DNA from: an uncultured Opitutales bacterium
GTDB taxonomy: Bacteria > Myxococcota_A > UBA9160 > SMWR01
Length of the DNA: 64,000 nucleotides
Reading direction: 5' to 3'
Assembly (NCBI GenBank): GCA_964194865.1
Contig: CAXMOC010000275.1
Coordinates: forward strand, 1,482-65,481
Shown here piece by piece: positions 1 to 64,000 of this stretch. How positions within the stretch are numbered: the stretch's first letter is position 1; the number at the start of each line of letters is the position of its first letter. Below the pieces are notes generated by a model. That model saw nothing but the letters and a program-made list of their open reading frames with translations. It was not told where the DNA came from and did no database searches. The position numbers and the translations under genes were made by a program.

Positions 1-3000
1 CTCGCCGTTCTCGTCGCAACGGCCTCTCTCGAGCTCGGAATCGACATCGGCCCGGTCGACCTCGTATGCCAGCTCGGTTCGCCGCGCTCGTTGGCGACCT
101 TCCTGCAGCGTGTGGGCCGATCTGGCCACTCGCGCGGCGCGACGCCGAAGGGTCGGCTGTTTCCGACCACCCGGGATGAGCTGGTGGAGTGCGCGGCGCT
201 GCTGCGCGGTGTTTCCCATGGCCGGCTCGATCGCCTGCAGCCGCCGACGGCGCCGCTGGACATCCTCGCTCAGCAGATCGTGGCGGCCTGCGGGGCCGAG
301 GATTGGGAAGAGGATGAGCTGTTCGCCCTGGTGCGGCGCAGCGCTCCCTACGCCGAGCTCTCGCGGACCGATTTCGACGACATCGTGGAGATGCTGTCGA
401 GCGGCATCGAAACCGGCCGCGGTCGCCGCGCCGCCTATCTCCACCGCGATCGGGTCCACCGGGTACTGCGGGGTCGTCGCGGCGCACGCCTCGCGGCTCT
501 GACTTCCGGCGGCGCGATTCCCGACACCGCGGACTACCGCGTGGTGGCCGATCCGGACGACACCTTCGTTGGCACCGTCAACGAGGACTTCGCGATCGAG
601 AGCATGGCGGGCGACGTGTTCCTGCTCGGGAGCACTTCCTGGCGGATCCGGCGCGTCGAAGCCGGCCTGGTGCGCGTGACCGACGCGGCGGGCGCGCCGC
701 CCAACATTCCCTTCTGGCTGGGCGAGGCGCCTGCGCGGACCGCGGAGCTCTCGGCGGAAGTCTCCGACCTGCGCGTCATCGTGGATCGCTATCTGGCCGA
801 TGAGGATCCCGATGGCGCCGCCGACTGGCTGCGGCGCGAAGCCGGGCTCGACCCGGCCGGGGCCGAGCAGATCGTTCGCTACATCGCGGCGACCCGCAGC
901 TCCCTCGGAGCGACGCCCACCCAGCGCGACATCGTGGTCGAGCGCTTCTTCGACGAGACGGGCGGCATGCAACTCGTCGTGCACGCGCCCTTCGGCGGCC
1001 GCATCAATCGTGCCTTCGGTCTCGCAGTGCGCAAGCGCATCTGCCGCAGCTTCGACTTCGAGCTCCAGGCTGCCGCCAACGACGATGCGCTGGTGCTGTC
1101 TCTCGGGCCCCAGCACAGCTTCCCGCTCGAGGATTTCGCGAAGATGCTCTCCTCGGGATCCGTTGCCGAGACGCTCTCCCAGGCAGCTCTCGCCTCTCCG
1201 ATGTTCACCGCGCGCTGGCGCTGGAATCTGGGGCGCTCTCTGGCCATTCTGCGCTTCCGCGGGGGTCGCAAGAACCCTCCGCCGATCCAACGCATGGAGG
1301 CCGATGACCTGATGGCTGCGATCTTTCCGTCGCTGGCCGCTTGTCAGGAGAACGTCACCGGGCCGATCGTGATCCCCGATCACCCTCTCGTCCGGCAGAC
1401 CCTGCACGATTGTCTGACCGAGGCGATGGATGTCGCTGGGCTCGAGAGCCTCCTGCGCGGTCTGGAAGACGGGTCGGTGACGGCCCACTTTCGCGACACC
1501 ACGGAGCCCTCGCCCGCCGCGCACGAGATTCTGAACGGCAAGCCATTCACCTTTCTCGACAACGCGCCTCTGGAGGAGCGCCGAACTCGTGCCGTCGCGC
1601 TGCGCCGCGGGCTGCCCGAAGACGCCCGGGACCTGGGCCGGCTCGACGCAGAAGCGATCTCCCGGGTGCGCGAAGAGGCGTCCCCGGCGCCCCGCGACGC
1701 GGAAGAGGTTCACGACGCGCTGCTAGGCTTCGTCGCGCACCGCCCCGTACCCGACTGGCGCGACGCCTTCCAGGAGCTGGTGCGGGCGGGACGGGCGGGA
1801 ACTGTCGACGTGCCGGCCGGAGTTCTGTGGTTCGCGGTCGAAAGCCGCACAGCCATCGATGTGCTGTTCCCCGGCGCCCGAGTGGTTCCCGATGTGCGGC
1901 TGCCGGAGGGGCTCGAACCCGGGCCCGCTCCCAGTCCAGACGAGGCCGGGGCAGCCGTCATCCGCGGGCATCTGGAGTCAGCCGGTCCGTGCACAATCGC
2001 AGATCTCGCGGCGGCAACCGCGTTTTCCAACGCTGGGGTGGAGCAGGCGGCCGCTCGTCTCGAAGCTTCCGGCTTCTTGCTGCGCGGTCACTTCGATCCG
2101 CAGCGTTCCGAGCCCGGAATCGAACAGTATTGCGCCCGGCATCTGCTCGCGCGCATTCATCGCTACACGCAAGAGCGTTTGCGCAAGGAGATCGAGCCGG
2201 TCAGCGCTCAGGACTTCCTGCGCTTTCTGCTGCGCTGGCAACATGTCACTCCGGATACGCGGCGGGAAGGCCGTCGGGGCTTGCTCGCGGCGATCGAGCA
2301 GCTTCAGGGCTTCCAGGTGCCTGCGGGCGCCTGGGAGGAGCTGGTCCTTCCCGCGCGCGTCACGAGCTACCGGGCGGAATGGTTGGACGAGCTGTGCCTC
2401 TCCGGGGAAGTCGTCTGGGGTCGCCTGGCTCCTCGACTCCCGAGCGCCACCGCATCCGAGCCCGGCCGGGGTTCGGCTCCGTCTCGGGCAACTCCCATTT
2501 CGCTGGCCACTCGTGAAGATTTTGCCTGGCTGATCGAGGCGGCCCGAGGGATGCATGCCCCAGTGGTACCGGGCCCTGGGGCTGCTCGAGATCTACTCGA
2601 AGCGTTGCAATCGAGGGGAGCTCTCTTCCACGCCGAGCTCGCTCAGTCGACGGCTCGACTTCCGATCGAGGTGGAGGAGGGTCTGTGGGAGCTGGTCTCG
2701 CGCGGTCTGGTTACCGCGGACGGGTTCCAGTCGGTACGCGCCTTATTGGGAGCAAAGGACCGCTACGCCCGCCGGGCCAGCCGGCGTCGGGCGCAGTCTG
2801 GACTGCGCCGACGCTCGCGTGCGAGGACCGGGGCCGAGGGCCGTTGGGCGCTGCTCCCGGAGACCGCCGACTCCATCGATCGCGACGACTTGGCCGAGGC
2901 CATCTGTGAGCAGCTGCTCGCTCGTTGGGGAGTGATCTTCCGGGATCTGATCACTCGTGAAGACGTCTCGCTGACCTGGCGAGAGCTGCTCTACGCGCTG

Positions 3001-3267
3001 CGACGGATGGAGGCGCGTGGGACGATCCGCGGCGGACGCTTTGTCACCGGCTTCGTCGGCGAGCAGTACGCACTTCCCGGTGCGGTCGATGCGCTCCGAC
3101 AAACCCGCCGCCTGGAGCGCACTGGAGAGTTGGTTCGCGTCTCGGGCGCAGATCCACTGAATCTGGTCGGCATTCTGACTCCCGGACCGCGGGTGCCGGC
3201 CCTGCGCACCCAGCGCGTGATCTATCGCGACGGCCTACCGGAATCTGCGGCGGCCGCCACGGGATAG
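1..3267 (+). CDS. lhr: ATP-dependent helicase Lhr, C-terminal two-thirds (5' end outside window)
   Basis: Frame 1 is open from base 1 (LAVLVATASLELGIDIGPVDLV, a helicase C-lobe motif). It runs into the listed 1058-aa ORF, which has an Lhr-type DEAD/H-associated C-terminal region. Confidence 0.8.
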   Translation, partial: LAVLVATASLELGIDIGPVDLVCQLGSPRSLATFLQRVGRSGHSRGATPKGRLFPTTRDELVECAALLRGVSHGRLDRLQPPTAPLDILAQQIVAACGAEDWEEDELFALVRRSAPYAELSRTDFDDIVEMLSSGIETGRGRRAAYLHRDRVHRVLRGRRGARLAALTSGGAIPDTADYRVVADPDDTFVGTVNEDFAIESMAGDVFLLGSTSWRIRRVEAGLVRVTDAAGAPPNIPFWLGEAPARTAELSAEVSDLRVIVDRYLADEDPDGAADWLRREAGLDPAGAEQIVRYIAATRSSLGATPTQRDIVVERFFDETGGMQLVVHAPFGGRINRAFGLAVRKRICRSFDFELQAAANDDALVLSLGPQHSFPLEDFAKMLSSGSVAETLSQAALASPMFTARWRWNLGRSLAILRFRGGRKNPPPIQRMEADDLMAAIFPSLAACQENVTGPIVIPDHPLVRQTLHDCLTEAMDVAGLESLLRGLEDGSVTAHFRDTTEPSPAAHEILNGKPFTFLDNAPLEERRTRAVALRRGLPEDARDLGRLDAEAISRVREEASPAPRDAEEVHDALLGFVAHRPVPDWRDAFQELVRAGRAGTVDVPAGVLWFAVESRTAIDVLFPGARVVPDVRLPEGLEPGPAPSPDEAGAAVIRGHLESAGPCTIADLAAATAFSNAGVEQAAARLEASGFLLRGHFDPQRSEPGIEQYCARHLLARIHRYTQERLRKEIEPVSAQDFLRFLLRWQHVTPDTRREGRRGLLAAIEQLQGFQVPAGAWEELVLPARVTSYRAEWLDELCLSGEVVWGRLAPRLPSATASEPGRGSAPSRATPISLATREDFAWLIEAARGMHAPVVPGPGAARDLLEALQSRGALFHAELAQSTARLPIEVEEGLWELVSRGLVTADGFQSVRALLGAKDRYARRASRRRAQSGLRRRSRARTGAEGRWALLPETADSIDRDDLAEAICEQLLARWGVIFRDLITREDVSLTWRELLYALRRMEARGTIRGGRFVTGFVGEQYALPGAVDALRQTRRLERTGELVRVSGADPLNLVGILTPGPRVPALRTQRVIYRDGLPESAAAATG

Positions 3268-3401
3268 TCGCCCGGCGTCTGTGGCGCGCATCTTCGCCAT
3301 GCATGCGCGCGTTCCCCGCGGCTCGAAGAACTCCTCGTTTGAATCGGATCCACTTGCGCTTAAACTCCGCTCCACGTCTCAACGGGCTCGAGCGGGGGGT
3401 C

Positions 3402-4268
3402 ATGAATCAGCAGGTCGCGTTTCTGTGCCTGGGAACCATGGGCTACCCGATGGCCGGGCATCTGGCGCGGGCGGGCTGCGAGATGAGCGTCTACAACCGC
3501 AGCGCGAATCGAGCCAAGGCCTGGGTTGCCGAGTTCGGAGGGCGCCTTGCCTCGACGCCGGCCGACGCGGTCCAGGACGTCGAATTCGCATTCGTCTGCA
3601 GCGGCGATGATGATGACGTTCGCAGCGTCGTCCAGGGTGAGTCGGGTGTCCTGGCGGGCCTTGGCAAAGGCTCGATTCTGGTCGATCACACGACCGCTTC
3701 GGCCCAGCTCGCCCGCGAGCTGGCGTCCGTCGCCGAGCAGCAGGGCATCGGCTTTCTCGACGCGCCGGTTTCCGGCGGACAGAGTGGCGCACAGAACGCG
3801 GCGCTGACGGTGATGGTCGGAGGCCGCGCCGAAGTCTTCGAGCGAGTGGCCCCGCTGTTGGCCTGCTACGCGAAGAAGACGGCGTTGATCGGAGAGGCGG
3901 GCGCGGGCCAACTGGCGAAAATGGTCAACCAGATCTGCATCGCAGGTCTGCTCCAGGCGCTGTCCGAAGGCCTGCACTTCGCCTCGAAATCCGGTGTCGA
4001 CGTGGAGCGAGTCGTCGACGTGATCTCCGCGGGTGCCGCACAATCGTGGCAGCTCGACAACCGCGCCGCGACGATGCTGGAGGGAAAGTTCGATTTTGGC
4101 TTTGCGGTCGATTGGATGCGCAAGGATCTGGCGATTGCGCTGACGGAAGCAGCGCGCAACGGGGCGAACCTCGAGCTGACGGCGCTGGTCGATCGCCTCT
4201 ACGCCGAGGTCCAGGCGAGCGGCGGCGGCCGGCTCGACACCTCCAGCCTGATCGGCCGGCTCCAATGA
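3402..4268 (+). CDS. NAD(P)-dependent oxidoreductase, 3-hydroxyisobutyrate dehydrogenase (MmsB/GarR) family
   Basis: ATG at 3402 follows a GGGGGG SD. N-terminal Rossmann motif VAFLCLGTMGYPMAGHL. Length and the C-terminal 6PGDH-like helical domain fit the family. The listed upstream extension is Arg-rich and non-protein-like. Confidence 0.85.
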   Translation: MNQQVAFLCLGTMGYPMAGHLARAGCEMSVYNRSANRAKAWVAEFGGRLASTPADAVQDVEFAFVCSGDDDDVRSVVQGESGVLAGLGKGSILVDHTTASAQLARELASVAEQQGIGFLDAPVSGGQSGAQNAALTVMVGGRAEVFERVAPLLACYAKKTALIGEAGAGQLAKMVNQICIAGLLQALSEGLHFASKSGVDVERVVDVISAGAAQSWQLDNRAATMLEGKFDFGFAVDWMRKDLAIALTEAARNGANLELTALVDRLYAEVQASGGGRLDTSSLIGRLQ

Positions 4269-4960
4269 CTGAAGCGGCTGATCCGAGGACCGCTCATCGC
4301 TACGACGGCGAGTCCGAATGGCGGCGCATCGGCGCGGTCGGCAAGGTCGAAAACATCCTGTCGCTCTGCGAAACCCATCCCCACCGGACAGTTCTCGAAA
4401 TCGGCGCGGGCGAGGGATCCATCGCTCATCGGCTGGGAGAGCTGGAGTTCGCCCAGGAGCTCCACGCATTGGAGATCTCCGAGAGCGGCGTCGCGGCAAT
4501 CGCCGCTCGGCAGGTGCCGTCGCTGGTCGAATGTCGGCTCTTCGATGGTTACGCGATCCCCTACGCGGACGAGCAGTTCGATCTGGCGATCCTCAGCCAC
4601 GTCATCGAGCACGTCGAGCATCCGAGAAAGCTGGTCTATGAGGCCATGCGAGTGGCGCGCCACGTGTTCGTCGAGGTTCCAACGGAAGACACGCTGCGCC
4701 TTCCGCGCAACTTCATCACCGACGACCTCGGACACATCAACTACTTCTCACCCACGACCATTCGGTTGCTGCTCCAGAGCTGCGGTCTCGAAGTGCTGGC
4801 GCAGCGCACCACCAATCCACCGAAGGCCGCCTATGTCTACCGTGCGGGAGGGCGGGGAGTGCTGAGCTACCTCGTCAAACAGACTGCTCTGGGCATTGCA
4901 CCTGCGATCGCCACGCAGCTGTGGACGTATCACTCGGCACTGATTTGCCGGTCCAGTTGA
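4265..4960 (+). CDS. class I SAM-dependent methyltransferase
   Basis: ATGA start/stop overlap with the upstream gene. SAM motif I VLEIGAGEGS and FDLAILSHVIEHVEHP. Confidence 0.75.
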   Translation: MTEAADPRTAHRYDGESEWRRIGAVGKVENILSLCETHPHRTVLEIGAGEGSIAHRLGELEFAQELHALEISESGVAAIAARQVPSLVECRLFDGYAIPYADEQFDLAILSHVIEHVEHPRKLVYEAMRVARHVFVEVPTEDTLRLPRNFITDDLGHINYFSPTTIRLLLQSCGLEVLAQRTTNPPKAAYVYRAGGRGVLSYLVKQTALGIAPAIATQLWTYHSALICRSS

Positions 4961-4998
4961 GCCGGTAGATCCGAGCGGAGCTGGCAGCGACGCCGCTG

Positions 4999-6261
4999 CT
5001 AGCTGCCGTCGGTGCGCCGATGTCCGATCGCCTGTCGGTAGATGTCGATCAACAGCTCGCGGTTTGCTGCAGCGGTGTAGCGGGCCTGGTACTGCGAGCG
5101 GGCTGCCCGTCCCAGTTCGATGGCCTCCGGCGGGTGGCTGAAGATCCACTCGATCTCTCTGGCCAGCTCGGTACTGTCGGCTGGCGGAAACAGCAGGCCG
5201 GTTTTTCCGGGGTCGATCATCTCCCGCATCCCGCCGAGGTTCGACGCGATCGTCGGAACACCGGAGGCAGAGGCTTCGAGAATCGACATGGGCATTCCCT
5301 CGTACCACTGGCTGGGGAATACCAGTACCCGTGCATCATGCAGTGTGCGCATCAGCTCCGGCTGCGGGAGTGCACCCAGGAAGCTCACGTTCGAAATCGC
5401 CTCGCTCTTCACCCGGCGCTCGAGCGTTTCGCGTAGCGGCCCGTCACCCGCCACGCGCAAGGCGTGATCGGGGCCGAGTCGCTTCCAGGCGTCCAGCAGC
5501 GTTCCTACGCCCTTCTCGGGGGTCAAGCGTCCCGCGAACAGAGCGAAGCTCCCGGGCCCGTCGCGAGAGCCGGGGTCCGACTCGACGAAGTTTGGTTTGA
5601 CGACGATCCGATCCGCGGGAAACCCGCCGGACACGAGCTTGTCGCGGGCGAACTCGGTCAGGGCGACGTAGCGGTCGACGAGGTTCGAGAAGGTGTTGCG
5701 CCAGCGGTGGAACGCGAGCATCGTCGCGAGCACGGCCGTGGTAGGACGCGACTTTCGGTAGCATGCGTGGCGAACGCTTCGCAGCAGGGAGTGATCCACG
5801 CACTCCTCGCAGATCGCTCCGTCTCTCCACAATGTCGCCGCCGGACAAAGCAGTCTGTAGTTGTGGATCGATTGCACGACGGGCACTGCTGTATCGCGAC
5901 AGGTGTAGTAGACGGACGGAGAGATCAACGGAAACGTGTTGGTGAAGTGTGCGACGTCCGGTGTCTCGCGCGAGATCAGGGCGCGCAGCTCGCGCTGGCT
6001 GTCTCGGGCCCAAACCGTGCGAGGGGCGAGGGTGAACCGCTTCCAGAGACCGTAGTCGTCGATCTCACGGCTTTCGCGGGTGTAGGTCACTACGCTGTGG
6101 CCGGCACCCTGTAGCAGCCGCCGCTCGGCCTCGAACACTGCCGATTCACCGCCGTGTTGCCGGTAGAAGTTGTGGACCATCAGGATCTTCACGGGTCCGT
6201 CCTCTCGGGGCAACGCATAGCGCAAACCGCGCGGTTGCGTGGTATCAACTCCTGTGTCCAC
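4999..6261 (-). CDS. glycosyltransferase family 4
   Basis: KILMVHNFY N-terminus and the GT4 E-x7-E region EGMPMSILEASASGVPTIAS. The true start may be the GTG at 6192 (VKILMV). Confidence 0.85.
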   Translation of the reverse strand: MDTGVDTTQPRGLRYALPREDGPVKILMVHNFYRQHGGESAVFEAERRLLQGAGHSVVTYTRESREIDDYGLWKRFTLAPRTVWARDSQRELRALISRETPDVAHFTNTFPLISPSVYYTCRDTAVPVVQSIHNYRLLCPAATLWRDGAICEECVDHSLLRSVRHACYRKSRPTTAVLATMLAFHRWRNTFSNLVDRYVALTEFARDKLVSGGFPADRIVVKPNFVESDPGSRDGPGSFALFAGRLTPEKGVGTLLDAWKRLGPDHALRVAGDGPLRETLERRVKSEAISNVSFLGALPQPELMRTLHDARVLVFPSQWYEGMPMSILEASASGVPTIASNLGGMREMIDPGKTGLLFPPADSTELAREIEWIFSHPPEAIELGRAARSQYQARYTAAANRELLIDIYRQAIGHRRTDGS

Positions 6262-6275
6262 TGCTGGATGGGGGA

Positions 6276-7106
6276 GTGGTCGTGGAGAGCTCGCACTGCG
6301 GGGAGGCTAGCGAGGCTGCTGCTTCCGCAAATCGAACGCGCGTGCATCGTCGCGCCCTGCGCGATCTGCTGGGCATCGATTCGACCGGAGATTTTCATCG
6401 CTACGTGTTGGAGCACGGAATCGATCGCTACCGCAGCTGGTGCTCGGAGCGCGGCCGCGGGCTCGGAAGCGTGTTGGCGATCGGCGCCAACCGTCGCGAA
6501 GCCCAGGTGTTCACGAACCATCCATTCGATGAGATCCGGCTGACGGGCCTCCTCGACTCGGATGAAGATCTGCGCGCGATCGCGGCAACTGATCCGCGCA
6601 TCCATTACGAGAAGCAGAATTGCGAACGTCTCGGCTATCCATCGCGCTCCTTCGACCTGGTGTTCTGCAAGGAGTCGCTCCACCATCTCGCCCGGCCGGT
6701 ACTCGGACTCTACGAGATGCTCCGGGTCTGTCGCGAAGCTGCGTTGGTGATCGAACCCTACGACACCCAGCTCGATCGCCTACTGCAGCGGTTCGGACTG
6801 AGCACGGTCTACGAATCCAACCAGCTGGGAAACCTCGCGTTGCGCGACAACTTCGTCTACCGCTGGAATCGCGTGCAGCTCGAGTTTCTGCTCAACAGCT
6901 TGTACCTGGAGTCCGGCTACTCGCTCGACTTGACGCTCGGCTGGCTGAGCTCGCGCTTCAATTGTCACCGGCGACGGGCGGTTCGGCGGCTCGCCGCCGT
7001 GGCGGGTTGGCTGATCGGATTCGTGCCCGGATCGCGCGGCAACTACGTGACGGCGCTGATCGCACCGGGCAGCGATCTCCCGCAGGATCCAGCGCCACTT
7101 GGATGA
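6276..7106 (+). CDS. methyltransferase-domain protein (type 11-like)
   Basis: FDLVFCKESLHHLARP and surrounding Rossmann-like pattern. Coherent codon usage. Start uncertain. Confidence 0.55.
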   Translation: MVVESSHCGEASEAAASANRTRVHRRALRDLLGIDSTGDFHRYVLEHGIDRYRSWCSERGRGLGSVLAIGANRREAQVFTNHPFDEIRLTGLLDSDEDLRAIAATDPRIHYEKQNCERLGYPSRSFDLVFCKESLHHLARPVLGLYEMLRVCREAALVIEPYDTQLDRLLQRFGLSTVYESNQLGNLALRDNFVYRWNRVQLEFLLNSLYLESGYSLDLTLGWLSSRFNCHRRRAVRRLAAVAGWLIGFVPGSRGNYVTALIAPGSDLPQDPAPLG

Positions 7107-7132
7107 CTCCGGCCCGGGCGCCAAAGGCGCGT

Positions 7133-7942
7133 CTACTTGCCCTTGAAGACCGGTTTGCGCTTCTCCAGAAAGGCTCGCGGCCCTTCGCGGGCGTCCTCCG
7201 AGCTGAAGACCGGCATTCCAATCGCCATCTCCTTGCGCTCGAAGGCTTCCGTCTCAGGCAGGCTGGCGGTCTCGCGAATCGACTGCAAGATGGCGCGCAC
7301 GGCTAGCGGGCCGTTGGCGGCGATGCGCTCGGCGATCCTTCGTGCCTCGACGAGGGCTTGGCCGTCGGGAACCACGTGGCCGATCAAGCCAAATTCGAGA
7401 CATTGCCTGGCGCTGTAGGGCTCGCCAGTGAGGAGCATCTCGACCGCCACGGTGTAGGGAATCTGGCGCGGCAGGCGCACGGTCGATCCGGCCATCGGAA
7501 ACAAACCGCGCTGAACCTCCGTGATCCCGAACTGCGCGCTCTCCGCGGCCACTCGGATGTCGGTGCCCTGCAGGATCTCGGTGCCCCCCGCCAGAGCGAA
7601 GCCCTCCACGGCAGCGATCAGCGGCTTGCTGGGCCGGTAGGTCTTCAGCCAACCATCGAAGATGATGTTCATCTCCTTGGCCATACGCTCTTCGAACTCG
7701 TCCTCCGGCGGAGCTCCGGCGCTGAGTTTGCCAATCACGCCGAGATCCATCCCAGCGCAGAAGTTTCCACCGGCGCCGGTAAGGATCGCCACCCGAAGTT
7801 CGTCGTCGTCGTCGAGCCGGTGCCAGGCGTCGCTCAGGCCGCAGAGGACCTCTGCGTTGACTGCGTTTTTCTTCGCCGGTCGGTTGATGGTCACGGTGAG
7901 GACGTGAGCGTCCTTCTCAGCAAGCAGGGCCGGTTCGGGCAA
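7133..7942 (-). CDS. enoyl-CoA hydratase/isomerase (crotonase) family
   Basis: Oxyanion-hole motifs GAGGNFCAGMDL and GFALAGGTEI. About 270 aa. Confidence 0.85.
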   Translation of the reverse strand: MPEPALLAEKDAHVLTVTINRPAKKNAVNAEVLCGLSDAWHRLDDDDELRVAILTGAGGNFCAGMDLGVIGKLSAGAPPEDEFEERMAKEMNIIFDGWLKTYRPSKPLIAAVEGFALAGGTEILQGTDIRVAAESAQFGITEVQRGLFPMAGSTVRLPRQIPYTVAVEMLLTGEPYSARQCLEFGLIGHVVPDGQALVEARRIAERIAANGPLAVRAILQSIRETASLPETEAFERKEMAIGMPVFSSEDAREGPRAFLEKRKPVFKGK

Positions 7943-8050
7943 GGGAGTCTCCTCGACGGGATGCGGCGGGTGGCGCCAGCAATCCGAAACCTCTGTTTAG
8001 CGTCGATGGAAGCGGTTCTCACCCCGGCTATCGTCCTCTAAGGGACTCCG

Positions 8051-8833
8051 GTGAAGCGGCGCGTTGCGCCGAAGGGCGGGCAGATCGTGAATAGGCTGTC
8101 GGGTAGGCGGGTGCTGCTGGTCGGCGCGTCCTCGGGAATCGGGCGCGCGATTGCCATCCGGTTGGCCGGGGAGGGCGCGCTGCTTTCGTTGGCGGCGCGC
8201 CGGGCAGAGCGTTTGGAGGAGCTTGCGGGCCAGATCCATCCCAGCCCCGATTGGACTTCTTGCGACGTTCGCGACCCATCGGCCTGCGAGTCCACGGTCA
8301 GGGACTGTGTCGAGCGCTGGGGAGGGCTCGATGCCCTGGTCTACGCAGCCGGCATTGCTCCGCTTGCAGCGCTTCGCGATGCCGACGCAACGAGCTGGCG
8401 GAGCGCCTTCGAGACCAACGTGATGGGTGCCTCGCTCCTCACGCGCTGTGCGCTGCCGCACCTGGTCGAGAGCCGGGGGCGCGCCGTCTATCTGTCTTCG
8501 ATCGCTGCCACGGAGAAGCCCCCTCGAACTGGACTGGGGCTGTACCTGACGACCAAGGCGGCGCTGGACCGGCTCGTCGAGGTCTGGCAGGCCGAAGAGC
8601 AGCAGGTGGGCTTTACCCGGCTGAGCGTTGGCGATACGGCCGGAACGGAGATGGCGGCGGAATGGGAGCCCGCTGCTGCCCGCCGCCACATCGAGGAGTG
8701 GGTCGGCCGGGGGCTGCTCTTCGGGCGCACCATGGAGCCTTCCGTGGTCGCCCAGCATGTGGCCGACCTACTGGCGTCCGGCGAGGCCGTGCCGGTTTCG
8801 AGTATCACTCCGCGCTTTGCCGTCGACGACTGA
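8051..8833 (+). CDS. SDR family oxidoreductase
   Basis: GASSGIGRA cofactor motif and YLTTK (YxxxK) catalytic motif. Confidence 0.8.
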
Positions 8834-8975
8834 TCGGAGCCGGCTGGCAACGGCAGCCACGTTGTCGATCTCGCCACAGCATCTCCCTACCGTCCGGGTT
8901 GCCGCAGCCGGCCGGCGTTGGGCCGAGTTGAAGGATGCGATTTTCGATTCGATCGGGTTCGGTAGACTGCCCGCC

Positions 8976-10652
8976 GTGGCCCCTGAGTTCGTCTTCACGA
9001 TGCAGGACCTGAAGAAGGTCGTACCGCCCGACCGGGTGATCCTGGAAGGCATCACGCTGGCTTTCTTGCCAGGGGCCAAGATCGGAGTGCTCGGAGCCAA
9101 TGGCGCTGGCAAGAGCAGCTTGCTCAGGATCATGGCACTTCAGGACGGCGATTTTCTCGGAGAAGCGAAACCCGCCGAGGGTGTTCGCGTCGGCTTTCTT
9201 CCGCAGGAACCGCAGCTCGACGAGTCGAAGGACGTGCTCGGAAACGTCGAGGAGGGGGTGGCGGGGATCCGCGCCCTGCTCCAGCGGTTCGACGAGATCA
9301 GCGCCCAGTTCGGCGAGCCGCTCGATGACGATGCGATGACCGCGTTGTTGGACGAGCAGGCCAAGCTGCAGGACGAGATCGACGCGGCCAACGGATGGGA
9401 GCTCGACCGCATCCTCGAAGTGGCGATGGACGCGCTGCGCGTTCCGCAGGGCGACGCCAAGGTGGAGACCCTCTCGGGCGGGGAACGGCGGAGGGTCGCC
9501 CTGTGTCGCCTGCTGTTGCAGCAGCCGGATCTGCTGTTGCTGGACGAGCCGACCAATCACCTCGACGCCGAGTCAGTGTCCTGGCTCGAGCGCTTTCTGC
9601 AGGAATACAAGGGAACCGTCGTGGCCGTGACCCACGACCGCTACTTCCTCGACAACGCCGCCGGCTGGATCCTGGAGCTGGACCGGGGACGCGGCATCCC
9701 CTGGAAGGGCAATTACTCCGCCTGGCTGGAGCAGAAGCAGCAGAGATTGTCGGTGGAAGAGAAGCAGAAGTCCGCCCGCGGTCGCACACTGGAGCGCGAG
9801 CTCGAGTGGATCAGGATGTCGCCCCGAGGTCGCCAGGCCAAGAGCAAGGCGCGGATCAGCGCGTTCGAATCGCTGGTGGCGGAGGAGGAGCAGCGTCTGC
9901 CGGAGACCGTCGAGATTCTGATCCCTCCCGGGCCGCGTCTCGGCGACGTGGTCGTGGAGGCCGAACACCTCAGCAAGGCGTTGGGCGATCGATTGTTGAT
10001 CGACGACCTGAGTTTCTCACTGCCACGGGGTGGCATCGTCGGCGTGATCGGAGGCAACGGTGCCGGCAAGACCACCTTGTTTCGAATCATCGTGGGGCAG
10101 GAGAAGCCCGACTCCGGAACCTTGCGGCTGGGCGAGACCGTCGACGTTGCCTACGTGGACCAGAGCCGCGAGGAGCTCGACCCCAATCGAAGCGTATGGG
10201 AAGAGATCAGTGGCGGCCGCGAGCGCATTGCGATCGGTCGGCGCGAGCTCAACTCCCGCGGCTACGTGGGATCCTTCAATTTCAAAGGACCCGACCAGCA
10301 GAAAAAGGTTGGGTTGCTGTCGGGAGGAGAGCGCAACCGCGTGCATCTCGCCAAGGTTCTTCAGCGCGGCGGCAACCTGCTCCTGCTCGATGAACCCACC
10401 AACGATCTGGACATCGACACGCTGCGTGCCCTCGAGGAGGCGCTTCTGGGCTTTGCGGGCTGCGCGGTCGTGATCTCGCACGACCGCTGGTTCCTGGATC
10501 GCATCGCGACCCACATTCTCGCATTCGAGGGCGACAGCCATGTCGAGTGGTTCGAGGGCAACTACCAGCAATACGAAGCGGACCGCCGCAGCCGCATGGG
10601 CGCAGATTCCGATACTCCCCACCGTTTGAAGTATCGTCGCATCGACGCCTAG
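8976..10652 (+). CDS. ettA: energy-dependent translational throttle protein EttA (ABC-F ATPase)
   Basis: GTG at 8976 gives (M)[17 protein letters not shown], matching the EttA N-terminus. Two Walker A motifs ([18 protein letters not shown]) and two LSGGE signatures. The listed 674-aa ORF has a spurious N-terminal extension. Confidence 0.9.
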
Positions 10653-10711
10653 CTGGAAGCTTCCCAAGCTTCGACTTCCAACCTGCCAGCGAGAAGCCAG
10701 TGACCGCTCGG

Positions 10712-12250
10712 ATGGACAACGGCTCGCAGCGCCTTCTGCTGGTGGCGAGCGCCGTAATCGGTGGCCTCGCGTTCTGGCGCCTCCTGATCTGGGTTCCGAC
10801 CAAAGTGTTGATGGCGTCCTACAACTCCTGGTTTTTCGTCCCGATCGATGCCTACCCCCAGATGATCTTTGCGATGGCGGCGGCCATGGTCTTTCACAGG
10901 CGAGGGCAGCTGCGCGAGGCGATGGAGGATCGCGGCTCGCCAGCACTCGCAGCGCTTCCGCTGCTCATCGGCGTGGCGTTGTTCCTCTGGGGCCATTACG
11001 TGGACACCATGAGCGTCGTCCTCCTCTCGTTCATGTTCGTCTCCCTGGGGGCGTCCCTGCTCTGGTACGGCGTCCGGTTCGCGAAGACCTTGCTGCTTCC
11101 CTTGGCGGTACTGGCCTTTGCGTTTCCGATTCCCGCAACTCTGACCAATCAGGCCTTCGCTGGTCTGCGAGTCGCGACGGCGACTCACGCGACTGCGTTG
11201 CTGTCCCTCACGGGGTTGTCCGTCATCCGAGAGGGCAACCTGATCCACGGCTCAGGTGTCTTGGCCCACGTCATCGACACCTGCAGCGGTCTTGGTTTCA
11301 TTCAGGTGCTGACTCTCGCCGCGGTCTTCTACGTCGGGTGGTTTCCGGCGCGTACACTGCGGGGTGCGCTGTTGATCGCCGTCGCTCCCGCAATCGCGTT
11401 CGTCTTCAATCTCGCTCGCGTGTGTGTGATCATCCTCGACCCGAGCTCCGACCTGTCGGAAACCCACGCGATGCAGGGCTGGTTGGTCTTTGGCGGGTCG
11501 ATTTCGGGCCTTCTCTTCGCCGACTTCGTGCTCGGACGGTGGCTGCCGAACCGGCCACCTCAGGCTCCCCGTTCCGAGCCCGAAGATACGCAGGGAATAT
11601 CGCTTCCGAGCGCATCGGGTGATCGTGCGCGAGGCGGCCCGGCTGCGGTCGTGCTCGCGGGACTGTTGGTTGCGATGCTCGGCGTCTCGGTCTGGATGCC
11701 CAGCTGGACCCCACCCGAAACGCGTCCCAAGCTCGACACCAATCTGCCCGCGAAGCTGGGTCCGTGGAAGCTGGATCGGGAAATGGCCATCGATCGCAAC
11801 TTTCTGTGGACCGTGCGCTTCCACAAGCAAGTGTATCGACAATACGAGCGCGATGGCGAAGTGGTGGCGGTGTTCATCGGCTATGACGACCGCAGCGATC
11901 GGCGTCGAAGTCCGATCTCCCCCAAAAACGCGGTGCCCGGCCGGGGCTACGAGATCGTGGAGCGGGGCCCCGTCGCGGTTCCGCCGTGGACCTCGAAGGC
12001 CGAGTGGGTGCTATCGAGAGTCGGATCGATCCGTTTTTTGAGCTTCTACTGGTATGAGGGTACCGAGTCTCTGGCCCGCGAGACGCTGCGCGCCGTCCTG
12101 GCGTTGGACCAATCCCCGTTGGGTCGCACACAGCCCGCACGCGTGATTCGCCTGACGGCCACGGTCGGACAAACCCCTCGGGCGCGCGAGGAAGCCAAAG
12201 CAAGGTTGCACGACTTTGCAGCGTCTCTCGCGGAGGCCCTCGGAGGTTAG
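10712..12250 (+). CDS. exosortase (EpsH family) fused to a C-terminal EpsI-family domain
   Basis: Polytopic N-terminal half carries the exosortase triad context: VIDTCSGLG (Cys), FNLARV (Arg), THAMQGW (His). The C-terminal soluble half contains SPKNAVPGRGY, which resembles the EpsI HSPxxCLPGxGW motif. Confidence 0.8.
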   Translation: MDNGSQRLLLVASAVIGGLAFWRLLIWVPTKVLMASYNSWFFVPIDAYPQMIFAMAAAMVFHRRGQLREAMEDRGSPALAALPLLIGVALFLWGHYVDTMSVVLLSFMFVSLGASLLWYGVRFAKTLLLPLAVLAFAFPIPATLTNQAFAGLRVATATHATALLSLTGLSVIREGNLIHGSGVLAHVIDTCSGLGFIQVLTLAAVFYVGWFPARTLRGALLIAVAPAIAFVFNLARVCVIILDPSSDLSETHAMQGWLVFGGSISGLLFADFVLGRWLPNRPPQAPRSEPEDTQGISLPSASGDRARGGPAAVVLAGLLVAMLGVSVWMPSWTPPETRPKLDTNLPAKLGPWKLDREMAIDRNFLWTVRFHKQVYRQYERDGEVVAVFIGYDDRSDRRRSPISPKNAVPGRGYEIVERGPVAVPPWTSKAEWVLSRVGSIRFLSFYWYEGTESLARETLRAVLALDQSPLGRTQPARVIRLTATVGQTPRAREEAKARLHDFAASLAEALGG

Positions 12251-12420
12251 AGCCGCCACCGCAGCAAATCTCCGGAGCTTCATGCCCAGAAGCACCGTGA
12301 AATCCCTTTAGTTCAGTGCTCCCCTTGCCGATCTATGAGAGTCGCAGCGTTGGAACGGGCATGCGAATTGAGATTGGCCGTTCCGTCCGCCGTTTTTCCC
12401 GTTCAAGGGGGGGGGTTGGC

Positions 12421-12999
12421 GTGCAGATCCATTCGAGGAAACGAGCCGGTTTCACGCTGGTCGAGCTGATGATCGTCGTCGCCATCATCGGCGTGCTCAG
12501 CTCCATCGCGATCCCCAACTTCATCCGCTGGGCGGCGCGCTCCCGGCGCAGCGAGGCCTACGTCAACCTCGCAGCCGTTGCCCGTCTCCAGACCATTCAT
12601 CACACCGAGAAAGGCCAGTACTTCGAGGCGGCCGCCTGGCCAGACTACGTCGCAAACGGCGGGCTCGGTACGAATCGGATGGAGTGGGACGCCGCTTCCG
12701 AGGCCGCCTACAACGATCTCGGATGGCGGCCCGAAGGCGAAGTCTTCTACACCTACGAGAGCAACACCGGAGCCACCGCCTGCACCTGCGCGACCTGCTT
12801 CACGGCAACCGCCGCGGGCGACGTGGACGCCGATGGCCTTCCCTCAGCCGTCATGTACGTTCACCCCGAGAGCGATATCGACGGCAACGTGACGGGTGAA
12901 TGTCCGTCCGGCTTGTTCGGGTTTGGCACGCCCGTCGATGGCAACGGCGACGCGATCTACGACAGCGTCGCCATCCAGCGATCACTCGATGAGTTCTAG
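12421..12999 (+). CDS. type IV pilin-like protein (prepilin N-terminal cleavage/methylation domain)
   Basis: GTG at 12421 is preceded by AAGGGGGGGG. Short basic leader VQIHSRKRAG, then FTLVELMIVVAIIGVLSSIAIP (G-1, F+1, E+5). Confidence 0.8.
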   Translation: MQIHSRKRAGFTLVELMIVVAIIGVLSSIAIPNFIRWAARSRRSEAYVNLAAVARLQTIHHTEKGQYFEAAAWPDYVANGGLGTNRMEWDAASEAAYNDLGWRPEGEVFYTYESNTGATACTCATCFTATAAGDVDADGLPSAVMYVHPESDIDGNVTGECPSGLFGFGTPVDGNGDAIYDSVAIQRSLDEF

Positions 13000-13071
13000 T
13001 TGCTCGAGACTCCAAGCGACAGCCTCATCGAGAGGGCACGTCCCGAGCCTTTCTGAAGGAACTCACAGGCC

Positions 13072-13389
13072 ATGACCGAGGCCCGCTCGAATCCTCGCGC
13101 AAGGTGTAGCATTCCGTGCGAGATTCAGAGTTCATCGGGCCGCGCCGGTGGCACCGTGCTCGATGCCTCCCAGGGCGGACTCTCGGTTCAGACCTCGATC
13201 GAGGCCGAAGAGGGCGAGGTTCTGCGTGTGCATCTCAAGGTGCCTGGAGAACGGGAGTCGCTGGAGATTGAATCCATCGTCTGGAATACCCGATCCGTCA
13301 ACGAGGGCGGAACGAGCAAGCGGATCTCGGTTCTGGGTCTGATGGTGTTGAAGGCCCCAGATGCCTACTTCAAGCTCGTCCCAAGATAG
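13072..13389 (+). CDS. PilZ domain protein (putative c-di-GMP receptor)
   Basis: RSNPR (RxxxR) and DASQGG (DxSxxG) motifs at the correct spacing. 105 aa. Confidence 0.75.
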   Translation: MTEARSNPRARCSIPCEIQSSSGRAGGTVLDASQGGLSVQTSIEAEEGEVLRVHLKVPGERESLEIESIVWNTRSVNEGGTSKRISVLGLMVLKAPDAYFKLVPR

Positions 13390-13541
13390 GGGCTAGACGG
13401 AGCCTCAGGGGACGCACCCACCTCGTTCCGGAACCGGCATCGCCAGCCTGCGCGAAGTGCTCGGTCCGCGAACGTTTCTCACGATCTGCGCACTGCTTGC
13501 CTTTGCGGTCGCGCTGGGGCGGTCGCGAAATACCTGAGCGG

Positions 13542-16226
13542 CTAGGTGCCCGGGTCCTGTTCGGCGCCTCGGGCTCTTCGAACAGTCTCGTAGCTCGCGC
13601 GGGTTTCCACGAGTCTTGCGTCGTTGGCTCCCAGCTCGCGCTCGAGAATCGAGACGGACTGGCCCAGTGCCGTTTCGGCGTCGCTGAAGTTGCGCTGAGC
13701 CGCGTAGACCTGGCCGAGATCGCGCAAGAAGAGCCCGTACTCGGCGCCCTCGGCACTCGCCCCGGATCGCAACAGCGGTAGCGCTCGCTCGTAGTGGACC
13801 TGGGCGTCCGCGTAGGAGTCTCGCCGCAGGAAGCAGTCGCCGAGGTGTCGGAGGCTGCGACCGTAGAGGAGCGGATCGGGTGCGTCGTTGCGTTCGTAGA
13901 TCGAGACCGATCGCCGCAAGAGTGATTCTGCCCGCAGGTAGTCGGCGCGTTCGAGCAACAAGGCGCCGAGGCCGTCGAGGGTCTCCGCGAGGTCGGGATG
14001 ATCGGAGCCCAACGCCTCCTCGCGAATTTCCAGGGCACTTCGATAGCTTGCTTCTGCGGAGTCGACCTTGCCCAGTCGTTGATAGGCTCCAGCCAGTTCG
14101 TAGAGGATGCGTGCGACGACCGCGTGCCGCGGGCCATAGGCTTCTTCGAGAGCTTCCAACGAGCGTCGGTACAAGGGCTCTGCGCTCTGGTTGCGACCGG
14201 TGGAGCTGTGGATCGACGCCAGGTTGCCGAGTAGGCTGCCGAGTGTCCGGAGGTTGACTCGCTCATTGTTGTCGAGCAGCGCAATGGCGCGTTCGTAGTA
14301 GGGCTCCGCGGCTGCCATCTGATCTTGTTGCATCAGACAGTGCGCGAGGCCACCGAGGCTGAACGCCAGAGCGCGGGTCTCGAGTGGCTCGGTCTGTTCG
14401 AGAATGGCAATTGCTCGCTCGAAGTGGGTTTGAGATTCCTTGTGGTGCCCGAGCTCGAGATTGACCATCGCCAGACCCAGGAGTGGCTGCGCGATCTCGG
14501 GATGTTGCGTGCCGCGTTTCTCCTCGAGTTCGAGCATCTGCTGATACAGGGTGATCGCCGTCGCGTAATCTCCCAACGCGGCCCAGCTGCCTGCCTGGTT
14601 GTAGCGGGCTCGGGCGCTGTTCTCGCTGTAAGCACCGAGCTGACGCTCGAAGATCGGGATTGCGCGATCGTAGAGATCGATCGCCTCTCGATATCGCGCC
14701 TCGGCCTGACGGAGCAGTGCCAGGTTGGCGAGCGTCTCGGCGAAGCTCGATGCGTCGTCGGGAGGCGACTCTTTCCAGATTTCCAGAGCTTCCACCAGGG
14801 ATTGGCTCGCCTTTGCGTGCTCGCTGCGAGCCAGCTGAAGTGCACCCACCACGGCGAGTGTCTCTGCCACGTGGCGATGATCAGCACCGAAGGCGATTCG
14901 CTTGTAGGTCAGCGCTCTCGTCAAGACCGCGTCGGCCCGGGCGAACGCCTGCTGGGAGAGCAGCGTGTCGCCGAGGTTGTGCAAAGTCATGCCGATCTCG
15001 GGGTGCTCTGGAGCGAGTACCTCCTCCTGGATTCCCAAGGCCGTTCGGTAGGCGCCCTCCGCCCCGGCCGCATCGCCGCGCTGCTTGTGGAGCACGCCCA
15101 GGTTGTTGTACACCGCGGCCACCTTGCGGTGGCGGGGGCCGAGCAGCTTCAGGCGGATCGTCAGGGCTTGCTCGAAATGTTCCTGGGCGGTGTCCAGGTT
15201 TCGAGCGTACTGCTCGACCAGGGCGATGTTGTTGAGTGTCGCAGCGACAGAGAGGCTCTCGTAGCCGTAGGCGTTTTGCCGGATCTGCAGCGCCTTCGTG
15301 TGGAGCTCTCGCGCGTCGTCCAGGCGCCTTTGCTGAGCCCAGACCGCAGCGATTTCGTTGATCGTGACCGCCGTGTCGACGTGGTATTCGCCCAGATTGC
15401 TCTCGCGCACCTCGCGCGCTCGTTCGAGCAATCTCAATGCCTCGTCGTAACGTCCCATCACGCGATACAACGACCCCGCATTGGTCAGAACCAGAGCGGA
15501 GAGCAGGTCTTCCCAGCCTCGTTCGACGTCGAGGATCTCGAGCGTCCGAAGATAGAGTTCCTCGGCGTGGCCGTATTGACCACGGTCGTGCTGAACCACG
15601 CCGAAGTTGTGCAGGCTTTCCGCCAGGGTCAGGTCGTAGGCGCCGAGTATTTCTTCGCGGATCGAAATCGCACGCTCGTAGAGTGGTGTCGCATCATCTC
15701 GTCGCCCCTGCGCCTCATAGGAATTTGCCAGCTGCTCGAGGCTGATTGCCAGCGCGACATTGTCCTCACTCGTGTCGTTCTGTCGGATCTCGAGTGCTCG
15801 CTCGTAGAGCTGCGAGGCATGGGCGAAGTTTCCCTGCACCATCAGCACACCCGCCAGTGTCTCCGCCCCATCGGCAAAATGGGCGTTGCCAACTTCGTTT
15901 CGCCACTCGTGGATCCTGATCCAGCGCTCGAGCAGGTGCCGCGCCTCGTCGAAGCGCTGTTGCCGAACCGCCAGATGGGAAAGAGCGAAGAGGCTCTGCT
16001 CGAGCCTGGGGTCGCCTTCCCCGTAGGCTTCGGACTCTGCGAGCGCCTCTCGCCAGATCAGCTCGGCGTCCGTGGTGTCGCCCCTGCGGTAGGCCGACGT
16101 GCCGTCATCGAGTGGGCCGGGGCCGGTGCTGCCACAGCCGACGGTCAGTAGAAGGAGAAAGACCAACAGCTCCAGAATCGAGGACATCCTCGTGCGTCGG
16201 CAATCCCTCACATCGGGCCGAACCAT
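13542..16226 (-). CDS. large tetratricopeptide-repeat lipoprotein
   Basis: ATG at 16226 follows GGAGAGGTGGAG. Signal peptide with lipobox LLLTVGC. The remaining ~850 aa are back-to-back TPR_12-like repeats (A..YERAL.I.E..LG..H...A..L.NL pattern). Confidence 0.85.
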   Translation of the reverse strand: MVRPDVRDCRRTRMSSILELLVFLLLLTVGCGSTGPGPLDDGTSAYRRGDTTDAELIWREALAESEAYGEGDPRLEQSLFALSHLAVRQQRFDEARHLLERWIRIHEWRNEVGNAHFADGAETLAGVLMVQGNFAHASQLYERALEIRQNDTSEDNVALAISLEQLANSYEAQGRRDDATPLYERAISIREEILGAYDLTLAESLHNFGVVQHDRGQYGHAEELYLRTLEILDVERGWEDLLSALVLTNAGSLYRVMGRYDEALRLLERAREVRESNLGEYHVDTAVTINEIAAVWAQQRRLDDARELHTKALQIRQNAYGYESLSVAATLNNIALVEQYARNLDTAQEHFEQALTIRLKLLGPRHRKVAAVYNNLGVLHKQRGDAAGAEGAYRTALGIQEEVLAPEHPEIGMTLHNLGDTLLSQQAFARADAVLTRALTYKRIAFGADHRHVAETLAVVGALQLARSEHAKASQSLVEALEIWKESPPDDASSFAETLANLALLRQAEARYREAIDLYDRAIPIFERQLGAYSENSARARYNQAGSWAALGDYATAITLYQQMLELEEKRGTQHPEIAQPLLGLAMVNLELGHHKESQTHFERAIAILEQTEPLETRALAFSLGGLAHCLMQQDQMAAAEPYYERAIALLDNNERVNLRTLGSLLGNLASIHSSTGRNQSAEPLYRRSLEALEEAYGPRHAVVARILYELAGAYQRLGKVDSAEASYRSALEIREEALGSDHPDLAETLDGLGALLLERADYLRAESLLRRSVSIYERNDAPDPLLYGRSLRHLGDCFLRRDSYADAQVHYERALPLLRSGASAEGAEYGLFLRDLGQVYAAQRNFSDAETALGQSVSILERELGANDARLVETRASYETVRRARGAEQDPGT

Positions 16227-16453
16227 GCTCCACCTCTCCACGCGATCGGGCGCGGTGGGTCCCCGTCACCCAATTCGATTCCCCATCATCACTTTTCGGT
16301 GGCCTGCAGGCCTTCCTTAGAGTGGGATTCCCATTGCGTCGGTGCGCGGGCCGCAATTCGCGTGAAGCTGGAGGCTTCCGCTGCGGCTGGTGCGGAATCG
16401 GGGATTGGGTGGCTTGGGAGGCGCCTAGCGCCAATGGAGCCGGGGCTAGCGAT

Positions 16454-17782
16454 TCAGCGGGGGCCCGCGAAGATCCACGGGTCGCCCAGCGTGGCGAAGC
16501 GCCCCGCCGACGTAATCGAGCTGCCGTCCATGAGCCAGCCTTCGAGCGAGCCGTCGGTGTGTCGCCAGATGAGATCGTCGGCCCCATCTCCGTCGAGGTC
16601 AGCGATGCTGGCCACCTGCCATTCGAGACCCCTCGACGGCAGCGATCCCATGCTGACGAGATCCGCGCCATCGAACGTCCAGGTTGAGGAGTCGCCGAGC
16701 GAGCTGCGGAGGAGTACGTCGTCCCGCCCGTCCGCATCGAAGTCGCCCACGCGGCCGAGCTGCCAGCCGGCTCCGATCTTGTCCAGGTCGATCGATTGCC
16801 GCACGAAGCAGCGAACGCCGACCGAAGAACCGCACGTCCACGGCGGCGATCCATCCACCAGGAGTACGAGTCTCAGTTCCCCTGCAGATGTTTGTACGAG
16901 CCAATCGTCGGTTCCGTCTCCGTCGAAGTCCCCCGAGCGGAGCTGCGCGGCGGAAGAGAATCCGAACTGGTGGTCGATTACGTCGATGACCGCGGCGCCG
17001 TTGAGCAGCCATGTCGACACCGCATCGTCCAATTCGTTTCGCATCGAGAGGTCCGAGCGCCCGTCGCCGTTGTAGTCGCCGACGGAGCCGAGAACCCAGT
17101 CGGCACCCGGATCGAGGACGTCGATCCCGGAGCCGGTCACGTAGACCGCGATAGCTCCCGTCGTCTCATCTCTCCACAGGACGTCGGGAATTCCATCTCC
17201 GTTGAAGTCGCCCGAGGTGGCGTCTCCGCCGGGTGAGGTAACGAGGTATTGACGGTCGAGGATCTCCAGCCCCGCCATCGACCACACCCGAACCACTCCA
17301 GTGTCGGTATTCTGGAGGATGAGGTCCGCCCCATCCAAATTGGCATCCGGACTGGGTGTCGGATCTGGAATGGGTGGCGGCTCCGAAACGGGTGTCGGTT
17401 CCGAGGTGGGTGTGTTACCGGGAATGGGTGTCGGTTCGGCATCCGGATCCTCGACGAACCGCACCGCCTCCGAGGGCTCGGACAGGGGTCCGATCGACCG
17501 AACGCGGCGGTGTATGGATACGCCGGCGACGGTGACGACGATCGAATCTCCGAAACTTCCATGGACCGTCGCCTGTGCGTTGCTCACATAGGCGTACAAC
17601 TGCATGGCCTCGTTGTTGAAGGAGACGCGGACCAGATACTCCGCTACCGGACCGGGCGCTGGATCCCAGGCGAAGGTCGCCGACTCGACACCAATGAGTG
17701 TCGTTGTCGCGACGGCGGGCATGGGCCAAAACGCAAGAGCCAAGCCCAGGGCGGCGAAAGCCGCCGTAGGTCTATGATGCAC
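16454..17782 (-). CDS. secreted FG-GAP/VCBS repeat (beta-propeller) protein with N-terminal FnIII-like domain and Pro/Thr linker
   Basis: Signal peptide AFAALGLALAFWPMPAVA. PT-rich linker. Repeated GDFNGDGxxDxLWR-type Ca-binding FG-GAP motifs, at least 5 copies. Confidence 0.8.
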   Translation of the reverse strand: MHHRPTAAFAALGLALAFWPMPAVATTTLIGVESATFAWDPAPGPVAEYLVRVSFNNEAMQLYAYVSNAQATVHGSFGDSIVVTVAGVSIHRRVRSIGPLSEPSEAVRFVEDPDAEPTPIPGNTPTSEPTPVSEPPPIPDPTPSPDANLDGADLILQNTDTGVVRVWSMAGLEILDRQYLVTSPGGDATSGDFNGDGIPDVLWRDETTGAIAVYVTGSGIDVLDPGADWVLGSVGDYNGDGRSDLSMRNELDDAVSTWLLNGAAVIDVIDHQFGFSSAAQLRSGDFDGDGTDDWLVQTSAGELRLVLLVDGSPPWTCGSSVGVRCFVRQSIDLDKIGAGWQLGRVGDFDADGRDDVLLRSSLGDSSTWTFDGADLVSMGSLPSRGLEWQVASIADLDGDGADDLIWRHTDGSLEGWLMDGSSITSAGRFATLGDPWIFAGPR

Positions 17783-17912
17783 GCTTGGTTCCCCCAGAAA
17801 GCCCGTGAAGTCACGCGGCGCAGATCATCCACGAGTTAGGGTACGCGGTAAGTGACCGCCGTCACATGCCTGTGGCAAGACCCAATACAAAACACTGTTT
17901 TGAAATTTCTCC

Positions 17913-18105
17913 GTTTCCCGTCGGTGGAATCCCCGTTTCCGGCCCGAGGAATGCCCGTTCCCGTCGGAGAGACGCCTGTTTCCCGTCTGAGGCATGCCTG
18001 CTCTCCGTCGGGCAGGTACCCGTTTCCGTCGGAGGATGCCTGTTTTCCGTCGGGGAGGCGCTCATTTCCCGTCGGAGGAGTGCCCGTTTCCGTCGGAGAG
18101 TGGCC
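17913..18105. repeat. array of nine tandem imperfect 20-22 bp repeats (consensus about GTTTCCCGTCGGAGGNNTGCCC)
   Basis: Read directly. Units start at 17913, 17935, 17957, 17978, 18000, 18022, 18042, 18064 and 18086. Seven of nine contain CCGTCGG. Confidence 0.9.
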
Positions 18106-18286
18106 GCGGCGGGCCTTCGGAAGGCGCCGCCCAAGCCGATCGGCTCTGGACGGTTGGTCACGCGAAACCTCGCAGTGTCGATCGGCCTCACGGCCGCGGA
18201 GCTCCGGAGAGTGTTCGATCTGGGCCCGGAGCGGGGTTGGGCTCGAAAACCCAGGCCTCGAGGCGTCTGCTAGCCTGCGCCCGCCC

Positions 18287-20092
18287 ATGAGACAGCCGCG
18301 AAAAGAGCTCCGGAACCTCGCGATCATCGCGCACGTCGACCACGGCAAGACCACCCTCTTGGATGGGCTCTTGCGCCAGTCGGGTGCTTTTCGCCTCCAG
18401 CAGGAGGTGGTCGAGCGCGTGATGGACAGCGAGGACCTCGAGCGGGAGCGAGGAATCACCATCCACTCCAAGGACACCTCGATCGCCTTCGAGGGGGTTC
18501 GCATCCACCTGGTAGATACCCCCGGGCACGCCGATTTCGGTGGAGAGGTCGAGCGCGTACTTGGAATGGTGGATGCCGTGCTGCTGTTGGTAGACGCAGT
18601 TGAGGGGGTTATGCCACAAACGCGCTTCGTGGTTTCGAAGGCGTTGGAGCACGGCTTGCGCCCGCTGCTGGTGGTCAACAAGGTGGATCGCCCCGAGCAG
18701 CGTTCGAACGAAGTGATCAACGAGGTCTTCGATCTGCTCGTCGATCTCGGGGCCAACGACGAGCAGCTCGATTTTCCGGTCATTTTCGCGTCTGCCAAAG
18801 ATGGGACCGCGACGCGTTCGCTCGACGAGCCGGGCGTGGATCTGCGACCGCTGCTCGAAGCCATCCTCGAATTCGCACCCCCGCCGATGGTCGACAGCGA
18901 CGCCTCGCTGCAGTTCCAGGCCGTCACGCTCGGCTACGACGACTACGTGGGCCGCCTGGTGATTGGGCGGGTGGTGCGGGGCAGACTGGTCCGCGGCGCC
19001 CGGTTGGTGCGAATTCCGGAGACCGGGCTGCCCCAATCGTTCCGGCTGACGAAGTTGTTCGGGGCGCGGGGCCTGGAGCGAGCCGAACTCGAGATTGCGG
19101 AAGCAGGAGACATCGCCGTCATCGCCGGAATCGACACGATCGACATCGGCGACACGGTTGCGGAGCCCGACGCGCCAGAGCCGCTGGAGCGCATCGCCGT
19201 CGATCCGCCCACCGTTCGGGTGCGATTCTCGGTCAACAATTCGCCGTTTTCGGGTCAGGAAGGGCGTTTTGTGACCAGCCGCCAGGTCGGCGAGCGGCTG
19301 GCCAGGGAGGCGCTCGGAAATGTTTCGATTCGCCTGGAAAGTTCGGAGCTGCGCGACACCTTCATCGTCGCCGGACGCGGAGAGCTGCTGATCGCAGTGT
19401 TGATCGAAACCTTGCGACGGGAGGGGTTCGAATTCAGCGTGTCGAGACCCGAGATCATCCAACGGGAAATCGGCGGAAGGTCCTGCGAGCCGGTCGAGGA
19501 CGTCGTGATCGAGGTTCCGACGATCTATGCGGGTGTCGTCTTGGAGAAGCTCGGTACGCGCAAGGGGCGGATGACGTCGATGGAGCATCGATCCGACAGC
19601 GTGCGGCTGCTCTTTACGGTTCCGAGTCGCGGTCTGTTCGGCTACCGAAGCGAGTTTCTATCCGACACAAGAGGCGACGGAATTCTGCACCGAACCGTGA
19701 GTGGATACGAGCCCTGGGCGGGAGAGCTTTCACACCGGGGTTTCGGTGCGGTGGTTTCGACCTCGAACGGGAAGACCACGCCCTACAGCCTGTATCACAT
19801 CCAGGAGCGCGCCTCGCTCTTCGTCGGCCCGAGTGTGCCGGTCTACGAGGGACAGATCATCGGAGAAACCCGCAGGCCACGCGATCTGAACGTCAACGCC
19901 GTTCGCCCCAAGAAGCTGACCAACGTTCGCGCAGCCGGCAAGGACGAGGCCACCGTACTTACCCCGGCGCGCCCGGTGAGCATCGAGTGGGCGCTCGAGT
20001 GGATGGAAGACGATGAGTTGCTCGAGGTGACCCCCAAGTCGCTTCGACTGCGCAAGCGCATCCTCCAGGCCAACCTGCGCAAACGCGCCTGA
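18287..20092 (+). CDS. typA: translational GTPase TypA/BipA
   Basis: ATG at 18287 gives MRQPRKELRNLAIIAHVDHGKTTL (G1), DTPGHADF (G3), NKVDR (G4). About 600 aa, typical for BipA. The listed 746-aa ORF is extended through the non-coding repeat array. Confidence 0.92.
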   Translation: MRQPRKELRNLAIIAHVDHGKTTLLDGLLRQSGAFRLQQEVVERVMDSEDLERERGITIHSKDTSIAFEGVRIHLVDTPGHADFGGEVERVLGMVDAVLLLVDAVEGVMPQTRFVVSKALEHGLRPLLVVNKVDRPEQRSNEVINEVFDLLVDLGANDEQLDFPVIFASAKDGTATRSLDEPGVDLRPLLEAILEFAPPPMVDSDASLQFQAVTLGYDDYVGRLVIGRVVRGRLVRGARLVRIPETGLPQSFRLTKLFGARGLERAELEIAEAGDIAVIAGIDTIDIGDTVAEPDAPEPLERIAVDPPTVRVRFSVNNSPFSGQEGRFVTSRQVGERLAREALGNVSIRLESSELRDTFIVAGRGELLIAVLIETLRREGFEFSVSRPEIIQREIGGRSCEPVEDVVIEVPTIYAGVVLEKLGTRKGRMTSMEHRSDSVRLLFTVPSRGLFGYRSEFLSDTRGDGILHRTVSGYEPWAGELSHRGFGAVVSTSNGKTTPYSLYHIQERASLFVGPSVPVYEGQIIGETRRPRDLNVNAVRPKKLTNVRAAGKDEATVLTPARPVSIEWALEWMEDDELLEVTPKSLRLRKRILQANLRKRA

Positions 20093-20116
20093 TCGCCCCG
20101 ACGCAGGGGCAGAGCT

Positions 20117-20536
20117 CTAGGCACTCTCGACGGTGAGTCCGACTTCCTGACCGAATGAGATTTCGAGCGTGTGGCCATCGGGGTCGCGGATGAACGCCCA
20201 GTAGCCAACCGGAGGTCCGTAGTTCATGGGTCCTGCGATCAAACACTGATCGTCTCTCGCGTTCTCACACAGGCGGTCGACCTCCTCGCGGCTCTCGCAT
20301 GCGACACCGAGGTGGGCGAAGGGCATCAAGGGAAACTCGACGTCCGGCGATTCCATCAAGACGATCACGAAGGGCCGAGTCTTGTCACTCAGCCAGACGA
20401 TCTGGGGCCGGCGGTGGACGACCTTCATTTTTGCGTAGTTGGAATAGAAGCCGACGCTCGCGTCGAGATCGGTGACAGGCAGGGCGACATGGGTGAGGCC
20501 GACGTCTTTGCGGCTGTCCGCGTGACTCATCAGCAC
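20117..20536 (-). CDS. VOC (glyoxalase/bleomycin-resistance/dioxygenase) family protein
   Basis: Single paired beta-alpha-beta-beta-beta module pattern, LTHVALPVTDLDASVGFY. Confidence 0.8.
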   Translation of the reverse strand: MLMSHADSRKDVGLTHVALPVTDLDASVGFYSNYAKMKVVHRRPQIVWLSDKTRPFVIVLMESPDVEFPLMPFAHLGVACESREEVDRLCENARDDQCLIAGPMNYGPPVGYWAFIRDPDGHTLEISFGQEVGLTVESA

Positions 20537-20564
20537 CGACTCCTCGAAGCCGACGGACGGGCCC

Positions 20565-20942
20565 TCAGCTCAGCTTGATCTTGCTTCCCAACGGTGCGGC
20601 ACCCGGAACGATGATCCTGGATGCGTCCTGCCGTTGCACTTCCCGAGCTTCTTCGATCATTCGCTCGATCGCCTCGCCGATTGCCACGGGGAATTGGTCC
20701 ATCGCTTGTTCGAGGTTGGGCGCCTCGATCGCGCAGCTCACCGGCAACGGGCCCATCTGGGACATCAACTGAGTCTGGCCCTGAAACAGGGTCGGGCGGG
20801 TCTCGTCCGGGGAGCCGTCCGACTTGACGGGCGAGAGGCGCCGGATCGTCGCGATCTTGAGGTCCGTGAAGACCTCCTCGAGGTAGAGGTTGTCGCGATC
20901 GACCTCGATTTCCTCGAGCGGGGTTGAACTGGGGCTAGTCAC
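20565..20942 (-). CDS. hypothetical protein
   Basis: GTG start preceded by GGAGAGGAGAG. Protein-like composition. No motif recognised. Confidence 0.5.
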   Translation of the reverse strand: MTSPSSTPLEEIEVDRDNLYLEEVFTDLKIATIRRLSPVKSDGSPDETRPTLFQGQTQLMSQMGPLPVSCAIEAPNLEQAMDQFPVAIGEAIERMIEEAREVQRQDASRIIVPGAAPLGSKIKLS

Positions 20943-21020
20943 CGGGGCTCTCCTCTCCCGTGGGGCCTGCGCTCGACGCCCGCGACTCTAGCAGAGCCTC
21001 CGCGCGGCCCGAGAGTCGAA

Positions 21021-21036
21021 TGTGACCGGTGTCACA
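21021..21036. promoter_or_regulatory. candidate CRP/FNR-family operator, TGTGA-N6-TCACA
   Basis: Exact TGTGACCGGTGTCACA in a 451 bp divergent intergenic region, about 80 bp upstream of the minus-strand gene that starts at 20942. Confidence 0.4.
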
Positions 21037-21393
21037 GAATCTAACCGATACCTGCGGTCCCTTTGAGCCAGCACAGCGGGAAGGGAATGCGGCAGGGGCT
21101 CTTTTGGGGGAGAGTCGATGTCGGTCACCGTCTGGTTTCTAACACTCGGGATCGTGTTCTCACTCGGATTCCATCTGGGGCATCGCCTCGGGTCCGAGGG
21201 CGCGGAGCATCGCTAGCCAGGGAGGCTGATCATCTTCCCGGCAGCGTCTCGAACGGCCATCTGGTCAGAATCGGCCGGGCACTCGCCACATCCAAGCGCG
21301 GGTGCGAAGCGGTGTCATTCGTGCGAGGGTCGGGTCCGCCCTGTTGTAGAGCCCGGTGCAACGCGACGGGGTTCCAGCTGGAGATCGACTACG

Positions 21394-22218
21394 GTGACTC
21401 TCGTCTGCAGCGACGAACAGCGCTCGGCCTGGGACCGCGATGGATTCTTCATCGAGCGCGGATTCCAGCAGCCCGCACGGGTCGTCGCCATGGAAGAGCG
21501 CGTGGTGCGGCTCGCACAGCATCACGCAGCAGGGGGCTCGATCGGGGACGCGTACCTGGTGCCGGAGAAGAGGATCGCCCAGGCATCGGCAACCGCAGAT
21601 GGCGCGTTGTCCAAGGTCTTCAGGGTTCATCGCAGCGAGCCCCTGTTTCGCCGTTTCGCCTGTGATCCGAGAGTGCTCGACCTGGTCGAGTCGATCCTCG
21701 GCCCCGACCTGGACTGCTTCCTTTCGCAGTTCATCTTCAAGCTGCCCGGGGCGTTGGGTCAGCCGTGGCATCAGGACGCCTTTTATTTCCCGTTCGACCG
21801 GGAGCCCCAGGTGGGCGTCTGGCTCGCGGTGACGGAGGCGACCCTCGACAATGGCCCGCTCTGGGTGCTGCCAGGATCTCATCGCGAACCCGTGCATCCC
21901 GTCGTTCCGGATCGACGCGAACACGCAAACTTCGCCTACGTAGAGATCGTCGATCACGACATGTCCGAAGCGATTCCGGTGCTGATGGCGCCCGGCGACG
22001 CGCTCTTCTTCCACAGTGGGCTGATGCACAAGTCGACCGACAACGAGTCGACGCACAAGCGCGCTGCGATGGTTTATCACTATGGCGAATCGGAAACGGT
22101 CGATCGCAGCGTGGAGAAGTTCGGCTTCGTGCCACCCAACATCGATTGGATGCCGGTGCGTCGCGGCGGCCAGCCGGTCTCGCTCGAATCGGATGCCGGG
22201 TCTGGCGCTTCGCCCTAG
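21394..22218 (+). CDS. phytanoyl-CoA dioxygenase (PhyH) family Fe(II)/2-oxoglutarate oxygenase
   Basis: WHQDAFYFP (HxD) and distal FFHSGLMHKS His. GTG start. Confidence 0.8.
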   Translation: MTLVCSDEQRSAWDRDGFFIERGFQQPARVVAMEERVVRLAQHHAAGGSIGDAYLVPEKRIAQASATADGALSKVFRVHRSEPLFRRFACDPRVLDLVESILGPDLDCFLSQFIFKLPGALGQPWHQDAFYFPFDREPQVGVWLAVTEATLDNGPLWVLPGSHREPVHPVVPDRREHANFAYVEIVDHDMSEAIPVLMAPGDALFFHSGLMHKSTDNESTHKRAAMVYHYGESETVDRSVEKFGFVPPNIDWMPVRRGGQPVSLESDAGSGASP

Positions 22219-22241
22219 TTCGCGACAGCTTCTACCTGCCG

Positions 22242-23984
22242 ATGGATCCCTCTCGCTTCAATCCCGAGCAGCGCCGCCGAGTTCTGCATCGGTTGAGAGA
22301 CGAAAAGTTCGACCTGGCGATCATCGGGGGCGGCGTTACGGGCTGCGGAGCGGCACTGGACGCCGCGTCCCGCGGCCTTTCGGTGGCGTTGATCGAGAAG
22401 CGTGACTTCGCGGCCGGCACTTCGAGCCGATCGAGCAAGCTGATCCACGGGGGCCTGCGCTATCTCGAGCAGCTCCACTTCGGGTTGGTTCGGGAAGCCC
22501 GCTCCGAGCAATCACTGCTGCTGACGCGGCTATGTCCCCACCTGGTTCGACCGGTTCCGTTCCTGTATCCGCTCCGCCACCGCGTGTGGGAGCGGGCCTA
22601 TGTGGGTGCCGGAGCGTTGCTGTACGACCGCATCGGTGGGAAGCCAGTGCTGCCCCGCCACCGGCACCTGACCCGGAGGGCGGCGCTGACGTTGTTCCCC
22701 GCCCTCCGCCGCGACGCGCTCGTCGGGGCGATTCAGTACTACGACGCCCAGGTCGACGATGCCCGCCACACCCTCGCATTGGCGCGCAGCGCCGCGATCT
22801 ACGGCGCGGCGCTGGCCACCAGCATTCGGGCGATTGGTTTCGAGAAGCGTGACGGCCGAATTCGCGCGATCCGCGCGCGCTGTCTCGAGACTGGCGCCGA
22901 TCTCGAGATCCGCGCCGACCAGGTGATCAACGCCACCGGAGTCTGGACCGAGGGCGTCCATGGTCTGGCTGGCGGTGGACACATCCGGGTGCGCGCGTCG
23001 AAGGGCATTCACCTGCTCGTCGAGCGCGACCGCATACCCGCCGAAAGCGGTCTGATCCTGCGCACCGCATCCAGCGTCCTGTTCGTGATTCCGTGGCGCG
23101 ACCACTGGGTGATCGGCACCACGGATACCGGCTGGAACCTCGATCTCGATCATCCCGCTGCCAGTCGCAAAGACATCGATTATCTGCTGACCACCTTGAA
23201 CGCCGTTCTCTCCAATCCCTTGGAGCACCGGGACATCGTGGGCGTCTACGCGGGCCTGCGCCCTCTGCTCTACGGCGAGGACGATTCCACGAGCCGACTC
23301 TCGCGGGAACACGCCGTCTCGACCGCAGACTCCGGTCTGATCAGCGTCGCCGGTGGGAAGTACACCACGTACCGGATCATGGCGAAGGATGCGGTCGACC
23401 TGGCTGCCAGGCGGCTCGACGCTGCAGTGCCGCCGTCGAGCACCCATCGTCTACCACTGATCGGGGCCGAAGGTTACCAGAGCCTTCTCGAGCGTCGCAG
23501 CGAGTTAGCCCGCCAAGCCGGGCTGCCTGAGACGAGGATCGCCGGGCTCCTGGAGCGGTACGGCTCGTGCTGTACCGAGCTGCTCGCGATGATCGAGGAA
23601 CGACCGGAGCTCGGAGAGCCGCTGGAAGGGGCGGAAGCTTATCTGCGCTGCGAGGCCCTTTACGCGGCGACCCACGAGGGTGTACTGCACCTCGACGATC
23701 TCCTCACGCGACGCCTGCGGGTTTCCATTGAGACGCCGGATCGCGGGCTGCGGGCCGCGCAGTCCGTCAGCAATCTTGTGTCTGCCGCGCTGGGCTGGAG
23801 CGAAGAGACCAGACAGCGCGAGATCGTGCACTACGAGGCGAGGGTGGCAGCGGAGCGGGAATCCCAGGAGCAGCTCGACGACCGCACCGCGGATGCAGCT
23901 CGGCTGGGCGCGCCCGATGTTCGCACGGGCGGCCGAGCCGCCGGACTCCCGCCGTCGTCCGATCGTCGACGGCTGCCAGGGTAG
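22242..23984 (+). CDS. glpD: FAD-dependent glycerol-3-phosphate dehydrogenase
   Basis: ATG at 22242. DLAIIGGGVTGCGAALDAASRG FAD motif, GTSSRSSKLIHGGLRYLE, and a C-terminal GlpD alpha-helical domain. Confidence 0.88.
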   Translation: MDPSRFNPEQRRRVLHRLRDEKFDLAIIGGGVTGCGAALDAASRGLSVALIEKRDFAAGTSSRSSKLIHGGLRYLEQLHFGLVREARSEQSLLLTRLCPHLVRPVPFLYPLRHRVWERAYVGAGALLYDRIGGKPVLPRHRHLTRRAALTLFPALRRDALVGAIQYYDAQVDDARHTLALARSAAIYGAALATSIRAIGFEKRDGRIRAIRARCLETGADLEIRADQVINATGVWTEGVHGLAGGGHIRVRASKGIHLLVERDRIPAESGLILRTASSVLFVIPWRDHWVIGTTDTGWNLDLDHPAASRKDIDYLLTTLNAVLSNPLEHRDIVGVYAGLRPLLYGEDDSTSRLSREHAVSTADSGLISVAGGKYTTYRIMAKDAVDLAARRLDAAVPPSSTHRLPLIGAEGYQSLLERRSELARQAGLPETRIAGLLERYGSCCTELLAMIEERPELGEPLEGAEAYLRCEALYAATHEGVLHLDDLLTRRLRVSIETPDRGLRAAQSVSNLVSAALGWSEETRQREIVHYEARVAAERESQEQLDDRTADAARLGAPDVRTGGRAAGLPPSSDRRRLPG

Positions 23985-23988
23985 CTGT

Positions 23989-24600
23989 TCAGGTCTTGGC
24001 TTTCTGGATGTAGTAACGGACCAGCTCGAAGCGGTCGTTGCCCCAGAACATTTCGTCCCCAACGAACAGCGTTGGCGCACCGAATACTCCGCGCTCGACC
24101 GCAGCGCGCGAGTCGGCGTCCAATCGCTCCCGCAGCTGCTCCGATTGGGCGCGCTCCAGCGCGTCGTCCGCGTCCAGACCGGCACCCGCCAGTAGCGAAC
24201 CCACGATTTCGGGGTCGGCGATGTCGCGGGCCTCGGCCCAGCGCGCGCGGAAAGCGGGATAGTGGAACTCGCGGAACCGGCCCTCGTCGCGGGCGACCAG
24301 AGCCGCTTGGGTCATCAGCCGAACACTGGGTCGATGCTTTCGGCTCTCCGGAGAGAACTGCGCACCGCATAGCTCTGCCCAATGTTGGAGGTCCGCCGCG
24401 TAGTTCTCTCGCTTTCTCGGTCCCAGGCGAGGGCTCTCGACGCCCTCAGGCAGTGGGTTGGGCGATTTCTCGACGATGATCGAAAGCAGGGCGGGGCGAA
24501 AATCGAGTTCCACGCCGAGATCGTTGAAATAGGGCTCCGCTCGGCAACTGCCGAGATAGGCCCAGGGTCAGGCGTAGTCGAAGTAGAAGGGAATCTGCAC
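23989..24600 (-). CDS. DsbA / 2-hydroxychromene-2-carboxylate isomerase-fold protein with in-frame TGA at codon 11 (candidate selenocysteine; alternatively a pseudogene)
   Basis: The C-terminal 174 aa form the listed ORF (GVFGAPTLFVGDEMFWGNDRFE). The same frame upstream reads GTG(24600) QIPFYFDYA TGA(24570..24568) PWAYLG. GAGGAG lies 5 nt before the GTG. Confidence 0.6.
24532..24563 (-). promoter_or_regulatory. SECIS-like stem-loop downstream of the in-frame UGA
   Basis: The mRNA reads UGA CCCU GGGC CUAU CUCGGC AGUU GCCGAG CGGA GCCC. This gives a 6-bp upper helix starting 12 nt after the UGA, GU in the tetraloop, and a 4-bp lower helix across a 4x4 internal loop. Confidence 0.45.
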
Positions 24601-24686
24601 GGCTTCTCCTCAGCTCGAACTCGAGGCGAGTCCTCTGGCTGCCATTCTGGCGCAGAAGCTGGTGAATGTCCCGCCCGACCTCGCTC

Positions 24687-25229
24687 TCACTTCGACGAGT
24701 CAGAAGCCTCTCGATCTGCGCCGATTCGATCGCAGAAGACGCCGAAGCTCCAGCTGGTCTCGTCAGCGGCGAGCCGACGCTCGAGCAGGTCCGCGAGGTA
24801 CGACCAGGACCAACCGACGAGCTGGTCGTCGAGAAAGATCAGCGGTTCGAGTTGTAATCGGCCCTGCACGAAGGGGCAGTCGGAGACACCCCAGGCCTCG
24901 ACGAAGAACCGCGTCACCTCGTACTCCTCACCTAGCGTCGAGGTGTAACTACGGCTGTCGAAGGGATTGCCGATGGCTGCCGGTCCTGCTCCCCATTCGT
25001 TCTTCCAGGGGGGCTCCGTCTCGAGGCGTCCGATCGCGTCGAGCGCGTCGCTTCGAGACACGCCGTAGGTGAGCTGCTCGCGAGCCAGCTCTGCCCTGCA
25101 GCCGATGGCGCGGTGTCCATCGCCACGCGGGCAACTGCCAGAAGCGCAGCCGAGCCCCAGCAGCTGCAGCCATAGCAGCGCTGCGATTACCCCCGAAGGG
25201 CAGGTCGCAAACTTCCAGATCCGATTCAT
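24687..25229 (-). CDS. hypothetical lipoprotein
   Basis: MNRIWKF start. Signal peptide with lipobox LLGLGC. The listed 350-aa ORF is an Arg-rich artefactual extension. Confidence 0.6.
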   Translation of the reverse strand: MNRIWKFATCPSGVIAALLWLQLLGLGCASGSCPRGDGHRAIGCRAELAREQLTYGVSRSDALDAIGRLETEPPWKNEWGAGPAAIGNPFDSRSYTSTLGEEYEVTRFFVEAWGVSDCPFVQGRLQLEPLIFLDDQLVGWSWSYLADLLERRLAADETSWSFGVFCDRIGADREASDSSK

Positions 25230-25231
25230 GA

Positions 25232-26233
25232 TCAGGGCTCGAGCACCACCTTGATGGCCCCCTCGTCGCGTCGGGCTGCCGTCGCGAAGCCCTCGGCCGC
25301 AGCTTCCAAGGGTAGACGGTGCGTGATCAAGATCTCCGAGATCTCGGGCCGCCGACCGAGCACGGCCGCCGCCGCATCGATGTCGCGAATCAATCCGCGC
25401 TGTGCATACATCGATGACGCGAGAATCGAGAGCCCCTTGTTGGTCACTTCGAAACTCGGCAGGCTGAGGCCGCTCCAGTAGGTCGCCAACAGCAACAGCG
25501 TTGCGCCGGGTCGACAGAGGCTCACGCAGCGCTCGAGCGAGTCGGGCGTTCCGGCAGCATCGACGACGACGTCGTACTCGCCCTCCACGCCGACAGCGCC
25601 GAGGCGCCGACCGGCCTCTCTCTGCGCCTCGTGCCGGGCCTCGAGAGCGATCGACGCTCCGCCGACGCAACCCGCAGCGACGGCGCACAGGCCGATCGAG
25701 CCACCTCCTACTACCGCCGCCCGTGGTCTGCCTTTCCAATTCAAGCGTCGCAGACCACAGACCGCCACAGCCAGGGGCTCGATCAGGCAGGCGTCGCGGA
25801 CGTCGACGCCGCTCGGGAGGCGAACCAGACAGCGCTCGGGGACGACCATCTCGTCGGCCATTCCCCCGTCGCGGCCAACGCCCATGACCATCTCACTTCC
25901 GCGGCGACACCAGTTGTACTCACCAGCGGCGCAGAATTCGCAGTGAGAGCAAGGCGCCAGCGGCTCGATGGCCACCGGGGTTCCATCCCTCAACTCCCCA
26001 GCCATTTCGTGGCCCAGGGTGTGTGGAACCGGAAAACCACCGGCCGCCATATGAAGATCTGATCCACAAATGCCGGCCGACCGGATCGAAACCCGAACGC
26101 CTTCCCCAGCGGGTGCGGGAACTTCGATGACCTCGACAGCACCTTTTGTACAGCGAACTGCTCGCAACGTTCCCCGCGGATTCGATCCAACTGCCACCGG
26201 TGTCGGGCTTGCGGGGCACCCCCGCGCCGACAC
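25232..26233 (-). CDS. zinc-binding alcohol dehydrogenase (MDR family)
   Basis: ICGSDLH, GHEMAGE (catalytic Zn) and the structural-Zn Cys cluster CSHCEFCAAGEYNWC. A TTG at 26167 giving (M)RAVRCTKGAVEV is a likelier start than 26233. Confidence 0.85.
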   Translation of the reverse strand: MSARGCPASPTPVAVGSNPRGTLRAVRCTKGAVEVIEVPAPAGEGVRVSIRSAGICGSDLHMAAGGFPVPHTLGHEMAGELRDGTPVAIEPLAPCSHCEFCAAGEYNWCRRGSEMVMGVGRDGGMADEMVVPERCLVRLPSGVDVRDACLIEPLAVAVCGLRRLNWKGRPRAAVVGGGSIGLCAVAAGCVGGASIALEARHEAQREAGRRLGAVGVEGEYDVVVDAAGTPDSLERCVSLCRPGATLLLLATYWSGLSLPSFEVTNKGLSILASSMYAQRGLIRDIDAAAAVLGRRPEISEILITHRLPLEAAAEGFATAARRDEGAIKVVLEP

Positions 26234-26252
26234 TTCCGGTCGGTGAGTTGGC

Positions 26253-26326
26253 TGGATCCCCGGCGTGGATTCGAACCACGATTCACAGATTCAAAGTCTG
26301 TTGTCCTGCCATTGGACGACCGGGGA
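26253..26326 (-). tRNA. tRNA-Gln (anticodon UUG)
   Basis: Hand-folded 74-nt cloverleaf. Acceptor UCCCCGG/CCGGGGA, D-arm GUCC/GGAC, anticodon arm ACAGA-CUUUGAA-UCUGU, T-arm CGUGG-UUCGAAU-CCACG, discriminator U, encoded CCA. Confidence 0.9.
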
Positions 26327-26554
26327 ACCGAGTAGGAGAACATAGGAGATCGACAACCCGACGCACGCAGTCTGCGGCCGCTGCGCCGGGAGGAGCATTC
26401 CCTCGCAACGCTCGCATGCGAATGCTGGCGGCTCGATCCCCTGCGTCCCAGCGGCCCCGAACGGGGGGTTTCGCTCATCCGAAGCCAGAGCCGAGGCCCG
26501 CCGCCAGTTCAGAGGGCTAGAGCCGATCCAGTCTTGAGGGGGCTGGCGTGACAG

Positions 26555-27076
26555 TTATTCGCCGGTCCAGTAGTCGACGTCAGCGTCAAGGGGATAGAAC
26601 CGTTTCAAGGAGGACGCTTCGATCCTTCCGCCGGGCGCGGCGCCCACGAACACCCCCATCTTGTGCGAATCGGGATAGACCACGACATCCGGCTCGATCA
26701 TGGTCGAGAAACATAGAAAGACGAGGTCCGCATCCGAGTCGTTGACGATTCGATGTGAGTGGGCCTCGCCAAGCGGAAGCGCCACGTAATCGCCGGCTGC
26801 GATCGCGATGTCTTCTTCGCCCATTTGCAACTTCCCGGTGCCGCCGAGTACATAGACCGCCTCCTCGTTGGCGGTGTGGTAGTGACGAGGCCAGCTGTGC
26901 GTGCGGGCGGGGATCCGCATCAAGCTGCAGCCGAGCCGCTCGGCGGAGGTTGCCGCCCCGAGCTTCTTGCGAAAGAAGCGCGAGCGCCGATCTGCAGACG
27001 TCTCTTCTTGCCACTCCAGATCGTCCTGGTGGATCACGTGTTTCGGGCGCGCTCGTCCCGCGACCTGACCGGACAT
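26555..27076 (-). CDS. cupin domain protein
   Basis: ATG at 27076 follows GGAGGGAG. Cupin motifs PRHYHTANEEAVYVLGG and GEAHSHRIVN. Confidence 0.8.
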   Translation of the reverse strand: MSGQVAGRARPKHVIHQDDLEWQEETSADRRSRFFRKKLGAATSAERLGCSLMRIPARTHSWPRHYHTANEEAVYVLGGTGKLQMGEEDIAIAAGDYVALPLGEAHSHRIVNDSDADLVFLCFSTMIEPDVVVYPDSHKMGVFVGAAPGGRIEASSLKRFYPLDADVDYWTGE

Positions 27077-27169
27077 GATGTCTCCCTCCAGCACAGTTTG
27101 GCGACCCGCCGTGGCGGATGGCCTCGCCAGCAGGCCTCACGTGTTTCGACCTTTGCTGCGGGCGGGACG

Positions 27170-27751
27170 CTAGAGATCCGAAGCCGAGGAAATGATCGTC
27201 CCCACGATGCCGTACTCGTGTGCCTCTTCGGGCGAAAGCCAATGGTTGCGGTCGGTGTCGTGGGCAACCTTCTCGACGGATTGGCCGGTCTTTTCCGCGA
27301 TCAGCCGATTGAGCCGCTCGCGGGCCTTCAAGATCTCCTCGGCCTCGATCTGGATGTCCGTGGCGACGCCGCCCGCGCCGCCCATGGGCTGATGGATCAA
27401 GAAGCGCGTATTCGGCAGGCAGTAGCGGTCCTGCTTTGGCACCGCGAGATAGATATGCACCCCCGCACTAGCGACCCAGCCGGTTCCGATCATTCGGATT
27501 CGAGGCTTTACGAAGCCGATCATGTCGTGGATCGAGTCGCCGGATTCGACGTGGCCACCTTCGGAGTGGATGAAGATCGTGATGTCGTCATCCGAGGCGG
27601 CGGAGAGCGCTAGGAGCTGGGCGGTGACCTCGCGGGCGAGCTGCGTGGTCACTTCGCCGTGAATCAGCACGGTGCGCGCTTCGAAGAGCCGCTCGACGAT
27701 CTTCGAGGAAAAGGCTGCCGACGCCGGGTCGGCTCCGCCTTCCTTGTTCAT
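27170..27751 (-). CDS. clpP: ATP-dependent Clp protease proteolytic subunit
   Basis: ATG at 27751 follows GGAGGG. Ser-His-Asp contexts GWVASAG, FLIHQP, DTDRNHWLS. No clpX adjacent. Confidence 0.88.
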   Translation of the reverse strand: MNKEGGADPASAAFSSKIVERLFEARTVLIHGEVTTQLAREVTAQLLALSAASDDDITIFIHSEGGHVESGDSIHDMIGFVKPRIRMIGTGWVASAGVHIYLAVPKQDRYCLPNTRFLIHQPMGGAGGVATDIQIEAEEILKARERLNRLIAEKTGQSVEKVAHDTDRNHWLSPEEAHEYGIVGTIISSASDL

Positions 27752-27796
27752 GATGTGCCCTCCGTTTGCGCATCGTGGTTGCATTGGCGTTGCGAG

Positions 27797-29032
27797 TCAG
27801 TCAGAAAAAATGCGCCGGATCCTCTCGACCGCTTCCTCGACGTTCTCGCGCGAGTTGAAGGCAGAGATCCGGATGTAGCCCTCTCCCGCCGCTCCGAAGC
27901 CGGAGCCGGGGGTCCCGACCACGTGAGCCTTCGCGAGCAGCTGGTCGAAGCAGTCCCAGGAAGAGCTGCCGCCGGGCGTCTTCATCCAGACGTAGGGGGC
28001 GTGTTCACCGCCAAATAGCTCGAAGCCGGCATCCGTTAGACCTTCGCGAAGGATCGCGGCGTTGCGCATGTAGTAGGCGACCTGTTCGCCGGTCTGCTTG
28101 CTGCCATCCGGAGAGTAGGCGGCCGCGGCGGCGCGTTGAACGATGTAGGGGACGCCGTTGAATTTGGTGGCCTGCCGCCTCGCCCAGAGATCGATCAGAG
28201 CCACGCGTTCACCCGCCGCCGTGGAACCCTTGAGCTCGTGCGGAACGACCGTGTACGCGCAGCGCAGGCCGGTGAAGCCCGCGCGCTTCGAGAAGCTGCG
28301 CATCTCGATCGCACACTCTCGCGCGCCATCGATCTCGTAGATGGAATGAGGCAGCTCATCGTCCTGGATGAACGCATCGTAGGCGGCATCGAAGATCAAC
28401 ACGGCGTCGTGGCGCCGAGCCCACTCGACCCAGGCGGTCAGATTCTCGCGCGATGCCACCGACCCGGTCGGGTTGTTCGGAGAGCAGAGATAGGCGACGT
28501 CGACGGGCTCGGCGGGCGGCGGGGGTGCAAAATCGTTCGCCTGTGTGGCGGGGAGGTAGCGGACGCGTTCGTAAGCGCCCTGCTCGTTGGCTTGGCCGGT
28601 GCGTCCCGCCATGACATTGGTGTCGACGTAGACGGGATAAGTGGGGTCGGTGACGGCGATGCTGCAACCCTCGCCGAAGATCTCCTGGATGTTGCCGCTG
28701 TCCTGCTTGCTTCCGTCCGAGACGAAAATTTCGGTTTCGTCGATCGTGACTCCCCGTGACTGGAAGTCGCGCTCGAGGATCGCCTCGATGAGAAAATCGT
28801 AGCCGCGATCCGGGCCGTAGCCGTGGACGCCCGCTTCGGTGCCCGATTCTGCAGCTGCCTCGCGCAGGGCTTCCACGATGGCAGGGGCCAGCGGCAGGGT
28901 GACGTCGCCGATTCCGAGCTTGATGATCGCCGCAGCGGGGTTGGCCGCTGCAAACTCCGCCACGCGGCGTCCGATCTCCGGAAAGAGATAGCCGGCCGCG
29001 AGCTTGCGGTAGTTCTCGTTGATCCGCGTCAT
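27797..29032 (-). CDS. dapL: LL-diaminopimelate aminotransferase
   Basis: [24 protein letters not shown] and [11 protein letters not shown] are hallmark DapL N-terminal motifs. PLP Lys context [10 protein letters not shown]. Confidence 0.88.
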
Positions 29033-29122
29033 TGGCGCTCGAAGATAGCAGCCCAATTACACGAGGCGGCTTGGTGCTCCGCTGTGCGCGCGACAGCGTG
29101 CGACAATGGGAGCGGCTCGTCG

Positions 29123-30739
29123 TCAGGCGCGACGAGGGTCGACCAGCACTCCGGGGTTCAGAATTCCCGCCGGGTCGAGTTCGGCTTTGGCTGCAATCAG
29201 CCCGCTGGCGAATAGATCCGGTCGCTGCCGGTCATACCAGGGGCGATGATCGCGGCCCACCGCGTGATGATGGGTGATGCTGCCTCCGTGTCGCAGCAGC
29301 GCCTCGCTGGCGGCGAGCTTGATTTCACCCCACTGCTCGAGCTCACTACCGCGCCGGCCGGGCGCCATGATGGTGTAGTACGGGGCTGCACCGTCGGGGT
29401 AGGCGTGCGTGAAGCGGCAAGTCACGCTGCCCGAGCCGCAGATTCGTTTCACGGCATCGCGCGTCGCGGCCATGACCTCCGCGTGGAACTCTTCGAACCG
29501 GTCCCACGGGATGGCGGTCTCGAAGGTTTCGCTGATGACGGCAGCTCGGACGACGGCATCCCGGAGATACGGGGCGTTCAGGAAGGCGTTGCGCCAGGCG
29601 CCCGCCGCGCCTTCGCGGGCCCCTTGGCCGGGACTTGTCTTGCCAGAGGCCTCGTCCACCTGGCCGCCGCTGTCTCGACAGCATTCCAGAGCGCGATTCA
29701 GCCAGCTGTCGAGCGGGTGGTCGGCGGATTCGAATCCGAGCACCAGCACGGCCGCGTCTCCCGGCCCGGCGCCCGCGCCCGCGGCCTCGGTCGGATCCAG
29801 CAGACGGCAGTTGGACGGGTAGAGCCCTGTCTGTGACAGCAAGCGAACCGCCTCGGCGCCGGCCGCGAAGCCCTCGTCACCCGGGAAGCGCACGGTTGCG
29901 GCGGCGCGGAAGCTGGGCCGATCCTGCAGCCGCATCCACGCCTCGGTGATGATGCCCAAGATGCCTTCGGAGCCGATCAGCCAGCGGTCCGGGCTGGGAC
30001 CGGCTCCGGATCCGGGCAACCGCCGACTCTCGATGACGCCTGTGGGCGTCAGCGCGCGAATCGATTCCACGAAGTCGTCGATATGGGTATACAGAGTTGC
30101 GTAATGCCCGCCGGAGCGGGTAGCGATCCAGCCCCCCAGCGTCGAGAACTCGAAGGACTGGGGAAAGTGTCGCAGCGTCAGGCCCCTGGGCTTGAGCTCG
30201 GCTTCGAGCGCCGGGCCGAGGATTCCCGCTTGGATTCGAGCGGCGCGCGACGTGGTATCGATCTCCAGTACGCGATCGAGTTGGGACAGGTCGATGGAGA
30301 TCGAGCCCGCGTAGTCGTCGCCAACGCGCGCCTCGACTCCACCCACGACGGAGGTCCCGCCGCCATACGGAATGGCTGCAGCCCGAGCGTCACTGCACCA
30401 ATCGAGCAGGGCGGAAACCTCTGCCTCGCTGCGCGGGAAGGCGACCTGATCGGGTGGGTTTTCGAAGTTGCCCCTGGCACCACGCACGATGTCGCGAAAG
30501 GACTTCCCGTAGGTGTGTGAGGCGCGGTCGTAGCTCGAGCTCGAGCAGATGGAGGCGAGCGCTGCCGGCGGTTCGAGGCGGGGCTTCGGCAGCTCGACGT
30601 CGTCGATGCGGGGCTCCGGTGCCAGCTCCAGCGGCGTGCCGAAGCGCTTGGAGAGGGCCGCAGCGATGCCGAGGGACTGCGCTTCGTCGGGTCCGTCGCC
30701 CTCGAGTCCCCAGCCCCAGAACTTGCGTCGCCTGGCCAT
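29123..30739 (-). CDS. FAD-binding oxidase, alkylglycerone-phosphate synthase (AGPS)-like
   Basis: MARRRKFWGWG N-terminus (compare KWNGWG in AGPS). FAD-binding PCMH domain. C-terminal SITHHHAVGRDHRPW (the HHH loop typical of AGPS rather than GlcD/D-LDH). Confidence 0.8.
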   Translation of the reverse strand: MARRRKFWGWGLEGDGPDEAQSLGIAAALSKRFGTPLELAPEPRIDDVELPKPRLEPPAALASICSSSSYDRASHTYGKSFRDIVRGARGNFENPPDQVAFPRSEAEVSALLDWCSDARAAAIPYGGGTSVVGGVEARVGDDYAGSISIDLSQLDRVLEIDTTSRAARIQAGILGPALEAELKPRGLTLRHFPQSFEFSTLGGWIATRSGGHYATLYTHIDDFVESIRALTPTGVIESRRLPGSGAGPSPDRWLIGSEGILGIITEAWMRLQDRPSFRAAATVRFPGDEGFAAGAEAVRLLSQTGLYPSNCRLLDPTEAAGAGAGPGDAAVLVLGFESADHPLDSWLNRALECCRDSGGQVDEASGKTSPGQGAREGAAGAWRNAFLNAPYLRDAVVRAAVISETFETAIPWDRFEEFHAEVMAATRDAVKRICGSGSVTCRFTHAYPDGAAPYYTIMAPGRRGSELEQWGEIKLAASEALLRHGGSITHHHAVGRDHRPWYDRQRPDLFASGLIAAKAELDPAGILNPGVLVDPRRA

Positions 30740-30759
30740 GTCTGCCTCCGTCGCGTCAA

Positions 30760-31632
30760 CTAGCGGGGCGCGAGGGCCTCGAGAATCCGCAGGTCTGGGC
30801 CGGGTTGCCCATCGGGGCGAAAGGGTTGGATGCAGACGTGATCTGCCCCCGCATCGCGATGGGCCTGGATTCGATCCGCGATCGTCTTTTCGTCGCCCCA
30901 GGCCACGATGGCGTCTACGAGTCGATCGCTGCCGCCGTCCGCGAAGTCGGCGTCTTCGAAGCCCAGCCACTTCAGGTTGTTCTGATAATTGGGAAGCCCG
31001 GTGTAGACGGCCATGTTCTTGCGAGCGATCTCGCGGGCCCGGGTGGCGTCGGTCTCCAGCAGCACCATCTGTTCGGGGCAGAGCAACGGCCCGGTCCCGA
31101 GGATCTCGCGAGCCCTGGCGGTGTGTTCCGGCGGCACGAAGTAAGGGTGCGCGCCGCTGGCCTGCTGGCCGGACAGGCGCAACATGTTCTCCCGCAGCGC
31201 CGCCAACACGATGGGTGCTTCCCGGTCGGGCCGAGGGCCGTGGTAGAGCGCGCTCTTCATCGCCTCCAAGTAGCTTCGCATGGTGGAGACGGGTTTCTTG
31301 TACTCGTGACCTCGAACCTTGCTGACGAGGTGCGAGTGGGAGACGCCGATTCCGAGGATGAACCGACCACACGTGAGCTCTGCGAGCGTCTGCTGAATGG
31401 CTCGCATCGCCATCGGATCGCGCGCGTAGATGTTGGCGATGCCGGTGGCCAGGACGAGCTGCTCGGTCTGTCCGCCCAGATAGCCGATCAAAGAGAATGG
31501 GTCGCGTCCCACGGCTTCGGGAACCCAGAGCGCGGAGTAGCCCCAGGCTTCCAGCTGGTTCGCGAACTCGCCGGCCTGCGTGGCGGCCATCGCGTCGAGC
31601 CAGGTCCAGACTCCCAGGCGGCCCAGATCCAT
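30760..31632 (-). CDS. luciferase-like monooxygenase (LLM) class oxidoreductase, probably F420-dependent
   Basis: MDLGRLGVWTWLD, then GYSALWVPEAVGRDPF and ATGIANIYARDP patterns typical of the LLM F420 subclass. 290 aa. Confidence 0.78.
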   Translation of the reverse strand: MDLGRLGVWTWLDAMAATQAGEFANQLEAWGYSALWVPEAVGRDPFSLIGYLGGQTEQLVLATGIANIYARDPMAMRAIQQTLAELTCGRFILGIGVSHSHLVSKVRGHEYKKPVSTMRSYLEAMKSALYHGPRPDREAPIVLAALRENMLRLSGQQASGAHPYFVPPEHTARAREILGTGPLLCPEQMVLLETDATRAREIARKNMAVYTGLPNYQNNLKWLGFEDADFADGGSDRLVDAIVAWGDEKTIADRIQAHRDAGADHVCIQPFRPDGQPGPDLRILEALAPR

Positions 31633-31700
31633 ATCGCTCCTCCTCGGGACGGGCAGGGTAACCCAATCCCCTGCACGGTCGTTGTGTCAGAATCCGCTCC

Positions 31701-32318
31701 ATGCCCAGCCCTCGGTCGGGGACCCGATTCGCTCGCGTGTTCGGCGCCGCCGCACTCGCTGCAGCGCTGTCACTTCCCCTGGGCTGGGTGATCTCGGATC
31801 GGTTGGAGCAAGACAACGACTTTTGCAACTCCTGCCACCTGCCGTCCGGAACACCGCTGCACATCGACATCCGCCGAGACTTCGACCTCACGCCGCCGCA
31901 GACCCTGGCCGGACTGCACGGGGGCTCGGACAGCGGCCGCGAAGACGCCGCCTTTCGCTGTATCGACTGCCACGGAGGTGCGAGCCTCATCGGTCGGGCG
32001 CGGGTGAAAGCCCTCGCGGGGCTCGACCTGCTCTGGTATGTGGTCGGGCGCTTCGAGGAGCCCAGCCAGATGGCGTGGCCACTGTGGGACGAGGATTGCA
32101 GTCAATGTCACCCGACCTTCGATTCGGTGGCGTCGCTGGCGTGGGAGACGCCGCGGTTTCATGAACTCCCGGTGCACAATGTCGACCTCGGGGTAGACTG
32201 CGTCGAGTGCCACCGTTCGCATCAGGCAGGCAATCCGGAAGCCCACTTTCTGGAGGTGAGTTCCGTGCGGAGCCAGTGTGCAAGGTGTCATCTGGAATTC
32301 AAGGAGGAATCGAGATGA
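31701..32318 (+). CDS. membrane-anchored pentaheme c-type cytochrome
   Basis: N-terminal TM helix. Five CxxCH motifs (CNSCH, CIDCH, CSQCH, CVECH, CARCH) in 205 aa. Confidence 0.75.
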   Translation: MPSPRSGTRFARVFGAAALAAALSLPLGWVISDRLEQDNDFCNSCHLPSGTPLHIDIRRDFDLTPPQTLAGLHGGSDSGREDAAFRCIDCHGGASLIGRARVKALAGLDLLWYVVGRFEEPSQMAWPLWDEDCSQCHPTFDSVASLAWETPRFHELPVHNVDLGVDCVECHRSHQAGNPEAHFLEVSSVRSQCARCHLEFKEESR

Positions 32319-33142
32319 GTCGCCAGCTTTGGATGGGTTTGCTCTGTGCGGTGTCGATTGCACCGGCGGCGGCGTTGGCATACCCAGGAGGCACGCCCAA
32401 CTACCAAACGGATGCTGCCCCGTTCTGTGCCAGCTGTCATTCGTCGCTGGACGCCGAAGCACTGGCGGGCGCGGGTGAGCGCGCGGAGAAGGAGGTCGCG
32501 GAACGTAAGCACATCGCCGTGATTCTCTCGGGCCAGCGCGGTTACGAGGGTTTGAGCGAGCCAGACCGCCGCACCCTTGCGAATCAAATCCGAGCGCTCG
32601 ACGAGGCTTCCAGCGTGACCCTCGAAGCACCCGAGGCGGTCGAGGCGGGTGGAACCCTGCGCGTCACCGTTCGTGTGACCGGCGGCGCGGGTCCGGCCGT
32701 CGGAGTGGGCCTCGTCGACGCCAACCACCGCTGGTACGCGCGTCCGGCGTCGTCGGCCGGTTGGTCGGTCGTCGCGCCACCCGACATCCGCGACTCGAAG
32801 GGCCAGCCACGCACGGACTGGCTCGAAAGGCGCCCCGAGGGCAGCCGCAACCTCTCGTTCGTCAACGTCACCGGAATCTCGTCCGACTCGGCGACCCAGC
32901 AGTGGGACAGCGCCACGGTGGTCTTCACCCTGCGCGCGCCCGACCGCCCTGGCACATATCCGCTGGCCGCGGCGTTCTGGTACGGCACGGAGAAGTCGAC
33001 CTTGCTCGGCTACAAGACGGACCCGATGGGCCGCAAGGAAGTACGTGGTGGCTTCGGTGGTGGGTCCGGGCGCGTGCGCTTCACCCCGGTGTTACAGATC
33101 GAGGTGCGACAGCGCGGGGCCGCTGCGGCTGGTGCAAATTGA
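32315..33142 (+). CDS. secreted monoheme c-type protein, otherwise uncharacterised
   Basis: AAGGAGG SD. ATGA overlap with the upstream stop. Signal peptide. Single CASCH. The remainder is beta-rich and Ig-like in composition. Confidence 0.65.
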   Translation: MSRQLWMGLLCAVSIAPAAALAYPGGTPNYQTDAAPFCASCHSSLDAEALAGAGERAEKEVAERKHIAVILSGQRGYEGLSEPDRRTLANQIRALDEASSVTLEAPEAVEAGGTLRVTVRVTGGAGPAVGVGLVDANHRWYARPASSAGWSVVAPPDIRDSKGQPRTDWLERRPEGSRNLSFVNVTGISSDSATQQWDSATVVFTLRAPDRPGTYPLAAAFWYGTEKSTLLGYKTDPMGRKEVRGGFGGGSGRVRFTPVLQIEVRQRGAAAAGAN

Positions 33143-33149
33143 CGCCCCG

Positions 33150-34586
33150 TCAGCCTGCGTGGCGCGTGAATTGGCCGTCGTGGAGCTTCCCCAGATAGGT
33201 GTCTAGCTCGCGCTTGACCTTGCCCGACAGGAGCATTACTCCCACTAGATTGGGAAACGCCATTCCCAGGATCATCATGTCGCTGAATTCGATGACGGCA
33301 TTTGCCTGGAAGATCGCGCCCAGCCACACGAACAGCAGAAAAATCGCCTTGTAGAGAAGGATCGTACGAATCCCGAACAGGCGCGCCCAGCACTGCTCGC
33401 CGTAGTAGCTCCAGGAGATCATCGTGCTGAAGGCGAAGAGCAGGGCGATGAACGAGAGCACCACGGGAAACCAGGAGAAGACGCTCGCAAACGCCCACGA
33501 GGTCATGGCGATGCCGCTCCCCGCGTTTGGAGCTTCGTGAGCGCCCGTCACTACCAACACCAGACCGGTGATCGTGCAGACGATGACGGTGTCGATGAAG
33601 GGTTCGAGTAGCGCGACGATGCCCTCGCGCACGGGCTCGTCAGTTCGGGCCGCCGCGTGAACGATCGCGGCGGATCCGGTTCCGGCTTCGTTGCTGAAGG
33701 CCGCGCGTCGGAAGCCCTGGATCAACACCCCGACAAAACCTCCGGCTCCGGCGTCCCAGGCGAAGGCTTTACTGACGATCGTACCCAGCGCCGGCCCGAG
33801 CGAATCGGCGTTCGCGAGCAGGATCCAGCCGCCGCAGACCACATAGATGATGCACATGAAGGGGACGAGCCGGGCGGCCACTTCCCCGATGCGCTTGATC
33901 CCACCGATGATGACCACGCCGACCAGCGCCGCCAGCAGTAGCCCGAACACCACCGCACCGGCTCGATTTGCGACCATGGGCAGGACGCTGGAAATCTGAG
34001 CAAACGACTGATTGGCCTGGAACATATTTCCGCCGCCCAGGCTGCCTCCGATACACATCAGGGCAAAGAGGGTGGCCAGCAGCTTGCCCAGGCGGGGGAG
34101 CCTCAACTCGGCCAGGCCATCTCGCAGATAGTGCATGGCGCCACCCGAGACGTGGCCGTCGCTTCGAGTCACACGGTAGAGCTGGCCGAGTGCGCATTCG
34201 GCGAACTTCGAACTCATACCCAGGAAGCCGGCCGTCACCATCCAGAAGATGGCTCCGGGTCCGCCGATGCCGACGGCTACCGCCACGCCGGCGATGTTGC
34301 CGAGCCCAACGGTCGCGGAGAGTGCTGCCGACAGCGCCTGGAAGTGGGAGATCTCGCCTTCCGCTTGCGGATCGGTGTATTGCCCGCGCACGCAATCGAC
34401 GGCGTGGCGGAAGGCGCGAATGTTCACGAACTGAAAGCGTGCGGTGAAATAGACAGCGCCAAGAATCAGCCACAGCACCACCAGCGGAATCGAAACCTGC
34501 GGACTCCAGAAGGCGACGTCGAAGAAGATCACCGCATCGAGCGGAGCGACGATATAGGTGGCAAAGAATTGTTCGAGCCGGTCCAA
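33150..34586 (-). CDS. alanine/glycine:cation symporter (AGCS family)
   Basis: Polytopic 478-aa protein with AGCS-type motifs (ISHFQALSAALSATVGLGNIAGVA). TTG start after AAGGGGGGAAG. Confidence 0.88.
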   Translation of the reverse strand: MDRLEQFFATYIVAPLDAVIFFDVAFWSPQVSIPLVVLWLILGAVYFTARFQFVNIRAFRHAVDCVRGQYTDPQAEGEISHFQALSAALSATVGLGNIAGVAVAVGIGGPGAIFWMVTAGFLGMSSKFAECALGQLYRVTRSDGHVSGGAMHYLRDGLAELRLPRLGKLLATLFALMCIGGSLGGGNMFQANQSFAQISSVLPMVANRAGAVVFGLLLAALVGVVIIGGIKRIGEVAARLVPFMCIIYVVCGGWILLANADSLGPALGTIVSKAFAWDAGAGGFVGVLIQGFRRAAFSNEAGTGSAAIVHAAARTDEPVREGIVALLEPFIDTVIVCTITGLVLVVTGAHEAPNAGSGIAMTSWAFASVFSWFPVVLSFIALLFAFSTMISWSYYGEQCWARLFGIRTILLYKAIFLLFVWLGAIFQANAVIEFSDMMILGMAFPNLVGVMLLSGKVKRELDTYLGKLHDGQFTRHAG

Positions 34587-34688
34587 GTCTTCCCCCCTTC
34601 GGTTTCGAGGCGTCCGCGGTCAGGGGGGAGACAGCGCGCTCGGGAGGATATGCGGTTGTCGGAGCGAGCGCCCAGCGCCCGCTGCTGC

Positions 34689-35729
34689 CTATTCCCGCCG
34701 GATCTCGCCTTCCACGTCGACCGACCAGCGGGCCGCGAGCCGACGCCTGCCGAATGCTCGCAGCCAGGCGTAGCGAGGGACCCGATAGAGCGAGACCAGC
34801 ATTCGCCCGCCGCGTGCAGGCCCGACCCAATCCAGGCGCACATAGCCCAGGGATTTGAATTCGGCCCGCGTATTGGGCTCGGAGTCGCGGCGCTTGCGCA
34901 GATCCGATCCGGCGCCAGAGATTACGTGGAGTGGCGGGTTGGGCTCATCCATCTCGAGCACGGCGAGCCAGTGTTCGTGACCGGACAGAACCAGCTGCAC
35001 ATTCACGTCCGCTTCCGCGATGGCTCGCTCGAGCAGCGCCGCGTAGCCCGGATTCGGGGTCGAATCATCCCGATTTCTGACCATCGCCATCGGGCGGTGG
35101 CTAGCGAGCACGCGCCACGGCCCGCGCGCGGCGCGCAAGGCGGCGACCAGGGGAGCGATCGACCCGCTCTCGAGGAGCGCCTCGGAGTCCACCAGCACCA
35201 GGCTGACTCGATCCAGGACCTCGCTGACCTCGGCCGCTCCGCGGGCCATCTGCCAGTTCGAGACGAGCTGTGGAAGGGTGGATCGCTGAAGTTCGGGGCT
35301 TTCCGGGCTGTCGTAGTCGTGATTGCCCAAGAGCGCGTAGATTGGAATCGGGTGTCGGCGTGCGAGCGGGAGCATGCAGGCATCAGCGACCTCGCGGTAG
35401 CGCTTCGCATCGCCGGCCACGAAGTGACAGAATTGCCGCACCACGTTGCTGCGCACCCGGTCGATCAACTCGCGCCGCTTCAGCCCGTTGGGATAGAAGT
35501 TGTCTCCGAGCAGCAACAGTGCATCGACGGGTCGCTCCTGGTCCTCGTCGGCCATTGCATTTCCGACAGCCAGGGCGCGCGCGTAGTCGGTCGCGTTGTT
35601 CGGGTCGGCGCCGGTGTCACCCACCGCGAGCAACGACCAGCGGACGTTGTCGGGCGGGGGCTCTCCACAGCCACTGGCCAAGAGCAGTGCCAACGTTGGG
35701 AGCGCGGCGCACAGCGCCCAGCCTGCCAT
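34689..35729 (-). CDS. metallophosphoesterase lipoprotein
   Basis: Lipobox LLLASGC. Calcineurin-like motifs GDTGAD, GDNFY, GNHDY, GHEH. The ATG at 35729 is preferred over the TTG at 35750. Confidence 0.8.
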   Translation of the reverse strand: MAGWALCAALPTLALLLASGCGEPPPDNVRWSLLAVGDTGADPNNATDYARALAVGNAMADEDQERPVDALLLLGDNFYPNGLKRRELIDRVRSNVVRQFCHFVAGDAKRYREVADACMLPLARRHPIPIYALLGNHDYDSPESPELQRSTLPQLVSNWQMARGAAEVSEVLDRVSLVLVDSEALLESGSIAPLVAALRAARGPWRVLASHRPMAMVRNRDDSTPNPGYAALLERAIAEADVNVQLVLSGHEHWLAVLEMDEPNPPLHVISGAGSDLRKRRDSEPNTRAEFKSLGYVRLDWVGPARGGRMLVSLYRVPRYAWLRAFGRRRLAARWSVDVEGEIRRE

Positions 35730-35833
35730 GGGGCTGTCCGTCGATCTCAAGATGTCTTGGCTCTCACGGCTTGCCCTCCGCCGGCCGAAGCCCTGACGGG
35801 CGCCGGCTGGCTCGCCTATGCTGGCCGCCCCGC

Positions 35834-38026
35834 ATGTCGACGGCCCCTCCTAAGATGACAGAGCCCGGCTCCAAGAGCCTGTCGGAACACGACTCCAAGG
35901 AGCTGTTGGCCAGCTACGGTGTCGCGCTGGCGCGGGAATCGCTGGCGGAGTCCGCCGACGAGGCCGTGCACGCGGCTACCGAGCTGGGCTTTCCGGTCGT
36001 GCTCAAGCTCTGCGGTGACTCCATCGCCCACAAGACGGAGCGCGACCTGGTTCGGCTGAATCTGCCGGATGCCAGCGCCGTGCGAACCGCGGGCGAAGAG
36101 CTGCTCTCACGGCGCCGGCCGGAGGATGGAGAGGTCGGTCTGCTGGTTGCGGAGCTGGTGCACGGCAAACGGGAACTGATCGCGGGCCTGGTGCGCGATC
36201 CGCAGTTGGGTCCTTGTGTGATGTTGGGACTGGGCGGCATTCTCACCGAGGCGCTAGAGGATGTCGTATTCGCGGCGGCACCGATCGACGAGGCCGATGT
36301 GCGGCGGATGCTGCACAGCTTGCGGGCGCATCGGCTCTTCACCCGCCCTTTTCGAGGCGATCCCGAGATCGACCTCGGCCTGCTCGCGGAAACGCTGGTC
36401 GGGCTCGGCAAGCTCGCAATCGCTCGGCCCGACGTCCTGAGCGTCGATATCAATCCGATGATCGTGCGCGGGGGGTCCCCCATCGCGGTCGACGCCCTGG
36501 TCCATCTGGAGGCTTCGAGAGCCGAGCCGCATCCCGAGCCTGCCCGCTCCCAATCGGGCAGTGCAGTCCTGGAGCGGTTTGCACCGCTGTTCATGCCGCG
36601 CGGAATCATCGTCGCCGGCGCCTCCGCGCACCCCGGAAAGTTCGGCTTCGTCGCGCTCCACAACCTGCTGCGCTTTGGATACGAAGGCGAGATCTTTCCG
36701 CTCAACCGCGACGGCACCCCCATTCTGGGCCGCGAGACCCTGCGCGACGTGGAGGAGATCCCCGAGGGCCGCGCCGATCTCGTGTTCGTGTGCACTCCGA
36801 ATCATCTGAATGTCGAGTTGCTGCGCGGCTGCGCGGCCAAGGGAGTGCGCGCTGCCTTCGTGGCCAGTGCCGGCTACGGCGAGGCCGGCGAGGCGGGTCG
36901 AGCTCTGGAGCGGGAACTCGCCGAGACGGCGGATGAGCTCGGCATGCTGCTCGCGGGGCCCAACGGACAAGGCGTCATCTCGACTCCACGCTCGATGTGC
37001 GCTCAGATCGTGGCACCGTATCCCCCGGCGGGTCGGATTTCGGTCGTGAGCCAAAGCGGCAATCTGGTGTCTTCGTTTCTCAATTACGCGACCGAAACCG
37101 GAGTGGGTATCAGCAAGGCAATCTCCTGCGGCAACCAGGCCCAGACCCAGCTCGCCGATTTTCTCGAGTACTTCGCCGCCGACCCCGATACCGACGTCGC
37201 GCTCGCCTATCTCGAGGGCCTGGTGGACGGTGCCCGCTTCCTCGAAGTGGTTCGCGAGCTGACTGCGCGCAAGCCTCTGGTGCTGGTGAAAGGCGGTGTC
37301 GCGGCGGAGGGCCAGCGGGCCGCGGCGAGCCACACCGGCTCGATGGCCACCGACGACAAGATCTTCGACGGCCTGTGTCGTCAGCTCGGAGTGCTGCGCG
37401 CTCCCACCGTCGAGGCAGCGTTCGAATGGGCGGCAACCCTGGCCACCCAGCCGCTGCCGCGCGGTCGGCGCACGATCGTTTTCACCACCGCGGGCGGCTG
37501 GGGGGTGCTGGCTGCCGACGCCTGCGTGGCCGCCGGCCTCGAGCTGGTCGCACTGCCCGAGGAGATCCGCAGCGCGGTCGACGAGCTGGTTCCCGCCCGC
37601 TGGAGCCGCAACAACCCGATCGATCTGGCGGGTGGCGAGACCCGCGACACGATCCCGCAGGTTCTCGATCTGCTCTGCGCCCATCCCGACGTCGACGCCG
37701 TCGTCCACCTCGGTCTGGGCATCCAGGCCGCCTCGGCCAATACGATGAAAACCGGCGACTATTATCCGGACTACGGGTTGGAGCGAATCGTCTCGTTTCA
37801 CGAACGCCAGGACCGACGCTATGCCGAGGCGGCGCGTGAGGCTTCCGAGCGACACGGCAAGCCTGTCCTCTCGGCAACGGAGCTGGCGCATGCCGACCCG
37901 ACGGGCTCGAACCCCGGACCGGCGGGCGTTCGAGAGGGAGGCCGCGTCTGTTACGCGAGCGCTCACCACGCGGTGCGCGCTCTGCGCGCCCTGGTGGACT
38001 ACGCGGAGTTCAGGGCCGGCGTGTGA
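35834..38026 (+). CDS. ADP-forming acetyl/acyl-CoA synthetase family protein (fused ATP-grasp + CoA-binding/ligase domains)
   Basis: N-terminal ATP-grasp part (SEHDSKELLASYGV...VVLKL), then the CoA-binding part (RGIIVAGASAHPGKFG) and the CoA-ligase part. An alternative ATG is at 35855. Confidence 0.82.
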   Translation: MSTAPPKMTEPGSKSLSEHDSKELLASYGVALARESLAESADEAVHAATELGFPVVLKLCGDSIAHKTERDLVRLNLPDASAVRTAGEELLSRRRPEDGEVGLLVAELVHGKRELIAGLVRDPQLGPCVMLGLGGILTEALEDVVFAAAPIDEADVRRMLHSLRAHRLFTRPFRGDPEIDLGLLAETLVGLGKLAIARPDVLSVDINPMIVRGGSPIAVDALVHLEASRAEPHPEPARSQSGSAVLERFAPLFMPRGIIVAGASAHPGKFGFVALHNLLRFGYEGEIFPLNRDGTPILGRETLRDVEEIPEGRADLVFVCTPNHLNVELLRGCAAKGVRAAFVASAGYGEAGEAGRALERELAETADELGMLLAGPNGQGVISTPRSMCAQIVAPYPPAGRISVVSQSGNLVSSFLNYATETGVGISKAISCGNQAQTQLADFLEYFAADPDTDVALAYLEGLVDGARFLEVVRELTARKPLVLVKGGVAAEGQRAAASHTGSMATDDKIFDGLCRQLGVLRAPTVEAAFEWAATLATQPLPRGRRTIVFTTAGGWGVLAADACVAAGLELVALPEEIRSAVDELVPARWSRNNPIDLAGGETRDTIPQVLDLLCAHPDVDAVVHLGLGIQAASANTMKTGDYYPDYGLERIVSFHERQDRRYAEAAREASERHGKPVLSATELAHADPTGSNPGPAGVREGGRVCYASAHHAVRALRALVDYAEFRAGV

Positions 38027-38042
38027 AGGCCGACCGGGACGC

Positions 38043-38858
38043 TCATCCGAAGATCCGGGAATCGACTTCTACGCCGATGGGGCAGTGATCGGACCCCATG
38101 ACCCTTGGATAGATCATCGCGTTGCTCACGTACTTCATCGCGGCTGGAGAAGCCAGCACCAGGTCGATGCGCCAGCCGATGTTCTTCTTGCGGACGCCGA
38201 AGCGCTGACTCCACCAGGTGTAACGCCCAGCAGCGCCGTCGAAGTGGCGGTAGGTATCGATCCAGCCTGCGTCGAGCCAGCGATCGATTTCCGCGCTCTC
38301 CTCGGGAAGGAAGCCGCTGGTGTCGCGATTCTGCTTTGGCCGGGCGAGGTCGATATCGCGGTGGGCGGTGTTGAAGTCGCCCATCACCAGCACTCGAGCG
38401 CCGCTGCGACGGATCCGCTGGAGCCGATCGAATAGCGCCCGGTAGAAGTCGAGCTTGTACGGAACCCGACTGTTGTCCCGCTGCTCTCCGCTGCCGTTCG
38501 GGAAGTAGACGTTCGCGACGGCCAGACGGCCGAAGCGAGCGATCTGCACGCGCCCTTCGCGGTCGAAGCGTTCCTCGCCGAGCCTGGTTTCGAGCCGATC
38601 GGGCGCCCGTCGCGCGAAGAGCGCGACACCGCTGTATCCCTTCCTCTCGGCGGGCGAAAACGCCACCTTCCAGCGTTTCGGCGCGCGGAGGTTGTTCGGG
38701 ACCTGTTCGGGGGTGGCGCGCACCTCCTGGACTCCGACGATCTCGGCGCCGCAGCGGCCGAGCCAGCGGCCGAAGCCCTTCTTGGCGCACGCCCGCAAGC
38801 CATTGACGTTCCAGGAAAGAATTCGCGCGGTGGTAGGCACCGTGGGGGGCGCGGACAC
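38043..38858 (-). CDS. xthA: exodeoxyribonuclease III
   Basis: ILSWNVNGLRA, GVQE, and C-terminal SDHCPI motifs. Confidence 0.9.
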   Translation of the reverse strand: MSAPPTVPTTARILSWNVNGLRACAKKGFGRWLGRCGAEIVGVQEVRATPEQVPNNLRAPKRWKVAFSPAERKGYSGVALFARRAPDRLETRLGEERFDREGRVQIARFGRLAVANVYFPNGSGEQRDNSRVPYKLDFYRALFDRLQRIRRSGARVLVMGDFNTAHRDIDLARPKQNRDTSGFLPEESAEIDRWLDAGWIDTYRHFDGAAGRYTWWSQRFGVRKKNIGWRIDLVLASPAAMKYVSNAMIYPRVMGSDHCPIGVEVDSRIFG

Positions 38859-38862
38859 CGGG

Positions 38863-40764
38863 TCAGGAATCGGCCGACAGGTAGGTATAACCCTGGAGAC
38901 CCTGCTGGTAGCGCTCGAGCAGTCGGGCGGATTCCTCCAGGCTGATCTGATCGCGCCGCAGGGCGCTCTCGATGATCCGGCGCACCTTTTCGATCAGGGG
39001 TCGGCGTTCGTATTGCACGTAGGCGAGCACGTCTTCCACCGCGTCGCCCTCCACCACGTACTCCACCTGGTAGCCGCCGGCTTCGTCGAGCTTCACGTGG
39101 ACCGCGTCGGTGTCGCCGAACAGATTGTGGAGATCGCCCAGGATTTCCTGGTAGGCGCCCACCAGGAATAGTCCGATGTAGTAGGGCGCGTCGTTCCAGG
39201 GGTGGAGTTCGATCACTTCCTTGACGCCGCGGTGATCGATGAACTGATCGATCTTGCCATCGCTGTCGCAGGTGAGGTCGGCGAAGATGCCTCGGCGGCT
39301 CGGCTCTTCGTCGAGGCGGTGGATCGGCATCACGGGAAAGAGCTGTTTCACCGCCCAGTGGTCCGGCGCGCTCTGGAACACCGAAAAGTTTCCGTAGTAG
39401 GTATCGGCGAGTCCCTTCTCCAGGTCTTCGAGGTCCTCGGGAACCTCCGGTAGCTTGCGAACGATTTCGAGAATTCGATCGCAGCAGCTCCAGAACAGGC
39501 GCTCGACCTTGGAGCGGGCGCGCAGATCGAGGTATCCGAGAGAGAACAACGTGGACGCTTCTTCCTTGAGCTGCACGGCGTCGTGATACGACTCCTGCAC
39601 GTTCTCTCCAGCCACCCGATGCCAGACGGCGTCGAGGTCGCGGAGCACCTTGGGGGCGTCGTCCGCGATCGTCTCGGGTCGCGAGCGGGGCAGCATTTCG
39701 TTGACACCCAACACGTCGAAAATCAGCACCGAATGGTGTGCCACCATCGCCCGACCGGATTCGGTCACGATGTCTGGATGCGCGACTCCAGCTTCGTCGC
39801 AGGCCTCCTGGATGAACGAAATCACATCGTTCGCGTACTCCTGGGAGGAGTAGTTCTTCGACGAGTGGAAATCGGTGCTCGAACCGTCGTAGTCCACACC
39901 GAGGCCGCCGCCGACGTCGATCAGGTTGGGTGTGGCGCCCATCTCGTGAAGTCCGACGAAGATGCGGCTGGCTTCGGCGAGTGCGTCCTTGTGCGCCCGG
40001 GCCGCGGTGATCTGCGAGCCGATGTGAAAGTGCAGCAGCTCCAGACAGTCGAGCATGTCTTCGGAGCGCAGCCGGTCGACGGCGTCGACGATCTCGAGCG
40101 ACGAGAGCCCGAACTTCGAGCGATCCCCCGTCGATTCCACCCATTTGCCGGCGCCCGCGGTCGTGAGGCGCGCCCGGATGCCAAGGTGTGGGCGAATTCC
40201 GAGTTCGCTTGCGGTCTTGACCACGAGGTCGATCTCGTGGAAGCGATCGATCACCACGACGGGCGTTCGTCCCAGCCGTTGCGCGAGGAGTGCCATCTCC
40301 ACGTAGGCACGATCCTTGTAGCCGTTACAGATGATCAGCGCGTCAGCGGTGTCGAGCAGGGCCAGGGCGATGAGCAGTTCCGGTTTGCTACCGGCTTCGA
40401 GCCCCATCCGTTCGGCCGCGCCGTGCTGGATGATCTCTTCCACCACATGCCGCTGCTGATTCACCTTGATCGGATAGACGCCGCGGTAACGGCCCCGATA
40501 CGCGTACTCGTCGATGGAGCGGCGGAAGCAGTCATTCAATCGCTGCACGCGGCTGGCCAGGATGTCCGTGAATCGAATCAACAGCGGGGTGCGCACTCCG
40601 CGCCGCCTGAGATCCTGAACCAGTTCGAGCAGGTCGATCCTGCTGGCGTCGCCGATGCGCGGGGAGACCTGGACGTGTCCCTCGTCGTTGATCCCGAAGA
40701 AGTCGGCACCCCAGTTGGCGACCTTGTAGAGCTCGAGGCTGTCACGGGTCGTCCAGGCGGACAT
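38863..40764 (-). CDS. speA: biosynthetic arginine decarboxylase
   Basis: MSAWTTRDSLELYKVANWGADFFGINDEGHV N-terminus. PLP-dependent group IV decarboxylase body. About 630 aa. Confidence 0.9.
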   Translation of the reverse strand: MSAWTTRDSLELYKVANWGADFFGINDEGHVQVSPRIGDASRIDLLELVQDLRRRGVRTPLLIRFTDILASRVQRLNDCFRRSIDEYAYRGRYRGVYPIKVNQQRHVVEEIIQHGAAERMGLEAGSKPELLIALALLDTADALIICNGYKDRAYVEMALLAQRLGRTPVVVIDRFHEIDLVVKTASELGIRPHLGIRARLTTAGAGKWVESTGDRSKFGLSSLEIVDAVDRLRSEDMLDCLELLHFHIGSQITAARAHKDALAEASRIFVGLHEMGATPNLIDVGGGLGVDYDGSSTDFHSSKNYSSQEYANDVISFIQEACDEAGVAHPDIVTESGRAMVAHHSVLIFDVLGVNEMLPRSRPETIADDAPKVLRDLDAVWHRVAGENVQESYHDAVQLKEEASTLFSLGYLDLRARSKVERLFWSCCDRILEIVRKLPEVPEDLEDLEKGLADTYYGNFSVFQSAPDHWAVKQLFPVMPIHRLDEEPSRRGIFADLTCDSDGKIDQFIDHRGVKEVIELHPWNDAPYYIGLFLVGAYQEILGDLHNLFGDTDAVHVKLDEAGGYQVEYVVEGDAVEDVLAYVQYERRPLIEKVRRIIESALRRDQISLEESARLLERYQQGLQGYTYLSADS

Positions 40765-40880
40765 GACGGATCCCTCGCGCGAGAGCGCCGGGGACGGCAA
40801 CCTCGCGGGCGTGATCCTAGCCTGGATTCAGTCGATCCAGTCCGGGTACAGTTGGGGTTCAGTCGGGCTTCAGTTGTGCT

Positions 40881-42161
40881 TTAGTCGGGAATCGGCGCGT
40901 TGCGTTGCTCCCCGGTCGCGAGATCCCGAACCAGGGCTTCACCCCGCTCCAGCTCATCGGGGCCGACCAGGTAGATCTCCGCAGCGCCCGAGCGGTCTGC
41001 CCCCGCGAGCACCCGTTTGAGTCGCGTGTCGCCGAGAACCAGCTCGACCTGGCGGCCCTGCGCCCGCAGATCGCTCGCGATGCGCACCGCTGCAGTTCGT
41101 TGCGCGTCGGAGAAGGCGAAAACCACGGTGAACGGGGCTCGGGACAGATCTGGGAGGCGCTTTTGCTCCGCGAGCAACTCGCCGATCACCACGTCTCCGA
41201 GACCGAACCCAACCGCCGCCGTGGCAGGTCCCCCCAGGGTTTCGAGCAGCCGGTCGTAGCGGCCTCCGCCGCAAATGGCGCGCAGCTGTCGCCCTGTGTC
41301 GAAGGCTTCGAAGACCACACCGGTGTAGTACGCCAGCCCGCGAACGATCGAAGCGTCGAAGACGACGCGATCTCGGTGTCCGTAGGCGTCGATCAGCTCG
41401 AAGAGCCGCAGCAGCTCTTGCAGTGCCGCGGAGCTCGTCCCGGCGGCGTTTTCGGCGTCGGCGATCTCTCGCAGCTCGAGCCACTGCAGCACGAAGCGCG
41501 CATCTTCCGTTGGCAGGGCCACGGGGCCCGCTGCATCCGTGAGCAGCTCGGTCACCCCGTCTGCGCCGATCTTGTCGAGCTTGTCGATGGCGACGCAGAG
41601 AGCCGGGAAGACCTCAGGCCGCTGCTTCAAGACAGTTTCCCGCAGCGTCTCTTCCAGCAGGGCGCGGCTGCTGATGCGGATCTTCACGCCCCCCGGTTCG
41701 AGGCCGAGTGAGTCGAGAAGCTGAAAGATCGCAGCAATCAGCTCCGCCTCTGCGGTTACCCCGGGCTCGCCCCAGATGTCCATGTTCCACTGGTAGTGCT
41801 CGCGCTTGCGTCCCCGACTCATGCGCTCGTAACGCCAGCATTGGGGCAGGCTGAACCAACGCAGCGGAAAGCGCAGGCCGCCGCGGCGCGCCATCACCAT
41901 ACGGGCCACCTGCGGTGTGATCTCCGGCCGCAGCGCCAGGCTCTTGCCGTGCAGCTCGAAGTGGTAGAGCTGATCGACGATCTCTTCTCCCGCCTTGCGG
42001 GTGAACAGCTCGGCCTGCTCGAGCACGGGAGCATCGACCTCCTCGAAGCCGAACAGGGCCGCGGTGGCGCGAAAGTGCTCGAAGAGCCAGCTTCGGAGGC
42101 GGAGCTCCTCGGGGTAGAAGTCGCGGGTGCCGCGGGGCGCCTGGAAGCTCTGGCTGCTCAC
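40881..42161 (-). CDS. hisS: histidine--tRNA ligase
   Basis: PRGTRDFYPEE, LALRPEITP, class II motifs, and a C-terminal anticodon-binding domain. Confidence 0.88.
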   Translation of the reverse strand: MSSQSFQAPRGTRDFYPEELRLRSWLFEHFRATAALFGFEEVDAPVLEQAELFTRKAGEEIVDQLYHFELHGKSLALRPEITPQVARMVMARRGGLRFPLRWFSLPQCWRYERMSRGRKREHYQWNMDIWGEPGVTAEAELIAAIFQLLDSLGLEPGGVKIRISSRALLEETLRETVLKQRPEVFPALCVAIDKLDKIGADGVTELLTDAAGPVALPTEDARFVLQWLELREIADAENAAGTSSAALQELLRLFELIDAYGHRDRVVFDASIVRGLAYYTGVVFEAFDTGRQLRAICGGGRYDRLLETLGGPATAAVGFGLGDVVIGELLAEQKRLPDLSRAPFTVVFAFSDAQRTAAVRIASDLRAQGRQVELVLGDTRLKRVLAGADRSGAAEIYLVGPDELERGEALVRDLATGEQRNAPIPD

Positions 42162-42268
42162 GGTCTCTCCATATCACACCGCGGCCGCCTCGTCTCAACT
42201 CGACCCGAGATCGCTGTCGATCCACGTTGAGACTGCTATCCCTCCGCTTCCAACTCTCGGGAGGGCCC

Positions 42269-43597
42269 ATGACGATCTGTCGGTTCACACTCATGCTGGC
42301 GCTGAGCGCCGCATTGGCCGCCTGCGGAGGCGAGGATGCGCCCCCGAGCGATCGACCCTCCCAGCCCGCAGCGGCCACAGCGACCGCCAAGCCGAAGCCG
42401 GCCCAACCCACCACGGCAGATTCCCTACCGAAGGGGATCGTGCTCTCGCTGGCCCAGTTCGTGACGGAGACGGGCGATGACGGCAAGGACAAGGTCGTGC
42501 CCGGCCCAGCCCGGCTGGAGTTCCTGTACCGCCAGGACGGCCGCTGGCAGACCGCTGAGCTCGAGGATCCGGAGAGCAACGTCTTCCACAAGGCGATGAG
42601 CTACGAGATCGGCGGCGAACAGCGGCTGCTGACGCTGGGCGGCACCGCAGCCATCCTCAAATCATGGGAGCTCACGGAAGAGGGTCTCGTGCCGACCGTA
42701 CTGTGGCAGAAGGACTTCGGCGGACGATTCAGCCGTATGCGCGACGCCGAAATCGCCGACATCTTCGGCGATGGAAGCGTCGTATTTGCTGTCGCCACCC
42801 ACGATCAGGGCGTCGTGGCACTGGTGCGTCCGAGCGGCGATGGCTTCGACGTGCAGGAGTTGGATCAGAAGGAGAACACCTTCGTCCACGAAGTCGAAGT
42901 AGGCGATCTCGACGGGGACGGGGTACTCGAGCTGTACGCCACGCCGAGTGAGCCCAACCGCCTCGACGGGTCGCCCCAGTCGGGAGAGGTGGTTCGCTAC
43001 GTCCCGGCCAAGGGCGATGAGCGGGTCGTCGTCGCCGATCTCGGCGACCGCCACGCCAAGGAAATCCTGGTGACGGACATCGACGGCGACGGGCGAGACG
43101 AGCTCTACGTGTCCGTCGAGGGCGAGATCGAGAAGAAGGGAGGGAGCAAGCGAATCAAGTCGCCGGTGGAGATTCGTCGCTACGACGCCGACACCCCCCC
43201 CGCTGAGGGTGTGTTGATCGGAGTCTTGCAGGACTCAATGAGTCGCTTCCTGACCGCTGGCGACGTGGAGGGTGACGGCAAGCGGGAGCTCGTCGCAGCT
43301 GCCTTCAGCAGCGGAGTCTGGCTGTTTCGGCCGGACGGCGGAACGGGAGGGCGCTGGAAGAGCGAGTTGATCGACCGAGACTCCGCCGGCTTCGAGCACG
43401 CATCGATTCTCACCGATCTCGATGGTGACGGCGCGGACGAGCTCTACGTCGCGAGCGATCGCGACAAGGAGGTCCGTCGCTACGTCTGGAATGGAGCGCG
43501 CATGGTGCGAGAGACGATCTACAAGCGTCCCGACGACCGGCCTATCTTTACCTGGAATCTGATGCCCGTACCCGTCGAACTGATTCCGCGCGGCTAG
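42269..43597 (+). CDS. FG-GAP/VCBS repeat lipoprotein
   Basis: GGGAGGG SD. Lipobox LSAALAAC. Repeats GDLDGDGVLELY, TDIDGDGRDELYV, GDVEGDGKRELV, TDLDGDGADELYV. Confidence 0.75.
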   Translation: MTICRFTLMLALSAALAACGGEDAPPSDRPSQPAAATATAKPKPAQPTTADSLPKGIVLSLAQFVTETGDDGKDKVVPGPARLEFLYRQDGRWQTAELEDPESNVFHKAMSYEIGGEQRLLTLGGTAAILKSWELTEEGLVPTVLWQKDFGGRFSRMRDAEIADIFGDGSVVFAVATHDQGVVALVRPSGDGFDVQELDQKENTFVHEVEVGDLDGDGVLELYATPSEPNRLDGSPQSGEVVRYVPAKGDERVVVADLGDRHAKEILVTDIDGDGRDELYVSVEGEIEKKGGSKRIKSPVEIRRYDADTPPAEGVLIGVLQDSMSRFLTAGDVEGDGKRELVAAAFSSGVWLFRPDGGTGGRWKSELIDRDSAGFEHASILTDLDGDGADELYVASDRDKEVRRYVWNGARMVRETIYKRPDDRPIFTWNLMPVPVELIPRG

Positions 43598-43671
43598 GAG
43601 CGCCCTCAGCGCCGGACCCCAAAATCTGAAGGAACGGGTCCCGGGCAATCGGCCGGCGGAAACCGTGGCGT

Positions 43672-44010
43672 CTAGCCCGGGGGCCAGCCGAAGCCGCGGC
43701 CGCCGAGAACGTGGACGTGAAGGTGGAACACCGTCTGTCCGGCGCCGGCCCCGTTGTTGATCACCACCCGGAAGTTCTCCAATCCCGCATCCTTCGCGAC
43801 CCGGTTCGCCACCAACAGCAGGTGACCCAGTAAGGAGGCGTCTTCCTCGGCCGCCTGGGCGAGGGTTTCCAGCGGCTTGCGGGGGATCACGAGTAGATGG
43901 GTGGGAGCGGCGGCATTCAGATCGCGAAATGCGAGCGCCCGATCGTCCTGGTAGACGATCTCCGCGGGCGCCTCGCCCCGCTCGATCTTCCCGAAAATCG
44001 TGTCGGCCAT
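43672..44010 (-). CDS. HIT family (histidine triad) protein
   Basis: HLHVHVLGG triad. 112 aa. Confidence 0.88.
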   Translation of the reverse strand: MADTIFGKIERGEAPAEIVYQDDRALAFRDLNAAAPTHLLVIPRKPLETLAQAAEEDASLLGHLLLVANRVAKDAGLENFRVVINNGAGAGQTVFHLHVHVLGGRGFGWPPG

Positions 44011-44235
44011 CAGAAGGCATGCAGCCTGCCGAAACGGGCACTTAGGCGCAACTCACCCGCGGGGATCAGCCAGTTGCTCAAGTAGCTCCCGGATTGGCCC
44101 GACGGTTAGGTCGCCCGCATTGCCGGGAGACTTCGACGCGCCGAGCAGGCTGCCCGGCGGGGTCGGAGTTGTCAGGGGCGGGCCGTCGGGCTAAGGATGA
44201 GAGCCCGATCTGTCCCCCCAGGGAGCTGGAGAACG

Positions 44236-47034
44236 GTGGGTAAAGCCCTCGTCATCACCGAGAAGCCCAGCGTCGCGCGCGACATTGCCAGCGCGATGGG
44301 CGGTTTCACTGACCTCGACGGTTATCAGGAGAGCGACGACTACCTGATCACATTCGCCGTCGGCCATCTCTTCGAGCTCCTCTCGCCAGAGGAGGTGGAC
44401 GAGAAATACAAGCGCTGGACGCTCGATGCTCTACCGATCCTGCCCGAGTCATTCCGGCTGAAGCCAAAGAAGGGGCAGAGCGAGCGGATCGACACGATTC
44501 GGCAGCTGCTGCAGCGAGACGACGTCGAAGAGATCGTCAACGCCTGCGACGCCGGGCGAGAAGGAGAGCTGATCTTCCGCGAGATCGTCGATTCGCTCGA
44601 TTGCGACAAGCCCGTGCGGCGCCTGTGGCTCCAGTCGATGACCACGAAGGCAATTCGACAGGGCTTCGAGAGCTTGCTCCCCGGCTCCGAGCTCGACGGT
44701 TTGGCTGCTTCCGCGGCCTGTCGCGCCCAATCGGATTGGATGATTGGGATGAACGCGACGCGCGCGCTCACCAAGCGGCTCAAGAGCCGCAAGGAGAAGA
44801 CCGCCTGGTCGGCGGGGCGCGTGCAAACGCCTACGCTTGCGATGCTCGTCGACCGCGAGTTCGAGATTCTCGCCCATAACCCTCGCCCCTTCTGGAAAGT
44901 CGTCGCCGACTTCGATCACGCCGGACAGACCTACCAGGCGACCTGGTTCGATTCTCAATTCAGCGCTTCCGCTGATGCAGAGCTCAAGGACGACCGAATC
45001 TTCGACGAAGCGCGCGCGACGGCGATCGTGGCGTCCGTGGTCGGTCGAAGCGGTTTGGCGTCGGAGACGCGCCGGCCTTCACGCGAGTCGGCTCCGACGC
45101 TGTTCAACCTGACGAGTCTCCAGCGCGAGGGCAACCGGCGCTTCGGCTGGTCCGCCCGCCGCACCTTGAGCGCCGCTCAGCGCTGCTACGAGCGCCACAA
45201 GATCCTGACCTATCCGCGAACGGACTCACGCTGTCTGCCGAACGACTACCGCGAAGTGGTGGAGCAGACTTTGGTGAGCCTGGGTGATGGAGCCGACCAT
45301 CCGGGCGAAGGGTTCGCCGATTACGCAGCGGCCGCGCGGCATCTTCAACAGGCGGGTCTCGAAAACACCGGCCGGATCTTCGACGATTCGAAGGTTTCAG
45401 ATCACTTCGCGGTGATTCCGACCGGAACCCTGCCCGCGGCGCCCCTGACCGGGGACGACAAGCGACTCTTCGACCTCGTGATGCGTCGGTTTCTTGGCGC
45501 CTTCTATCCGCCCGCAGTCTGGGAGCGTGTCGAGCGGACGACGGAAGTCGACAACGAGAAGTTTCGCACCCGCGCCAGATCGCTCAAAGAGAAGGGCTGG
45601 CGCGCTGTTCTGCCGCCCTCGACGGAAGATCCAGAGGAGCTGCTTCCGGCGCTCCTCGAAGGGGAGAGCGACGCCGAAGGCGTTTCGGTGCGCAACCAGA
45701 GCGCCGAGCCCCAGGCCGACGAGACACGCCCCCCGGCCCGCATCACCGAGGCGCGGCTGCTGTCCCTGATGGAGAACGCCGGCAAGCTGATCGAGGACGA
45801 AGATCACGCCGCCGCCATCGACGAGAAGGGGATTGGCACTCCCGCCACTCGGGCCGACGTGATCGAGAACCTGATCGCCAAGGGCTACGTCGTGAGGCTG
45901 GCGAAGTCGCTGCGGCCGACGGTGAAGGGCATCCGGTTGATCGACACCCTGCACCGCATCGACATCGCCCGGCTGACGTCGCCCGAGCTGACTGGCGAAA
46001 TCGAGCATCGCCTGATCGAAGTCGAGCGGGGCGAGCGGCCCGCGGCGGACTTCATGAACGAGATCACCAGTTACGCCTGTGAGATCGTCGACAGGGCCAA
46101 GACCTTCGACTACGAAGATCTCTACGACACCAAGACGCCGCTGGGCAGCTGTCCGAGCTGCGGCAAACCGGTCTTCGAGCTGGCATGGTTCTATCGCTGC
46201 ACAGCCGAGCCGGACGTGGCGCGCGAAGACGACTGCCCGATGCGATTCTGGAAGGATACCGCCGGGCGTTACCTCGACAAACAATCCGTCGAGACGCTGC
46301 TGCGCGACGACAAGACCGGCACCCTCGACGGCTTCACCGCTCGCAACGGCCGAACCTACAAGGGCTTCATCGAGCTCGATCGAGAGGAATGGAAGTTGGT
46401 GGTGCGCTCCCTGGGATACAACGAAGGGGAGGGAGTGAGTGATCTGGTCGACTACGACGTCAATCCGGATCCGCTGGCGCGCTGCCCGTTCGAAGAGGAA
46501 TGCTCGGTGCTGGAGTCGCCCACCCAGTTCATCTGTGAACGGGAGCTCAAGGAAGACGACGCTACCGACGCGGAGGAGCGGCCCAAGAGCTGTGGCTTCG
46601 TCTTTCCGCGCACCGTCTGCAAGCGCGAGATCACGCGTGAAGAAGCCGAGGTGTACCTCGCCAACGGAAAGACCGATTTGTTGGAGGAGTTCACCTCACG
46701 CTTCGGTCGACCTTTCTCGGCCAACCTCGTGCTCAAGAAGAATGGGCGCCACGGCTTCGAGTTTCCGCCTCGCAAACCCCGTGCCGGGAAGACCGCTGGA
46801 AAGGGCGAGAAGGCCGCGCCGCGAAAGAAGTCGACCCGAAAGAAGAAAACAGCAGCGAAGTCGAGCACCAAGAAGACAACCCGGAAGAAGGCGAAGGCCG
46901 TGGCGGCGAAACCGAAGACCGCCAAAGGCAAGCCGGCCACGAGAAAGAAGGCCGCAGTGAAGAAGAAGGTTTCCAAGAAAGCTGCCGCTTCGCGCCGTTC
47001 GGCGCGCCCGAAGCCCGGATCCCCGCAGGAATAA
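44236..47034 (+). CDS. topB: DNA topoisomerase III with zinc-ribbon/C-terminal repeat region and Lys-rich tail
   Basis: GTG at 44236 (VGKALVITEKPSVARDIA). TOPRIM and type IA core (GHLFEL, DAGREGELIF, YPRTDSRCL). CPSCGKP zinc ribbon. Final ~85 aa are K/A/T-rich. Confidence 0.88.
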   Translation: MGKALVITEKPSVARDIASAMGGFTDLDGYQESDDYLITFAVGHLFELLSPEEVDEKYKRWTLDALPILPESFRLKPKKGQSERIDTIRQLLQRDDVEEIVNACDAGREGELIFREIVDSLDCDKPVRRLWLQSMTTKAIRQGFESLLPGSELDGLAASAACRAQSDWMIGMNATRALTKRLKSRKEKTAWSAGRVQTPTLAMLVDREFEILAHNPRPFWKVVADFDHAGQTYQATWFDSQFSASADAELKDDRIFDEARATAIVASVVGRSGLASETRRPSRESAPTLFNLTSLQREGNRRFGWSARRTLSAAQRCYERHKILTYPRTDSRCLPNDYREVVEQTLVSLGDGADHPGEGFADYAAAARHLQQAGLENTGRIFDDSKVSDHFAVIPTGTLPAAPLTGDDKRLFDLVMRRFLGAFYPPAVWERVERTTEVDNEKFRTRARSLKEKGWRAVLPPSTEDPEELLPALLEGESDAEGVSVRNQSAEPQADETRPPARITEARLLSLMENAGKLIEDEDHAAAIDEKGIGTPATRADVIENLIAKGYVVRLAKSLRPTVKGIRLIDTLHRIDIARLTSPELTGEIEHRLIEVERGERPAADFMNEITSYACEIVDRAKTFDYEDLYDTKTPLGSCPSCGKPVFELAWFYRCTAEPDVAREDDCPMRFWKDTAGRYLDKQSVETLLRDDKTGTLDGFTARNGRTYKGFIELDREEWKLVVRSLGYNEGEGVSDLVDYDVNPDPLARCPFEEECSVLESPTQFICERELKEDDATDAEERPKSCGFVFPRTVCKREITREEAEVYLANGKTDLLEEFTSRFGRPFSANLVLKKNGRHGFEFPPRKPRAGKTAGKGEKAAPRKKSTRKKKTAAKSSTKKTTRKKAKAVAAKPKTAKGKPATRKKAAVKKKVSKKAAASRRSARPKPGSPQE

Positions 47035-47100
47035 GCTCCGTCCCACTCCTCGACAGCCCGCATCGGTTCCCGGAAGTGATCGACTCGACGAAGAAATTCG

Positions 47101-47130
47101 TTGTCATGGGGATTCGACCGGGGGTATAAA
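47101..47130 (+). promoter_or_regulatory. candidate sigma70-type promoter (TTGTCA-18 nt-TATAAA)
   Basis: AT-rich hexamers stand out in GC-rich DNA, about 100 nt upstream of the 47231 start. No experimental support. Confidence 0.3.
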
Positions 47131-47230
47131 TGACCCCGGTCCTCGGATCGGGGAGGGCCGGGTGCGAGCCGGATTCAGGAGTGGATTCCGGGATGGCTTC
47201 CCGGGACGAATTTCTTGACGAGGAGGGGTC

Positions 47231-50200
47231 ATGGGGCGGAAGGCGGAGCGCCGAATCCGGGGGGCCGTGGCCTGTGCCGCGATGGTCGTCTTCGGGTTCG
47301 GACTATTGGCCCCGACCACTGCAACGGCGCTGGAGGCTTTCGACGGCCGCATCCAGGTACACGGTTTTGCCGAGATGCAGCTGCGCGCTCTCAACGAGAA
47401 GTTCTCCGAGCAGCTCGACCTGGCCCAGTGGTACAACGTCCTCAACGTCGAGCTCGAGTTCGACATCTTGCCCGACGGCTGGGGCCCGCTGGATCTACTG
47501 CAGGCCTACGTTCGCGTCGAGGGCCGCTACGACTGCATTTGGGAGAAAGGTTGCGGCATGTTCAACTCCGTCAACACCTACGGAGACGATGCCCAACGCT
47601 TGCCCGATCGGCTTACCGACGGCAGGACCCAGGATTACAGCGGCGTGCTGCAGGTGGGCCCAACTACCAGCGACAACCCCAGCAACCTCGTCCAGACCCT
47701 CAACGGTGAGCGCCTCGACGACGGCACCATTATCGAAGACCGCGGGGCGCTCGGGCTCTCCGGATTGAAAGAATTCAGAGGCGCGGACGACATCCCGAAC
47801 ACGGCGGACGATCCTTTCAAGTACGTGATGTCGGATTTCCTCGCCTACGCGTTCACCTCCACGGCGCACAGGGGACCCGACGGAGGCGGCGGTCAGAAGA
47901 GCGTCCTCGGACCCTGGCTGCCGAAGAACTTCATCGACTCCAACGCGGTGTTGCGCAACAAAGCCAATCCCTTCCGCGGCCGGACGACGCCGTCTCCCGG
48001 TGGCACCACGGACGGATTCATTCGCTGGCACACTGCCGATCCGCTGGTCAACGGGATCGATGGCGACGGCAATCCCGTGATGCCAGACCCCACCAACTTG
48101 GCGAACCCCTTCTTCCAGACTCCCGACCAATTTCCCACGGAGCTGCTCGAGTTCCTGCCGCCAGACCTGGTCTTCCCGGGAACGACGACATTTGGAACCT
48201 ATACGTTTCTAAGCTCACCATCTCCCGCTGGCGTACCGAAGGTCGTGGTTCTGACCGATCTGGCACTGAACGACGGAGTCCCCACAGAAGACGACACCCA
48301 AAGCGATGCGGCCCGGGGATTCACCGCATTCGGCGGCGACTACAGCGGCATCGTGGCCTGCGGAGAGCCGGGGGGCGAGCTTGCCGGAAACCAGACCGAC
48401 CCCGCGAACGCCGATGGTTGGCTCGGAGGTTGTCTACCCGGGGCGAACGTTCGGGTGGTTGGCGGGACTAGCGAGCTCCCCCTGCGCCCCGCACCGGATC
48501 TCAGCAACCTCGCGGAGTTCGACCCGACAGTGGCCCAGGGCCTCTACATCCCGAGCCGCGGCCTCGTCCACTACTTCGAGCACGGCGACTTCGACTCGCT
48601 CGACATGAACTTCCGCGAGTCCGAGCGTTCCTGGAACCGCGGCGCCAGCCAGCAGGACACCAAAGAGCTCAAGGAAGCCTATTTCGACATGGAGTTCTTC
48701 GACAGCCGGCTGTGGGTGCGCGTGGGCCTGCAGCAGATCGTCTGGGGCAAAACCGAGCTGTTCCGGACGACCGACCAGTTCAACCCCCAGGACCTCGCCT
48801 TGGCAACGATTCCCAGCCTCGAGGAGTCACGCATCGCGGTCAACTCGGCGCGCTTCATCTATTCGCTCTACGAGGTCGGTCCGCTCGAGGATGTCCGCCT
48901 CGAGTTTGCGGTCAACTTCGACCAGATGCAGCCCTCGGACCTCGGCGCCTGCGGGGAGCCCTACACGCCGGACATCGTCTGCGGACTGACCTTCGGGACC
49001 TTCGCACACGGCTTCTTCGGGCTGGGAGTGGCGGGGGTCAATCGTCCCTCCGATCCCTGGAAGGACCTCGGTGGGTTCGAGATCGGGGGCCGGATCGAAT
49101 GGCGCTGGGACCGCTTCAGCTTCGCCCTGACCGACTTCTACGGCTACGACGATTTGCCGAGCATCGAGCGGATCATGACCTTCGAGCGCAACGCTGACCT
49201 CGCGTCGGGCCGTCCGCTGATCACCCGCCTGAGCCCGGACAACCCTCGAGGCGACTGCGCGACGGACAGCGACGCGCTGTCGATGGCCAATGCGGGTGAT
49301 CCAGACTACCGCCTGTCCAAGGATCAGTACTCCGTAACGGCGTCGGGGATCGGCATCGACGGCGACTGTCTGGGGTTCGGCACACCCCTGACCGGGTCGG
49401 CCAGCAACAACGCACTGGAGTGGCATCACGCCAACCAGCAACTCTTCACCTGGGTGTGCGCGGTCAGCGTCGGCTTCAGCGCGGGCCTCGATCCGGGCGC
49501 CTGCGCGGCGACGCTGTTCAACTCGGAACAGGATCTCGTCAAGGGAGTCGTCCCGATCCCGTTCTCGGAGCTCGTGTCTCCGCTATTCGCCGGCGATTAT
49601 CGCCACAGCAAGATTTTCCAGACCATCACTGGCGCAATTGGTGAGAGTATCGACATCCCGTTTCCTGCGCTGGCGATCAATCGAGATGCCAACGATGGTT
49701 TCATCACCGCGATCTCCGGATCGGCCCTGGATTGCGACGACCCCCTGGGTACCCCCACGGGCGTGAGGGAACTGGGGTGTAACAACCTGCGCGCCAACGG
49801 TGGATTCAACCAGGGGCCGCGGCCCGGTACCATCGGATTCCAGCAGGGTGGAAACGTGGTCGCGAAACAGCTGCCGTGGCTCACCGACTTCCTCACATTG
49901 GACAGCACTCTCACCAACGAGCAGCGCGCACTGCTGGGCTGTGGCCCGTTCTTCGGAATCCGTTGCGACACCGCGGGGAACTTCTCGCTGAACGACTGTG
50001 ACATCAATCTTCCGGGCTGCGAGGTGCTCTCGAGCGATGACCCGGCATCCCTGACACCGGCGCAACGTCTGGCCATCGAGGAGCGCCAGGGCTTCTATCG
50101 CGACGTCTTTCCCGGCGCATACAACGCCATCGGCGGCATCGACCTGCTGAACATCGAGGGCAGCGTACTCGTCCAATCCTTCCCGGGATTCGAAGGGACG

Positions 50201-51784
50201 CCCGACGACTACATCACCACGAGCATGGCGCAGGCTCCGGGGACGATCCGTTTCGACGGCGGGCCGGTCTGCACGCGGTACGTTCCGGGCAAGGACATGC
50301 CGGTGAAGCTGCCGGGCTGTCGGGGCATCGACGACTACGTGGTCACGACGACCGAGGTGATCTTTACGTTCGAGGCGGGCTACGACCCGAGTGTCGACGG
50401 CTGTCTGTTGGCGCCGACGATCGGCACCCACGCTGTCGTCACCCTCGACTCGGATGGGAACGACATCACGGGCTCCCAGGGGATGATGTCGTGCTTCGGT
50501 CAGCTGACGCCGGGCCGGGGCGACTTCGTCAGGGTTCCCGGGTTCTTCCAGCCGTTCTATCCCACTACGACGAGGCCCTGCGACAACTTCGAATACGACG
50601 CCGACTGCATTCGGGAGGTTGAGGAGTACCTCGACAAGCGGAATTCGGACAGCGGTCTGGGCGACTACTCCAGGAACAGCTTCGTGCGGATTCAGAATGC
50701 CTCGACGCTCTACCACCCGCTGGCGGGCTGCAACACCGATGAAGAGATCGAGATGAAAAATGAGGCGGACCCCGACCGGGGCCCCAATTGCGAGTTCAAG
50801 CGGATTCCTGGCCTCGGCTTTCGTGACTTCGACGCGGAGTTCCTGGCCGGAACGGCGCAGATCTTTCAGAACGAGATGGCGGCGGTTTCGTGGAACTTCT
50901 TGATGTTCCTGGTGGCCGGTTCGGTTTGCAATCCCGACGAAGACGAATTCATCCTCAATGAAAGCAACAGGAAGCGCTATCCGACCGTCACAGACTGCTT
51001 GGCCGGGGATCAACCCCCCTGGACGCTGGGCCGGTGTTCGTTCAATCAGCCGCAGTTCTGCAGGGCTGTGAAGGCCTTCATGGGATTGGCTGGGGTCCAG
51101 CGCAACGTCGTGCGTGCTGGAGGTAATGGAACCTACGGCCGCCGGACGTTGCTGTGGCATAGCGGCGGCGAAATCGTGCTGAACTACACCAAGCGCAACG
51201 TCTTCGGCTTCTCGATGGACTTCGCCGAGGATCGCAGCAAATCAAACTGGGGTGTGGAGTTCACCTGGATCGAATCGATCCCCTTCTTCGACGCGAACGA
51301 ATTCGACAACTTCCACCATGTCGATACGTTCAACCTGACCGTGTCCGCCGACAGGCCGACCTTCATCAACTTCCTCAACGCGAATCGCACGTTCTTCTTC
51401 AACACCCAGTGGTTCTTCCAGTACATCGACGGCCACAACAGCGGGATGTCTTCGAACGGGCCCTTCAACGCTCTGTTCACGTTCGCGGTCATCACGGGCT
51501 ACTTCCAGGACCGATTGAATCCGTCCCTGATCACGATCTACGACTTCAATTCGCGTTCGGGAGGGGTGCTACCGTCGATCCAGTACCGTTTCACCGAGGC
51601 CTTCTCCGTTGCCTGGGGGATTGGGTTCTTCTACGGCCGCACCCAGCTGACCGACATGTCGGTCAACGGCTTCGGCTTCGGCAATCGGGCCGGTCAGAAC
51701 GCCAACAAGGACAGCACGGAACAGTTCATCTCCGCGGTGCGCAAGCGCGACGAGGTGTGGCTGAGGGTGCGCTGGACCTTCTAA
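47231..51784 (+). CDS. very large DUF1302-like outer-membrane protein with cysteine-rich insertions
   Basis: GAGGAGGGG SD and signal peptide. DUF1302-like blocks (LNVELEFD...RVEGRYDCIW; KEAYFDMEF..LWVRVGLQQIVWGKTELFR). C-terminal beta-signal ...VWLRVRWTF. Confidence 0.7.
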   Translation: MGRKAERRIRGAVACAAMVVFGFGLLAPTTATALEAFDGRIQVHGFAEMQLRALNEKFSEQLDLAQWYNVLNVELEFDILPDGWGPLDLLQAYVRVEGRYDCIWEKGCGMFNSVNTYGDDAQRLPDRLTDGRTQDYSGVLQVGPTTSDNPSNLVQTLNGERLDDGTIIEDRGALGLSGLKEFRGADDIPNTADDPFKYVMSDFLAYAFTSTAHRGPDGGGGQKSVLGPWLPKNFIDSNAVLRNKANPFRGRTTPSPGGTTDGFIRWHTADPLVNGIDGDGNPVMPDPTNLANPFFQTPDQFPTELLEFLPPDLVFPGTTTFGTYTFLSSPSPAGVPKVVVLTDLALNDGVPTEDDTQSDAARGFTAFGGDYSGIVACGEPGGELAGNQTDPANADGWLGGCLPGANVRVVGGTSELPLRPAPDLSNLAEFDPTVAQGLYIPSRGLVHYFEHGDFDSLDMNFRESERSWNRGASQQDTKELKEAYFDMEFFDSRLWVRVGLQQIVWGKTELFRTTDQFNPQDLALATIPSLEESRIAVNSARFIYSLYEVGPLEDVRLEFAVNFDQMQPSDLGACGEPYTPDIVCGLTFGTFAHGFFGLGVAGVNRPSDPWKDLGGFEIGGRIEWRWDRFSFALTDFYGYDDLPSIERIMTFERNADLASGRPLITRLSPDNPRGDCATDSDALSMANAGDPDYRLSKDQYSVTASGIGIDGDCLGFGTPLTGSASNNALEWHHANQQLFTWVCAVSVGFSAGLDPGACAATLFNSEQDLVKGVVPIPFSELVSPLFAGDYRHSKIFQTITGAIGESIDIPFPALAINRDANDGFITAISGSALDCDDPLGTPTGVRELGCNNLRANGGFNQGPRPGTIGFQQGGNVVAKQLPWLTDFLTLDSTLTNEQRALLGCGPFFGIRCDTAGNFSLNDCDINLPGCEVLSSDDPASLTPAQRLAIEERQGFYRDVFPGAYNAIGGIDLLNIEGSVLVQSFPGFEGTPDDYITTSMAQAPGTIRFDGGPVCTRYVPGKDMPVKLPGCRGIDDYVVTTTEVIFTFEAGYDPSVDGCLLAPTIGTHAVVTLDSDGNDITGSQGMMSCFGQLTPGRGDFVRVPGFFQPFYPTTTRPCDNFEYDADCIREVEEYLDKRNSDSGLGDYSRNSFVRIQNASTLYHPLAGCNTDEEIEMKNEADPDRGPNCEFKRIPGLGFRDFDAEFLAGTAQIFQNEMAAVSWNFLMFLVAGSVCNPDEDEFILNESNRKRYPTVTDCLAGDQPPWTLGRCSFNQPQFCRAVKAFMGLAGVQRNVVRAGGNGTYGRRTLLWHSGGEIVLNYTKRNVFGFSMDFAEDRSKSNWGVEFTWIESIPFFDANEFDNFHHVDTFNLTVSADRPTFINFLNANRTFFFNTQWFFQYIDGHNSGMSSNGPFNALFTFAVITGYFQDRLNPSLITIYDFNSRSGGVLPSIQYRFTEAFSVAWGIGFFYGRTQLTDMSVNGFGFGNRAGQNANKDSTEQFISAVRKRDEVWLRVRWTF

Positions 51785-51813
51785 CCCGAGCAGATCGCAC
51801 GCGCATTGTTTCG

Positions 51814-53286
51814 TTAGTGGCCGCGTACCAGGGTGTCGGTGGTGGTCATCTTTCGCAGTGACTTGTTTGGCGGGGGGATCGACCTCACGTCAAAGGATTC
51901 CCTTCGCCAGCCGCTGCCACCGTCGGCAGCGTGGAAGTAGACTGCAGCGACCGGATCGAAGAGCTGGGCGCGCTGCTCCGCCAGGGGCCAGTTCGGATAG
52001 TCGACCACGTCCCCACTGAAGCGATGCACTGGGATCCCCACGTCGACGATCAGACCTCGCTTCCGCCGGGTAATCAGGTACAGCGGCAGGCTCGTCTGGT
52101 GGTCGACGTAGATCGTGATCGAGTCGAAGGCCAGTCCAGCCGTCTTGGCCGCCCCCTCGATCACCAGCGCGTAGCGGACCTCCCAGCGATCGCTTCCCAC
52201 CGACAAACCCGAGGCACCGAAGTTGCGGTCCGGTTCGTAGGGATAGCCCGAGCGGGTGGCATTGATCGGAGCCAGCACCTCCCGCTTGCCCAGCACACGC
52301 CACACATAGGCATTCGGGCGAAGTGAGAAGTCATTGAAGCCCGCCGGCAAATGTTCCGTGACGGCGGCGGAGAGTGCCGAGTTGGGGCTCACCGCTCCCG
52401 TCGGTACGAGCCCGTTGGAGCCCGTCGCGATGCTGCCGCCGCCCCAGTCGCCGCCAACTCGATAGCGCGGGGTGTACATGCCATCGACCCAGGCGGTTGC
52501 CGACCGCCGGACCTTTCTCATCGTGGGGACGTAGACGAAGGTGTTGTCGGGGTGTGAATAGCGTTGTTCGGCTTCGACTGGCCGCATCTGGCGCCAGGCG
52601 AGGTGGCGCGCTTCGAAGGGCTCGTCGAAGCTGCCTCCGCCGACCCAGACGTTCTCGTCGGATCCCGGGTAGCTGAACTCGGTGTCCGGCAGGTCGGCCC
52701 GGTGGCGGGTTCGAAGCTGGAAAAAATCTCCCGTGTAGGTCTGGGTTCCACCCATACGACTTGGCATGTCTGTGATGCGAAAATGACCGTGAGGGCCTGC
52801 TCCGCGGTTGCGCAGCTCGAGGTTCCAGGCCCACTTCACGCCGGCGGCCGGATCATCGGCCGCGATCGACTCGGGCGGAAACGGCATCCCGGCCACGTAG
52901 TCCCAGAGATTTCCCTCGTCGTCGACGCTGGTGCGGCCCGAAAACTGCGCGGTTGCCTCCGCGAAATAGCTGGGCACCGGGTAGCGACGGTGGCAGGGGC
53001 CGATCTCCATTCGCATGCCGTCGAAGAAGAATACGTTCCGATTGCGCCAGACCTCGGCGGGAATCAGGTCGCGCAGCATCACCAGGTCGGTGTAGGTGAG
53101 GAGCATCCCCTCGCGAATCAGTGAGGGCACCGCGTCTTCGGCGAGGCGATCGCCCGGACGTCCCCCGAGCGCAGGGCAGTCTCCCTCTTCGGGAAGTCCG
53201 GCGGCTGCGCGACCCGCGAGCAAGCAGACGGCCACAAGGAGCGCGGCCGATGCTGTGGGGCCCAACGTCGAGGGGGTGTGGTGCAC
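51814..53286 (-). CDS. DUF1329 family (LolA-like) periplasmic/outer-membrane-associated protein
   Basis: Signal peptide. GMPFPPE...GVKWAWNLELRNRG, FVYVPTMRKVRRS, YVWRVLGKREVLAPIN and DRWEVRYALVIEG match the DUF1329 pattern as I recall it. Confidence 0.7.
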   Translation of the reverse strand: MHHTPSTLGPTASAALLVAVCLLAGRAAAGLPEEGDCPALGGRPGDRLAEDAVPSLIREGMLLTYTDLVMLRDLIPAEVWRNRNVFFFDGMRMEIGPCHRRYPVPSYFAEATAQFSGRTSVDDEGNLWDYVAGMPFPPESIAADDPAAGVKWAWNLELRNRGAGPHGHFRITDMPSRMGGTQTYTGDFFQLRTRHRADLPDTEFSYPGSDENVWVGGGSFDEPFEARHLAWRQMRPVEAEQRYSHPDNTFVYVPTMRKVRRSATAWVDGMYTPRYRVGGDWGGGSIATGSNGLVPTGAVSPNSALSAAVTEHLPAGFNDFSLRPNAYVWRVLGKREVLAPINATRSGYPYEPDRNFGASGLSVGSDRWEVRYALVIEGAAKTAGLAFDSITIYVDHQTSLPLYLITRRKRGLIVDVGIPVHRFSGDVVDYPNWPLAEQRAQLFDPVAAVYFHAADGGSGWRRESFDVRSIPPPNKSLRKMTTTDTLVRGH

Positions 53287-53346
53287 GACGACCTCCGTGG
53301 GAGCGCCGCGGATTCTATCGTACCCTCGGATCGGGAGTGATTTGCG

Positions 53347-54276
53347 ATGGCGCGACGTTCCGTCGGATTCCCGCTAACGCTGGGATTCATCTTGGTCATC
53401 CTGGCCGCGGTACTCGCCGTCGCCTACTGGGTTCTGGTACTGGACGATGTCGGCCCGGTTGGCCCGGACAGCCTGACGGGGCTCGAGTGGGTACTGCTGG
53501 TGCTGGGCACCGCCTTTTTCGTCCTGATCATCGTGGGGCTGGGGTGGCTCTGCGCCTGGCTGGTGCGAGAGATGCGGCTGAATCAGCGTCAGCGCGCATT
53601 TCTGGATGCCGTCACTCACGAGATGAAGACGCCCCTCGCATCCCTGCGCCTCTACGTCGAGACCCTGGTGAGGCACGATCCAGAAAGCGAGCGGCGGCGC
53701 GAGTTTCTCGACCGCATGGCCGAGGATCTAGAGCGCCTCGATCGAACCGTGGACCAGGTTCTGGCAGCGGCCCGCGCAGAGGAACCCGGCCGCCGGGCCA
53801 AGCTCGAGCGGGTCGCTCTGCGCGACATCCTGGTGCCGTGCATCGACGAGATTCGGAACCGGCACGCTCTGCCCGCGGAAGCGGTTCACCTCGACACCAA
53901 CGAAAATCCGCTTGTGCGAGCCGATCCGGGAGAGCTTGCGGTGGTGTTTCGCAACCTGCTCGAGAACGCTGTGAAGTACTCCGAGGCGCCCGTCGATGTC
54001 GGGGTTGCCATTGCGGGCCACCACGATGGGCGTGTTTCGGTGGACATCTCCGACCGCGGCATCGGGATTCCGGCGGGCGAGCTGCGGAAGATCTTCCAGC
54101 GCTTCCACCGCGCGGGTCGCGACGTGCAGCGGACCGCTGCGGGCCTCGGCCTCGGCTTGTTCATCGTCAGGAATCTGGTTCGCCGGCAGGGCGGGCGGGT
54201 GGTTGCGCGCAGCGCGGGCTGGGGCGAGGGCAGTCGATTTGTCGTGACTCTGCGCGCAGCTGGTCCGGCGTTGTAG
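53347..54276 (+). CDS. sensor histidine kinase (two TM helices, no extracytoplasmic or HAMP/PAS domain)
   Basis: H-box THEMKTPL, N-box NLLENAVKYS, G1 DRGIGIP, G2 GLGLGLF. Confidence 0.85.
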   Translation: MARRSVGFPLTLGFILVILAAVLAVAYWVLVLDDVGPVGPDSLTGLEWVLLVLGTAFFVLIIVGLGWLCAWLVREMRLNQRQRAFLDAVTHEMKTPLASLRLYVETLVRHDPESERRREFLDRMAEDLERLDRTVDQVLAAARAEEPGRRAKLERVALRDILVPCIDEIRNRHALPAEAVHLDTNENPLVRADPGELAVVFRNLLENAVKYSEAPVDVGVAIAGHHDGRVSVDISDRGIGIPAGELRKIFQRFHRAGRDVQRTAAGLGLGLFIVRNLVRRQGGRVVARSAGWGEGSRFVVTLRAAGPAL

Positions 54277-54290
54277 GGGAATTCGTCGAC

Positions 54291-54992
54291 GTGTCCCGGA
54301 TCCTGATCGTGGAAGACGAGTCCCACCTGGCAGAGGGGCTGCGTTTCAATCTCGAGGCCGAGGGTCACCAGGTGGAGATCGCCGCGGACGGTCCCTCTGC
54401 CGAGCGAGCACTCGTCGACGCAGACCAACCTTTCGGCCTGGTGATCCTCGACCTGATGCTACCGGGCATGAGCGGATCCGAGGTGGCGCGCCGGGCCCGC
54501 GCCGCCGGAAACTTCGTACCGATCTTGATCCTTACGGCCAAGGATGCTGCTGAAGATCTGATCCGCGGCATCGAGGACGGTGCCGACGACTATCTGACGA
54601 AGCCTTTCCATCTCGACGAGCTGTTGGTGCGTGTCCGCGGCCTGCTCCGGCGTCGCCGCTGGGACGGGGTAGCGCCCGATACCGGATCGCTCCGGAGCTA
54701 CAAGATCGGCGACGTCGAGGTTCACTTCGACCGCTTCGAGTTGGAGACGCCGCGCGGATCGATCCAGCTGACTACTCGCGAGATGGGTCTGTTGCGTGCG
54801 CTGATCGAGCACGAGGGCGAGGCCGTCACGCGGGGCCATCTGCTCGAGGACGTGTGGGGGCTGCGTCCCGAGACGAAGACCCGGGTCGTCGATAGCTTCA
54901 TCGTTCGCCTCAGGCGTTACATCGAACCAGACCCTTCTGATCCTCAGCACATCGTTTCAGTCCGAGGCCACGGCTACCGATTGAACCGCTAG
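54291..54992 (+). CDS. OmpR-family response regulator
   Basis: GTG at 54291. ILIVEDE, DLMLPGMSG, LTAKD, TKPF. Winged-helix C-terminus VSVRGHGYRL. Confidence 0.9.
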   Translation: MSRILIVEDESHLAEGLRFNLEAEGHQVEIAADGPSAERALVDADQPFGLVILDLMLPGMSGSEVARRARAAGNFVPILILTAKDAAEDLIRGIEDGADDYLTKPFHLDELLVRVRGLLRRRRWDGVAPDTGSLRSYKIGDVEVHFDRFELETPRGSIQLTTREMGLLRALIEHEGEAVTRGHLLEDVWGLRPETKTRVVDSFIVRLRRYIEPDPSDPQHIVSVRGHGYRLNR

Positions 54993-55095
54993 CTCCCCCG
55001 GGCGCACCGGTTTCGCCCGCCGGGCGGTGTTCAGATTGGAGCTGTCTTTTCAACTCCGGGCGTGCCACCCTCCAACGGTGACCGATCCGCTGCTC

Positions 55096-55857
55096 ATGCG
55101 CGTCCAGCCCGCGCTTCGGGATGCCCCCCTGGTGTTGGCATTTACCGGTTGGAATGACGCTGGCGAAGCCGCGACCAGCGCCGTTCATTTCATCGAGGAT
55201 GCGATCTGTGCCGTGCCACTCGCCGACATCGACGGTGAGGAGTTCCTGGATTTCACCGTCGCGCGTCCCACGGTTCGCTTCGAACCGGGTCGCGGCCGGG
55301 TCATCGATTGGCCCAACACCGAGTTTCGTTACGGCTCCGTCGACTCCTCTCGCGAGCTCGTGATCGGGATTGGCCCCGAGCCGCATCTTCGCTGGCGCCG
55401 CTTCGGCGAGCTGATCGCCGGTTTCGTGCAGCGACTGGGAATTCAGCGGGTCGTGCTGCTCGGTGCGTACGTCGCAGACCTCGTCTACTCGCTACCAGTG
55501 ACGGTCAGCGGCTTCTCGACGGCCCCGGAGCCGCTGGACGCATTGGGGGTGTTGCCGACGGGATATCAGGGGCCCACTGGAATCGTCGGAGTGCTGGCGG
55601 ACCGTCTCGCGCAGGACGGCATCGAGGTTACGAGCTTCTGGGCGGGCCTACCGCACTACATCACCGTCTCCCCGAACCCTCGAGGAGCGCTCGCGCTAGT
55701 GCAGAAATTGACGGACTACCTCGGTATCAAGCTCGACGACGCTCCGCTGCGTCGTGAGGCAGCGCGCTACGAGCAGAGGATTTCCGAGCTGGTTGCCGGG
55801 GATCCGGATCTCAACGAGTACGTTCGCCAGCTGAAGCGGCGCGAGTTCGCCCAGTAG
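55096..55857 (+). CDS. PAC2 (proteasome assembly chaperone 2-like) family protein
   Basis: LRDAPLVLAFTGWNDAGEAATSAV N-terminal pattern. The start could also be the GTG at 55078. Confidence 0.7.
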   Translation: MRVQPALRDAPLVLAFTGWNDAGEAATSAVHFIEDAICAVPLADIDGEEFLDFTVARPTVRFEPGRGRVIDWPNTEFRYGSVDSSRELVIGIGPEPHLRWRRFGELIAGFVQRLGIQRVVLLGAYVADLVYSLPVTVSGFSTAPEPLDALGVLPTGYQGPTGIVGVLADRLAQDGIEVTSFWAGLPHYITVSPNPRGALALVQKLTDYLGIKLDDAPLRREAARYEQRISELVAGDPDLNEYVRQLKRREFAQ

Positions 55858-55869
55858 GCGAGCGTTGGG

Positions 55870-56121
55870 TCAAGCGAGCTCGATCGACTCCTCGATCAGC
55901 ATGACCGGAATTCCATCGTCTACCGGGTAGAGGATCTTGCCGTCTTCGCGAATCAGCCCCTCCGAGATCGGCGACTGGACGGGCTGGCCGCCGCGATTTC
56001 GCAGCTTCGCGGCTTGTATCTCGCGATTCAGCTCGGCCAGAACCTCGTCACTTGCGAGGGTGACCGGCTGCTTGGTTTCCGGACAGACGAGTATTTCGAG
56101 CAGCTCTTGACTCACCGTCAT
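55870..56121 (-). CDS. Trm112 family protein
   Basis: LLEILVCPETKQP ... DGIPVMLIEESI. 83 aa. Confidence 0.85.
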   Translation of the reverse strand: MTVSQELLEILVCPETKQPVTLASDEVLAELNREIQAAKLRNRGGQPVQSPISEGLIREDGKILYPVDDGIPVMLIEESIELA

Positions 56122-56679
56122 CGTGTAATCCTCGCGGCGATCCGGGCGTCGTCCCGGTTGGTTCAGATCGAAGGGCTCTCTCCCGCGCAGCAGAGAAGCC
56201 CGAATTCATTCATGAATTCCTCCCACGATGATACCAGCTCCTGGCTTCCGCGCACCGGAGACGAACAATGGTTGTTCAGAATCCCATCGAGGCTACGAGC
56301 CCCTGCAAGTCGGCCGACCGTTCGCTCTCAAGCCGAACGCTTGCGGGCAGGAAGCGCCGCAAAGGCGAATTGTCCCAAAAACCTGCAGATTCGGCGATTG
56401 CGACGGCTGTTGTCTTGACGCTGTCGTCTTGACGAAATGGGGCTTCCGTAGTATCCCACCGCCCGTCGATCGACCCGTAATGGAAGCACTTCCGAGTGTT
56501 TCCCCGCGGTCATCGGCGTTCCGTTCGCACTCCGGGGCCCGCGTCTGGTGACCAGCGCGGGGTTGGCGTAGGGTGGACTGTTCTTACTTCGATCGTCGCG
56601 AGCGCCGGCGGTTGGTCTGCGATCGGGCCCGTAGGATGGCCGAGACTTCTGACACCCGAAGGGGGCCCGAAGTTCCCGA

Positions 56680-57408
56680 ATGAGTCCGAATGGCACGACG
56701 TCTCGTCGCCCGGTTGCCGCTCTAGGGTTCATCTTCGCCTGCGCGGGCGCGATGGCCGGCCCGGCTCCGTCCGCCACTGCGGAAGAAGGCTCGCTCGTGG
56801 CCCGCAGCGTCTGCGAGGCTCACGAGCTGAAGCTCCTCAAGCAGGCGGATCCCCATCTCGAGATCGAGATTCCCAAGAAATTCGATACGCCGTGGCCCAC
56901 GCGAGAAGCTTGTCTCTCTCACGCCGCCGCGCTCGACGAGACAACGCCGGGCGTGGTCCAGCCGATTCCCTTCAGCCACAAGCACCACGCGGGTTCCTTC
57001 GATCTCGACTGCCAGTATTGCCACTCGGGCACCGACCGCTCGCCGTCGGCCGGCGTTCCTTCGGTTGAAGTCTGCATGGGCTGCCACAGCCAGTTTCCCG
57101 CCAGCTATGACGAACTCTCGGGCATTCAGACGCTCAAAGAGCACTGGGAGAGCAAGCAGACGATCGAGTGGATCCAGATCCACCGTGTGCCGGAACACGT
57201 ACAGTTCCGACACAATCGGCACGTCAAGGCGGGCGTCGAGTGCCGGGAGTGCCACGGTGCCGTCGAAGAGCTCGACAAGGTCTATATGCTGGAAGATACG
57301 AAGTGGTGGCCCTGGGGGCTCCCGACTCACACGCTCGAGATGGGCTGGTGCATTCAATGCCACCGCGCCAAGCGGGTCTCTCAGGATTGTTACACCTGCC
57401 ACTACTAA
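56680..57408 (+). CDS. actA: alternative complex III subunit ActA (pentaheme cytochrome c)
   Basis: Signal/anchor sequence. Five CxxCH motifs (CQYCH, CMGCH, CRECH, CIQCH, CYTCH). First gene of an act-type operon. Confidence 0.85.
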   Translation: MSPNGTTSRRPVAALGFIFACAGAMAGPAPSATAEEGSLVARSVCEAHELKLLKQADPHLEIEIPKKFDTPWPTREACLSHAAALDETTPGVVQPIPFSHKHHAGSFDLDCQYCHSGTDRSPSAGVPSVEVCMGCHSQFPASYDELSGIQTLKEHWESKQTIEWIQIHRVPEHVQFRHNRHVKAGVECRECHGAVEELDKVYMLEDTKWWPWGLPTHTLEMGWCIQCHRAKRVSQDCYTCHY

Positions 57409-57443
57409 ACACAACGGGCGGAGAGCGCCCAGAACAGGAACTC

Positions 57444-60400
57444 ATGGCTGAGATCGATCGTCGAAATTTCCTGAAGCTCGTCGGTGTCGGTGCGGGTGCC
57501 GCTGCAGCCAGCGGTTGTTCCGACATTCCCCAGAAGCTGATTCCCTACGTCGTGCAGCCCGAGGAGATTACACCGGGGCTGGCGGTTACCTACGCGTCCA
57601 CATGCCAGGAGTGCCCGGCCGGCTGCGGGCTGCACGTTCGAACCCGCGAGGGCCGGCCGGTGAAGCTCGAGGGTAATCCCGATCACCCGATCAACCGCGG
57701 GTCGCTTTGCGCGCGTGGTCAAGCCGGTATCGGTCGCACCTATTTGCCGGACCGTTACCCCGGTCCGATGCTGCGTCAGGCCGACGGCGGTTACGAGCCG
57801 ATTACCTGGCCCGAAGCACACGAACTGCTCGCCAAGAAGGTGACCGCCGCGGGGACGAGAACGCGCGTGCTTTCGGGAGCCAGCGGACCGACGCTCAGCG
57901 GACTGATCGCTCGATGGGTATCGGCCGTCGGAGCGGGCGGGAACGTCGTCTACGAGCCCTTCGACTACCGGGTTCTCCAGGAGGCCTCGCGCGCGGTCTT
58001 CGGGATCGCGAGCCAGCCGCGTTTCGATCTCGGCCAGGCGGATTTCATCATCGACTTCGGGTCGGATTTTCTCGAGAGCTGGACGTCGCCTCCGGAGCAC
58101 GGCCGTCAGTTCGCCGAGGCGCGCGCGGTCAGCAAACCAGATGGCGGCGCACGCCTGGTCTACGTCGGCCCCCGGCTCACTCTTACGGCGGGAAACTCGG
58201 ACGAGTGGTTGCCGGCGCGGCCGGGCACCGAGGGGGTGTTGGCGCTCGGAATCGCGCGCGCCGCGCTCGACGAGGCACGGGCGACCGGCGCTTCAGCGCC
58301 CTCGCTGGAACAACTCGACGAGCTCCTCAGCGGCTACGGGGCCAACTCCGTCTCGGCGATCACCGAGGTGCCCGCGGCCACCATCCAGCGGCTCGGTCGG
58401 ACGCTGGCCCGGGCAGCTCGCCCGGTGGCCTTGCCTCCCGGCGTCGCGCTGACCAGTAGCCGGGCGACGGCGACCGCTGCGGCGGTCCTGGTTCTCAACG
58501 TGGTGGTGGGTGCCCTTGGTGAGACGCTGCTCGTCACGCCCCAGGTGTCTACCCCCGGCCAGGTCTCGAGCTTCCAAGACGTGCTGAGTCTCGTCGACGC
58601 CATGCAGGCGGGCCAGGTCGGAGTCTTGCTGATCCACGACGCCAACCCGGTCTACTCGATGCCGGACGATTCGGGCTTTGCAGCTGCGCTCAAGCGAGTC
58701 GACTTCGTTGTATCGACCGCCTCTGGCCCCGACGAAACCAGCGAAAGCGCTGATTTGATCCTGCCGGATCACACGCCGATGGAATCCTGGGGCGACTCCT
58801 CGCCGCGACCGGGAGTGCGCTCGATCGTCCAACCGACCATTCGCCCGCTTCAGGACACGCAGGCGTTCGGCGATACGCTGATCGCGACCGCGAAGGCCAT
58901 GGGTGAAGCCACCGCCGCGCAGTTGCCGTCGGGCAGCTTCCGCTCGGTTCTCGAAGAAGCGTGGTCGGGTACCGACTTTCGCGCAGCGCTGGCGGCGGGC
59001 GGCGTTTTCCAGGGCGATGGCATCGGCGGTGCTGCGGTGCTCTCGGCGAACCTGGCGGCTCTCGATTTCGCGGAGCCCAGCCTCGTGGGAGATGGCTCGT
59101 TCACCTTGCTGCCCTTTCCCTCGCCGCTGCTCTCCGACGGGCGCGGAGCCAACCTGCCGTGGCTTCAGGAGACGCCTGACCCCGTCATGAAGGTGGCGTG
59201 GCAGTCCTGGGCCGAAATCAGTCACGGCGCCGCGGAAACCCTCGGCGTCGAGTACGGCGACGTCGTCTCCGTGAAGACGCCGCAAGGCCAGGTTGAGCTG
59301 CCGGTGGTGCCGCGGGGCGGAATTCGCGACGACGTGATTGCGATCGGTATCGGCCAGGGCCATCGCGTCGGGTTCTACGCGTCGCGCGCCGACGATGGGA
59401 AGCCGGGCCAGCGCGGCGTGAGTGTGATCTCGATTCTCCCGGCTGCGACGGACGAGACCGGCAGCCGGGCCTGGCTCACCGCCATGGCCTCCGTGCGCGC
59501 AACGGGTGAGCGGCGGCCTGTGGCGAAGACCCAGGAGAACGACAACAAGCGCGGCCGCAAGCTCGGCGAGGCCGTCTCGTTGGCGGCGCTCGCCGAGGCC
59601 CAAGAGACCGCGCACGCCGGAGGCGGCGAGGCCGAGGGCCACGGCGGCGGCCACGAGATGCTCCGTCCCTTTGATCCGGCCGACGACAGCAGCGAAGACA
59701 GCGCCTACCGCTGGGGCATGACGATCGACCTCGATCGCTGCAACGGTTGCAGCGCCTGCGTGGTGGCGTGCTCGATCGAGAACAACGTCGTGAACGTGGG
59801 AGAAGAGCTGGTCCTGATGGACCGTCAGATGCACTGGCTGCGGATCGAGCGCTTCATCGGGGATGGCGAGGCCGACCTCGAAACCGGCCGCAATCTTCCC
59901 CGCGATAATGAAGAACTCGGTAACACCGACGTTCGCCACTCGCCAATGCTGTGTCAGCAATGCGGTGCAGCCCCCTGTGAACCCGTCTGCCCGGTCTTTG
60001 CGACGTATCACAATCAAGAAGGCCTCAACGGGATGATCTACAACCGCTGCATCGGCACGCGGTACTGCTCGAACAACTGTCCCTACAAGGTGCGTCGCTA
60101 CAACTGGTACGACTACGCGATCGAGAACATCCACGAGCCGATGAATCTCATGCTGAACCCGGACGTCACGGTTCGGGGGCAGGGAGTGATGGAGAAATGC
60201 ACGTTCTGCGTGCAGCGGATCGAAAACGGTCGACAGCTCGCAAAGGACGAAGGGCGGCCGATTGCCGATGGTGAGGTCACGCCGGCCTGCGCCCAGACTT
60301 GCCCAACCCAGGCCATCACATTCGGCAACCTGAAGGACGACCAGAGTCGATCCGTGCAGCGGGCCGATAAGAATGCTGCGCGGTCCTATCACGCCCTGCA

Positions 60401-60470
60401 CGAGCTGAACACGCGACCCTCGATCACCTACCTGGCCAAGGTGACACGGGGCACCAAGGGAGAAGGATGA
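57444..60470 (+). CDS. actB: alternative complex III subunit ActB (molybdopterin-oxidoreductase-like + FeS domains)
   Basis: ATG at 57444. Tat motif [10 protein letters not shown]. Cys clusters [48 protein letters not shown]. Confidence 0.88.
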
Positions 60471-61840
60471 CGCCGCCTCCCGCTGACTCTGTTGCTGCGA
60501 TGATTCGTCCCGCTCCGCTGCGATCGGATTCGAAGACGAATCGCGATCTGCTGTCGGTCATGCAGGGGGCGCCGCTGGGTTACTGGCTCCTGCTGGGCAC
60601 GGCGTTGTTGTTCATGCACATCGCAGGTGGGATCTGGGTCTACCAGGTCTATAAGGGCCTCGGAATCGCCGGCTATGCGCATCCCGTTTTCTGGGGCGTC
60701 TACATCGTCACCTTCGTCTTCTGGGTCGGGATCGCCCATGCGGGCACCCTGATTTCGGCCATCCTCTACCTCTTCCGGGCGAAGTGGCGCAATGCAATCA
60801 ACCGGGGCGCCGAAGCCATGACGGTCTTCGCTGTGCTGACGGCTGCGCAGTTCCTCGGCATTCACGTCGGTCGGATGTGGAAGGCCTACTTCATCCTGCC
60901 GTATCCCAATCAGCGCGGGTTGTGGGTCAATTTCAAGAGCCCCCTGCTCTGGGATACGTTCGCGATCACTACTTACGCGACGATTTCGATCTTGTTCCTG
61001 TACGTCGGCCTGATTCCCGATCTGGCGATCGCCCGGGACCGCGCAACGGGTTGGAAGAAGGTCCTCTACACGGTCCTTGCACTGGGATGGCAGGGAAGCT
61101 CGGGGCAGTGGAAGGCCCACAACCGCTCGGTTCTCCACCTCTCCGGTCTCGCCACTCCACTGGTGCTCTCCGTGCACAGCGTGGTTTCGTGGGACTTCGC
61201 AGTGGCCCTCGTTCCGGGTTGGCATACCACGATCTTCGCACCCTATTTCGTCGCCGGTGCCATCTTCTCCGGCTTCGCCATGGTTCTCACCTTGATGATC
61301 CCAGTACGTCGGATCTTCGGTCTCGAGGCCTACATCACCGACTACCACTTCGAGAACATGTCGCGTTTCATCCTGTTGACATCGATCATTGTCGGCTACG
61401 CGTACGCCGCGGAGTATTTCATCGCCTGGTACAGCGGCGTCGAGCCCGAGCAGACTGCCTTTTGGCTGCGAGCCTTCGGTCCCTATTGGATCTCGACCTG
61501 GATAATGATCACCTGCAACGGCATCTTGCCCCAGCTGCTGTGGTTCAAGAAGCTGCGAACCAACGTACCGTTTCTCTTTGTGCTTTCGGTTTTGATCAAC
61601 ATTGGAATGTGGTTTGAACGCTACGTCATCATCATCACCGGGCTTTCTCGCGAATACGATCCAGCGGTCTGGGGTGTGTACATTCCGAGCTGGCCCGAGA
61701 TGGGAATTCTGGCCGGAAGCTTCGGGTTCTTCTGCACCTTCTTTTTGATCTTCCTGAAGCTGTTTCCGATCGTGGCGATCGCCGAGATGAAGGAGATCTC
61801 GATCCACGAAAAGGCGCACGCGACCGAAGGAGTCCACTGA
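60467..61840 (+). CDS. actC: alternative complex III subunit ActC (NrfD/PsrC-like membrane quinol-interacting subunit)
   Basis: ATGA overlap with actB. Polytopic protein, 457 aa. Confidence 0.85.
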   Translation: MTPPPADSVAAMIRPAPLRSDSKTNRDLLSVMQGAPLGYWLLLGTALLFMHIAGGIWVYQVYKGLGIAGYAHPVFWGVYIVTFVFWVGIAHAGTLISAILYLFRAKWRNAINRGAEAMTVFAVLTAAQFLGIHVGRMWKAYFILPYPNQRGLWVNFKSPLLWDTFAITTYATISILFLYVGLIPDLAIARDRATGWKKVLYTVLALGWQGSSGQWKAHNRSVLHLSGLATPLVLSVHSVVSWDFAVALVPGWHTTIFAPYFVAGAIFSGFAMVLTLMIPVRRIFGLEAYITDYHFENMSRFILLTSIIVGYAYAAEYFIAWYSGVEPEQTAFWLRAFGPYWISTWIMITCNGILPQLLWFKKLRTNVPFLFVLSVLINIGMWFERYVIIITGLSREYDPAVWGVYIPSWPEMGILAGSFGFFCTFFLIFLKLFPIVAIAEMKEISIHEKAHATEGVH

Positions 61841-62343
61841 TGCCGGTACTGATGGGCATCTACGATCTTCCCGGCCAGGCAGCCGGCGTGGCGAAGCAGT
61901 TGCGCGGCCGCGGCTATACCGACATCGAGACCTACGCGCCGGCTCCTTTTAGCGAGGTCGAGGATGCAATCGATCCCAAACCCAGCAGGGTGCGGCTGTT
62001 CACCTTGATTGGGGGCCTGACGGGCGTGGTCGCCGGCTACGCGATGACGATCTGGATGGTGAACGATTGGCAGATCATGATCGGCGGCAAGCCCTTCAGC
62101 TCGATTCCGCCCTTCACGATCATCGCCTTCGAGCTCACCATCCTCTTCGCCGGCGTGATGACCGTTCTCGGTCTCTTCGTCTTCGGTCGGCTACCCCGAT
62201 TCAAGATCGATTCCGCCTACAGCGCGAGGTTCTCAGGCGAAGAGTTCGGTGTGGTGGTTCGGTGTCGCGACCGCGACGTCGCCGAGATCGACACGCTGTT
62301 TCGGGATCACGACGCGACGGAGGTCTCCCTTGTCGAGTCGTAG
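61840..62343 (+). CDS. actD: alternative complex III subunit ActD (DUF3341)
   Basis: TGATG overlap with actC. MPVLMGIYD... soluble head followed by two TM helices. Confidence 0.75.
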   Translation: MPVLMGIYDLPGQAAGVAKQLRGRGYTDIETYAPAPFSEVEDAIDPKPSRVRLFTLIGGLTGVVAGYAMTIWMVNDWQIMIGGKPFSSIPPFTIIAFELTILFAGVMTVLGLFVFGRLPRFKIDSAYSARFSGEEFGVVVRCRDRDVAEIDTLFRDHDATEVSLVES

Positions 62344-62344
62344 A

Positions 62345-62914
62345 GTGCCGAAGTTGTCGCGGACCTTCTTCGTCCTGGTCGCGCTGTCTCTGACGACCGC
62401 AGTCGGTTGCTGGGAGCAGTGGTCGGTGGATTGGTTTCCACAGATGAAGTGGCAGAAGGCGGTTCAGGCCTACGAACTGGTGGAGTATCGAGGGCAGGTG
62501 GAGGGGTTCATTCCACCGGAGGGAACGGTTCCTATCGATGGTGGCGAGGCCGCGGTGTCCAATATTCTCGATTCCGCGTCGGACCACCTCGTCAATCCAA
62601 CGTTGTCGACCCTGGAGTCGCTCGAGAACGGTCGAGTTCAGTACGAACGATATTGCGCCGCCTGTCATGGCGTGACTGGCCACGGCGATGGGCCGGTGAG
62701 CATGACCGGCTCCATCAACGGGCCGCTGGCAGGAGTCTTGGCCGTCGCGGGGCCCGCGAGCATCGCCCGGGTCCGTAGCGACGGACACATCTACACCACG
62801 ATTCGCGCGGGTCGACGTCGCATGCCGGGCTACAACCGCATCGCGGCTCCGGACCGCTGGGACATCGTGAACTACGTCCGTTACCTCAACAACCCGAGTG
62901 GGAGTCTCCAGTGA
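62345..62914 (+). CDS. actE: alternative complex III subunit ActE (monoheme cytochrome c lipoprotein)
   Basis: GTG at 62345. Lipobox LTTAVGC. Single CAACHG. Operon position. Confidence 0.75.
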   Translation: MPKLSRTFFVLVALSLTTAVGCWEQWSVDWFPQMKWQKAVQAYELVEYRGQVEGFIPPEGTVPIDGGEAAVSNILDSASDHLVNPTLSTLESLENGRVQYERYCAACHGVTGHGDGPVSMTGSINGPLAGVLAVAGPASIARVRSDGHIYTTIRAGRRRMPGYNRIAAPDRWDIVNYVRYLNNPSGSLQ

Positions 62915-64000
62915 GCGCGGCTCGATTGGAAAGGGCGAATCCGCGCGATCTACCGACGGCGCTGGTGAGTGTATGCCTGGTTCTGGTGGCGGTCGGTGCC
63001 GTTGCCTTCGTCGCGGGCCTGATGACGGACCCGGAAACGGCTTGGAGAGCCTATCACGTCAACTTCATCTATTTCGCCACCCTGGCTCAGGGGGGGCTCT
63101 GCCTCTCGTGTGCCATCGTGATCATCGATGCCAAGTGGCCCGGGCCGGTGCGCCACGTGGCCGGGGGAATCGCCGCCTGGGTTCCCATCAGCTTCGTCCT
63201 CCTCGCCATCGGCTACTTCGGTCGTGAAGCGATCCACACCAATTGGATTCACGGTGCACCCCATGGCAAGGAGGGGTGGCTGACGATCCCCCGGGTCTAC
63301 ATCACGGATCTCGCGATTCTTCTGGTGCTAGCTTTGCTGACGATCCGATTTCTGAGGCTTTCGGTGCGGCCGGCACTCCACGGTGCCGCCGACCAGGCGA
63401 CTCGGGCGAAGGGAATGTTCGCGCGCTGGTCCGCTGACTGGCGCGGCGACGAGATCGAGCAGGCGGAGTCCGAGAGAAAACTGCGCGTTCTGGCACCGAT
63501 CATCGCGTTGCTCTATGCCTTCGGCTACACCGTGGTCGGTTACGACCAGGTCATGTCCCTGACGCCAACCTGGTATTCGACGATGTTCGGCTGGTACTTC
63601 GCCTGGAGTGGCTTCTTGTCGGGCATCGCCATGACGGCGTTGATCTGCGTGCTGTTGCGCAACGCGCCGAGCTGGAAGGAAGAAATCACCAAGGATCGAC
63701 TTCACGACCTCGGCAAGATGCTCTTCGCCTTCTCGATCTTCTGGATGTATCTCTTCTTCTCCCAGTACATCGTGATCTGGTACGGAAATCTTCCGGAAGA
63801 GACGCAGTTCTTCGAGCTTCGGCTGGGCTCCCAGTTTCTCCAGGACACCTGGTTCTTCGTCTCCGAGCGGCTCTCGGAGCCTTACGTCCCCGTCTCCCTC
63901 GCCGCCTGGGCCGGCTGTTGGATCATTCCCTTCTGGGTGTTGCTCGGTCAGGCGCCCAAGCGCAGCTGGTACATTCTCGGCCCGGTCTCGGTCGTGATGC
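62911..64000 (+). CDS. actF: alternative complex III subunit ActF (NrfD-like membrane subunit), 3' end outside window
   Basis: Not in the ORF track because there is no stop before the window end. GTGA overlap with actE. I translated frame 1 from 62911 to 64000 and found no stop. The product is polytopic (VSAARLERANPRDL...WYGNLPEETQFF). Confidence 0.75.
   Translation, partial: MSAARLERANPRDLPTALVSVCLVLVAVGAVAFVAGLMTDPETAWRAYHVNFIYFATLAQGGLCLSCAIVIIDAKWPGPVRHVAGGIAAWVPISFVLLAIGYFGREAIHTNWIHGAPHGKEGWLTIPRVYITDLAILLVLALLTIRFLRLSVRPALHGAADQATRAKGMFARWSADWRGDEIEQAESERKLRVLAPIIALLYAFGYTVVGYDQVMSLTPTWYSTMFGWYFAWSGFLSGIAMTALICVLLRNAPSWKEEITKDRLHDLGKMLFAFSIFWMYLFFSQYIVIWYGNLPEETQFFELRLGSQFLQDTWFFVSERLSEPYVPVSLAAWAGCWIIPFWVLLGQAPKRSWYILGPVSVVM

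Follow-up and report, generated by a model that had tools for sequence, protein, structure and literature searches.

The window analysed here (the whole 64-kb stretch of DNA, with a G+C content of 64.7%) carries a tandem array in the intergenic region between two divergent sets of genes. On the minus strand, the gene annotation places a secreted FG-GAP repeat protein of 442 aa (16454-17782), followed by a TPR protein of 899 aa (13542-16241), and on the plus strand protein comparison identified the translational GTPase gene typA/bipA (18287-20092), as claimed in an earlier note made from the sequence alone. The array occupies positions 17913-18105 (193 bp) and, like all intergenic features below except the two -10-like elements, is given without strand. 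It comprises nine head-to-tail units of 22, 22, 21, 22, 22, 20, 22, 22, and 20 bp; the units typed out in the note, when joined, reproduce this interval exactly. The note is also right on the distances from the array, 131 bp for the GTG at 17782 and 182 bp for the ATG of typA at 18287. The source names of the closest TypA proteins place the organism among uncultured Myxococcota. The gene order FG-GAP, typA, glyoxalase, and a 125-aa protein recurs in relatives without the array, and the 125-aa protein near the array has no family match. None of the flanking genes checked encodes a regulator, Rep or Par protein, transposase, or integrase adjoining the array. A weak ComP_DUS-like pilin match, below the curated cut-off, lies at 12301-12999.

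The units follow the consensus GTTTCC(C)GTCGGAGGAATGCCC and measure 21.4 bp on average (193/9), which supports the earlier proposal of a spacing of about two helical turns; sites 21-22 bp apart would therefore lie roughly on one face of the helix. Tandem Repeats Finder detected the array at 17911-18098 with a period of 22, 8.7 copies, 68% matches, and a score of 141, and additionally reported periods of 43 (75% matches) and 64 (79% matches). The period-64 signal indicates a three-unit higher-order repeat, and the array is laid out as approximately three blocks of about 64 bp with three units per block, in which units 3, 6, and 9 form one short subtype (pairwise identity 0.62-0.81). Because the period of 64 fits better than the period of 22 and the subtype recurs at every third unit, the layout suggests growth from one unit to a three-unit block and then to three blocks. 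A 16-mer consensus allowing up to three mismatches has eight matches in the window, five of them inside the array, compared with 1.14 +/- 1.02 in shuffled sequences, and none of 100 shuffles reached eight.

Seven of the nine units keep the 7-bp dyad CCGTCGG, as counting the cores confirmed; these cores start at 17918 (17918-17924), 17961, 18005, 18026, 18047, 18069, and 18090, with core-to-core spacings of 43, 44, 21, 21, 22, and 21 bp. The phasing of two helical turns thus persists even though unit lengths vary from 20 to 22 bp. The full 9-bp palindrome TCCG-T-CGGA is intact in unit 6 (18025-18033) and unit 9 (18089-18097), and the cores of unit 2 (CCGGCCCG) and unit 4 (CCGTCTG) are broken. 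Conservation is uneven along the unit: the 12 first alignment columns (GTTTCCCGTCGG, the 5' half) contain 14 mismatching cells out of 108, compared with 31 of 90 in the other 10 columns. A permutation for contiguous conserved columns gave p = 0.05 at a fixed width of 12 columns and 0.11 over a scan of widths, with units that are not independent of each other, so that the better conservation of the core is suggestive but marginal, and partly post hoc.

A contig from JGI sample 3300038548 (L413) is the second full-length member of the window's TypA cluster and is collinear with the window. Its TypA is identical at 594 of 601 positions (99%) and its FG-GAP protein at 88%, and L413 is a conspecific strain. 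It carries the same nine units in the same place (2106-2300 of the contig). Over the array, the two strains differ by nine substitutions and one 1-bp indel in 193 bp (9/193, 4.7%), and the flanks differ at 4 positions in 130 bp on the left and 4 in 181 bp on the right, where L413 also has a 22-bp insertion. Four-fold synonymous sites in seven shared genes differ at 54 of 1,298 positions (4.2%; Fisher p = 0.70 for the array against these sites), so that the array, taken in its entirety, accumulates changes about as fast as neutral sequence. The seven intact CCGTCGG cores, which make up 49 of the 193 nucleotides, contain not one of the ten differences (P of about 0.05 by hand calculation). Both broken cores are broken in both strains, and unit 8 of L413 has become a third perfect TCCGTCGGA, so that only two to three of the nine units keep the full palindrome.

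The array is non-coding, as the note had claimed from the unit lengths: the typA start MRQPRKEL is kept in all relatives, and the indels between the two strains break the reading frame. It is also not a hypervariable VNTR, since both strains have nine units despite 4.2% synonymous divergence, although this comparison involves only two strains. The units match each other at only 68% (about 30% diverged), so that neither the near-identical units nor the copy-number polymorphism of a VNTR was found. Nor does the array resemble a generic REP element or a freely varying VNTR, the case that the note had set against its own proposal, since it is a single locus within 64 kb with an identical copy number in two strains. 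Other slippage products are present nearby, namely the 22-bp insertion of the GGGCCGGA type in the same intergenic region of L413 and an 18-bp coding repeat in the FG-GAP gene, with 5 copies versus 2.

Searching with the fast-evolving FG-GAP protein identified the nearest outgroup, L415 (P0125; metagenome SRR21285596), whose FG-GAP protein is 60% identical to that of the window; identity in the L125 clade is 41%. L415 has a 179-bp intergenic region without an array, yet this region contains two exact TCCGTCGGA sites (TCCG-T-CGGA, CTCCGTCGGA) 43 bp apart, both identical to the intact palindrome of unit 6. The remaining 4.1 kb of the L415 contig has no copy of TCCGTCGGA, and in the window the 63.5 kb beyond the intergenic region contain a single copy, compared with about 0.8 expected from base composition. 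That lone copy lies at 53359, 12 nt into a coding sequence, and is no more than expected by chance, whereas the pair in the L415 promoter region is a large excess over background.

The intergenic regions of the window and L415 align collinearly, with the landmarks in the order SD region, ATCATCCACGAGT block, GTGA-N6-TCAC, site A, AAC-N3-GTT / TGAAA block, and site B. Site A (CTCCGTCGGAAG) aligns at 7 of 12 positions with GCCTGTGGCAAG (17868-17879), a decayed second copy of the palindrome in the window. Positional homology on the other side is anchored by a perfect AT-rich palindrome, CAAAAC-ACT-GTTTTG (17888-17902), directly left of the array. Its AAC-N3-GTT core and the TGAAA that comes next are kept in L413 and L415, and in part in L002 and L126. 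Site B aligns exactly with the start of the array, after the conserved CTGTTYTGAAA block. This positional homology argues for in-situ amplification of a resident palindrome rather than insertion; with 43 bp between the ancestral sites, the length of two array units, amplification would have preserved their helical phase. Site B is centred at about -42 of the predicted typA start and site A at about -56 of the predicted FG-GAP start; operators and activator sites are typically found at such positions, and the progenitor has the look of a true operator pair.

Beyond the species, the array is missing. It is absent from five relatives with TypA identities of 83-87%, three of which share the FG-GAP neighbour (L002, L125, and L126) and two of which have another neighbour (L003 and L127); their intergenic regions span 264-370 bp. 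Because it is missing from these genomes and from L415, the array is dispensable for both promoters. L002 and L126, which are more distant, show no exact TCCGTCGGA, and an ungapped PWM search for the box in the relatives' intergenic regions found none in L002, L126, and L127 and one weak match in L003. Gapped look-alikes of the box noted by eye in L002 and L003 are unsupported by the PWM search and were set aside.

Promoter positions for both genes were predicted from motifs only. The extended -10-like element TGCTAGCCT (18268-18276, plus strand) lies 10 nt before the typA ATG, and TGCTAGYYT is kept 9-10 nt before the ATG in all seven orthologous loci, which have no Shine-Dalgarno sequence. 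The typA mRNA is accordingly predicted to be near-leaderless, and its start would lie about 180 bp downstream of the array. For the FG-GAP/TPR operon, conservation and geometry point to a -10 hexamer GATGAT (17824-17829, minus strand) within the conserved ATCATCCACGAGT block, which the window shares with L413, L415, and L002. Relative to these predicted starts, at about 17817 for FG-GAP and 18283 for typA, the array spans -96 to -288 on the FG-GAP side and -178 to -370 on the typA side. Between it and the typA promoter lie about 150 bp of new GC-rich sequence, including a GC-rich stem-loop (GGCGGGCCUUCGGAAGGCGCCGCC, 18108-18131) that abuts the last unit, has no U-tract after it, is identical in L413, and is absent from L415 and L002. 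A sigma-54 promoter with enhancer-binding sites was considered and dropped, as no GG-N10-GC element was seen by eye in the conserved typA-proximal block.

These positions bear on whether the array acts as RNA. It could be a sponge of the CsrA/RsmA type or a long, structured leader of typA, and for the FG-GAP operon it could be an antisense or 5' element. GGA does occur in seven of the nine units, as reading them confirmed, the GC-rich hairpin abuts the array's 3' end on the plus strand, and the sub-region 18022-18105 folds on that strand with z = -2.7. The GGA motifs are, however, not placed in conserved hairpin loops, and the stability of the sub-region comes from cores pairing together, as in any tandem palindrome array. 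The fold of the whole region is no better than that of shuffled sequences (z = -1.3 on the plus strand and -0.6 on the minus strand), no Rfam family matches at the gathering score or even at E <= 10, and scans covering sigma-70-type promoters and U-tract terminators found neither a sigma-70-like promoter nor an intrinsic terminator. The conserved -10-like element at seven loci implies a typA start downstream of the array, and the array descends from a DNA palindrome located at -42 of the typA promoter. An RNA role, which the note had raised as a CsrB/RsmZ-like sponge or structured typA leader, is thus very unlikely. The array shares the repeated GGA with the CsrB, RsmY, and RsmZ sponge RNAs but differs from them in having no covariance-model match and no promoter or terminator of the types scanned for, and its conserved part is a DNA palindrome rather than GGA.

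Neither the unit nor any other part of the intergenic region is repeated elsewhere in the 64-kb window, where the box also shows no enrichment (17 matches compared with 13.6 +/- 3.2 in shuffles), giving no regulon signal. The array has no flanking inverted repeats of note and no terminal inverted repeats around it. A scan of the genome collection for three CCGTCGG cores gave at least 120 loci, mostly actinobacterial coding repeats among the matches listed, and the pattern is unspecific. The metagenome scan, with the pattern CCGTCGG-N10-13-TTYCCGTCGG-N10-13-TTYCCGTCGG, gave 38 loci, none of them orthologous; most are period-21 arrays that lie in long ORFs and are coding heptad repeats. The collection evidently does not include this population, as the L413 array fits the pattern yet was absent among the matches. 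The few non-coding metagenomic arrays have unrelated surroundings: a Mu-type transposase gene adjoins one (L134), another lies in a phage, and another follows a radical-SAM gene. One array (L135) follows a DAO gene 59% identical to that of the window and has no typA synteny.

A universal TTYCCGTCGG array family was dropped after a tandem two-box control in viral contigs, in which the real box had 61 loci, the reversed box 64, and the shuffled box at least 120. With the real box no commoner than the controls, there is no evidence of a cross-taxon family defined by this core. A DNA-uptake sequence of the Neisseria type (unit 4 contains CCGTCTGA) was rejected because the motif is not dispersed in the 64 kb. 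In the literature, the motif was found only in primers and unrelated sequences, with nothing on such arrays in myxobacteria. Together with the Rfam searches and comparisons with 72,556 plasmid and 50,697 phage records, none of which gave a match, this agrees with the note's remark that no element with this unit has been described.

The 22-bp scale of the repeats also recalls replicon iterons or a centromere, and the transposase-binding repeats at the end or remnant of a Mu/Tn7-like element. Plasmid iterons, such as the seven 22-bp repeats of the R6K gamma-ori and those of pSC101, RK2, P1, and F, consist of 17-22 bp direct repeats at a spacing of about 22 bp. The array falls within this range: its direct repeats have a period of 21-22 bp and a conserved and a variable part, and an AT-rich segment lies beside it, as in iteron origins. 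The L134 array, which has the same TTTCCGTCGG core, adjoins a Mu-type transposase gene, and the 22-bp transposase-binding repeats of Mu/Tn7-type ends are direct repeats of similar length. Against either origin, the array sits in a chromosomal housekeeping neighbourhood whose synteny is conserved in relatives without it. It has no DnaA-box or origin context and no Rep gene, plasmid or phage similarity, transposase, element boundaries, or dispersed copies in the 64-kb window. Cumulative GC skew climbs steadily over 1-64000 and has no turn at 18 kb. Positional homology with the single L415 site, moreover, favours growth in place from a resident site over insertion. An origin as iterons in the plasmid or replication sense, which the note's comparison had suggested, or as a transposon end is hardly credible.

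The array is real, non-coding, and lineage-specific, and the alignments support well that a short palindromic cis-element in the FG-GAP/typA divergent promoter region gave rise to it by tandem amplification in situ. The ancestral state would have been as in L415, with two TCCG-T-CGGA copies 43 bp (four helical turns) apart serving as an operator pair for a dimeric DNA-binding protein. In the lineage of the window, the copy on the FG-GAP side would have decayed, and the typA-side copy with about 12 flanking bp may have been duplicated by slippage or unequal exchange, giving first a three-unit block of about 64 bp and then nine units. The roughly 150 bp of new GC-rich sequence would have displaced the array from the core promoter of typA. 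The proposed outcome is a homotypic cluster of nine operator-derived sites between two core promoters, seven of which keep the 7-bp dyad. It is probably a cluster of candidate protein-binding sites, or their decaying remains.

The main rival to a binding cluster is the second of these alternatives, in which a palindromic operator lay in a GC-rich spacer prone to slippage, and slippage or unequal exchange left a decaying minisatellite without present function. The array diverges at 4.7% compared with 4.2% at four-fold sites, it is missing from all relatives beyond the species, and units 2 and 4 have broken cores. The further slippage products in the 22-bp insertion and the 18-bp FG-GAP repeat fit such a spacer, and the cores of neighbouring units can pair together, as in the sub-region fold above, favouring slipped structures. 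The absence of a regulon signal in 64 kb and the viral control, with control boxes as frequent as the real box, point the same way. The stable copy number is compatible as well, since units about 30% diverged would be too dissimilar to slip. Set against this, no part of the units is better kept than the CCGTCGG cores, all ten interstrain differences fall outside the intact cores, two-helical-turn phasing was retained through the changes in unit length, and the progenitor site in L415 looks functional. A relic without function is accordingly a possible explanation, but on the whole we rather doubt it.

The operator-array reading of the note thus stands in part: the same palindrome occurs as two single sites in the L415 promoter region, but the array as a whole changes at a neutral rate and is missing from relatives that are only slightly more distant. 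If the cluster is still bound cooperatively by a putative dimeric regulator, it could act as an upstream high-avidity platform or a local decoy that modulates one or both promoters. The best-kept cores, within the array and between strains, the retained phasing, and the operator-like progenitor pair speak for such a function. The neutral overall rate, the absence from relatives, the two broken units, the lack of an adjacent regulator and of a regulon signal in 64 kb, and the promoter-distal position speak against it. Weighing these, we give a present function as a cooperative or decoy binding cluster a little less than an even chance, which is more than we give any of the other readings. A more specific scenario, which we consider unlikely, is that an ancestral two-operator switch common to typA (BipA) and the secreted FG-GAP/TPR operon was rewired: one operator would have been multiplied ninefold and moved about 150 bp upstream, evolving into a decoy or high-avidity landing pad that concentrates or titrates the regulator locally. 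Were this the case, the locus would capture cis-regulatory evolution by minisatellite formation in bacteria in the act, and TCCG-T-CGGA would be part of a new regulator-operator pair in Myxococcota.

Arrays of this kind, as tandem operator-derived repeats or intergenic minisatellites, are already known, whereas the unit and its progenitor site are undescribed. Homotypic operator or titration clusters include the datA cluster of DnaA boxes in E. coli and multi-operator arrays bound cooperatively by dimeric repressors. Like these, the array consists of repeated short dyad sites that are non-coding, phased by whole turns, and near but not on core promoters, and its progenitor sites in L415 have operator-like positions at -42 and -56. 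Unlike them, its copies arose recently, head to tail, as a minisatellite that has a 64-bp higher-order repeat and not as independently placed sites, and it is confined to one species-level lineage. Bacterial intergenic minisatellites and VNTRs, such as mycobacterial MIRU-type loci and the promoter tandem repeats of contingency genes, resemble it in being intergenic; the array is likewise a lineage-specific product of slippage or unequal exchange with a neutral-like overall rate. It differs from them in being a single locus in 64 kb, in its diverged units with the same copy number at about 4% neutral divergence, and in having a recognisable palindromic cis-element as its source.

If the copies are still bound, the locus would provide a dated, stepwise example of a homotypic site cluster arising by tandem duplication, with three steps represented: the outgroup with its two single sites, the lineage of the window with nine phased ones, and a second strain with the same nine. 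If they are not bound, the array would be an ordinary lineage-specific minisatellite, and one that shows that palindromic operators can seed such arrays. The locus points to a candidate operator, palindromic and upstream of typA/bipA; this translational GTPase is stress-related, and little is known of how its transcription is controlled.

The intergenic region contains a further palindrome, of the CRP/FNR type (AAGTGAC-N4-GTCACAT, the GTGA-N6-TCAC landmark above), at 17850-17867. Its arms are kept and its spacer is variable across the window, L413, L415, L002, and L126. In the window, L413, L415, and L002, the centre of this palindrome lies 41.5 bp upstream of the predicted FG-GAP start (-41.5).

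The FG-GAP gene carries a tandem repeat of its own, an in-frame 18-bp unit (ATCCGGAATGGGTGTCGG in plus-strand reading; 17345-17434 in the window and 1591-1626 in L413, the contig of the conspecific strain) that encodes a Pro/Thr/Glu-rich linker. With five copies in the window and two in L413, this coding repeat varies in number between the two strains, whereas the 22-bp intergenic array does not. FG-GAP is the most diverged gene of the region common to both contigs: its four-fold sites differ by 7.5%, and the two proteins are 88% identical. The contig of a further strain, L001 (JGI 3300041080, TypA 98% identical), ends 59 bp upstream of the typA ATG, within the GC-rich spacer (L001 1-59), and the array comparison thus rests on two strains, the window and L413.

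The spacer between the array and typA is generally slippage-prone and evolves fast. L413 has a 22-bp insertion of GGGCCGGA-like repeats here (about 2421-2442, corresponding to window position 18220/18221), and we found no counterpart of the approximately 150 bp at 18106-18260 in the nearest outgroup, L415, or in the more distant relative L002. Directly 3' of the last array unit lies a GC-rich stem-loop with a CUUCGG-type loop (18108-18131), which is unchanged in L413 and is not followed by a U-tract. Because it bears a loose resemblance in sequence to unit 7 (GGAGGCGC), the stem-loop could be a tenth, rearranged unit of the array.

Both flanking genes have candidate promoter elements. On the typA side, the motif TGCTAGYYT (18268-18286 region) is located 9-10 nt 5' of the ATG in the window and all orthologous loci, and is kept in seven loci. 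A Shine-Dalgarno sequence is lacking here, and typA of this clade looks near-leaderless and driven by an extended -10 promoter without a recognisable -35 element. On the FG-GAP/TPR side, a CRP/FNR-type palindrome (AAGTGAC-N4-GTCACAT, GTGA-N6-TCAC; 17850-17867) is kept in L413, L415, L002, L125, and L126, with a spacer that differs from lineage to lineage, and is missing from L003 and L127, relatives in which typA has a different upstream neighbour. Relative to the inferred minus-strand -10 of the operon (GATGAT, 17829-17824), the palindrome would be centred at -41.5, the geometry of a class-II activator. Left of the array, the sole AT-rich stretch of the intergenic region contains a perfect 15-bp palindrome (CAAAAC-ACT-GTTTTG, 17888-17902), whose AAC-N3-GTT core is kept in L415, L002, and L126. 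This palindrome may act as a third site of regulation or form part of a promoter.

Elsewhere in the window, the palindrome box TCCGTCGGA has only one further exact match (53359-53367). It lies 12 nt into a membrane-protein ORF whose ATG is at 53347, and a divergent gene begins about 70 bp away; a single occurrence is in line with chance, which would give about 0.8 matches per 64 kb. The window also encodes a protein that resembles type IV pilins and carries an N-terminal methylation motif (12301-12999). Against the domain of ComP, the receptor for DNA-uptake sequences, it scores below threshold (21 bits; cut-off 27.3), and across the window we saw no dispersed motif resembling an uptake sequence.

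Non-coding tandem arrays with a TTYCCGTCGG core and periods of 11-23 bp occur in unrelated GC-rich metagenome contigs. Their contexts include the region directly upstream of a Mu-type transposase (L134 56-255), where the array is possibly a set of transposase-binding end repeats, a divergent intergenic region between Ser/Thr kinase and fatty-acid hydroxylase genes (L130 664-747), a position after a glpD-like DAO gene 59% identical to that of the window (L135 11317-11432), and a phage contig, 3' of the portal gene (L163 7991-8197); a fifth array is at L152 5333-5548. Unrelated to the window array, yet structurally analogous and likewise non-coding, are eleven tandem 22-bp units (GGTCACATCCCRTCGGATGAAG) in a Verrucomicrobiota MAG (L071 3385-3605, CAUJJC010000364.1), each with the dyad CATCC-N4-GGATG.

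What the first reader, a model, noticed from the sequence alone, without database searches (positions are those of the whole stretch)
23989..24600. In-frame UGA at the catalytic position of a DsbA/HCCA-isomerase-fold gene, with SD-led start and SECIS-like hairpin: candidate selenoprotein truncated by ORF calling
The listed ORF (23989..24513, minus strand) begins inside the thioredoxin-fold domain. The same frame upstream reads GTG(24600) Q I P F Y F D Y A TGA(24570..24568) P W A Y L G S C R A E P Y F N D L G and joins VELDF... in frame. FDYA-x-PWAYLG is the beta1/active-site/alpha1 signature of DsbA-FrnE, HCCA-isomerase and GST-kappa proteins (compare D..CPWCY.G and F..SP.SYL). The TGA sits exactly where the nucleophilic Cys or Ser sits. 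A GAGGAG Shine-Dalgarno lies 5 nt upstream of the GTG, so ribosomes should load upstream of the stop. Twelve nt after the UGA the mRNA can form CUCGGC-AGUU-GCCGAG, extended by GGGC/GCCC across a 4x4 internal loop. This geometry is close to the E. coli fdhF SECIS, whose minihelix starts about 11 nt after the UGA and has GU in the apical loop. A Cys lies 8 residues after the UGA and could act as a resolving residue. Sec at the redox position of thioredoxin-fold proteins is the commonest class of bacterial selenoprotein.
Basis: partly seen in the sequence, partly recalled or inferred. Interest (0 to 1): 0.8.

Follow-up and report, generated by a model that had tools for sequence, protein, structure and literature searches.

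The report
Selenocysteine gene miscalled as truncated DsbA
A small cytoplasmic redox-enzyme gene uses an internal UGA "stop" codon to insert selenocysteine at its active site, guided by a conserved RNA hairpin just downstream, so gene callers cut off its front end; this type of selenoprotein is already catalogued, but public databases routinely mis-annotate it.

Summary
On the minus strand, GTG 24600 (SD GAGGAG 5 nt upstream, in-frame stop 4 codons upstream) opens a 203-codon frame. Its only internal stop is TGA 24570..24568. Only the full frame gives an end-to-end Pfam DSBA match. The TGA aligns with catalytic Ser16 of GST-kappa, Ser11 of HCCA isomerase, and Cys in 72 distinct homologues. 24 distinct relatives (49-100% aa identity, at least 3 clades, including syntenic orthologues) keep the same TGA as their single internal stop. 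All carry the hairpin YUCGGC-AGUU-GCCGRG 12 nt after UGA, which meets the published bacterial SECIS criteria. Third-codon-position identity is 0.95 over the hairpin versus 0.52 elsewhere in TGA forms, and 0.53 versus 0.55 in Cys forms. Ser is AGU in 24/24 TGA forms versus 3/67 Cys forms. The hairpin core occurs 35 times in 1.65 Mb of fetched DNA, always 12 nt after TGA. The "resolving Cys" idea is not supported. Sec machinery could not be checked, because none lies in the 64-kb window. Sec-containing DsbA-fold proteins are catalogued, including a "form 2, DxxUP" motif that this protein fits, so this is a new member of a known kind. Public records truncate it.

The parts
23989..24600 (-). Complete selenoprotein gene: 203 sense codons (GTG start, Sec at codon 11) plus TGA stop. 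It encodes a cytoplasmic monothiol DsbA-fold protein of the HCCA-isomerase / GST-kappa branch.
   Evidence: Frame is continuous. Pfam DSBA PF01323 covers residues 2-199 and profile positions 1-191 of 191, E 7e-34. Best solved relatives are 2IMD, 3FZ5, 1YZX. There is no signal peptide: strand beta1 starts at residue 2 in the model.
24606..24611 (-). Shine-Dalgarno-like GAGGAG, 5 nt upstream of the GTG start.
   Evidence: Read directly from the sequence. An in-frame TGA at 24612..24610 excludes any earlier start.
24598..24600 (-). GTG start codon.
   Evidence: Homologues start at the same position (M/V-x-[IL]-P-F-Y-F-D-Y-A).
24568..24570 (-). In-frame UGA, inferred selenocysteine codon (residue 11), at the N-cap of helix alpha1.
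   Evidence: It aligns with Cys in 72 distinct homologues and with TGA in 24. It aligns with Ser11 of 2IMD and Ser16 of GSTK1. In the AF2 model of a 75%-identical Cys homologue, residue 11 lies between strand 2-7 and helix 12-28.
24540..24555 (-). bSECIS upper stem-loop CUCGGC-AGUU-GCCGAG: 6 bp, 4-nt loop with GU at loop positions 2-3, loop starting 18 nt after the UGA, -9.5 kcal/mol.
   Evidence: Meets all four published bSECIS criteria (criteria; test). Present in all 24 distinct TGA forms and in none of 72 Cys forms. Third-position identity 0.95 here versus 0.52 in the rest of the gene. The core occurs 35 of 35 times exactly 12 nt after TGA in 1.65 Mb.
24532..24563 (-). Possible extended SECIS including the lower helix GGGC/GCCC.
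   Evidence: Predicted by RNAfold. Across TGA forms the lower helix is only 79.5% paired and its register shifts between clades. It is built from codons (W-A ... [APS]-Y) that are also conserved in Cys forms, so it is not independently supported.
23989..24513 (-). The 174-aa ORF as mechanically called. It lacks beta1, the active site and most of alpha1.
   Evidence: The same truncation (108-176 aa) appears in public annotations of relatives, e.g. NRA01136.1 'DsbA family protein'.
23989..23991 (-). True termination codon, also TGA.
   Evidence: No hairpin core follows it.

Best explanation
This is a real selenoprotein gene. Ribosomes start at GTG 24600. At UGA 24570..24568 a SelB-type elongation factor carrying Sec-tRNA(Sec), bound to the hairpin 12 nt downstream (24555..24540), inserts selenocysteine instead of terminating. 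Translation then continues to the TGA at 23991..23989. The 203-residue product is a cytoplasmic thioredoxin-fold protein of the DsbA-like HCCA-isomerase / kappa-GST branch. Its single catalytic residue (motif D-Y-A-U-P-W-A) sits at the N-terminus of helix alpha1. Characterised relatives have there a Ser that activates bound glutathione, and sister proteins have a Cys. Steps that are shown: (1) the extended frame is the real gene; (2) the position is the family's catalytic one; (3) the TGA is under long-term selection; (4) the hairpin is under RNA-level selection only in TGA forms. Steps that are inferred: Sec is what gets inserted, and the chemistry. By analogy with the Ser-to-Cys switch in other GST classes, I propose a monothiol-type glutathione-dependent thiol/selenol transferase, reductase or peroxidase cycle through a Se-S-glutathione intermediate, rather than HCCA isomerisation or periplasmic disulfide formation.
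For: Gene model: only the extended frame gives a full-length DSBA match (profile 1-191 of 191). The 10 codons upstream of the TGA show synonymous variation without amino-acid change in 24 of 24 TGA forms (P4, Y6, D8, Y9), so they are translated.

Catalytic position: phmmer alignments put the codon opposite Ser11 of HCCA isomerase 2IMD and Ser16 of GSTK1 1YZX. Ser16 is the catalytic residue of GSTK1's S16xxS19 centre (PMC10295636; PMC13573697). The AF2 model (pLDDT 94.7) places residue 11 at the N-cap of alpha1. The top Foldseek hits are 2IMD, 3FZ5, FrnE and GSTK1.

Sec/Cys pairing: among fetched loci the codon is TGA in 31 (24 distinct), TGC/TGT in 78, and AGC/AGT in 21 distant homologues.

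Long-term retention: TGA forms are 49-100% identical to one another (median 59%). Each has exactly one internal stop and 199-212 codons. They fall in at least 3 clades interspersed with Cys forms. Syntenic orthologues L011, L021 and L087 keep the TGA although BipA is only 79% identical.

SECIS: loop AGUU, 6-bp stem, 18-nt spacing and -9.5 kcal/mol satisfy the consensus bSECIS model. 20 of 24 TGA forms pass strictly, and the other 4 have the same loop with a slightly weaker stem. No Cys form has this hairpin. Ser codon AGU is 24/24 in TGA forms versus 3/67 in Cys forms (p = 5e-19). Arg codon CGA is 21/24 versus 2/72 (p = 6e-16). AGU is only 5.7% of Ser codons in the window's genes. Third-position identity is 0.95 in codons 15-19 versus 0.52 elsewhere in TGA forms, and 0.53 versus 0.55 in Cys forms. 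In a Cys form nested among TGA forms (L166) the stem survives but the loop GU has become GC. The core sequence occurs 35 of 35 times 12 nt after TGA in 1.65 Mb.

Lineage: the closest relatives are Myxococcota MAGs. Cultured Myxococcota are known Sec users (Peng 2016 Table S2; Anaeromyxobacter has a DsbA-like selenoprotein).
Against: No selA, selB, selD or tRNA-Sec is in the window or in the flanks of 26 TGA loci, so the organism's Sec capacity is inferred, not shown. The stem shows no compensatory double substitutions (0 of 6 pairs). The single-sequence fold z-score is only -2.07. No other selenoprotein candidate was found in the window. The proposed chemistry rests on analogy only. No conserved operon partner points to a substrate outside the window's own subclade. 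Glutathione binding is inferred from the conserved WGNDR/FGxP motifs, recalled from memory of GSTK structures and not verified here.
Confidence: 0.9

Rival explanations
1. Nonsense pseudogene: a Cys-form gene recently acquired TGC/TGT to TGA and is decaying.
For: A single-base change converts TGC/TGT to TGA. Cys forms are the majority (78 of 109 Cys+TGA loci). No Sec machinery was seen in the window.
Against: The same TGA is present in 24 distinct sequences down to 49% mutual identity, in at least 3 clades and in syntenic orthologues. None has a second stop or a frameshift. The codons upstream of the TGA evolve under purifying selection. A hairpin specific to TGA forms is maintained at synonymous sites.
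Confidence: 0.01
2. The functional product is the truncated 174-residue protein starting at GTG 24513. The upstream frame is untranslated leader or a separate 10-codon leader peptide, and the hairpin acts as a regulatory element.
For: Gene callers choose this ORF here and in many relatives. A short upstream ORF followed by a hairpin superficially resembles an attenuator.
Against: The truncated product lacks beta1, the active site and most of alpha1 of the fold. The 19 codons between the TGA and GTG 24513 are conserved as protein, in frame, and are homologous to alpha1 of Cys forms. Called starts in relatives are inconsistent (108-183 aa), as expected for an artefact. There is no SD-like sequence before 24513 (...AACGATCTCGGC GTG).
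Confidence: 0.03
3. UGA is read through, but as Cys or another standard amino acid rather than Sec. This could be a recoded genetic code, a suppressor tRNA, or the Sec machinery delivering Cys.
For: The tools cannot identify the inserted residue. Cys is what homologues have at this site. From general knowledge, Cys can be misinserted at Sec codons when selenium is limiting.
Against: TGA is used as an ordinary terminator by many genes in the window, including this gene's own stop, so there is no global reassignment. A site-specific hairpin that satisfies the SelB-type bSECIS model, with its loop GU lost precisely when the codon becomes TGY, is the signature of Sec decoding. Sec use is known in the phylum.
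Confidence: 0.05

Closest known systems
DsbA-like selenoprotein 'form 2' (PF01323, Sec motif DxxUP; example MDP6049977.1), catalogued in Zhang et al. 2026, PMC13188914
   Same: Same Pfam family and same Sec motif: the window protein reads D-Y-A-U-P. In both, Sec occupies the Ser/Cys position of the HCCA-isomerase-type branch rather than sitting in a UxxC dithiol motif.
   Different: [quoted passage not shown] The window protein is a stand-alone 203-residue DSBA domain. I could not retrieve the example sequence, so orthology is untested. The cited source (Peng 2016) does not separate this form in its tables.
DsbA-like selenoproteins form 1 / DsbA 1-2 (UxxC, COG2761 FrnE type) and DsbA 3 (UxxV) from the Sargasso Sea and GOS surveys (PMC1088965, PMC2398784)
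   Same: Thioredoxin-fold DSBA domain with Sec at the N-terminal active-site position, Cys homologues widespread, bSECIS immediately downstream. DsbA 3 is also monothiol.
   Different: Forms 1 and 2 of those surveys are dithiol UxxC. The window protein is U-P-W-A (monothiol), and its nearest solved relatives are HCCA isomerase and GST-kappa, with FrnE more distant.
2-hydroxychromene-2-carboxylate isomerase (NahD, PDB 2IMD) and kappa-class glutathione transferase GSTK1 (1YZX, 1R4W)
   Same: Closest solved structures (phmmer E 6e-18 and 1e-07; Foldseek TM 0.77). Shared motifs are FYFD-x-x-[S/C/U]-P-x-x-Y-L at the N-terminus and FG-x-P ... WGNDR / FGSDR at the C-terminus.
   Different: These enzymes have Ser at the catalytic position and use glutathione's own thiol as nucleophile (PMC10245115). 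The window clade has Sec or Cys there, which implies covalent enzyme-Se/S chemistry. Identity is only 18-27%. No naphthalene-pathway genes are nearby.
E. coli fdhF / fdnG SECIS and the consensus bSECIS model
   Same: A stem-loop inside the coding region directly after UGA, a small apical loop carrying G followed by U, 18 nt from UGA to loop (allowed range 16-37), and sufficient stability. From memory, the fdhF minimal element starts 11 nt after UGA and needs loop G23/U24.
   Different: The sequence is unrelated. No bulged U equivalent to fdhF U17 is evident. SelB binding is untested.

Membership tests
Bacterial selenoprotein gene (Sec-UGA decoded via bSECIS) | In-frame UGA within a conserved coding frame, with homology continuing on both sides | tested here: met
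   full-length DSBA match only across the TGA; conserved peptide upstream and downstream of it.
Bacterial selenoprotein gene (Sec-UGA decoded via bSECIS) | Cys-containing homologues aligned at the UGA position (Sec/Cys pair) | tested here: met
   72 distinct TGC/TGT forms reading FYFDYA-C-PWAYLG.
Bacterial selenoprotein gene (Sec-UGA decoded via bSECIS) | UGA conserved in orthologues from other organisms | tested here: met
   24 distinct TGA forms, 49-100% identical, at least 3 clades, syntenic orthologues included.
Bacterial selenoprotein gene (Sec-UGA decoded via bSECIS) | bSECIS consensus: 3-9 nt loop, 4-16 bp upper stem, G in the first two loop positions followed by G/U, 16-37 nt from UGA to loop, MFE <= -7.5 kcal/mol | tested here: met
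   Criteria from PMC13188914. Window values: loop AGUU, 6 bp, 18 nt, -9.5 kcal/mol.
Bacterial selenoprotein gene (Sec-UGA decoded via bSECIS) | RNA structure under selection (covariation or synonymous-site constraint) | tested here: met
   Synonymous constraint is specific to TGA forms. Compensatory covariation is absent, so this is met through conservation only.
Bacterial selenoprotein gene (Sec-UGA decoded via bSECIS) | Genome encodes selA, selB, selD and tRNA-Sec | not testable with these tools
   None in the 64-kb window or the locus flanks. The phylum is known to use Sec.
Bacterial selenoprotein gene (Sec-UGA decoded via bSECIS) | Selenium physically present in the protein | not testable with these tools
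   Requires 75Se labelling or mass spectrometry.
DSBA-like thioredoxin domain (Pfam PF01323), HCCA-isomerase / GST-kappa branch | Full-length match to the family profile above the gathering threshold | tested here: met
   117.7 bits versus cut-off 25.6, profile 1-191 of 191.
DSBA-like thioredoxin domain (Pfam PF01323), HCCA-isomerase / GST-kappa branch | Thioredoxin fold with an inserted helical domain; active-site residue at the N-cap of alpha1; conserved cis-Pro loop (FGxP) | tested here: met
   AF2 model of the 75%-identical P0004, pLDDT 94.7. Foldseek top hits 2IMD, 3FZ5, FrnE, GSTK1 with TM 0.76-0.81. G174 and P176 are invariant.
2-hydroxychromene-2-carboxylate isomerase (functional enzyme, NahD type) | Catalytic Ser in the FDxxSP motif, with glutathione as non-consumed cofactor | tested here: not met
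   The position is Sec/Cys, not Ser. The public name 'HCCA isomerase' for this clade is therefore probably a misnomer.
2-hydroxychromene-2-carboxylate isomerase (functional enzyme, NahD type) | Location in a naphthalene/PAH catabolic gene cluster | tested here: not met
   Neighbours are Zn-ADH, a lipoprotein, GlpD-like, PhyH, glyoxalase and BipA. Other clades have unrelated neighbours.
Periplasmic DsbA disulfide oxidase | Signal peptide and a CxxC dithiol active site | tested here: not met
   Beta1 starts at residue 2, so there is no leader. The motif is U-P-W-A.
DsbA-like selenoprotein form 2 (DxxUP) of PMC13188914 | PF01323 domain with Sec in a DxxUP motif | tested here: met
   D8-Y-A-U11-P12; PF01323; catalogue entry.
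DsbA-like selenoprotein form 2 (DxxUP) of PMC13188914 | Sequence-level orthology or shared architecture with the catalogue example MDP6049977.1 | not testable with these tools
   The accession is not retrievable here. [quoted passage not shown]

The most novel reading that the evidence does not exclude
This Myxococcota clade would be a distinct catalytic class of kappa-type glutathione transferase / HCCA-isomerase-fold enzyme, in which the Ser that normally activates glutathione has been replaced by a nucleophilic Cys or Sec. This parallels the Ser/Tyr-to-Cys switch that created the Omega, Beta, Lambda and DHAR classes of cytosolic GSTs. It would give a monothiol seleno-enzyme that cycles through an enzyme-Se-S-glutathione intermediate (deglutathionylase, reductase or peroxidase). 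In addition, the SECIS would dictate protein sequence: the invariant Gly17-Ser18-Cys19-Arg20 of Sec forms would be held by RNA structure rather than by protein function, and would relax (Cys19 to H/S/A/T) once Sec is replaced by Cys.
Probability: 0.4. Interest if true: 0.5.

Novelty: new member of a known kind. Interest (0 to 1): 0.4.

Why it matters
(1) Annotation. This gene and dozens of relatives are deposited as N-terminally truncated 'DsbA family protein' or 'HCCA isomerase' records (108-176 aa) that lack the active site. No NCBIfam selenoprotein model covers the clade, so automatic pipelines will keep miscalling it. The alignment and hairpin defined here would be enough to build such a model. 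(2) Enzymology. Sec or Cys in place of the glutathione-activating Ser of kappa-GST/HCCA isomerase points to a different, uncharacterised chemistry in a fold of medical interest (GSTK1/DsbA-L). (3) Evolution. The family offers a clean natural series of Sec forms, a very recent Cys convert with the stem intact but the loop GU lost, and older Cys forms with the hairpin and Cys19 decayed. That series is useful for studying how SECIS elements constrain coding sequence and how Sec/Cys exchanges proceed. None of this is surprising to a selenoprotein specialist. It is a solid, well-behaved example rather than a new principle.

Tried and rejected
- Sec machinery. I looked for tRNA-Sec with ARAGORN and Rfam on the window and with ARAGORN on 26 TGA loci. 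I ran Pfam on about 40 window ORFs. I ran tblastn with an E. coli SelD sequence recalled from memory against all 1.65 Mb. The only hit was in L072, an unrelated Binataceae contig with a Ser-type homologue. This showed the query works but said nothing about the TGA-form genomes.
- Other selenoprotein genes in the window. A GC3-based screen for coding-like TGA read-through found two trivial cases without a bSECIS (60468..60470 +, 40828..40830 -). The filter was crude: it missed the DsbA case itself because of a local GC3 threshold. The negative result is therefore weak.
- Covariation. The count of structure pairs found no compensatory double changes, so covariation is dropped as an argument.
- Lower helix. 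It is not consistently paired and its register shifts between clades. I do not claim it as part of the element.
- Resolving Cys19. Rejected.
- Structure prediction of the window protein itself. The tool rejected the U-to-C edited sequence, so I used the natural Cys homologue P0004 (75% identical) instead.
- Identifying the review's 'form 2' example. The accession appears only in the review, and Peng 2016's main text and supplements do not list it separately. No paper in the library links selenoproteins with hydroxychromene isomerase.
- Promoter and terminator scan of 23700..25400. Nothing found.
Full report
**1. Observation**

On the minus strand the sequence reads GAGGAG (24611..24606), AAGCC, GTG (24600..24598), CAG ATT CCC TTC TAC TTC GAC TAC GCC, TGA (24570..24568), CCC TGG GCC TAT CTC GGC AGT TGC CGA GCG GAG CCC TAT .... 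It continues in frame through the GTG at 24513, which the ORF lister chose, to TGA at 23991..23989. An in-frame TGA four codons before the GTG (24612..24610) rules out any earlier start. The hairpin CUCGGC-AGUU-GCCGAG (24555..24540) begins 12 nt after the UGA and is part of the RNAfold minimum-energy structure. Alone it is only modestly unusual (z = -2.07).

**2. The extended frame is the gene**

With the TGA read as a sense codon, the 203-residue product matches Pfam DSBA (PF01323) over residues 2-199 and profile positions 1-191 of 191 (E 7e-34). The 174-residue ORF lacks the first strand, the active site and most of helix alpha1.

phmmer against PDB sequences places the TGA opposite Ser11 of HCCA isomerase (2IMD, FYFDFL-S-PFSYLA) and Ser16 of human GST-kappa (1YZX, LFYDVL-S-PYSWLG). 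Ser16 is the catalytic residue of GSTK1's S16xxS19 centre (PMC10295636; PMC13573697).

An AlphaFold model of the closest natural Cys homologue (P0004, 75% identical; pLDDT 94.7) has strand 2-7, the active-site residue 11, then helix 12-28. Its best structural matches are 2IMD, 3FZ5, FrnE and GSTK1. There is no signal peptide, so the protein is cytoplasmic and is not a periplasmic DsbA.

**3. Comparative evidence for the UGA**

A protein search returned two length classes. One is full-length proteins of about 200 aa reading FYFDYA-C-PWAYLGSC. The other is calls of about 172-176 aa that begin at the same false start as the window ORF.

DNA fetched for the short class shows the same in-frame TGA. 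Across 166 loci from GTDB genomes and JGI metagenomes, the codon is distributed as follows:
- TGA in 31 loci (24 distinct sequences).
- TGC or TGT in 78 loci.
- AGC or AGT in 21 distant (33-37% identical) HCCA-isomerase-like proteins.

The 24 distinct TGA genes are 49-100% identical to one another (median 59%). Each has exactly one internal stop and 199-212 codons. They lie in at least three clades interspersed with Cys forms on a neighbour-joining tree.

L011, L021/L085 and L087 are positional orthologues of the window gene, sharing the order Zn-ADH, lipoprotein, this gene, GlpD-like..., glyoxalase, BipA. They come from genomes whose BipA is only about 79% identical, and all retain the TGA. 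The ten codons upstream of the TGA show synonymous variation with no amino-acid change. A recent nonsense pseudogene, or a protein that really starts at 24513, cannot explain this pattern.

**4. Comparative evidence for the hairpin**

The stem-loop is built from the codons for L/F-G-S-C-R, a peptide also common in Cys forms. The test is therefore synonymous codon choice.

| Codon | TGA forms | Cys forms |
|---|---|---|
| Leu/Phe16 | CUC or UUC, 24/24 | CUC 41, CUG 16, other 14 (of 71) |
| Gly17 = GGC | 24/24 | 41/65 |
| Ser18 = AGU | 24/24 | 3/67 (AGC predominates) |
| Cys19 = UGC | 23/24 | 37 of 48 Cys codons |
| Arg20 = CGA | 21/24 (remaining 3 CGG) | 2/72 (CGC 40) |

Fisher p is 5e-19 for AGU and 6e-16 for CGA. 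AGU is only 5.7% of Ser codons in the window's own genes.

Synonymous entropy at codons 15-19 is 0, 0, 0, 0.25 and 0.41 bits in TGA forms, against 0.89, 1.48, 1.09, 0.80 and 1.52 in Cys forms. Flanking codons are equal in the two groups. Mean third-position identity is 0.95 over the hairpin versus 0.52 in the rest of the gene for TGA forms, and 0.53 versus 0.55 for Cys forms.

The published consensus bSECIS model requires a 3-9 nt loop, a 4-16 bp upper stem, a G within the first two loop positions followed by G or U, 16-37 nt between UGA and the loop, and MFE <= -7.5 kcal/mol (PMC13188914). The window element has loop AGUU, 6 bp, 18 nt and -9.5 kcal/mol, so it meets all four. 20 of 24 TGA forms pass on the upper stem alone, and the other four have the same loop with a slightly weaker stem. 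No Cys form has this hairpin.

A Cys form nested among TGA forms (P0154/L166) keeps the stem but reads AGC UGC CGG, which changes the loop GU to GC.

Caveat: the stem is so conserved that there are no compensatory double substitutions. There are only 12 wobble-preserving single changes (C-G to U-G, U-A to U-G, G-C to G-U). I do not count it.

**5. What was not supported**

Cys19, 8 residues after Sec, is invariant in Sec forms but is replaced by His, Ser, Ala, Thr and other residues in 23 of 71 Cys forms. It lies two turns down the same helix. Its codon provides the last loop nucleotide and the first two 3'-stem nucleotides. Its conservation in Sec forms is therefore more simply explained by the SECIS than by a resolving-thiol role. 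The active site is best described as monothiol (U-P-W-A).

**6. What could not be tested**

The window contains only one tRNA (Gln, 26253..26326) and no SelA, SelB or SelD domains among about 40 ORFs. tblastn with a recalled E. coli SelD found a homologue only in an unrelated Binataceae locus. Sixty-four kilobases of a multi-megabase genome is uninformative on this point. The closest relatives are all Myxococcota ('Deltaproteobacteria') MAGs, and Sec use is documented in cultured members of that phylum.

**7. Mechanism**

Shown:
- The gene model.
- The catalytic position of the codon.
- Long-term selection on the UGA.
- RNA-level selection on a SECIS-compatible hairpin, only where the codon is UGA.

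Inferred:
- SelB with Sec-tRNA(Sec) binds the hairpin and inserts Sec at codon 11.
- The chemistry. Characterised relatives use the Ser at this site to activate the thiol of bound glutathione, and HCCA isomerase uses GSH as a non-consumed cofactor (PMC10245115). Replacing that Ser by Cys or Sec, as in the Cys-type classes of cytosolic GSTs (general knowledge), should convert the enzyme to covalent catalysis through an enzyme-Se-SG intermediate. That would make it a glutathione-dependent deglutathionylase, reductase or peroxidase.
- Glutathione binding. The C-terminal WGNDR and FGxP motifs shared with GSTK1/HCCA isomerase are consistent with retained glutathione binding, but the role of those motifs is recalled from memory.

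The label '2-hydroxychromene-2-carboxylate isomerase' carried by relatives is probably wrong. The catalytic Ser is absent and there is no aromatic-catabolism context.

**8. Comparison with what is known, and novelty**

Sec-containing DsbA-fold proteins have been catalogued since 2005: DsbA-like UxxC in the Sargasso Sea survey, and DsbA 1, 2 (UxxC) and DsbA 3 (UxxV) in GOS. A 2026 review lists 'DsbA-like protein form 2', PF01323, motif DxxUP. The window protein (D-Y-A-U-P) fits that motif.

[quoted passage not shown] No NCBIfam selenoprotein model matches; the best hit is 21 bits against a cut-off of 190. Public records of relatives are truncated.

I classify the finding as a new member of a known kind. 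It is real and cleanly demonstrated, it is useful for annotation, and it has an interesting but unproven enzymological angle. It is not surprising to specialists, because Sec at the redox position of thioredoxin-fold proteins is the commonest class of bacterial selenoprotein.

**9. Verdict**

| Item | Value |
|---|---|
| Observation | Confirmed |
| Confidence that this is a Sec-decoded gene | about 0.9 |
| Interest | 0.4 |

Noticed in passing
window 24687..25739 (-) and 25232..26233 (-): The 350-aa ORF upstream of the selenoprotein gene is over-called and overlaps the Zn-dependent alcohol dehydrogenase gene in another frame. The likely real gene starts at ATG 25229. It encodes 180 aa (MNRIWKF...) with a lipobox-like LGLGC, and begins 2 nt after the ADH stop. 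The order ADH, lipoprotein, DsbA(Sec) is conserved in L011, L021 and L087, so the three may be co-transcribed.
   Followed up: partly
window 23984..23991: The GlpD-like gene (+, ends 23984) and the selenoprotein gene (-, ends 23989) converge with only 4 nt between their stop codons, and no terminator-like hairpin was found. The selenoprotein gene's true stop is also TGA, so one mRNA carries one UGA read as Sec and one read as stop.
   Followed up: partly
L166 558..1166 (protein P0154): A Cys form (TGT) that clusters with TGA forms at high identity. The hairpin stem is intact, but Ser AGU has become AGC and Arg CGA has become CGG, turning loop AGUU into AGCU. It looks like a snapshot of SECIS decay soon after a Sec-to-Cys replacement.
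   Followed up: partly
window 56653..61840 (+): A gene cluster resembling Alternative Complex III or a polysulfide-reductase-type module: multihaem cytochrome c7/cIII (56653..57408), an 1119-aa molybdopterin-oxidoreductase plus 4Fe-4S fusion (57111..60470), and an NrfD-type membrane subunit (60371..61840).
   Followed up: no
window 10394..12999 (+): Exosortase EpsH fused with DUF3485 (10394..12250), followed by a protein with an N-terminal methylation (type IV pilin-like) motif (12301..12999). FG-GAP repeat proteins lie at 16454..17824 (-) and 42005..43597 (+).
   Followed up: no
window 47219..53373: A very large 1521-aa ORF with a DUF1302 segment (47219..51784, +), next to a DUF1329 protein (51814..53373, -). 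A DUF1329 gene also lies about 1.2 kb from the TGA-form DsbA gene in L003 (7961..9403). This is probably coincidental.
   Followed up: no
L072 2640..3653 (-): A SelD (selenophosphate synthetase) homologue (40% identical to E. coli SelD over 342 aa) lies about 6 kb from a distant Ser-type DSBA homologue on a Candidatus Binataceae contig. It is unrelated to the TGA-form clade.
   Followed up: no
public records of relatives (P0001, P0017, P0021 = NRA01136.1, P0048, P0113 clusters): At least ten 90%-identity clusters comprising about 87 deposited sequences of this gene are called at 108-183 aa with inconsistent false starts, and are named 'DsbA family protein' or '2-hydroxychromene-2-carboxylate isomerase'. 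This is a systematic annotation error.
   Followed up: yes
window 1..3267 (+): The window begins inside a large Lhr-type helicase gene (DEAD/H-associated and Lhr winged-helix domains). Several long minus-strand ORFs over it are high-GC shadow ORFs.
   Followed up: no

What the first reader, a model, noticed from the sequence alone, without database searches (positions are those of the whole stretch)
47231..51784. DUF1302-like outer-membrane protein expanded to 1517 aa by cysteine-rich insertions
Typical DUF1302 proteins are, as far as I recall, roughly a third to a half of this size. This ORF keeps DUF1302-like blocks near the N-terminus and at about residue 480 (LWVRVGLQQIVWGKTELFRTTDQFNPQDL), and ends in a classical beta-barrel signal (LRVRWTF). 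In between it carries hundreds of extra residues. By my eye count the protein has about 28 cysteines outside the signal peptide, mostly in closely spaced pairs (for example YDCIWEKGC, LGCGPFFGIRCDTAGNFSLNDCDINLPGC, RPCDNFEYDADC). That pattern implies disulfide-stapled extracellular or periplasmic domains grafted onto barrel loops. The function of the family itself is unknown.
Basis: partly seen in the sequence, partly recalled or inferred. Interest (0 to 1): 0.6.

Follow-up and report, generated by a model that had tools for sequence, protein, structure and literature searches.

The report
Giant disulfide-capped DUF1302 outer-membrane barrel
This gene encodes an outer-membrane barrel protein of the poorly understood DUF1302 family that is about 2.5 times the usual size because two of its loops have grown into a roughly 1,000-residue, disulfide-stapled domain of no known fold; the design is real, typical of one uncultured class of Myxococcota, absent from the 28 papers that mention DUF1302 or DUF1329, and of untested function.

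Summary

It is not a fusion artefact. There are 634 homologues at E<=1e-3, and the full-length ones listed are 38-62% identical. The gene sits in a conserved slot: topA -> 1-4 giant genes -> convergent DUF1329 -> sensor-less histidine kinase -> response regulator.

AlphaFold2 of a complete 1115-aa relative (pLDDT 82.7, pTM 0.85), and of residues 318-1517 of the window protein, gives 18 long strands. These are interrupted after strand 3 (residues 102-479) and after strand 9 (651-1312). All 28 cysteines lie in loops, none in strands. They are gained and lost as neighbour pairs across the family.

The insertions match no Pfam family or PDB sequence, and no PDB fold was recovered for them. They occur only in this family, and the family is confined to one class of the phylum.

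The likely role is inferred, not shown: the outer-membrane end of a DUF1302/DUF1329 route for hydrophobic molecules, with a surface cap. It is a new variant of a known kind, already met repeatedly in this scan.

The parts
47231..47329 (+). Signal peptide (residues 1-33; basic n-region, hydrophobic core, ATA|LE cleavage motif). It contains the 29th cysteine, C15.
   Evidence: Read directly from the sequence. The RBS GAGGAGGGG lies just upstream of the ATG.
47351..47533 (+). Barrel strands b1-b3 (residues 41-55, 63-80, 87-101).
   Evidence: Transferred through alignment A5 from the full-length model of L089, where the strands are 36-50, 60-77 and 84-98. Weak collinear hhalign match of 92-101 to the canonical DUF1302 profile.
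47534..48667 (+). Insertion 1 (residues 102-479, 378 aa) in the loop after strand 3. It holds Cys pairs 102/108 and 377/401. Residues 275-408 are specific to the long type, variable and of low confidence.
   Evidence: The equivalent canonical loop is about 25 aa.
48653..48871 (+). DUF1302 signature block (residues 475-547): strands b4 and b5 plus the nearly invariant loop QQIVWGKTELFRTTDQFNPQDL.
   Evidence: Pfam PF06980, E=4.7e-11, 42.8 bits. hhalign to the canonical profile, probability 35-74%. Column conservation 0.88-0.96.
48668..49180 (+). Barrel strands b4-b9 (480-489, 494-501, 537-549, 552-562, 617-626, 629-639, plus a short extension at 644-650). Loop L4 (563-616) lies among them and carries Cys pair 574/584 and a helix.
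   Evidence: DSSP of the window protein's own model and of the full-length relative.
49181..51166 (+). Insertion 2 (residues 651-1312, 662 aa) between strands b9 and b10. It holds 22 cysteines (11 pairs), is mostly coil and short helices, and has no Pfam or PDB-sequence match.
   Evidence: Searched alone it finds only 280 proteins in 1.84 billion representatives. The 150 listed, and the 6 short ones inspected, are family members or broken gene calls.
51167..51784 (+). C-terminal half of the barrel: a short extension at 1313-1318, strands b10-b18 (1321-1331 … 1507-1516), the terminal beta-signal LRVRWTF, and the stop codon.
   Evidence: pLDDT about 70-85. Foldseek hits are to OM barrels only.
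51814..53286 (-). Convergent DUF1329 (LolA-like) partner gene, 29 bp from the barrel gene's stop. The true start may lie downstream of the GTG at 53286.
   Evidence: Pfam PF07044, E=2.3e-24. The same convergent arrangement occurs in 35 of 56 related loci.
53347..54276 (+). Histidine kinase with two TM helices, a 13-residue outer loop and no sensor domain. It is divergent from the DUF1329 gene.
   Evidence: Present after DUF1329 in 30 of 34 loci with enough flank.
54273..54992 (+). OmpR-type response regulator.
   Evidence: Pfam Response_reg plus Trans_reg_C.

Best explanation
The gene encodes a divergent DUF1302-type outer-membrane beta-barrel, most likely of 18 strands. Two of its loops have been enlarged: the loop after strand 3 and the loop between strands 9 and 10. 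Together they form about 1,040 residues of irregular, helix-and-coil structure pinned by up to 14 short-range disulfides. Of these, 2 pairs are in insertion 1, 1 in loop L4 and 11 in insertion 2. By strand parity and loop-length rules both insertions most likely sit on the cell surface as a cap over the barrel. The protein works with the convergently encoded periplasmic LolA-like DUF1329 protein. By analogy with canonical DUF1302/DUF1329 systems, the pair would form the outer-membrane end of a route that moves hydrophobic or lipidic molecules across the outer membrane. In that scheme the cap provides surface binding, gating or protection. The adjacent sensor-less kinase and OmpR-type regulator probably control or monitor the module. 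Shown here: the intact gene, the family, the barrel-plus-insertions architecture, the paired-cysteine pattern and the conserved gene neighbourhood. Inferred: the membrane side of insertion 2, actual disulfide formation, the physical complex with DUF1329, the substrate class and the direction of transport.
For: Intact ORF, signal peptide and beta-signal. Pfam DUF1302 above the cut-off. Full-length relative modelled at pLDDT 82.7 and pTM 0.85, with 18 long strands and two interruptions. The same strand pattern appears in the window protein's own model. Only OM barrels are recovered by Foldseek. With an 18-strand count every periplasmic turn is 2-14 residues and all long segments fall on the extracellular side. 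The two extra strands flanking insertion 2 are only 6-9 residues long, too short to span a membrane. Cysteines: 0 in strands and 28 in loops. 48 of 50 relatives have an even count, and pairs 102/108, 377/401, 574/584 and 923/930 are always both present or both absent. Each segment specific to the long type carries its own cysteines. Conservation inside the insertions is as high as in the barrel. A convergent DUF1329 occurs in 35 of 56 loci, and the kinase in 30 of 34. Canonical DUF1302/DUF1329 are linked to hydrophobic compounds. AmeABCD deletion lowers monoterpene tolerance and raises Nile Red accumulation (PMC6394551). The genes show fitness phenotypes on fatty esters and Tween 20 (10.1101/2020.07.04.188060) and cofitness with BNR and RND genes (10.1101/072470). 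A DUF1302-DUF1329 complex was predicted with ipTM 0.84 (PMC13499233).
Against: Sequence similarity to canonical DUF1302 is restricted to one motif block. hhalign finds nothing else at useful probability. Model coordinates and PAE could not be inspected, so a 20-strand barrel with a periplasmic insertion 2 is not excluded. The window protein's own model is mediocre (pLDDT 59.8), and residues 1-317 of the window protein were never folded directly. No BNR or HAE3-RND partner lies next to the gene. 20 of 56 related loci have no DUF1329 neighbour.
Confidence: 0.6

Rival explanations
1. Same barrel family, but the larger insertion (651-1312) hangs into the periplasm. The two short flanking strands would be true membrane strands, giving 20 strands, and the insertion would be a periplasmic scaffold that docks DUF1329 or reaches the inner membrane.
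For: Counting every DSSP strand gives 20, and parity from both termini then places insertion 2 on the periplasmic side. Disulfides also form in the periplasm. A domain inserted in a periplasmic turn has a precedent in the usher plug (own knowledge).
Against: The two extra strands are 6-9 residues long, too short to span the membrane. They are separated from b9 and b10 by only 2-4 residues, as expected for kinked extensions. DUF1302 barrels are reported as 18-stranded (PMC13499233; 10.64898/2026.03.07.710327, which also gives 16 elsewhere in its text). A 660-residue periplasmic turn would break the short-turn, long-loop rule that all other turns of the model obey. Insertion 1 is extracellular by parity, so the two insertions would lie on opposite faces.
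Confidence: 0.15
2. The barrel is mainly an anchor or receptor and the cap is the functional part. It could be a surface adhesin, a shield or a ligand sensor. In the sensing version the signal or ligand is handed to DUF1329 and on to the sensor-less histidine kinase, giving trans-envelope signalling rather than bulk transport.
For: The kinase has no sensor domain. It is linked to the DUF1329 gene by a 60-bp divergent spacer and is present in 30 of 34 loci. The family diversifies by tandem duplication (1-4 copies) and by loop accretion, as surface receptors often do. A functional analogue exists: PahS (OM receptor) -> PahP (periplasmic carrier) -> PahK (sensor-less kinase) in Cycloclasticus (PMC10570129).
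Against: PahS is a TonB-dependent receptor and PahP is not reported there as DUF1329, so this is analogy only. The insertions are strongly conserved (column identity 0.6-0.75 over long stretches), unlike typical fast-evolving adhesin tips. Two-component genes next to envelope genes commonly just regulate them.
Confidence: 0.2
3. The long ORF is an artefact: two genes fused by misassembly or frameshift, or a chance DUF1302 match in an unrelated secreted protein.
For: The Pfam match covers only 73 of 1517 residues. The genome is a fragmented MAG with 292 contigs and 3.5% contamination.
Against: Full-length homologues at 38-62% identity come from many independent assemblies, including closed chromosomes. 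N-terminal, middle and C-terminal strands are all conserved and fold into one barrel in a relative. The signature block is nearly invariant. The expected DUF1329 partner is adjacent.
Confidence: 0.01

Closest known systems
Canonical DUF1302 (PF06980) / DUF1329 (PF07044) pairs, for example AmeA/AmeB of Castellaniella defragrans (AmeABCD; PMC6394551), PP_0765/PP_0766 of Pseudomonas putida (10.1101/2020.07.04.188060), and Sama_1588/1589 of Shewanella amazonensis (10.1101/072470)
   Same: Pfam DUF1302 hit above the cut-off. The signature hairpin-plus-loop motif (…VxWG…NPxD…) sits at the same relative place. There is a signal peptide and a C-terminal beta-signal. A strand count of 18 is compatible. 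A DUF1329 LolA-like gene is directly adjacent.
   Different: About 2.5 times longer (1517 aa against about 600). There are two insertions of 378 and 662 aa. There are 28 cysteines against usually 0. No detectable sequence similarity exists outside the motif block. The partner gene is convergent rather than co-directional. No BNR (COG4447) or HAE3-RND gene lies in the locus; an intramembrane-type two-component system is there instead.
The window genome's own canonical pair (G000 contig C23: DUF1302 at 53802-55562 plus DUF1329 at 52422-53522)
   Same: Same two Pfam families in the same organism.
   Different: The canonical copy scores 404 bits over the whole profile and is about 590-640 aa long. 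The giant scores 36-43 bits over 78 profile positions. The giant is therefore a separate, anciently diverged subfamily and not a recent expansion of the local canonical gene.
18-stranded substrate channels AlgE and OprD/Occ, and general porins (structural neighbours)
   Same: Foldseek recovers only such barrels: OmpU, OmpK36, OmpC, PhoE, FadL and OccD2. Canonical DUF1302 models were reported closest to AlgE and an Acinetobacter Occ channel, with TM-score about 0.55 (PMC13499233).
   Different: Alignments cover only about 210-280 columns at 8-14% identity. None of these proteins carries comparable loop domains.
PahS-PahP-PahK/PahR cell-surface signalling for PAHs in Cycloclasticus (PMC10570129)
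   Same: Gene-set logic: an OM barrel with large extracellular loops, a periplasmic hydrophobic-ligand carrier and a sensor-less histidine kinase.
   Different: PahS is a 22-strand TonB-dependent receptor. No homology was shown or tested here. This is an analogy only.

Membership tests
DUF1302 (Pfam PF06980) | Match to the family HMM at or above Pfam's gathering score | tested here: met
   42.8 bits against a cut-off of 23.2, E=4.7e-11. 36.2 bits in the six-frame genome search. The short-type relative L089 scores 42.0 bits.
DUF1302 (Pfam PF06980) | Similarity along the whole domain (about 540 profile positions) | tested here: not met
   Only profile positions 141-218 align. Profile-profile hhalign against 40 canonical members aligns only 477-529 (probability 35-74%), plus a 10-residue collinear match at 92-101.
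DUF1302 (Pfam PF06980) | 18-stranded outer-membrane beta-barrel, as reported for the family in PMC13499233 | tested here: inconclusive
   The models give 18 long strands plus two 6-9-residue strands flanking insertion 2. Coordinates could not be inspected, so 18 against 20 rests on strand length and loop rules. Foldseek hits are OM barrels only.
DUF1302 (Pfam PF06980) | Adjacent DUF1329 (LolA-like) partner gene | tested here: met
   PF07044, E=2.3e-24, in the gene 29 bp downstream and convergent. Conserved in 35 of 56 related loci, plus 1 on the same strand.
AmeABCD-type four-gene cassette (DUF1302 + DUF1329 + COG4447 BNR propeller + HAE3 RND) | BNR-propeller and HAE3-RND genes in the same cluster | tested here: not met
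   The neighbours are topA, DUF1329, a kinase, a regulator and PAC2. The MMPL and PSII_BNR hits in the genome lie on other contigs.
Generic Gram-negative outer-membrane beta-barrel protein | Sec signal peptide, C-terminal aromatic beta-signal, and amphipathic antiparallel strands with short periplasmic turns | tested here: met
   Read from the sequence, DSSP of both models and Foldseek.
Disulfide-stabilised secreted domain | Even number of cysteines, conserved and co-varying as pairs | tested here: met
   28 Cys in the mature protein. 48 of 50 relatives have an even number. There are no singletons for four variable pairs. Actual bond formation cannot be tested with these tools.

The most novel reading that the evidence does not exclude
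The module is a trans-envelope sensing relay rather than a transporter. The surface cap captures an external hydrophobic or particulate cue and passes a ligand through the barrel to the LolA-like DUF1329 carrier. That carrier then activates the sensor-less histidine kinase. This would be a non-TonB form of cell-surface signalling, diversified by tandem barrel paralogues that share one carrier and one kinase.
Probability: 0.12. Interest if true: 0.75.

Novelty: new variant of a known kind. Interest (0 to 1): 0.45.

Why it matters
DUF1302/DUF1329 is a widespread envelope system with no solved structure and no agreed function. Proposals include export of hydrophobic compounds or of an envelope component, and an esterase-linked role. 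This subfamily adds about 1,000 conserved, disulfide-pinned residues to the barrel's loops. It is clade-specific, often multi-copy, and genetically tied to a LolA-like carrier and a sensor-less two-component system.

If the cap is on the surface, it would be one of the largest loop-borne ectodomains on a bacterial barrel. It would also be a fold family without known relatives. That makes it useful for structure determination, for understanding how uncultured marine and sediment Myxococcota interact with hydrophobic or particulate substrates, and as a natural handle on what DUF1302 barrels conduct.

The gene itself is a typical member of this subfamily, which the scan has already met in at least six other genomes. 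The value of this particular window is therefore confirmatory.

Tried and rejected
1. NCBIfam scan of the protein: no family.
2. PDB sequence search with a 50-sequence family profile: 0 hits at E<=1.
3. hhalign of the family profile against two canonical DUF1302 proteins of the same genome and against a 40-member canonical profile, whole and in three pieces: only the motif block aligns. Insertion points therefore could not be mapped onto canonical loops by sequence.
4. Internal-repeat test of seven insertion segments (hhalign all-against-all, plus self-BLAST): none. The insertions are not built from a repeated module.
5. Search for stand-alone versions of insertion 2: the short hits inspected are broken or fragmentary gene calls of family members.
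6. AupA/AupB as relatives: the search found the alkane-uptake papers but gave no evidence that they are DUF1302/DUF1329, so this was not pursued.
7. Promoter and terminator scan around the gene: no sigma-70-like site, and terminator-like sites are no more frequent than in shuffles.
8. Looking for model coordinates in the Python box to settle the topology: not available.


Full report
**Observation**

window:47231-51784(+) is a single open frame of 1517 codons. A strong Shine-Dalgarno sequence precedes it. It starts with a typical Sec signal peptide (residues 1-33, ATA|LE) and ends in the outer-membrane beta-signal …LRVRWTF.

The protein has 29 cysteines, 28 of them outside the signal peptide.

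Pfam finds DUF1302 (PF06980) at 42.8 bits, above the 23.2-bit cut-off, but only over residues 475-547, which match profile positions 141-218 of 541. NCBIfam finds nothing.

Canonical DUF1302 proteins collected with the genome's own canonical copy have a median length of 597 aa, and 33 of 40 have no cysteine after the first 30 residues. The protein is therefore about 2.5 times the normal length and very unusual in cysteine content.

**Not an artefact**

A word-indexed search of 5.8 billion proteins gave 634 relatives at E<=1e-3. The full-length ones among the 120 listed are 1397-1835 aa long and 38-62% identical. Most carry the same weak DUF1302 Pfam mark. The few that a source names are called Myxococcota, Myxococcales or Deltaproteobacteria MAG proteins.

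A scan of one genome per species found 222 relatives, kept as 76 loci, all from uncultured MAGs.

In a sample of 301 genomes of the phylum, 46 have the family. All 46 belong to the window's own class, and none of the other roughly 240 genomes has it. Canonical DUF1302 is rare in the phylum, with strong hits in 4 of 151 genomes.

**Architecture**

- *Job 1, residues 318-1517 of the window protein with 46 homologues.* This gave pLDDT 59.8 and pTM 0.62.
  - Strands lie at 483-489, 494-501, 537-545, 555-562, 617-626, 629-639 and 644-652.
  - A 660-residue helix-and-coil region follows, with confident sub-domains (for example pLDDT 80-95 at 977-1087).
  - Ten more strands run from 1311 to 1515.
- *Job 2, a complete 1115-aa family member.* This is L089:5998-9342 from a closed MAG chromosome, and it has the same convergent DUF1329 neighbour. 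It gave pLDDT 82.7 and pTM 0.85.
  - It has three N-terminal strands, then a 238-aa non-barrel region.
  - Six further strands follow, with the signature loop and a 54-aa loop between them.
  - A roughly 400-aa non-barrel region follows, then nine C-terminal strands.
  - That makes 18 long strands, plus two 6-7-residue strands flanking the second interruption.

Transferred through alignment A5, the window protein reads as follows:

| Element | Residues |
|---|---|
| Signal peptide | 1-33 |
| b1-b3 | 41-101 |
| Insertion 1 | 102-479 |
| b4-b5 | 480-501 |
| Signature loop L3 | 502-536 |
| b6-b7 | 537-562 |
| Loop L4 | 563-616 |
| b8-b9 | 617-639 (+644-650) |
| Insertion 2 | 651-1312 |
| b10-b18 | (1313-1318+) 1321-1516 |

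Foldseek against the PDB returned only outer-membrane barrels. For the full-length model there were 22 hits at E<=1e-3, including OmpU, OmpK36, OmpC, PhoE, FadL and OccD2. For the partial model the hits were weaker but of the same kind. No PDB fold was recovered for the insertions in these whole-model searches.

The insertions also have no Pfam hit at E<=1, no PDB sequence relative and no internal repeats.

Insertion 2 searched alone against 1.84 billion representative proteins finds only 280 sequences. The 150 listed look like family members or pieces of them, and the six short hits I read are broken gene calls. The inserted domains are thus specific to this family.

**Which side of the membrane**

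With the N-terminus periplasmic, insertion 1 follows an odd strand and is extracellular by parity.

For insertion 2 the answer depends on the two short flanking strands: 644-650/652 and 1311/1313-1318 in the window protein, and 501-507 and 909-914 in L089. They could be membrane strands, giving 20 strands and a periplasmic insertion. Or they could be kinked upward extensions of b9 and b10, giving 18 strands and an extracellular insertion.

I favour the second reading, at about 0.8, for these reasons:
- The two strands are only 6-9 residues long.
- They are separated from b9 and b10 by only 2-4 residues.
- With 18 strands every periplasmic turn is 2-14 residues, and every long segment is extracellular.
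- The family is reported as 18-stranded (PMC13499233).

**Cysteines**

None of the 28 lies in a predicted strand. Four are in insertion 1, two in L4 and 22 in insertion 2.

Across 50 full-length relatives, 48 have an even number of cysteines in the mature protein. Sequence-neighbour pairs are either both present or both absent:

| Pair | Both present | Both absent | One only |
|---|---|---|---|
| 102/108 | 21 | 29 | 0 |
| 377/401 | 48 | 2 | 0 |
| 574/584 | 48 | 2 | 0 |
| 923/930 | 9 | 41 | 0 |

Six further pairs are present in all 50: 676/713, 743/758, 1014/1030, 1058/1088, 1167/1187 and 1269/1277. Pair 904/912 is present in 49.

This is the pattern expected of up to 14 short-range disulfides. 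Bond formation itself is not shown.

**Family structure and neighbourhood**

The gene sits in a slot that is conserved across the class: hisS, an FG-GAP protein, topA, then the giant barrel gene(s), then a convergent DUF1329 gene, then a divergent histidine kinase and OmpR-type regulator, then PAC2.

- Among 56 related loci with enough downstream sequence, 35 have the convergent DUF1329, one has it on the same strand, and 20 have none. Most of those 20 are 'orphan' short-type copies.
- The kinase follows in 30 of 34 loci with enough flank.
- In some lineages the slot holds two to four tandem barrel genes that share one DUF1329.

There are two size classes. Short types are about 920-1270 aa in the mature protein and long types about 1300-1825 aa.

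A maximum-likelihood tree on 979 shared columns puts 21 long-type proteins in one clade with SH-aLRT 100. The window protein lies inside a six-member sub-clade. Size class needs only 3 changes on the tree, against 19.4 in shuffles.

Compared with the short type, the window protein has extra segments at 275-408, 678-706, 916-968, 1062-1159 and 1167-1209, most of them with their own cysteines. The long type thus arose by stepwise loop accretion.

The kinase has two transmembrane helices, a 13-residue outer loop and no sensor domain.

**How it most likely works**

What is known of the canonical system all points to hydrophobic molecules and the envelope:
- AmeABCD (DUF1302 AmeA, DUF1329 AmeB, a COG4447 propeller and an HAE3 RND pump) supports monoterpene tolerance and Nile Red efflux (PMC6394551).
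- P. putida PP_0765 and PP_0766 have fitness phenotypes on fatty esters and Tween 20 (10.1101/2020.07.04.188060).
- Several bacteria show cofitness of DUF1302/DUF1329 with BNR and RND genes, read as export of an envelope component (10.1101/072470).
- A DUF1302-DUF1329 complex was predicted with ipTM 0.84, and the family has no solved structure (PMC13499233).

I therefore read the window's gene pair as the outer-membrane end of such a route. The nearly invariant signature loop would lie inside the barrel. The LolA-like DUF1329 would act as periplasmic carrier or plug. The conserved disulfide-pinned cap would bind, gate or shield at the surface. The two-component system would act as its regulator.

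The architecture is well supported (about 0.8). The function is an inference (about 0.35).

Rivals:
- a periplasmic insertion 2 (0.15);
- a receptor, adhesin or signalling role, by analogy with PahS-PahP-PahK (PMC10570129) (0.2);
- an artefact (0.01).

**Comparison and novelty**

By Pfam's own criterion the protein is a DUF1302 member, and some relatives are already auto-named 'DUF1302 family protein'. However, similarity is confined to one motif block, the partner gene is convergent, and the BNR and RND genes of the AmeABCD-type cassette are absent from the locus.

None of the 28 papers that mention DUF1302 or DUF1329 describes giant, cysteine-rich members.

Earlier reports of this scan describe the same family in at least six other genomes, with the same reading. 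Those are leads, not evidence, but my independent tests agree with them. The one exception is the claim that the inserted domain also occurs without a barrel. The short hits I inspected look like fragments.

**Verdict**

This is a real, intact and typical member of an undescribed giant subfamily of a known family: a new variant of a known kind. Interest is moderate.

Noticed in passing
G000 contig C259:6500-8498 (locus L019): An 8.5-kb contig of the same MAG ends with the C-terminus of a topoisomerase, including a Lys-rich tail. After it comes the first roughly 230 residues of a second giant DUF1302-type protein, which runs off the contig end. This repeats the topA -> barrel order of the window. 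It is either a second copy of the locus or a co-binned related strain (the MAG has 3.5% contamination).
   Followed up: partly
window 44197-47034 (+): The topoisomerase upstream (Toprim + Topoisom_bac + Toprim_Crpt repeats) is always the left neighbour of the barrel slot. In the C259 copy it ends in a long Lys/Ala-rich tail.
   Followed up: no
L099 (JGI Ga0256668_1000226), L100, L062, L072, L076: In sister lineages the same slot holds two to four tandem short-type barrel paralogues (for example 1144 + 1216 + 1022 aa) ahead of a single convergent DUF1329. The gene nearest DUF1329 belongs to a distinct, shortest clade (920-1015 aa).
   Followed up: yes
P0150: A 1022-aa protein carries both PF07044 (DUF1329) and PF06980 (DUF1302). 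It is either a natural fusion of the canonical pair or a merged gene call.
   Followed up: no
L016-L018 (MAG chromosome OZ245002.1, about 5.499-5.503 Mb): An orphan short-type copy (1145-aa ORF) lies between pyruvate kinase and a convergent wax-ester synthase/DGAT gene. That genome has at least three family copies.
   Followed up: partly
G000 contigs C174 and C255: The genome carries MMPL/RND-type hits on 15 contigs. On contig C174 one lies about 450 bp from a weak DUF1329-like (LolA-like) gene, and contig C255 carries both kinds about 14 kb apart. This suggests further RND plus LolA-like envelope modules besides the one studied.
   Followed up: no
window 51345-51386 (residues 1372-1385 of the barrel protein): The turn between strands b12 and b13, periplasmic by parity, carries a run of invariant residues (S-x-D-R-P-T-F…N…R). 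It is as conserved as the signature loop and is a candidate docking site for the DUF1329 partner.
   Followed up: no
window 53287-53346: Only 60 bp separate the divergent starts of the DUF1329 ORF and the histidine kinase, so the two share one short control region.
   Followed up: no
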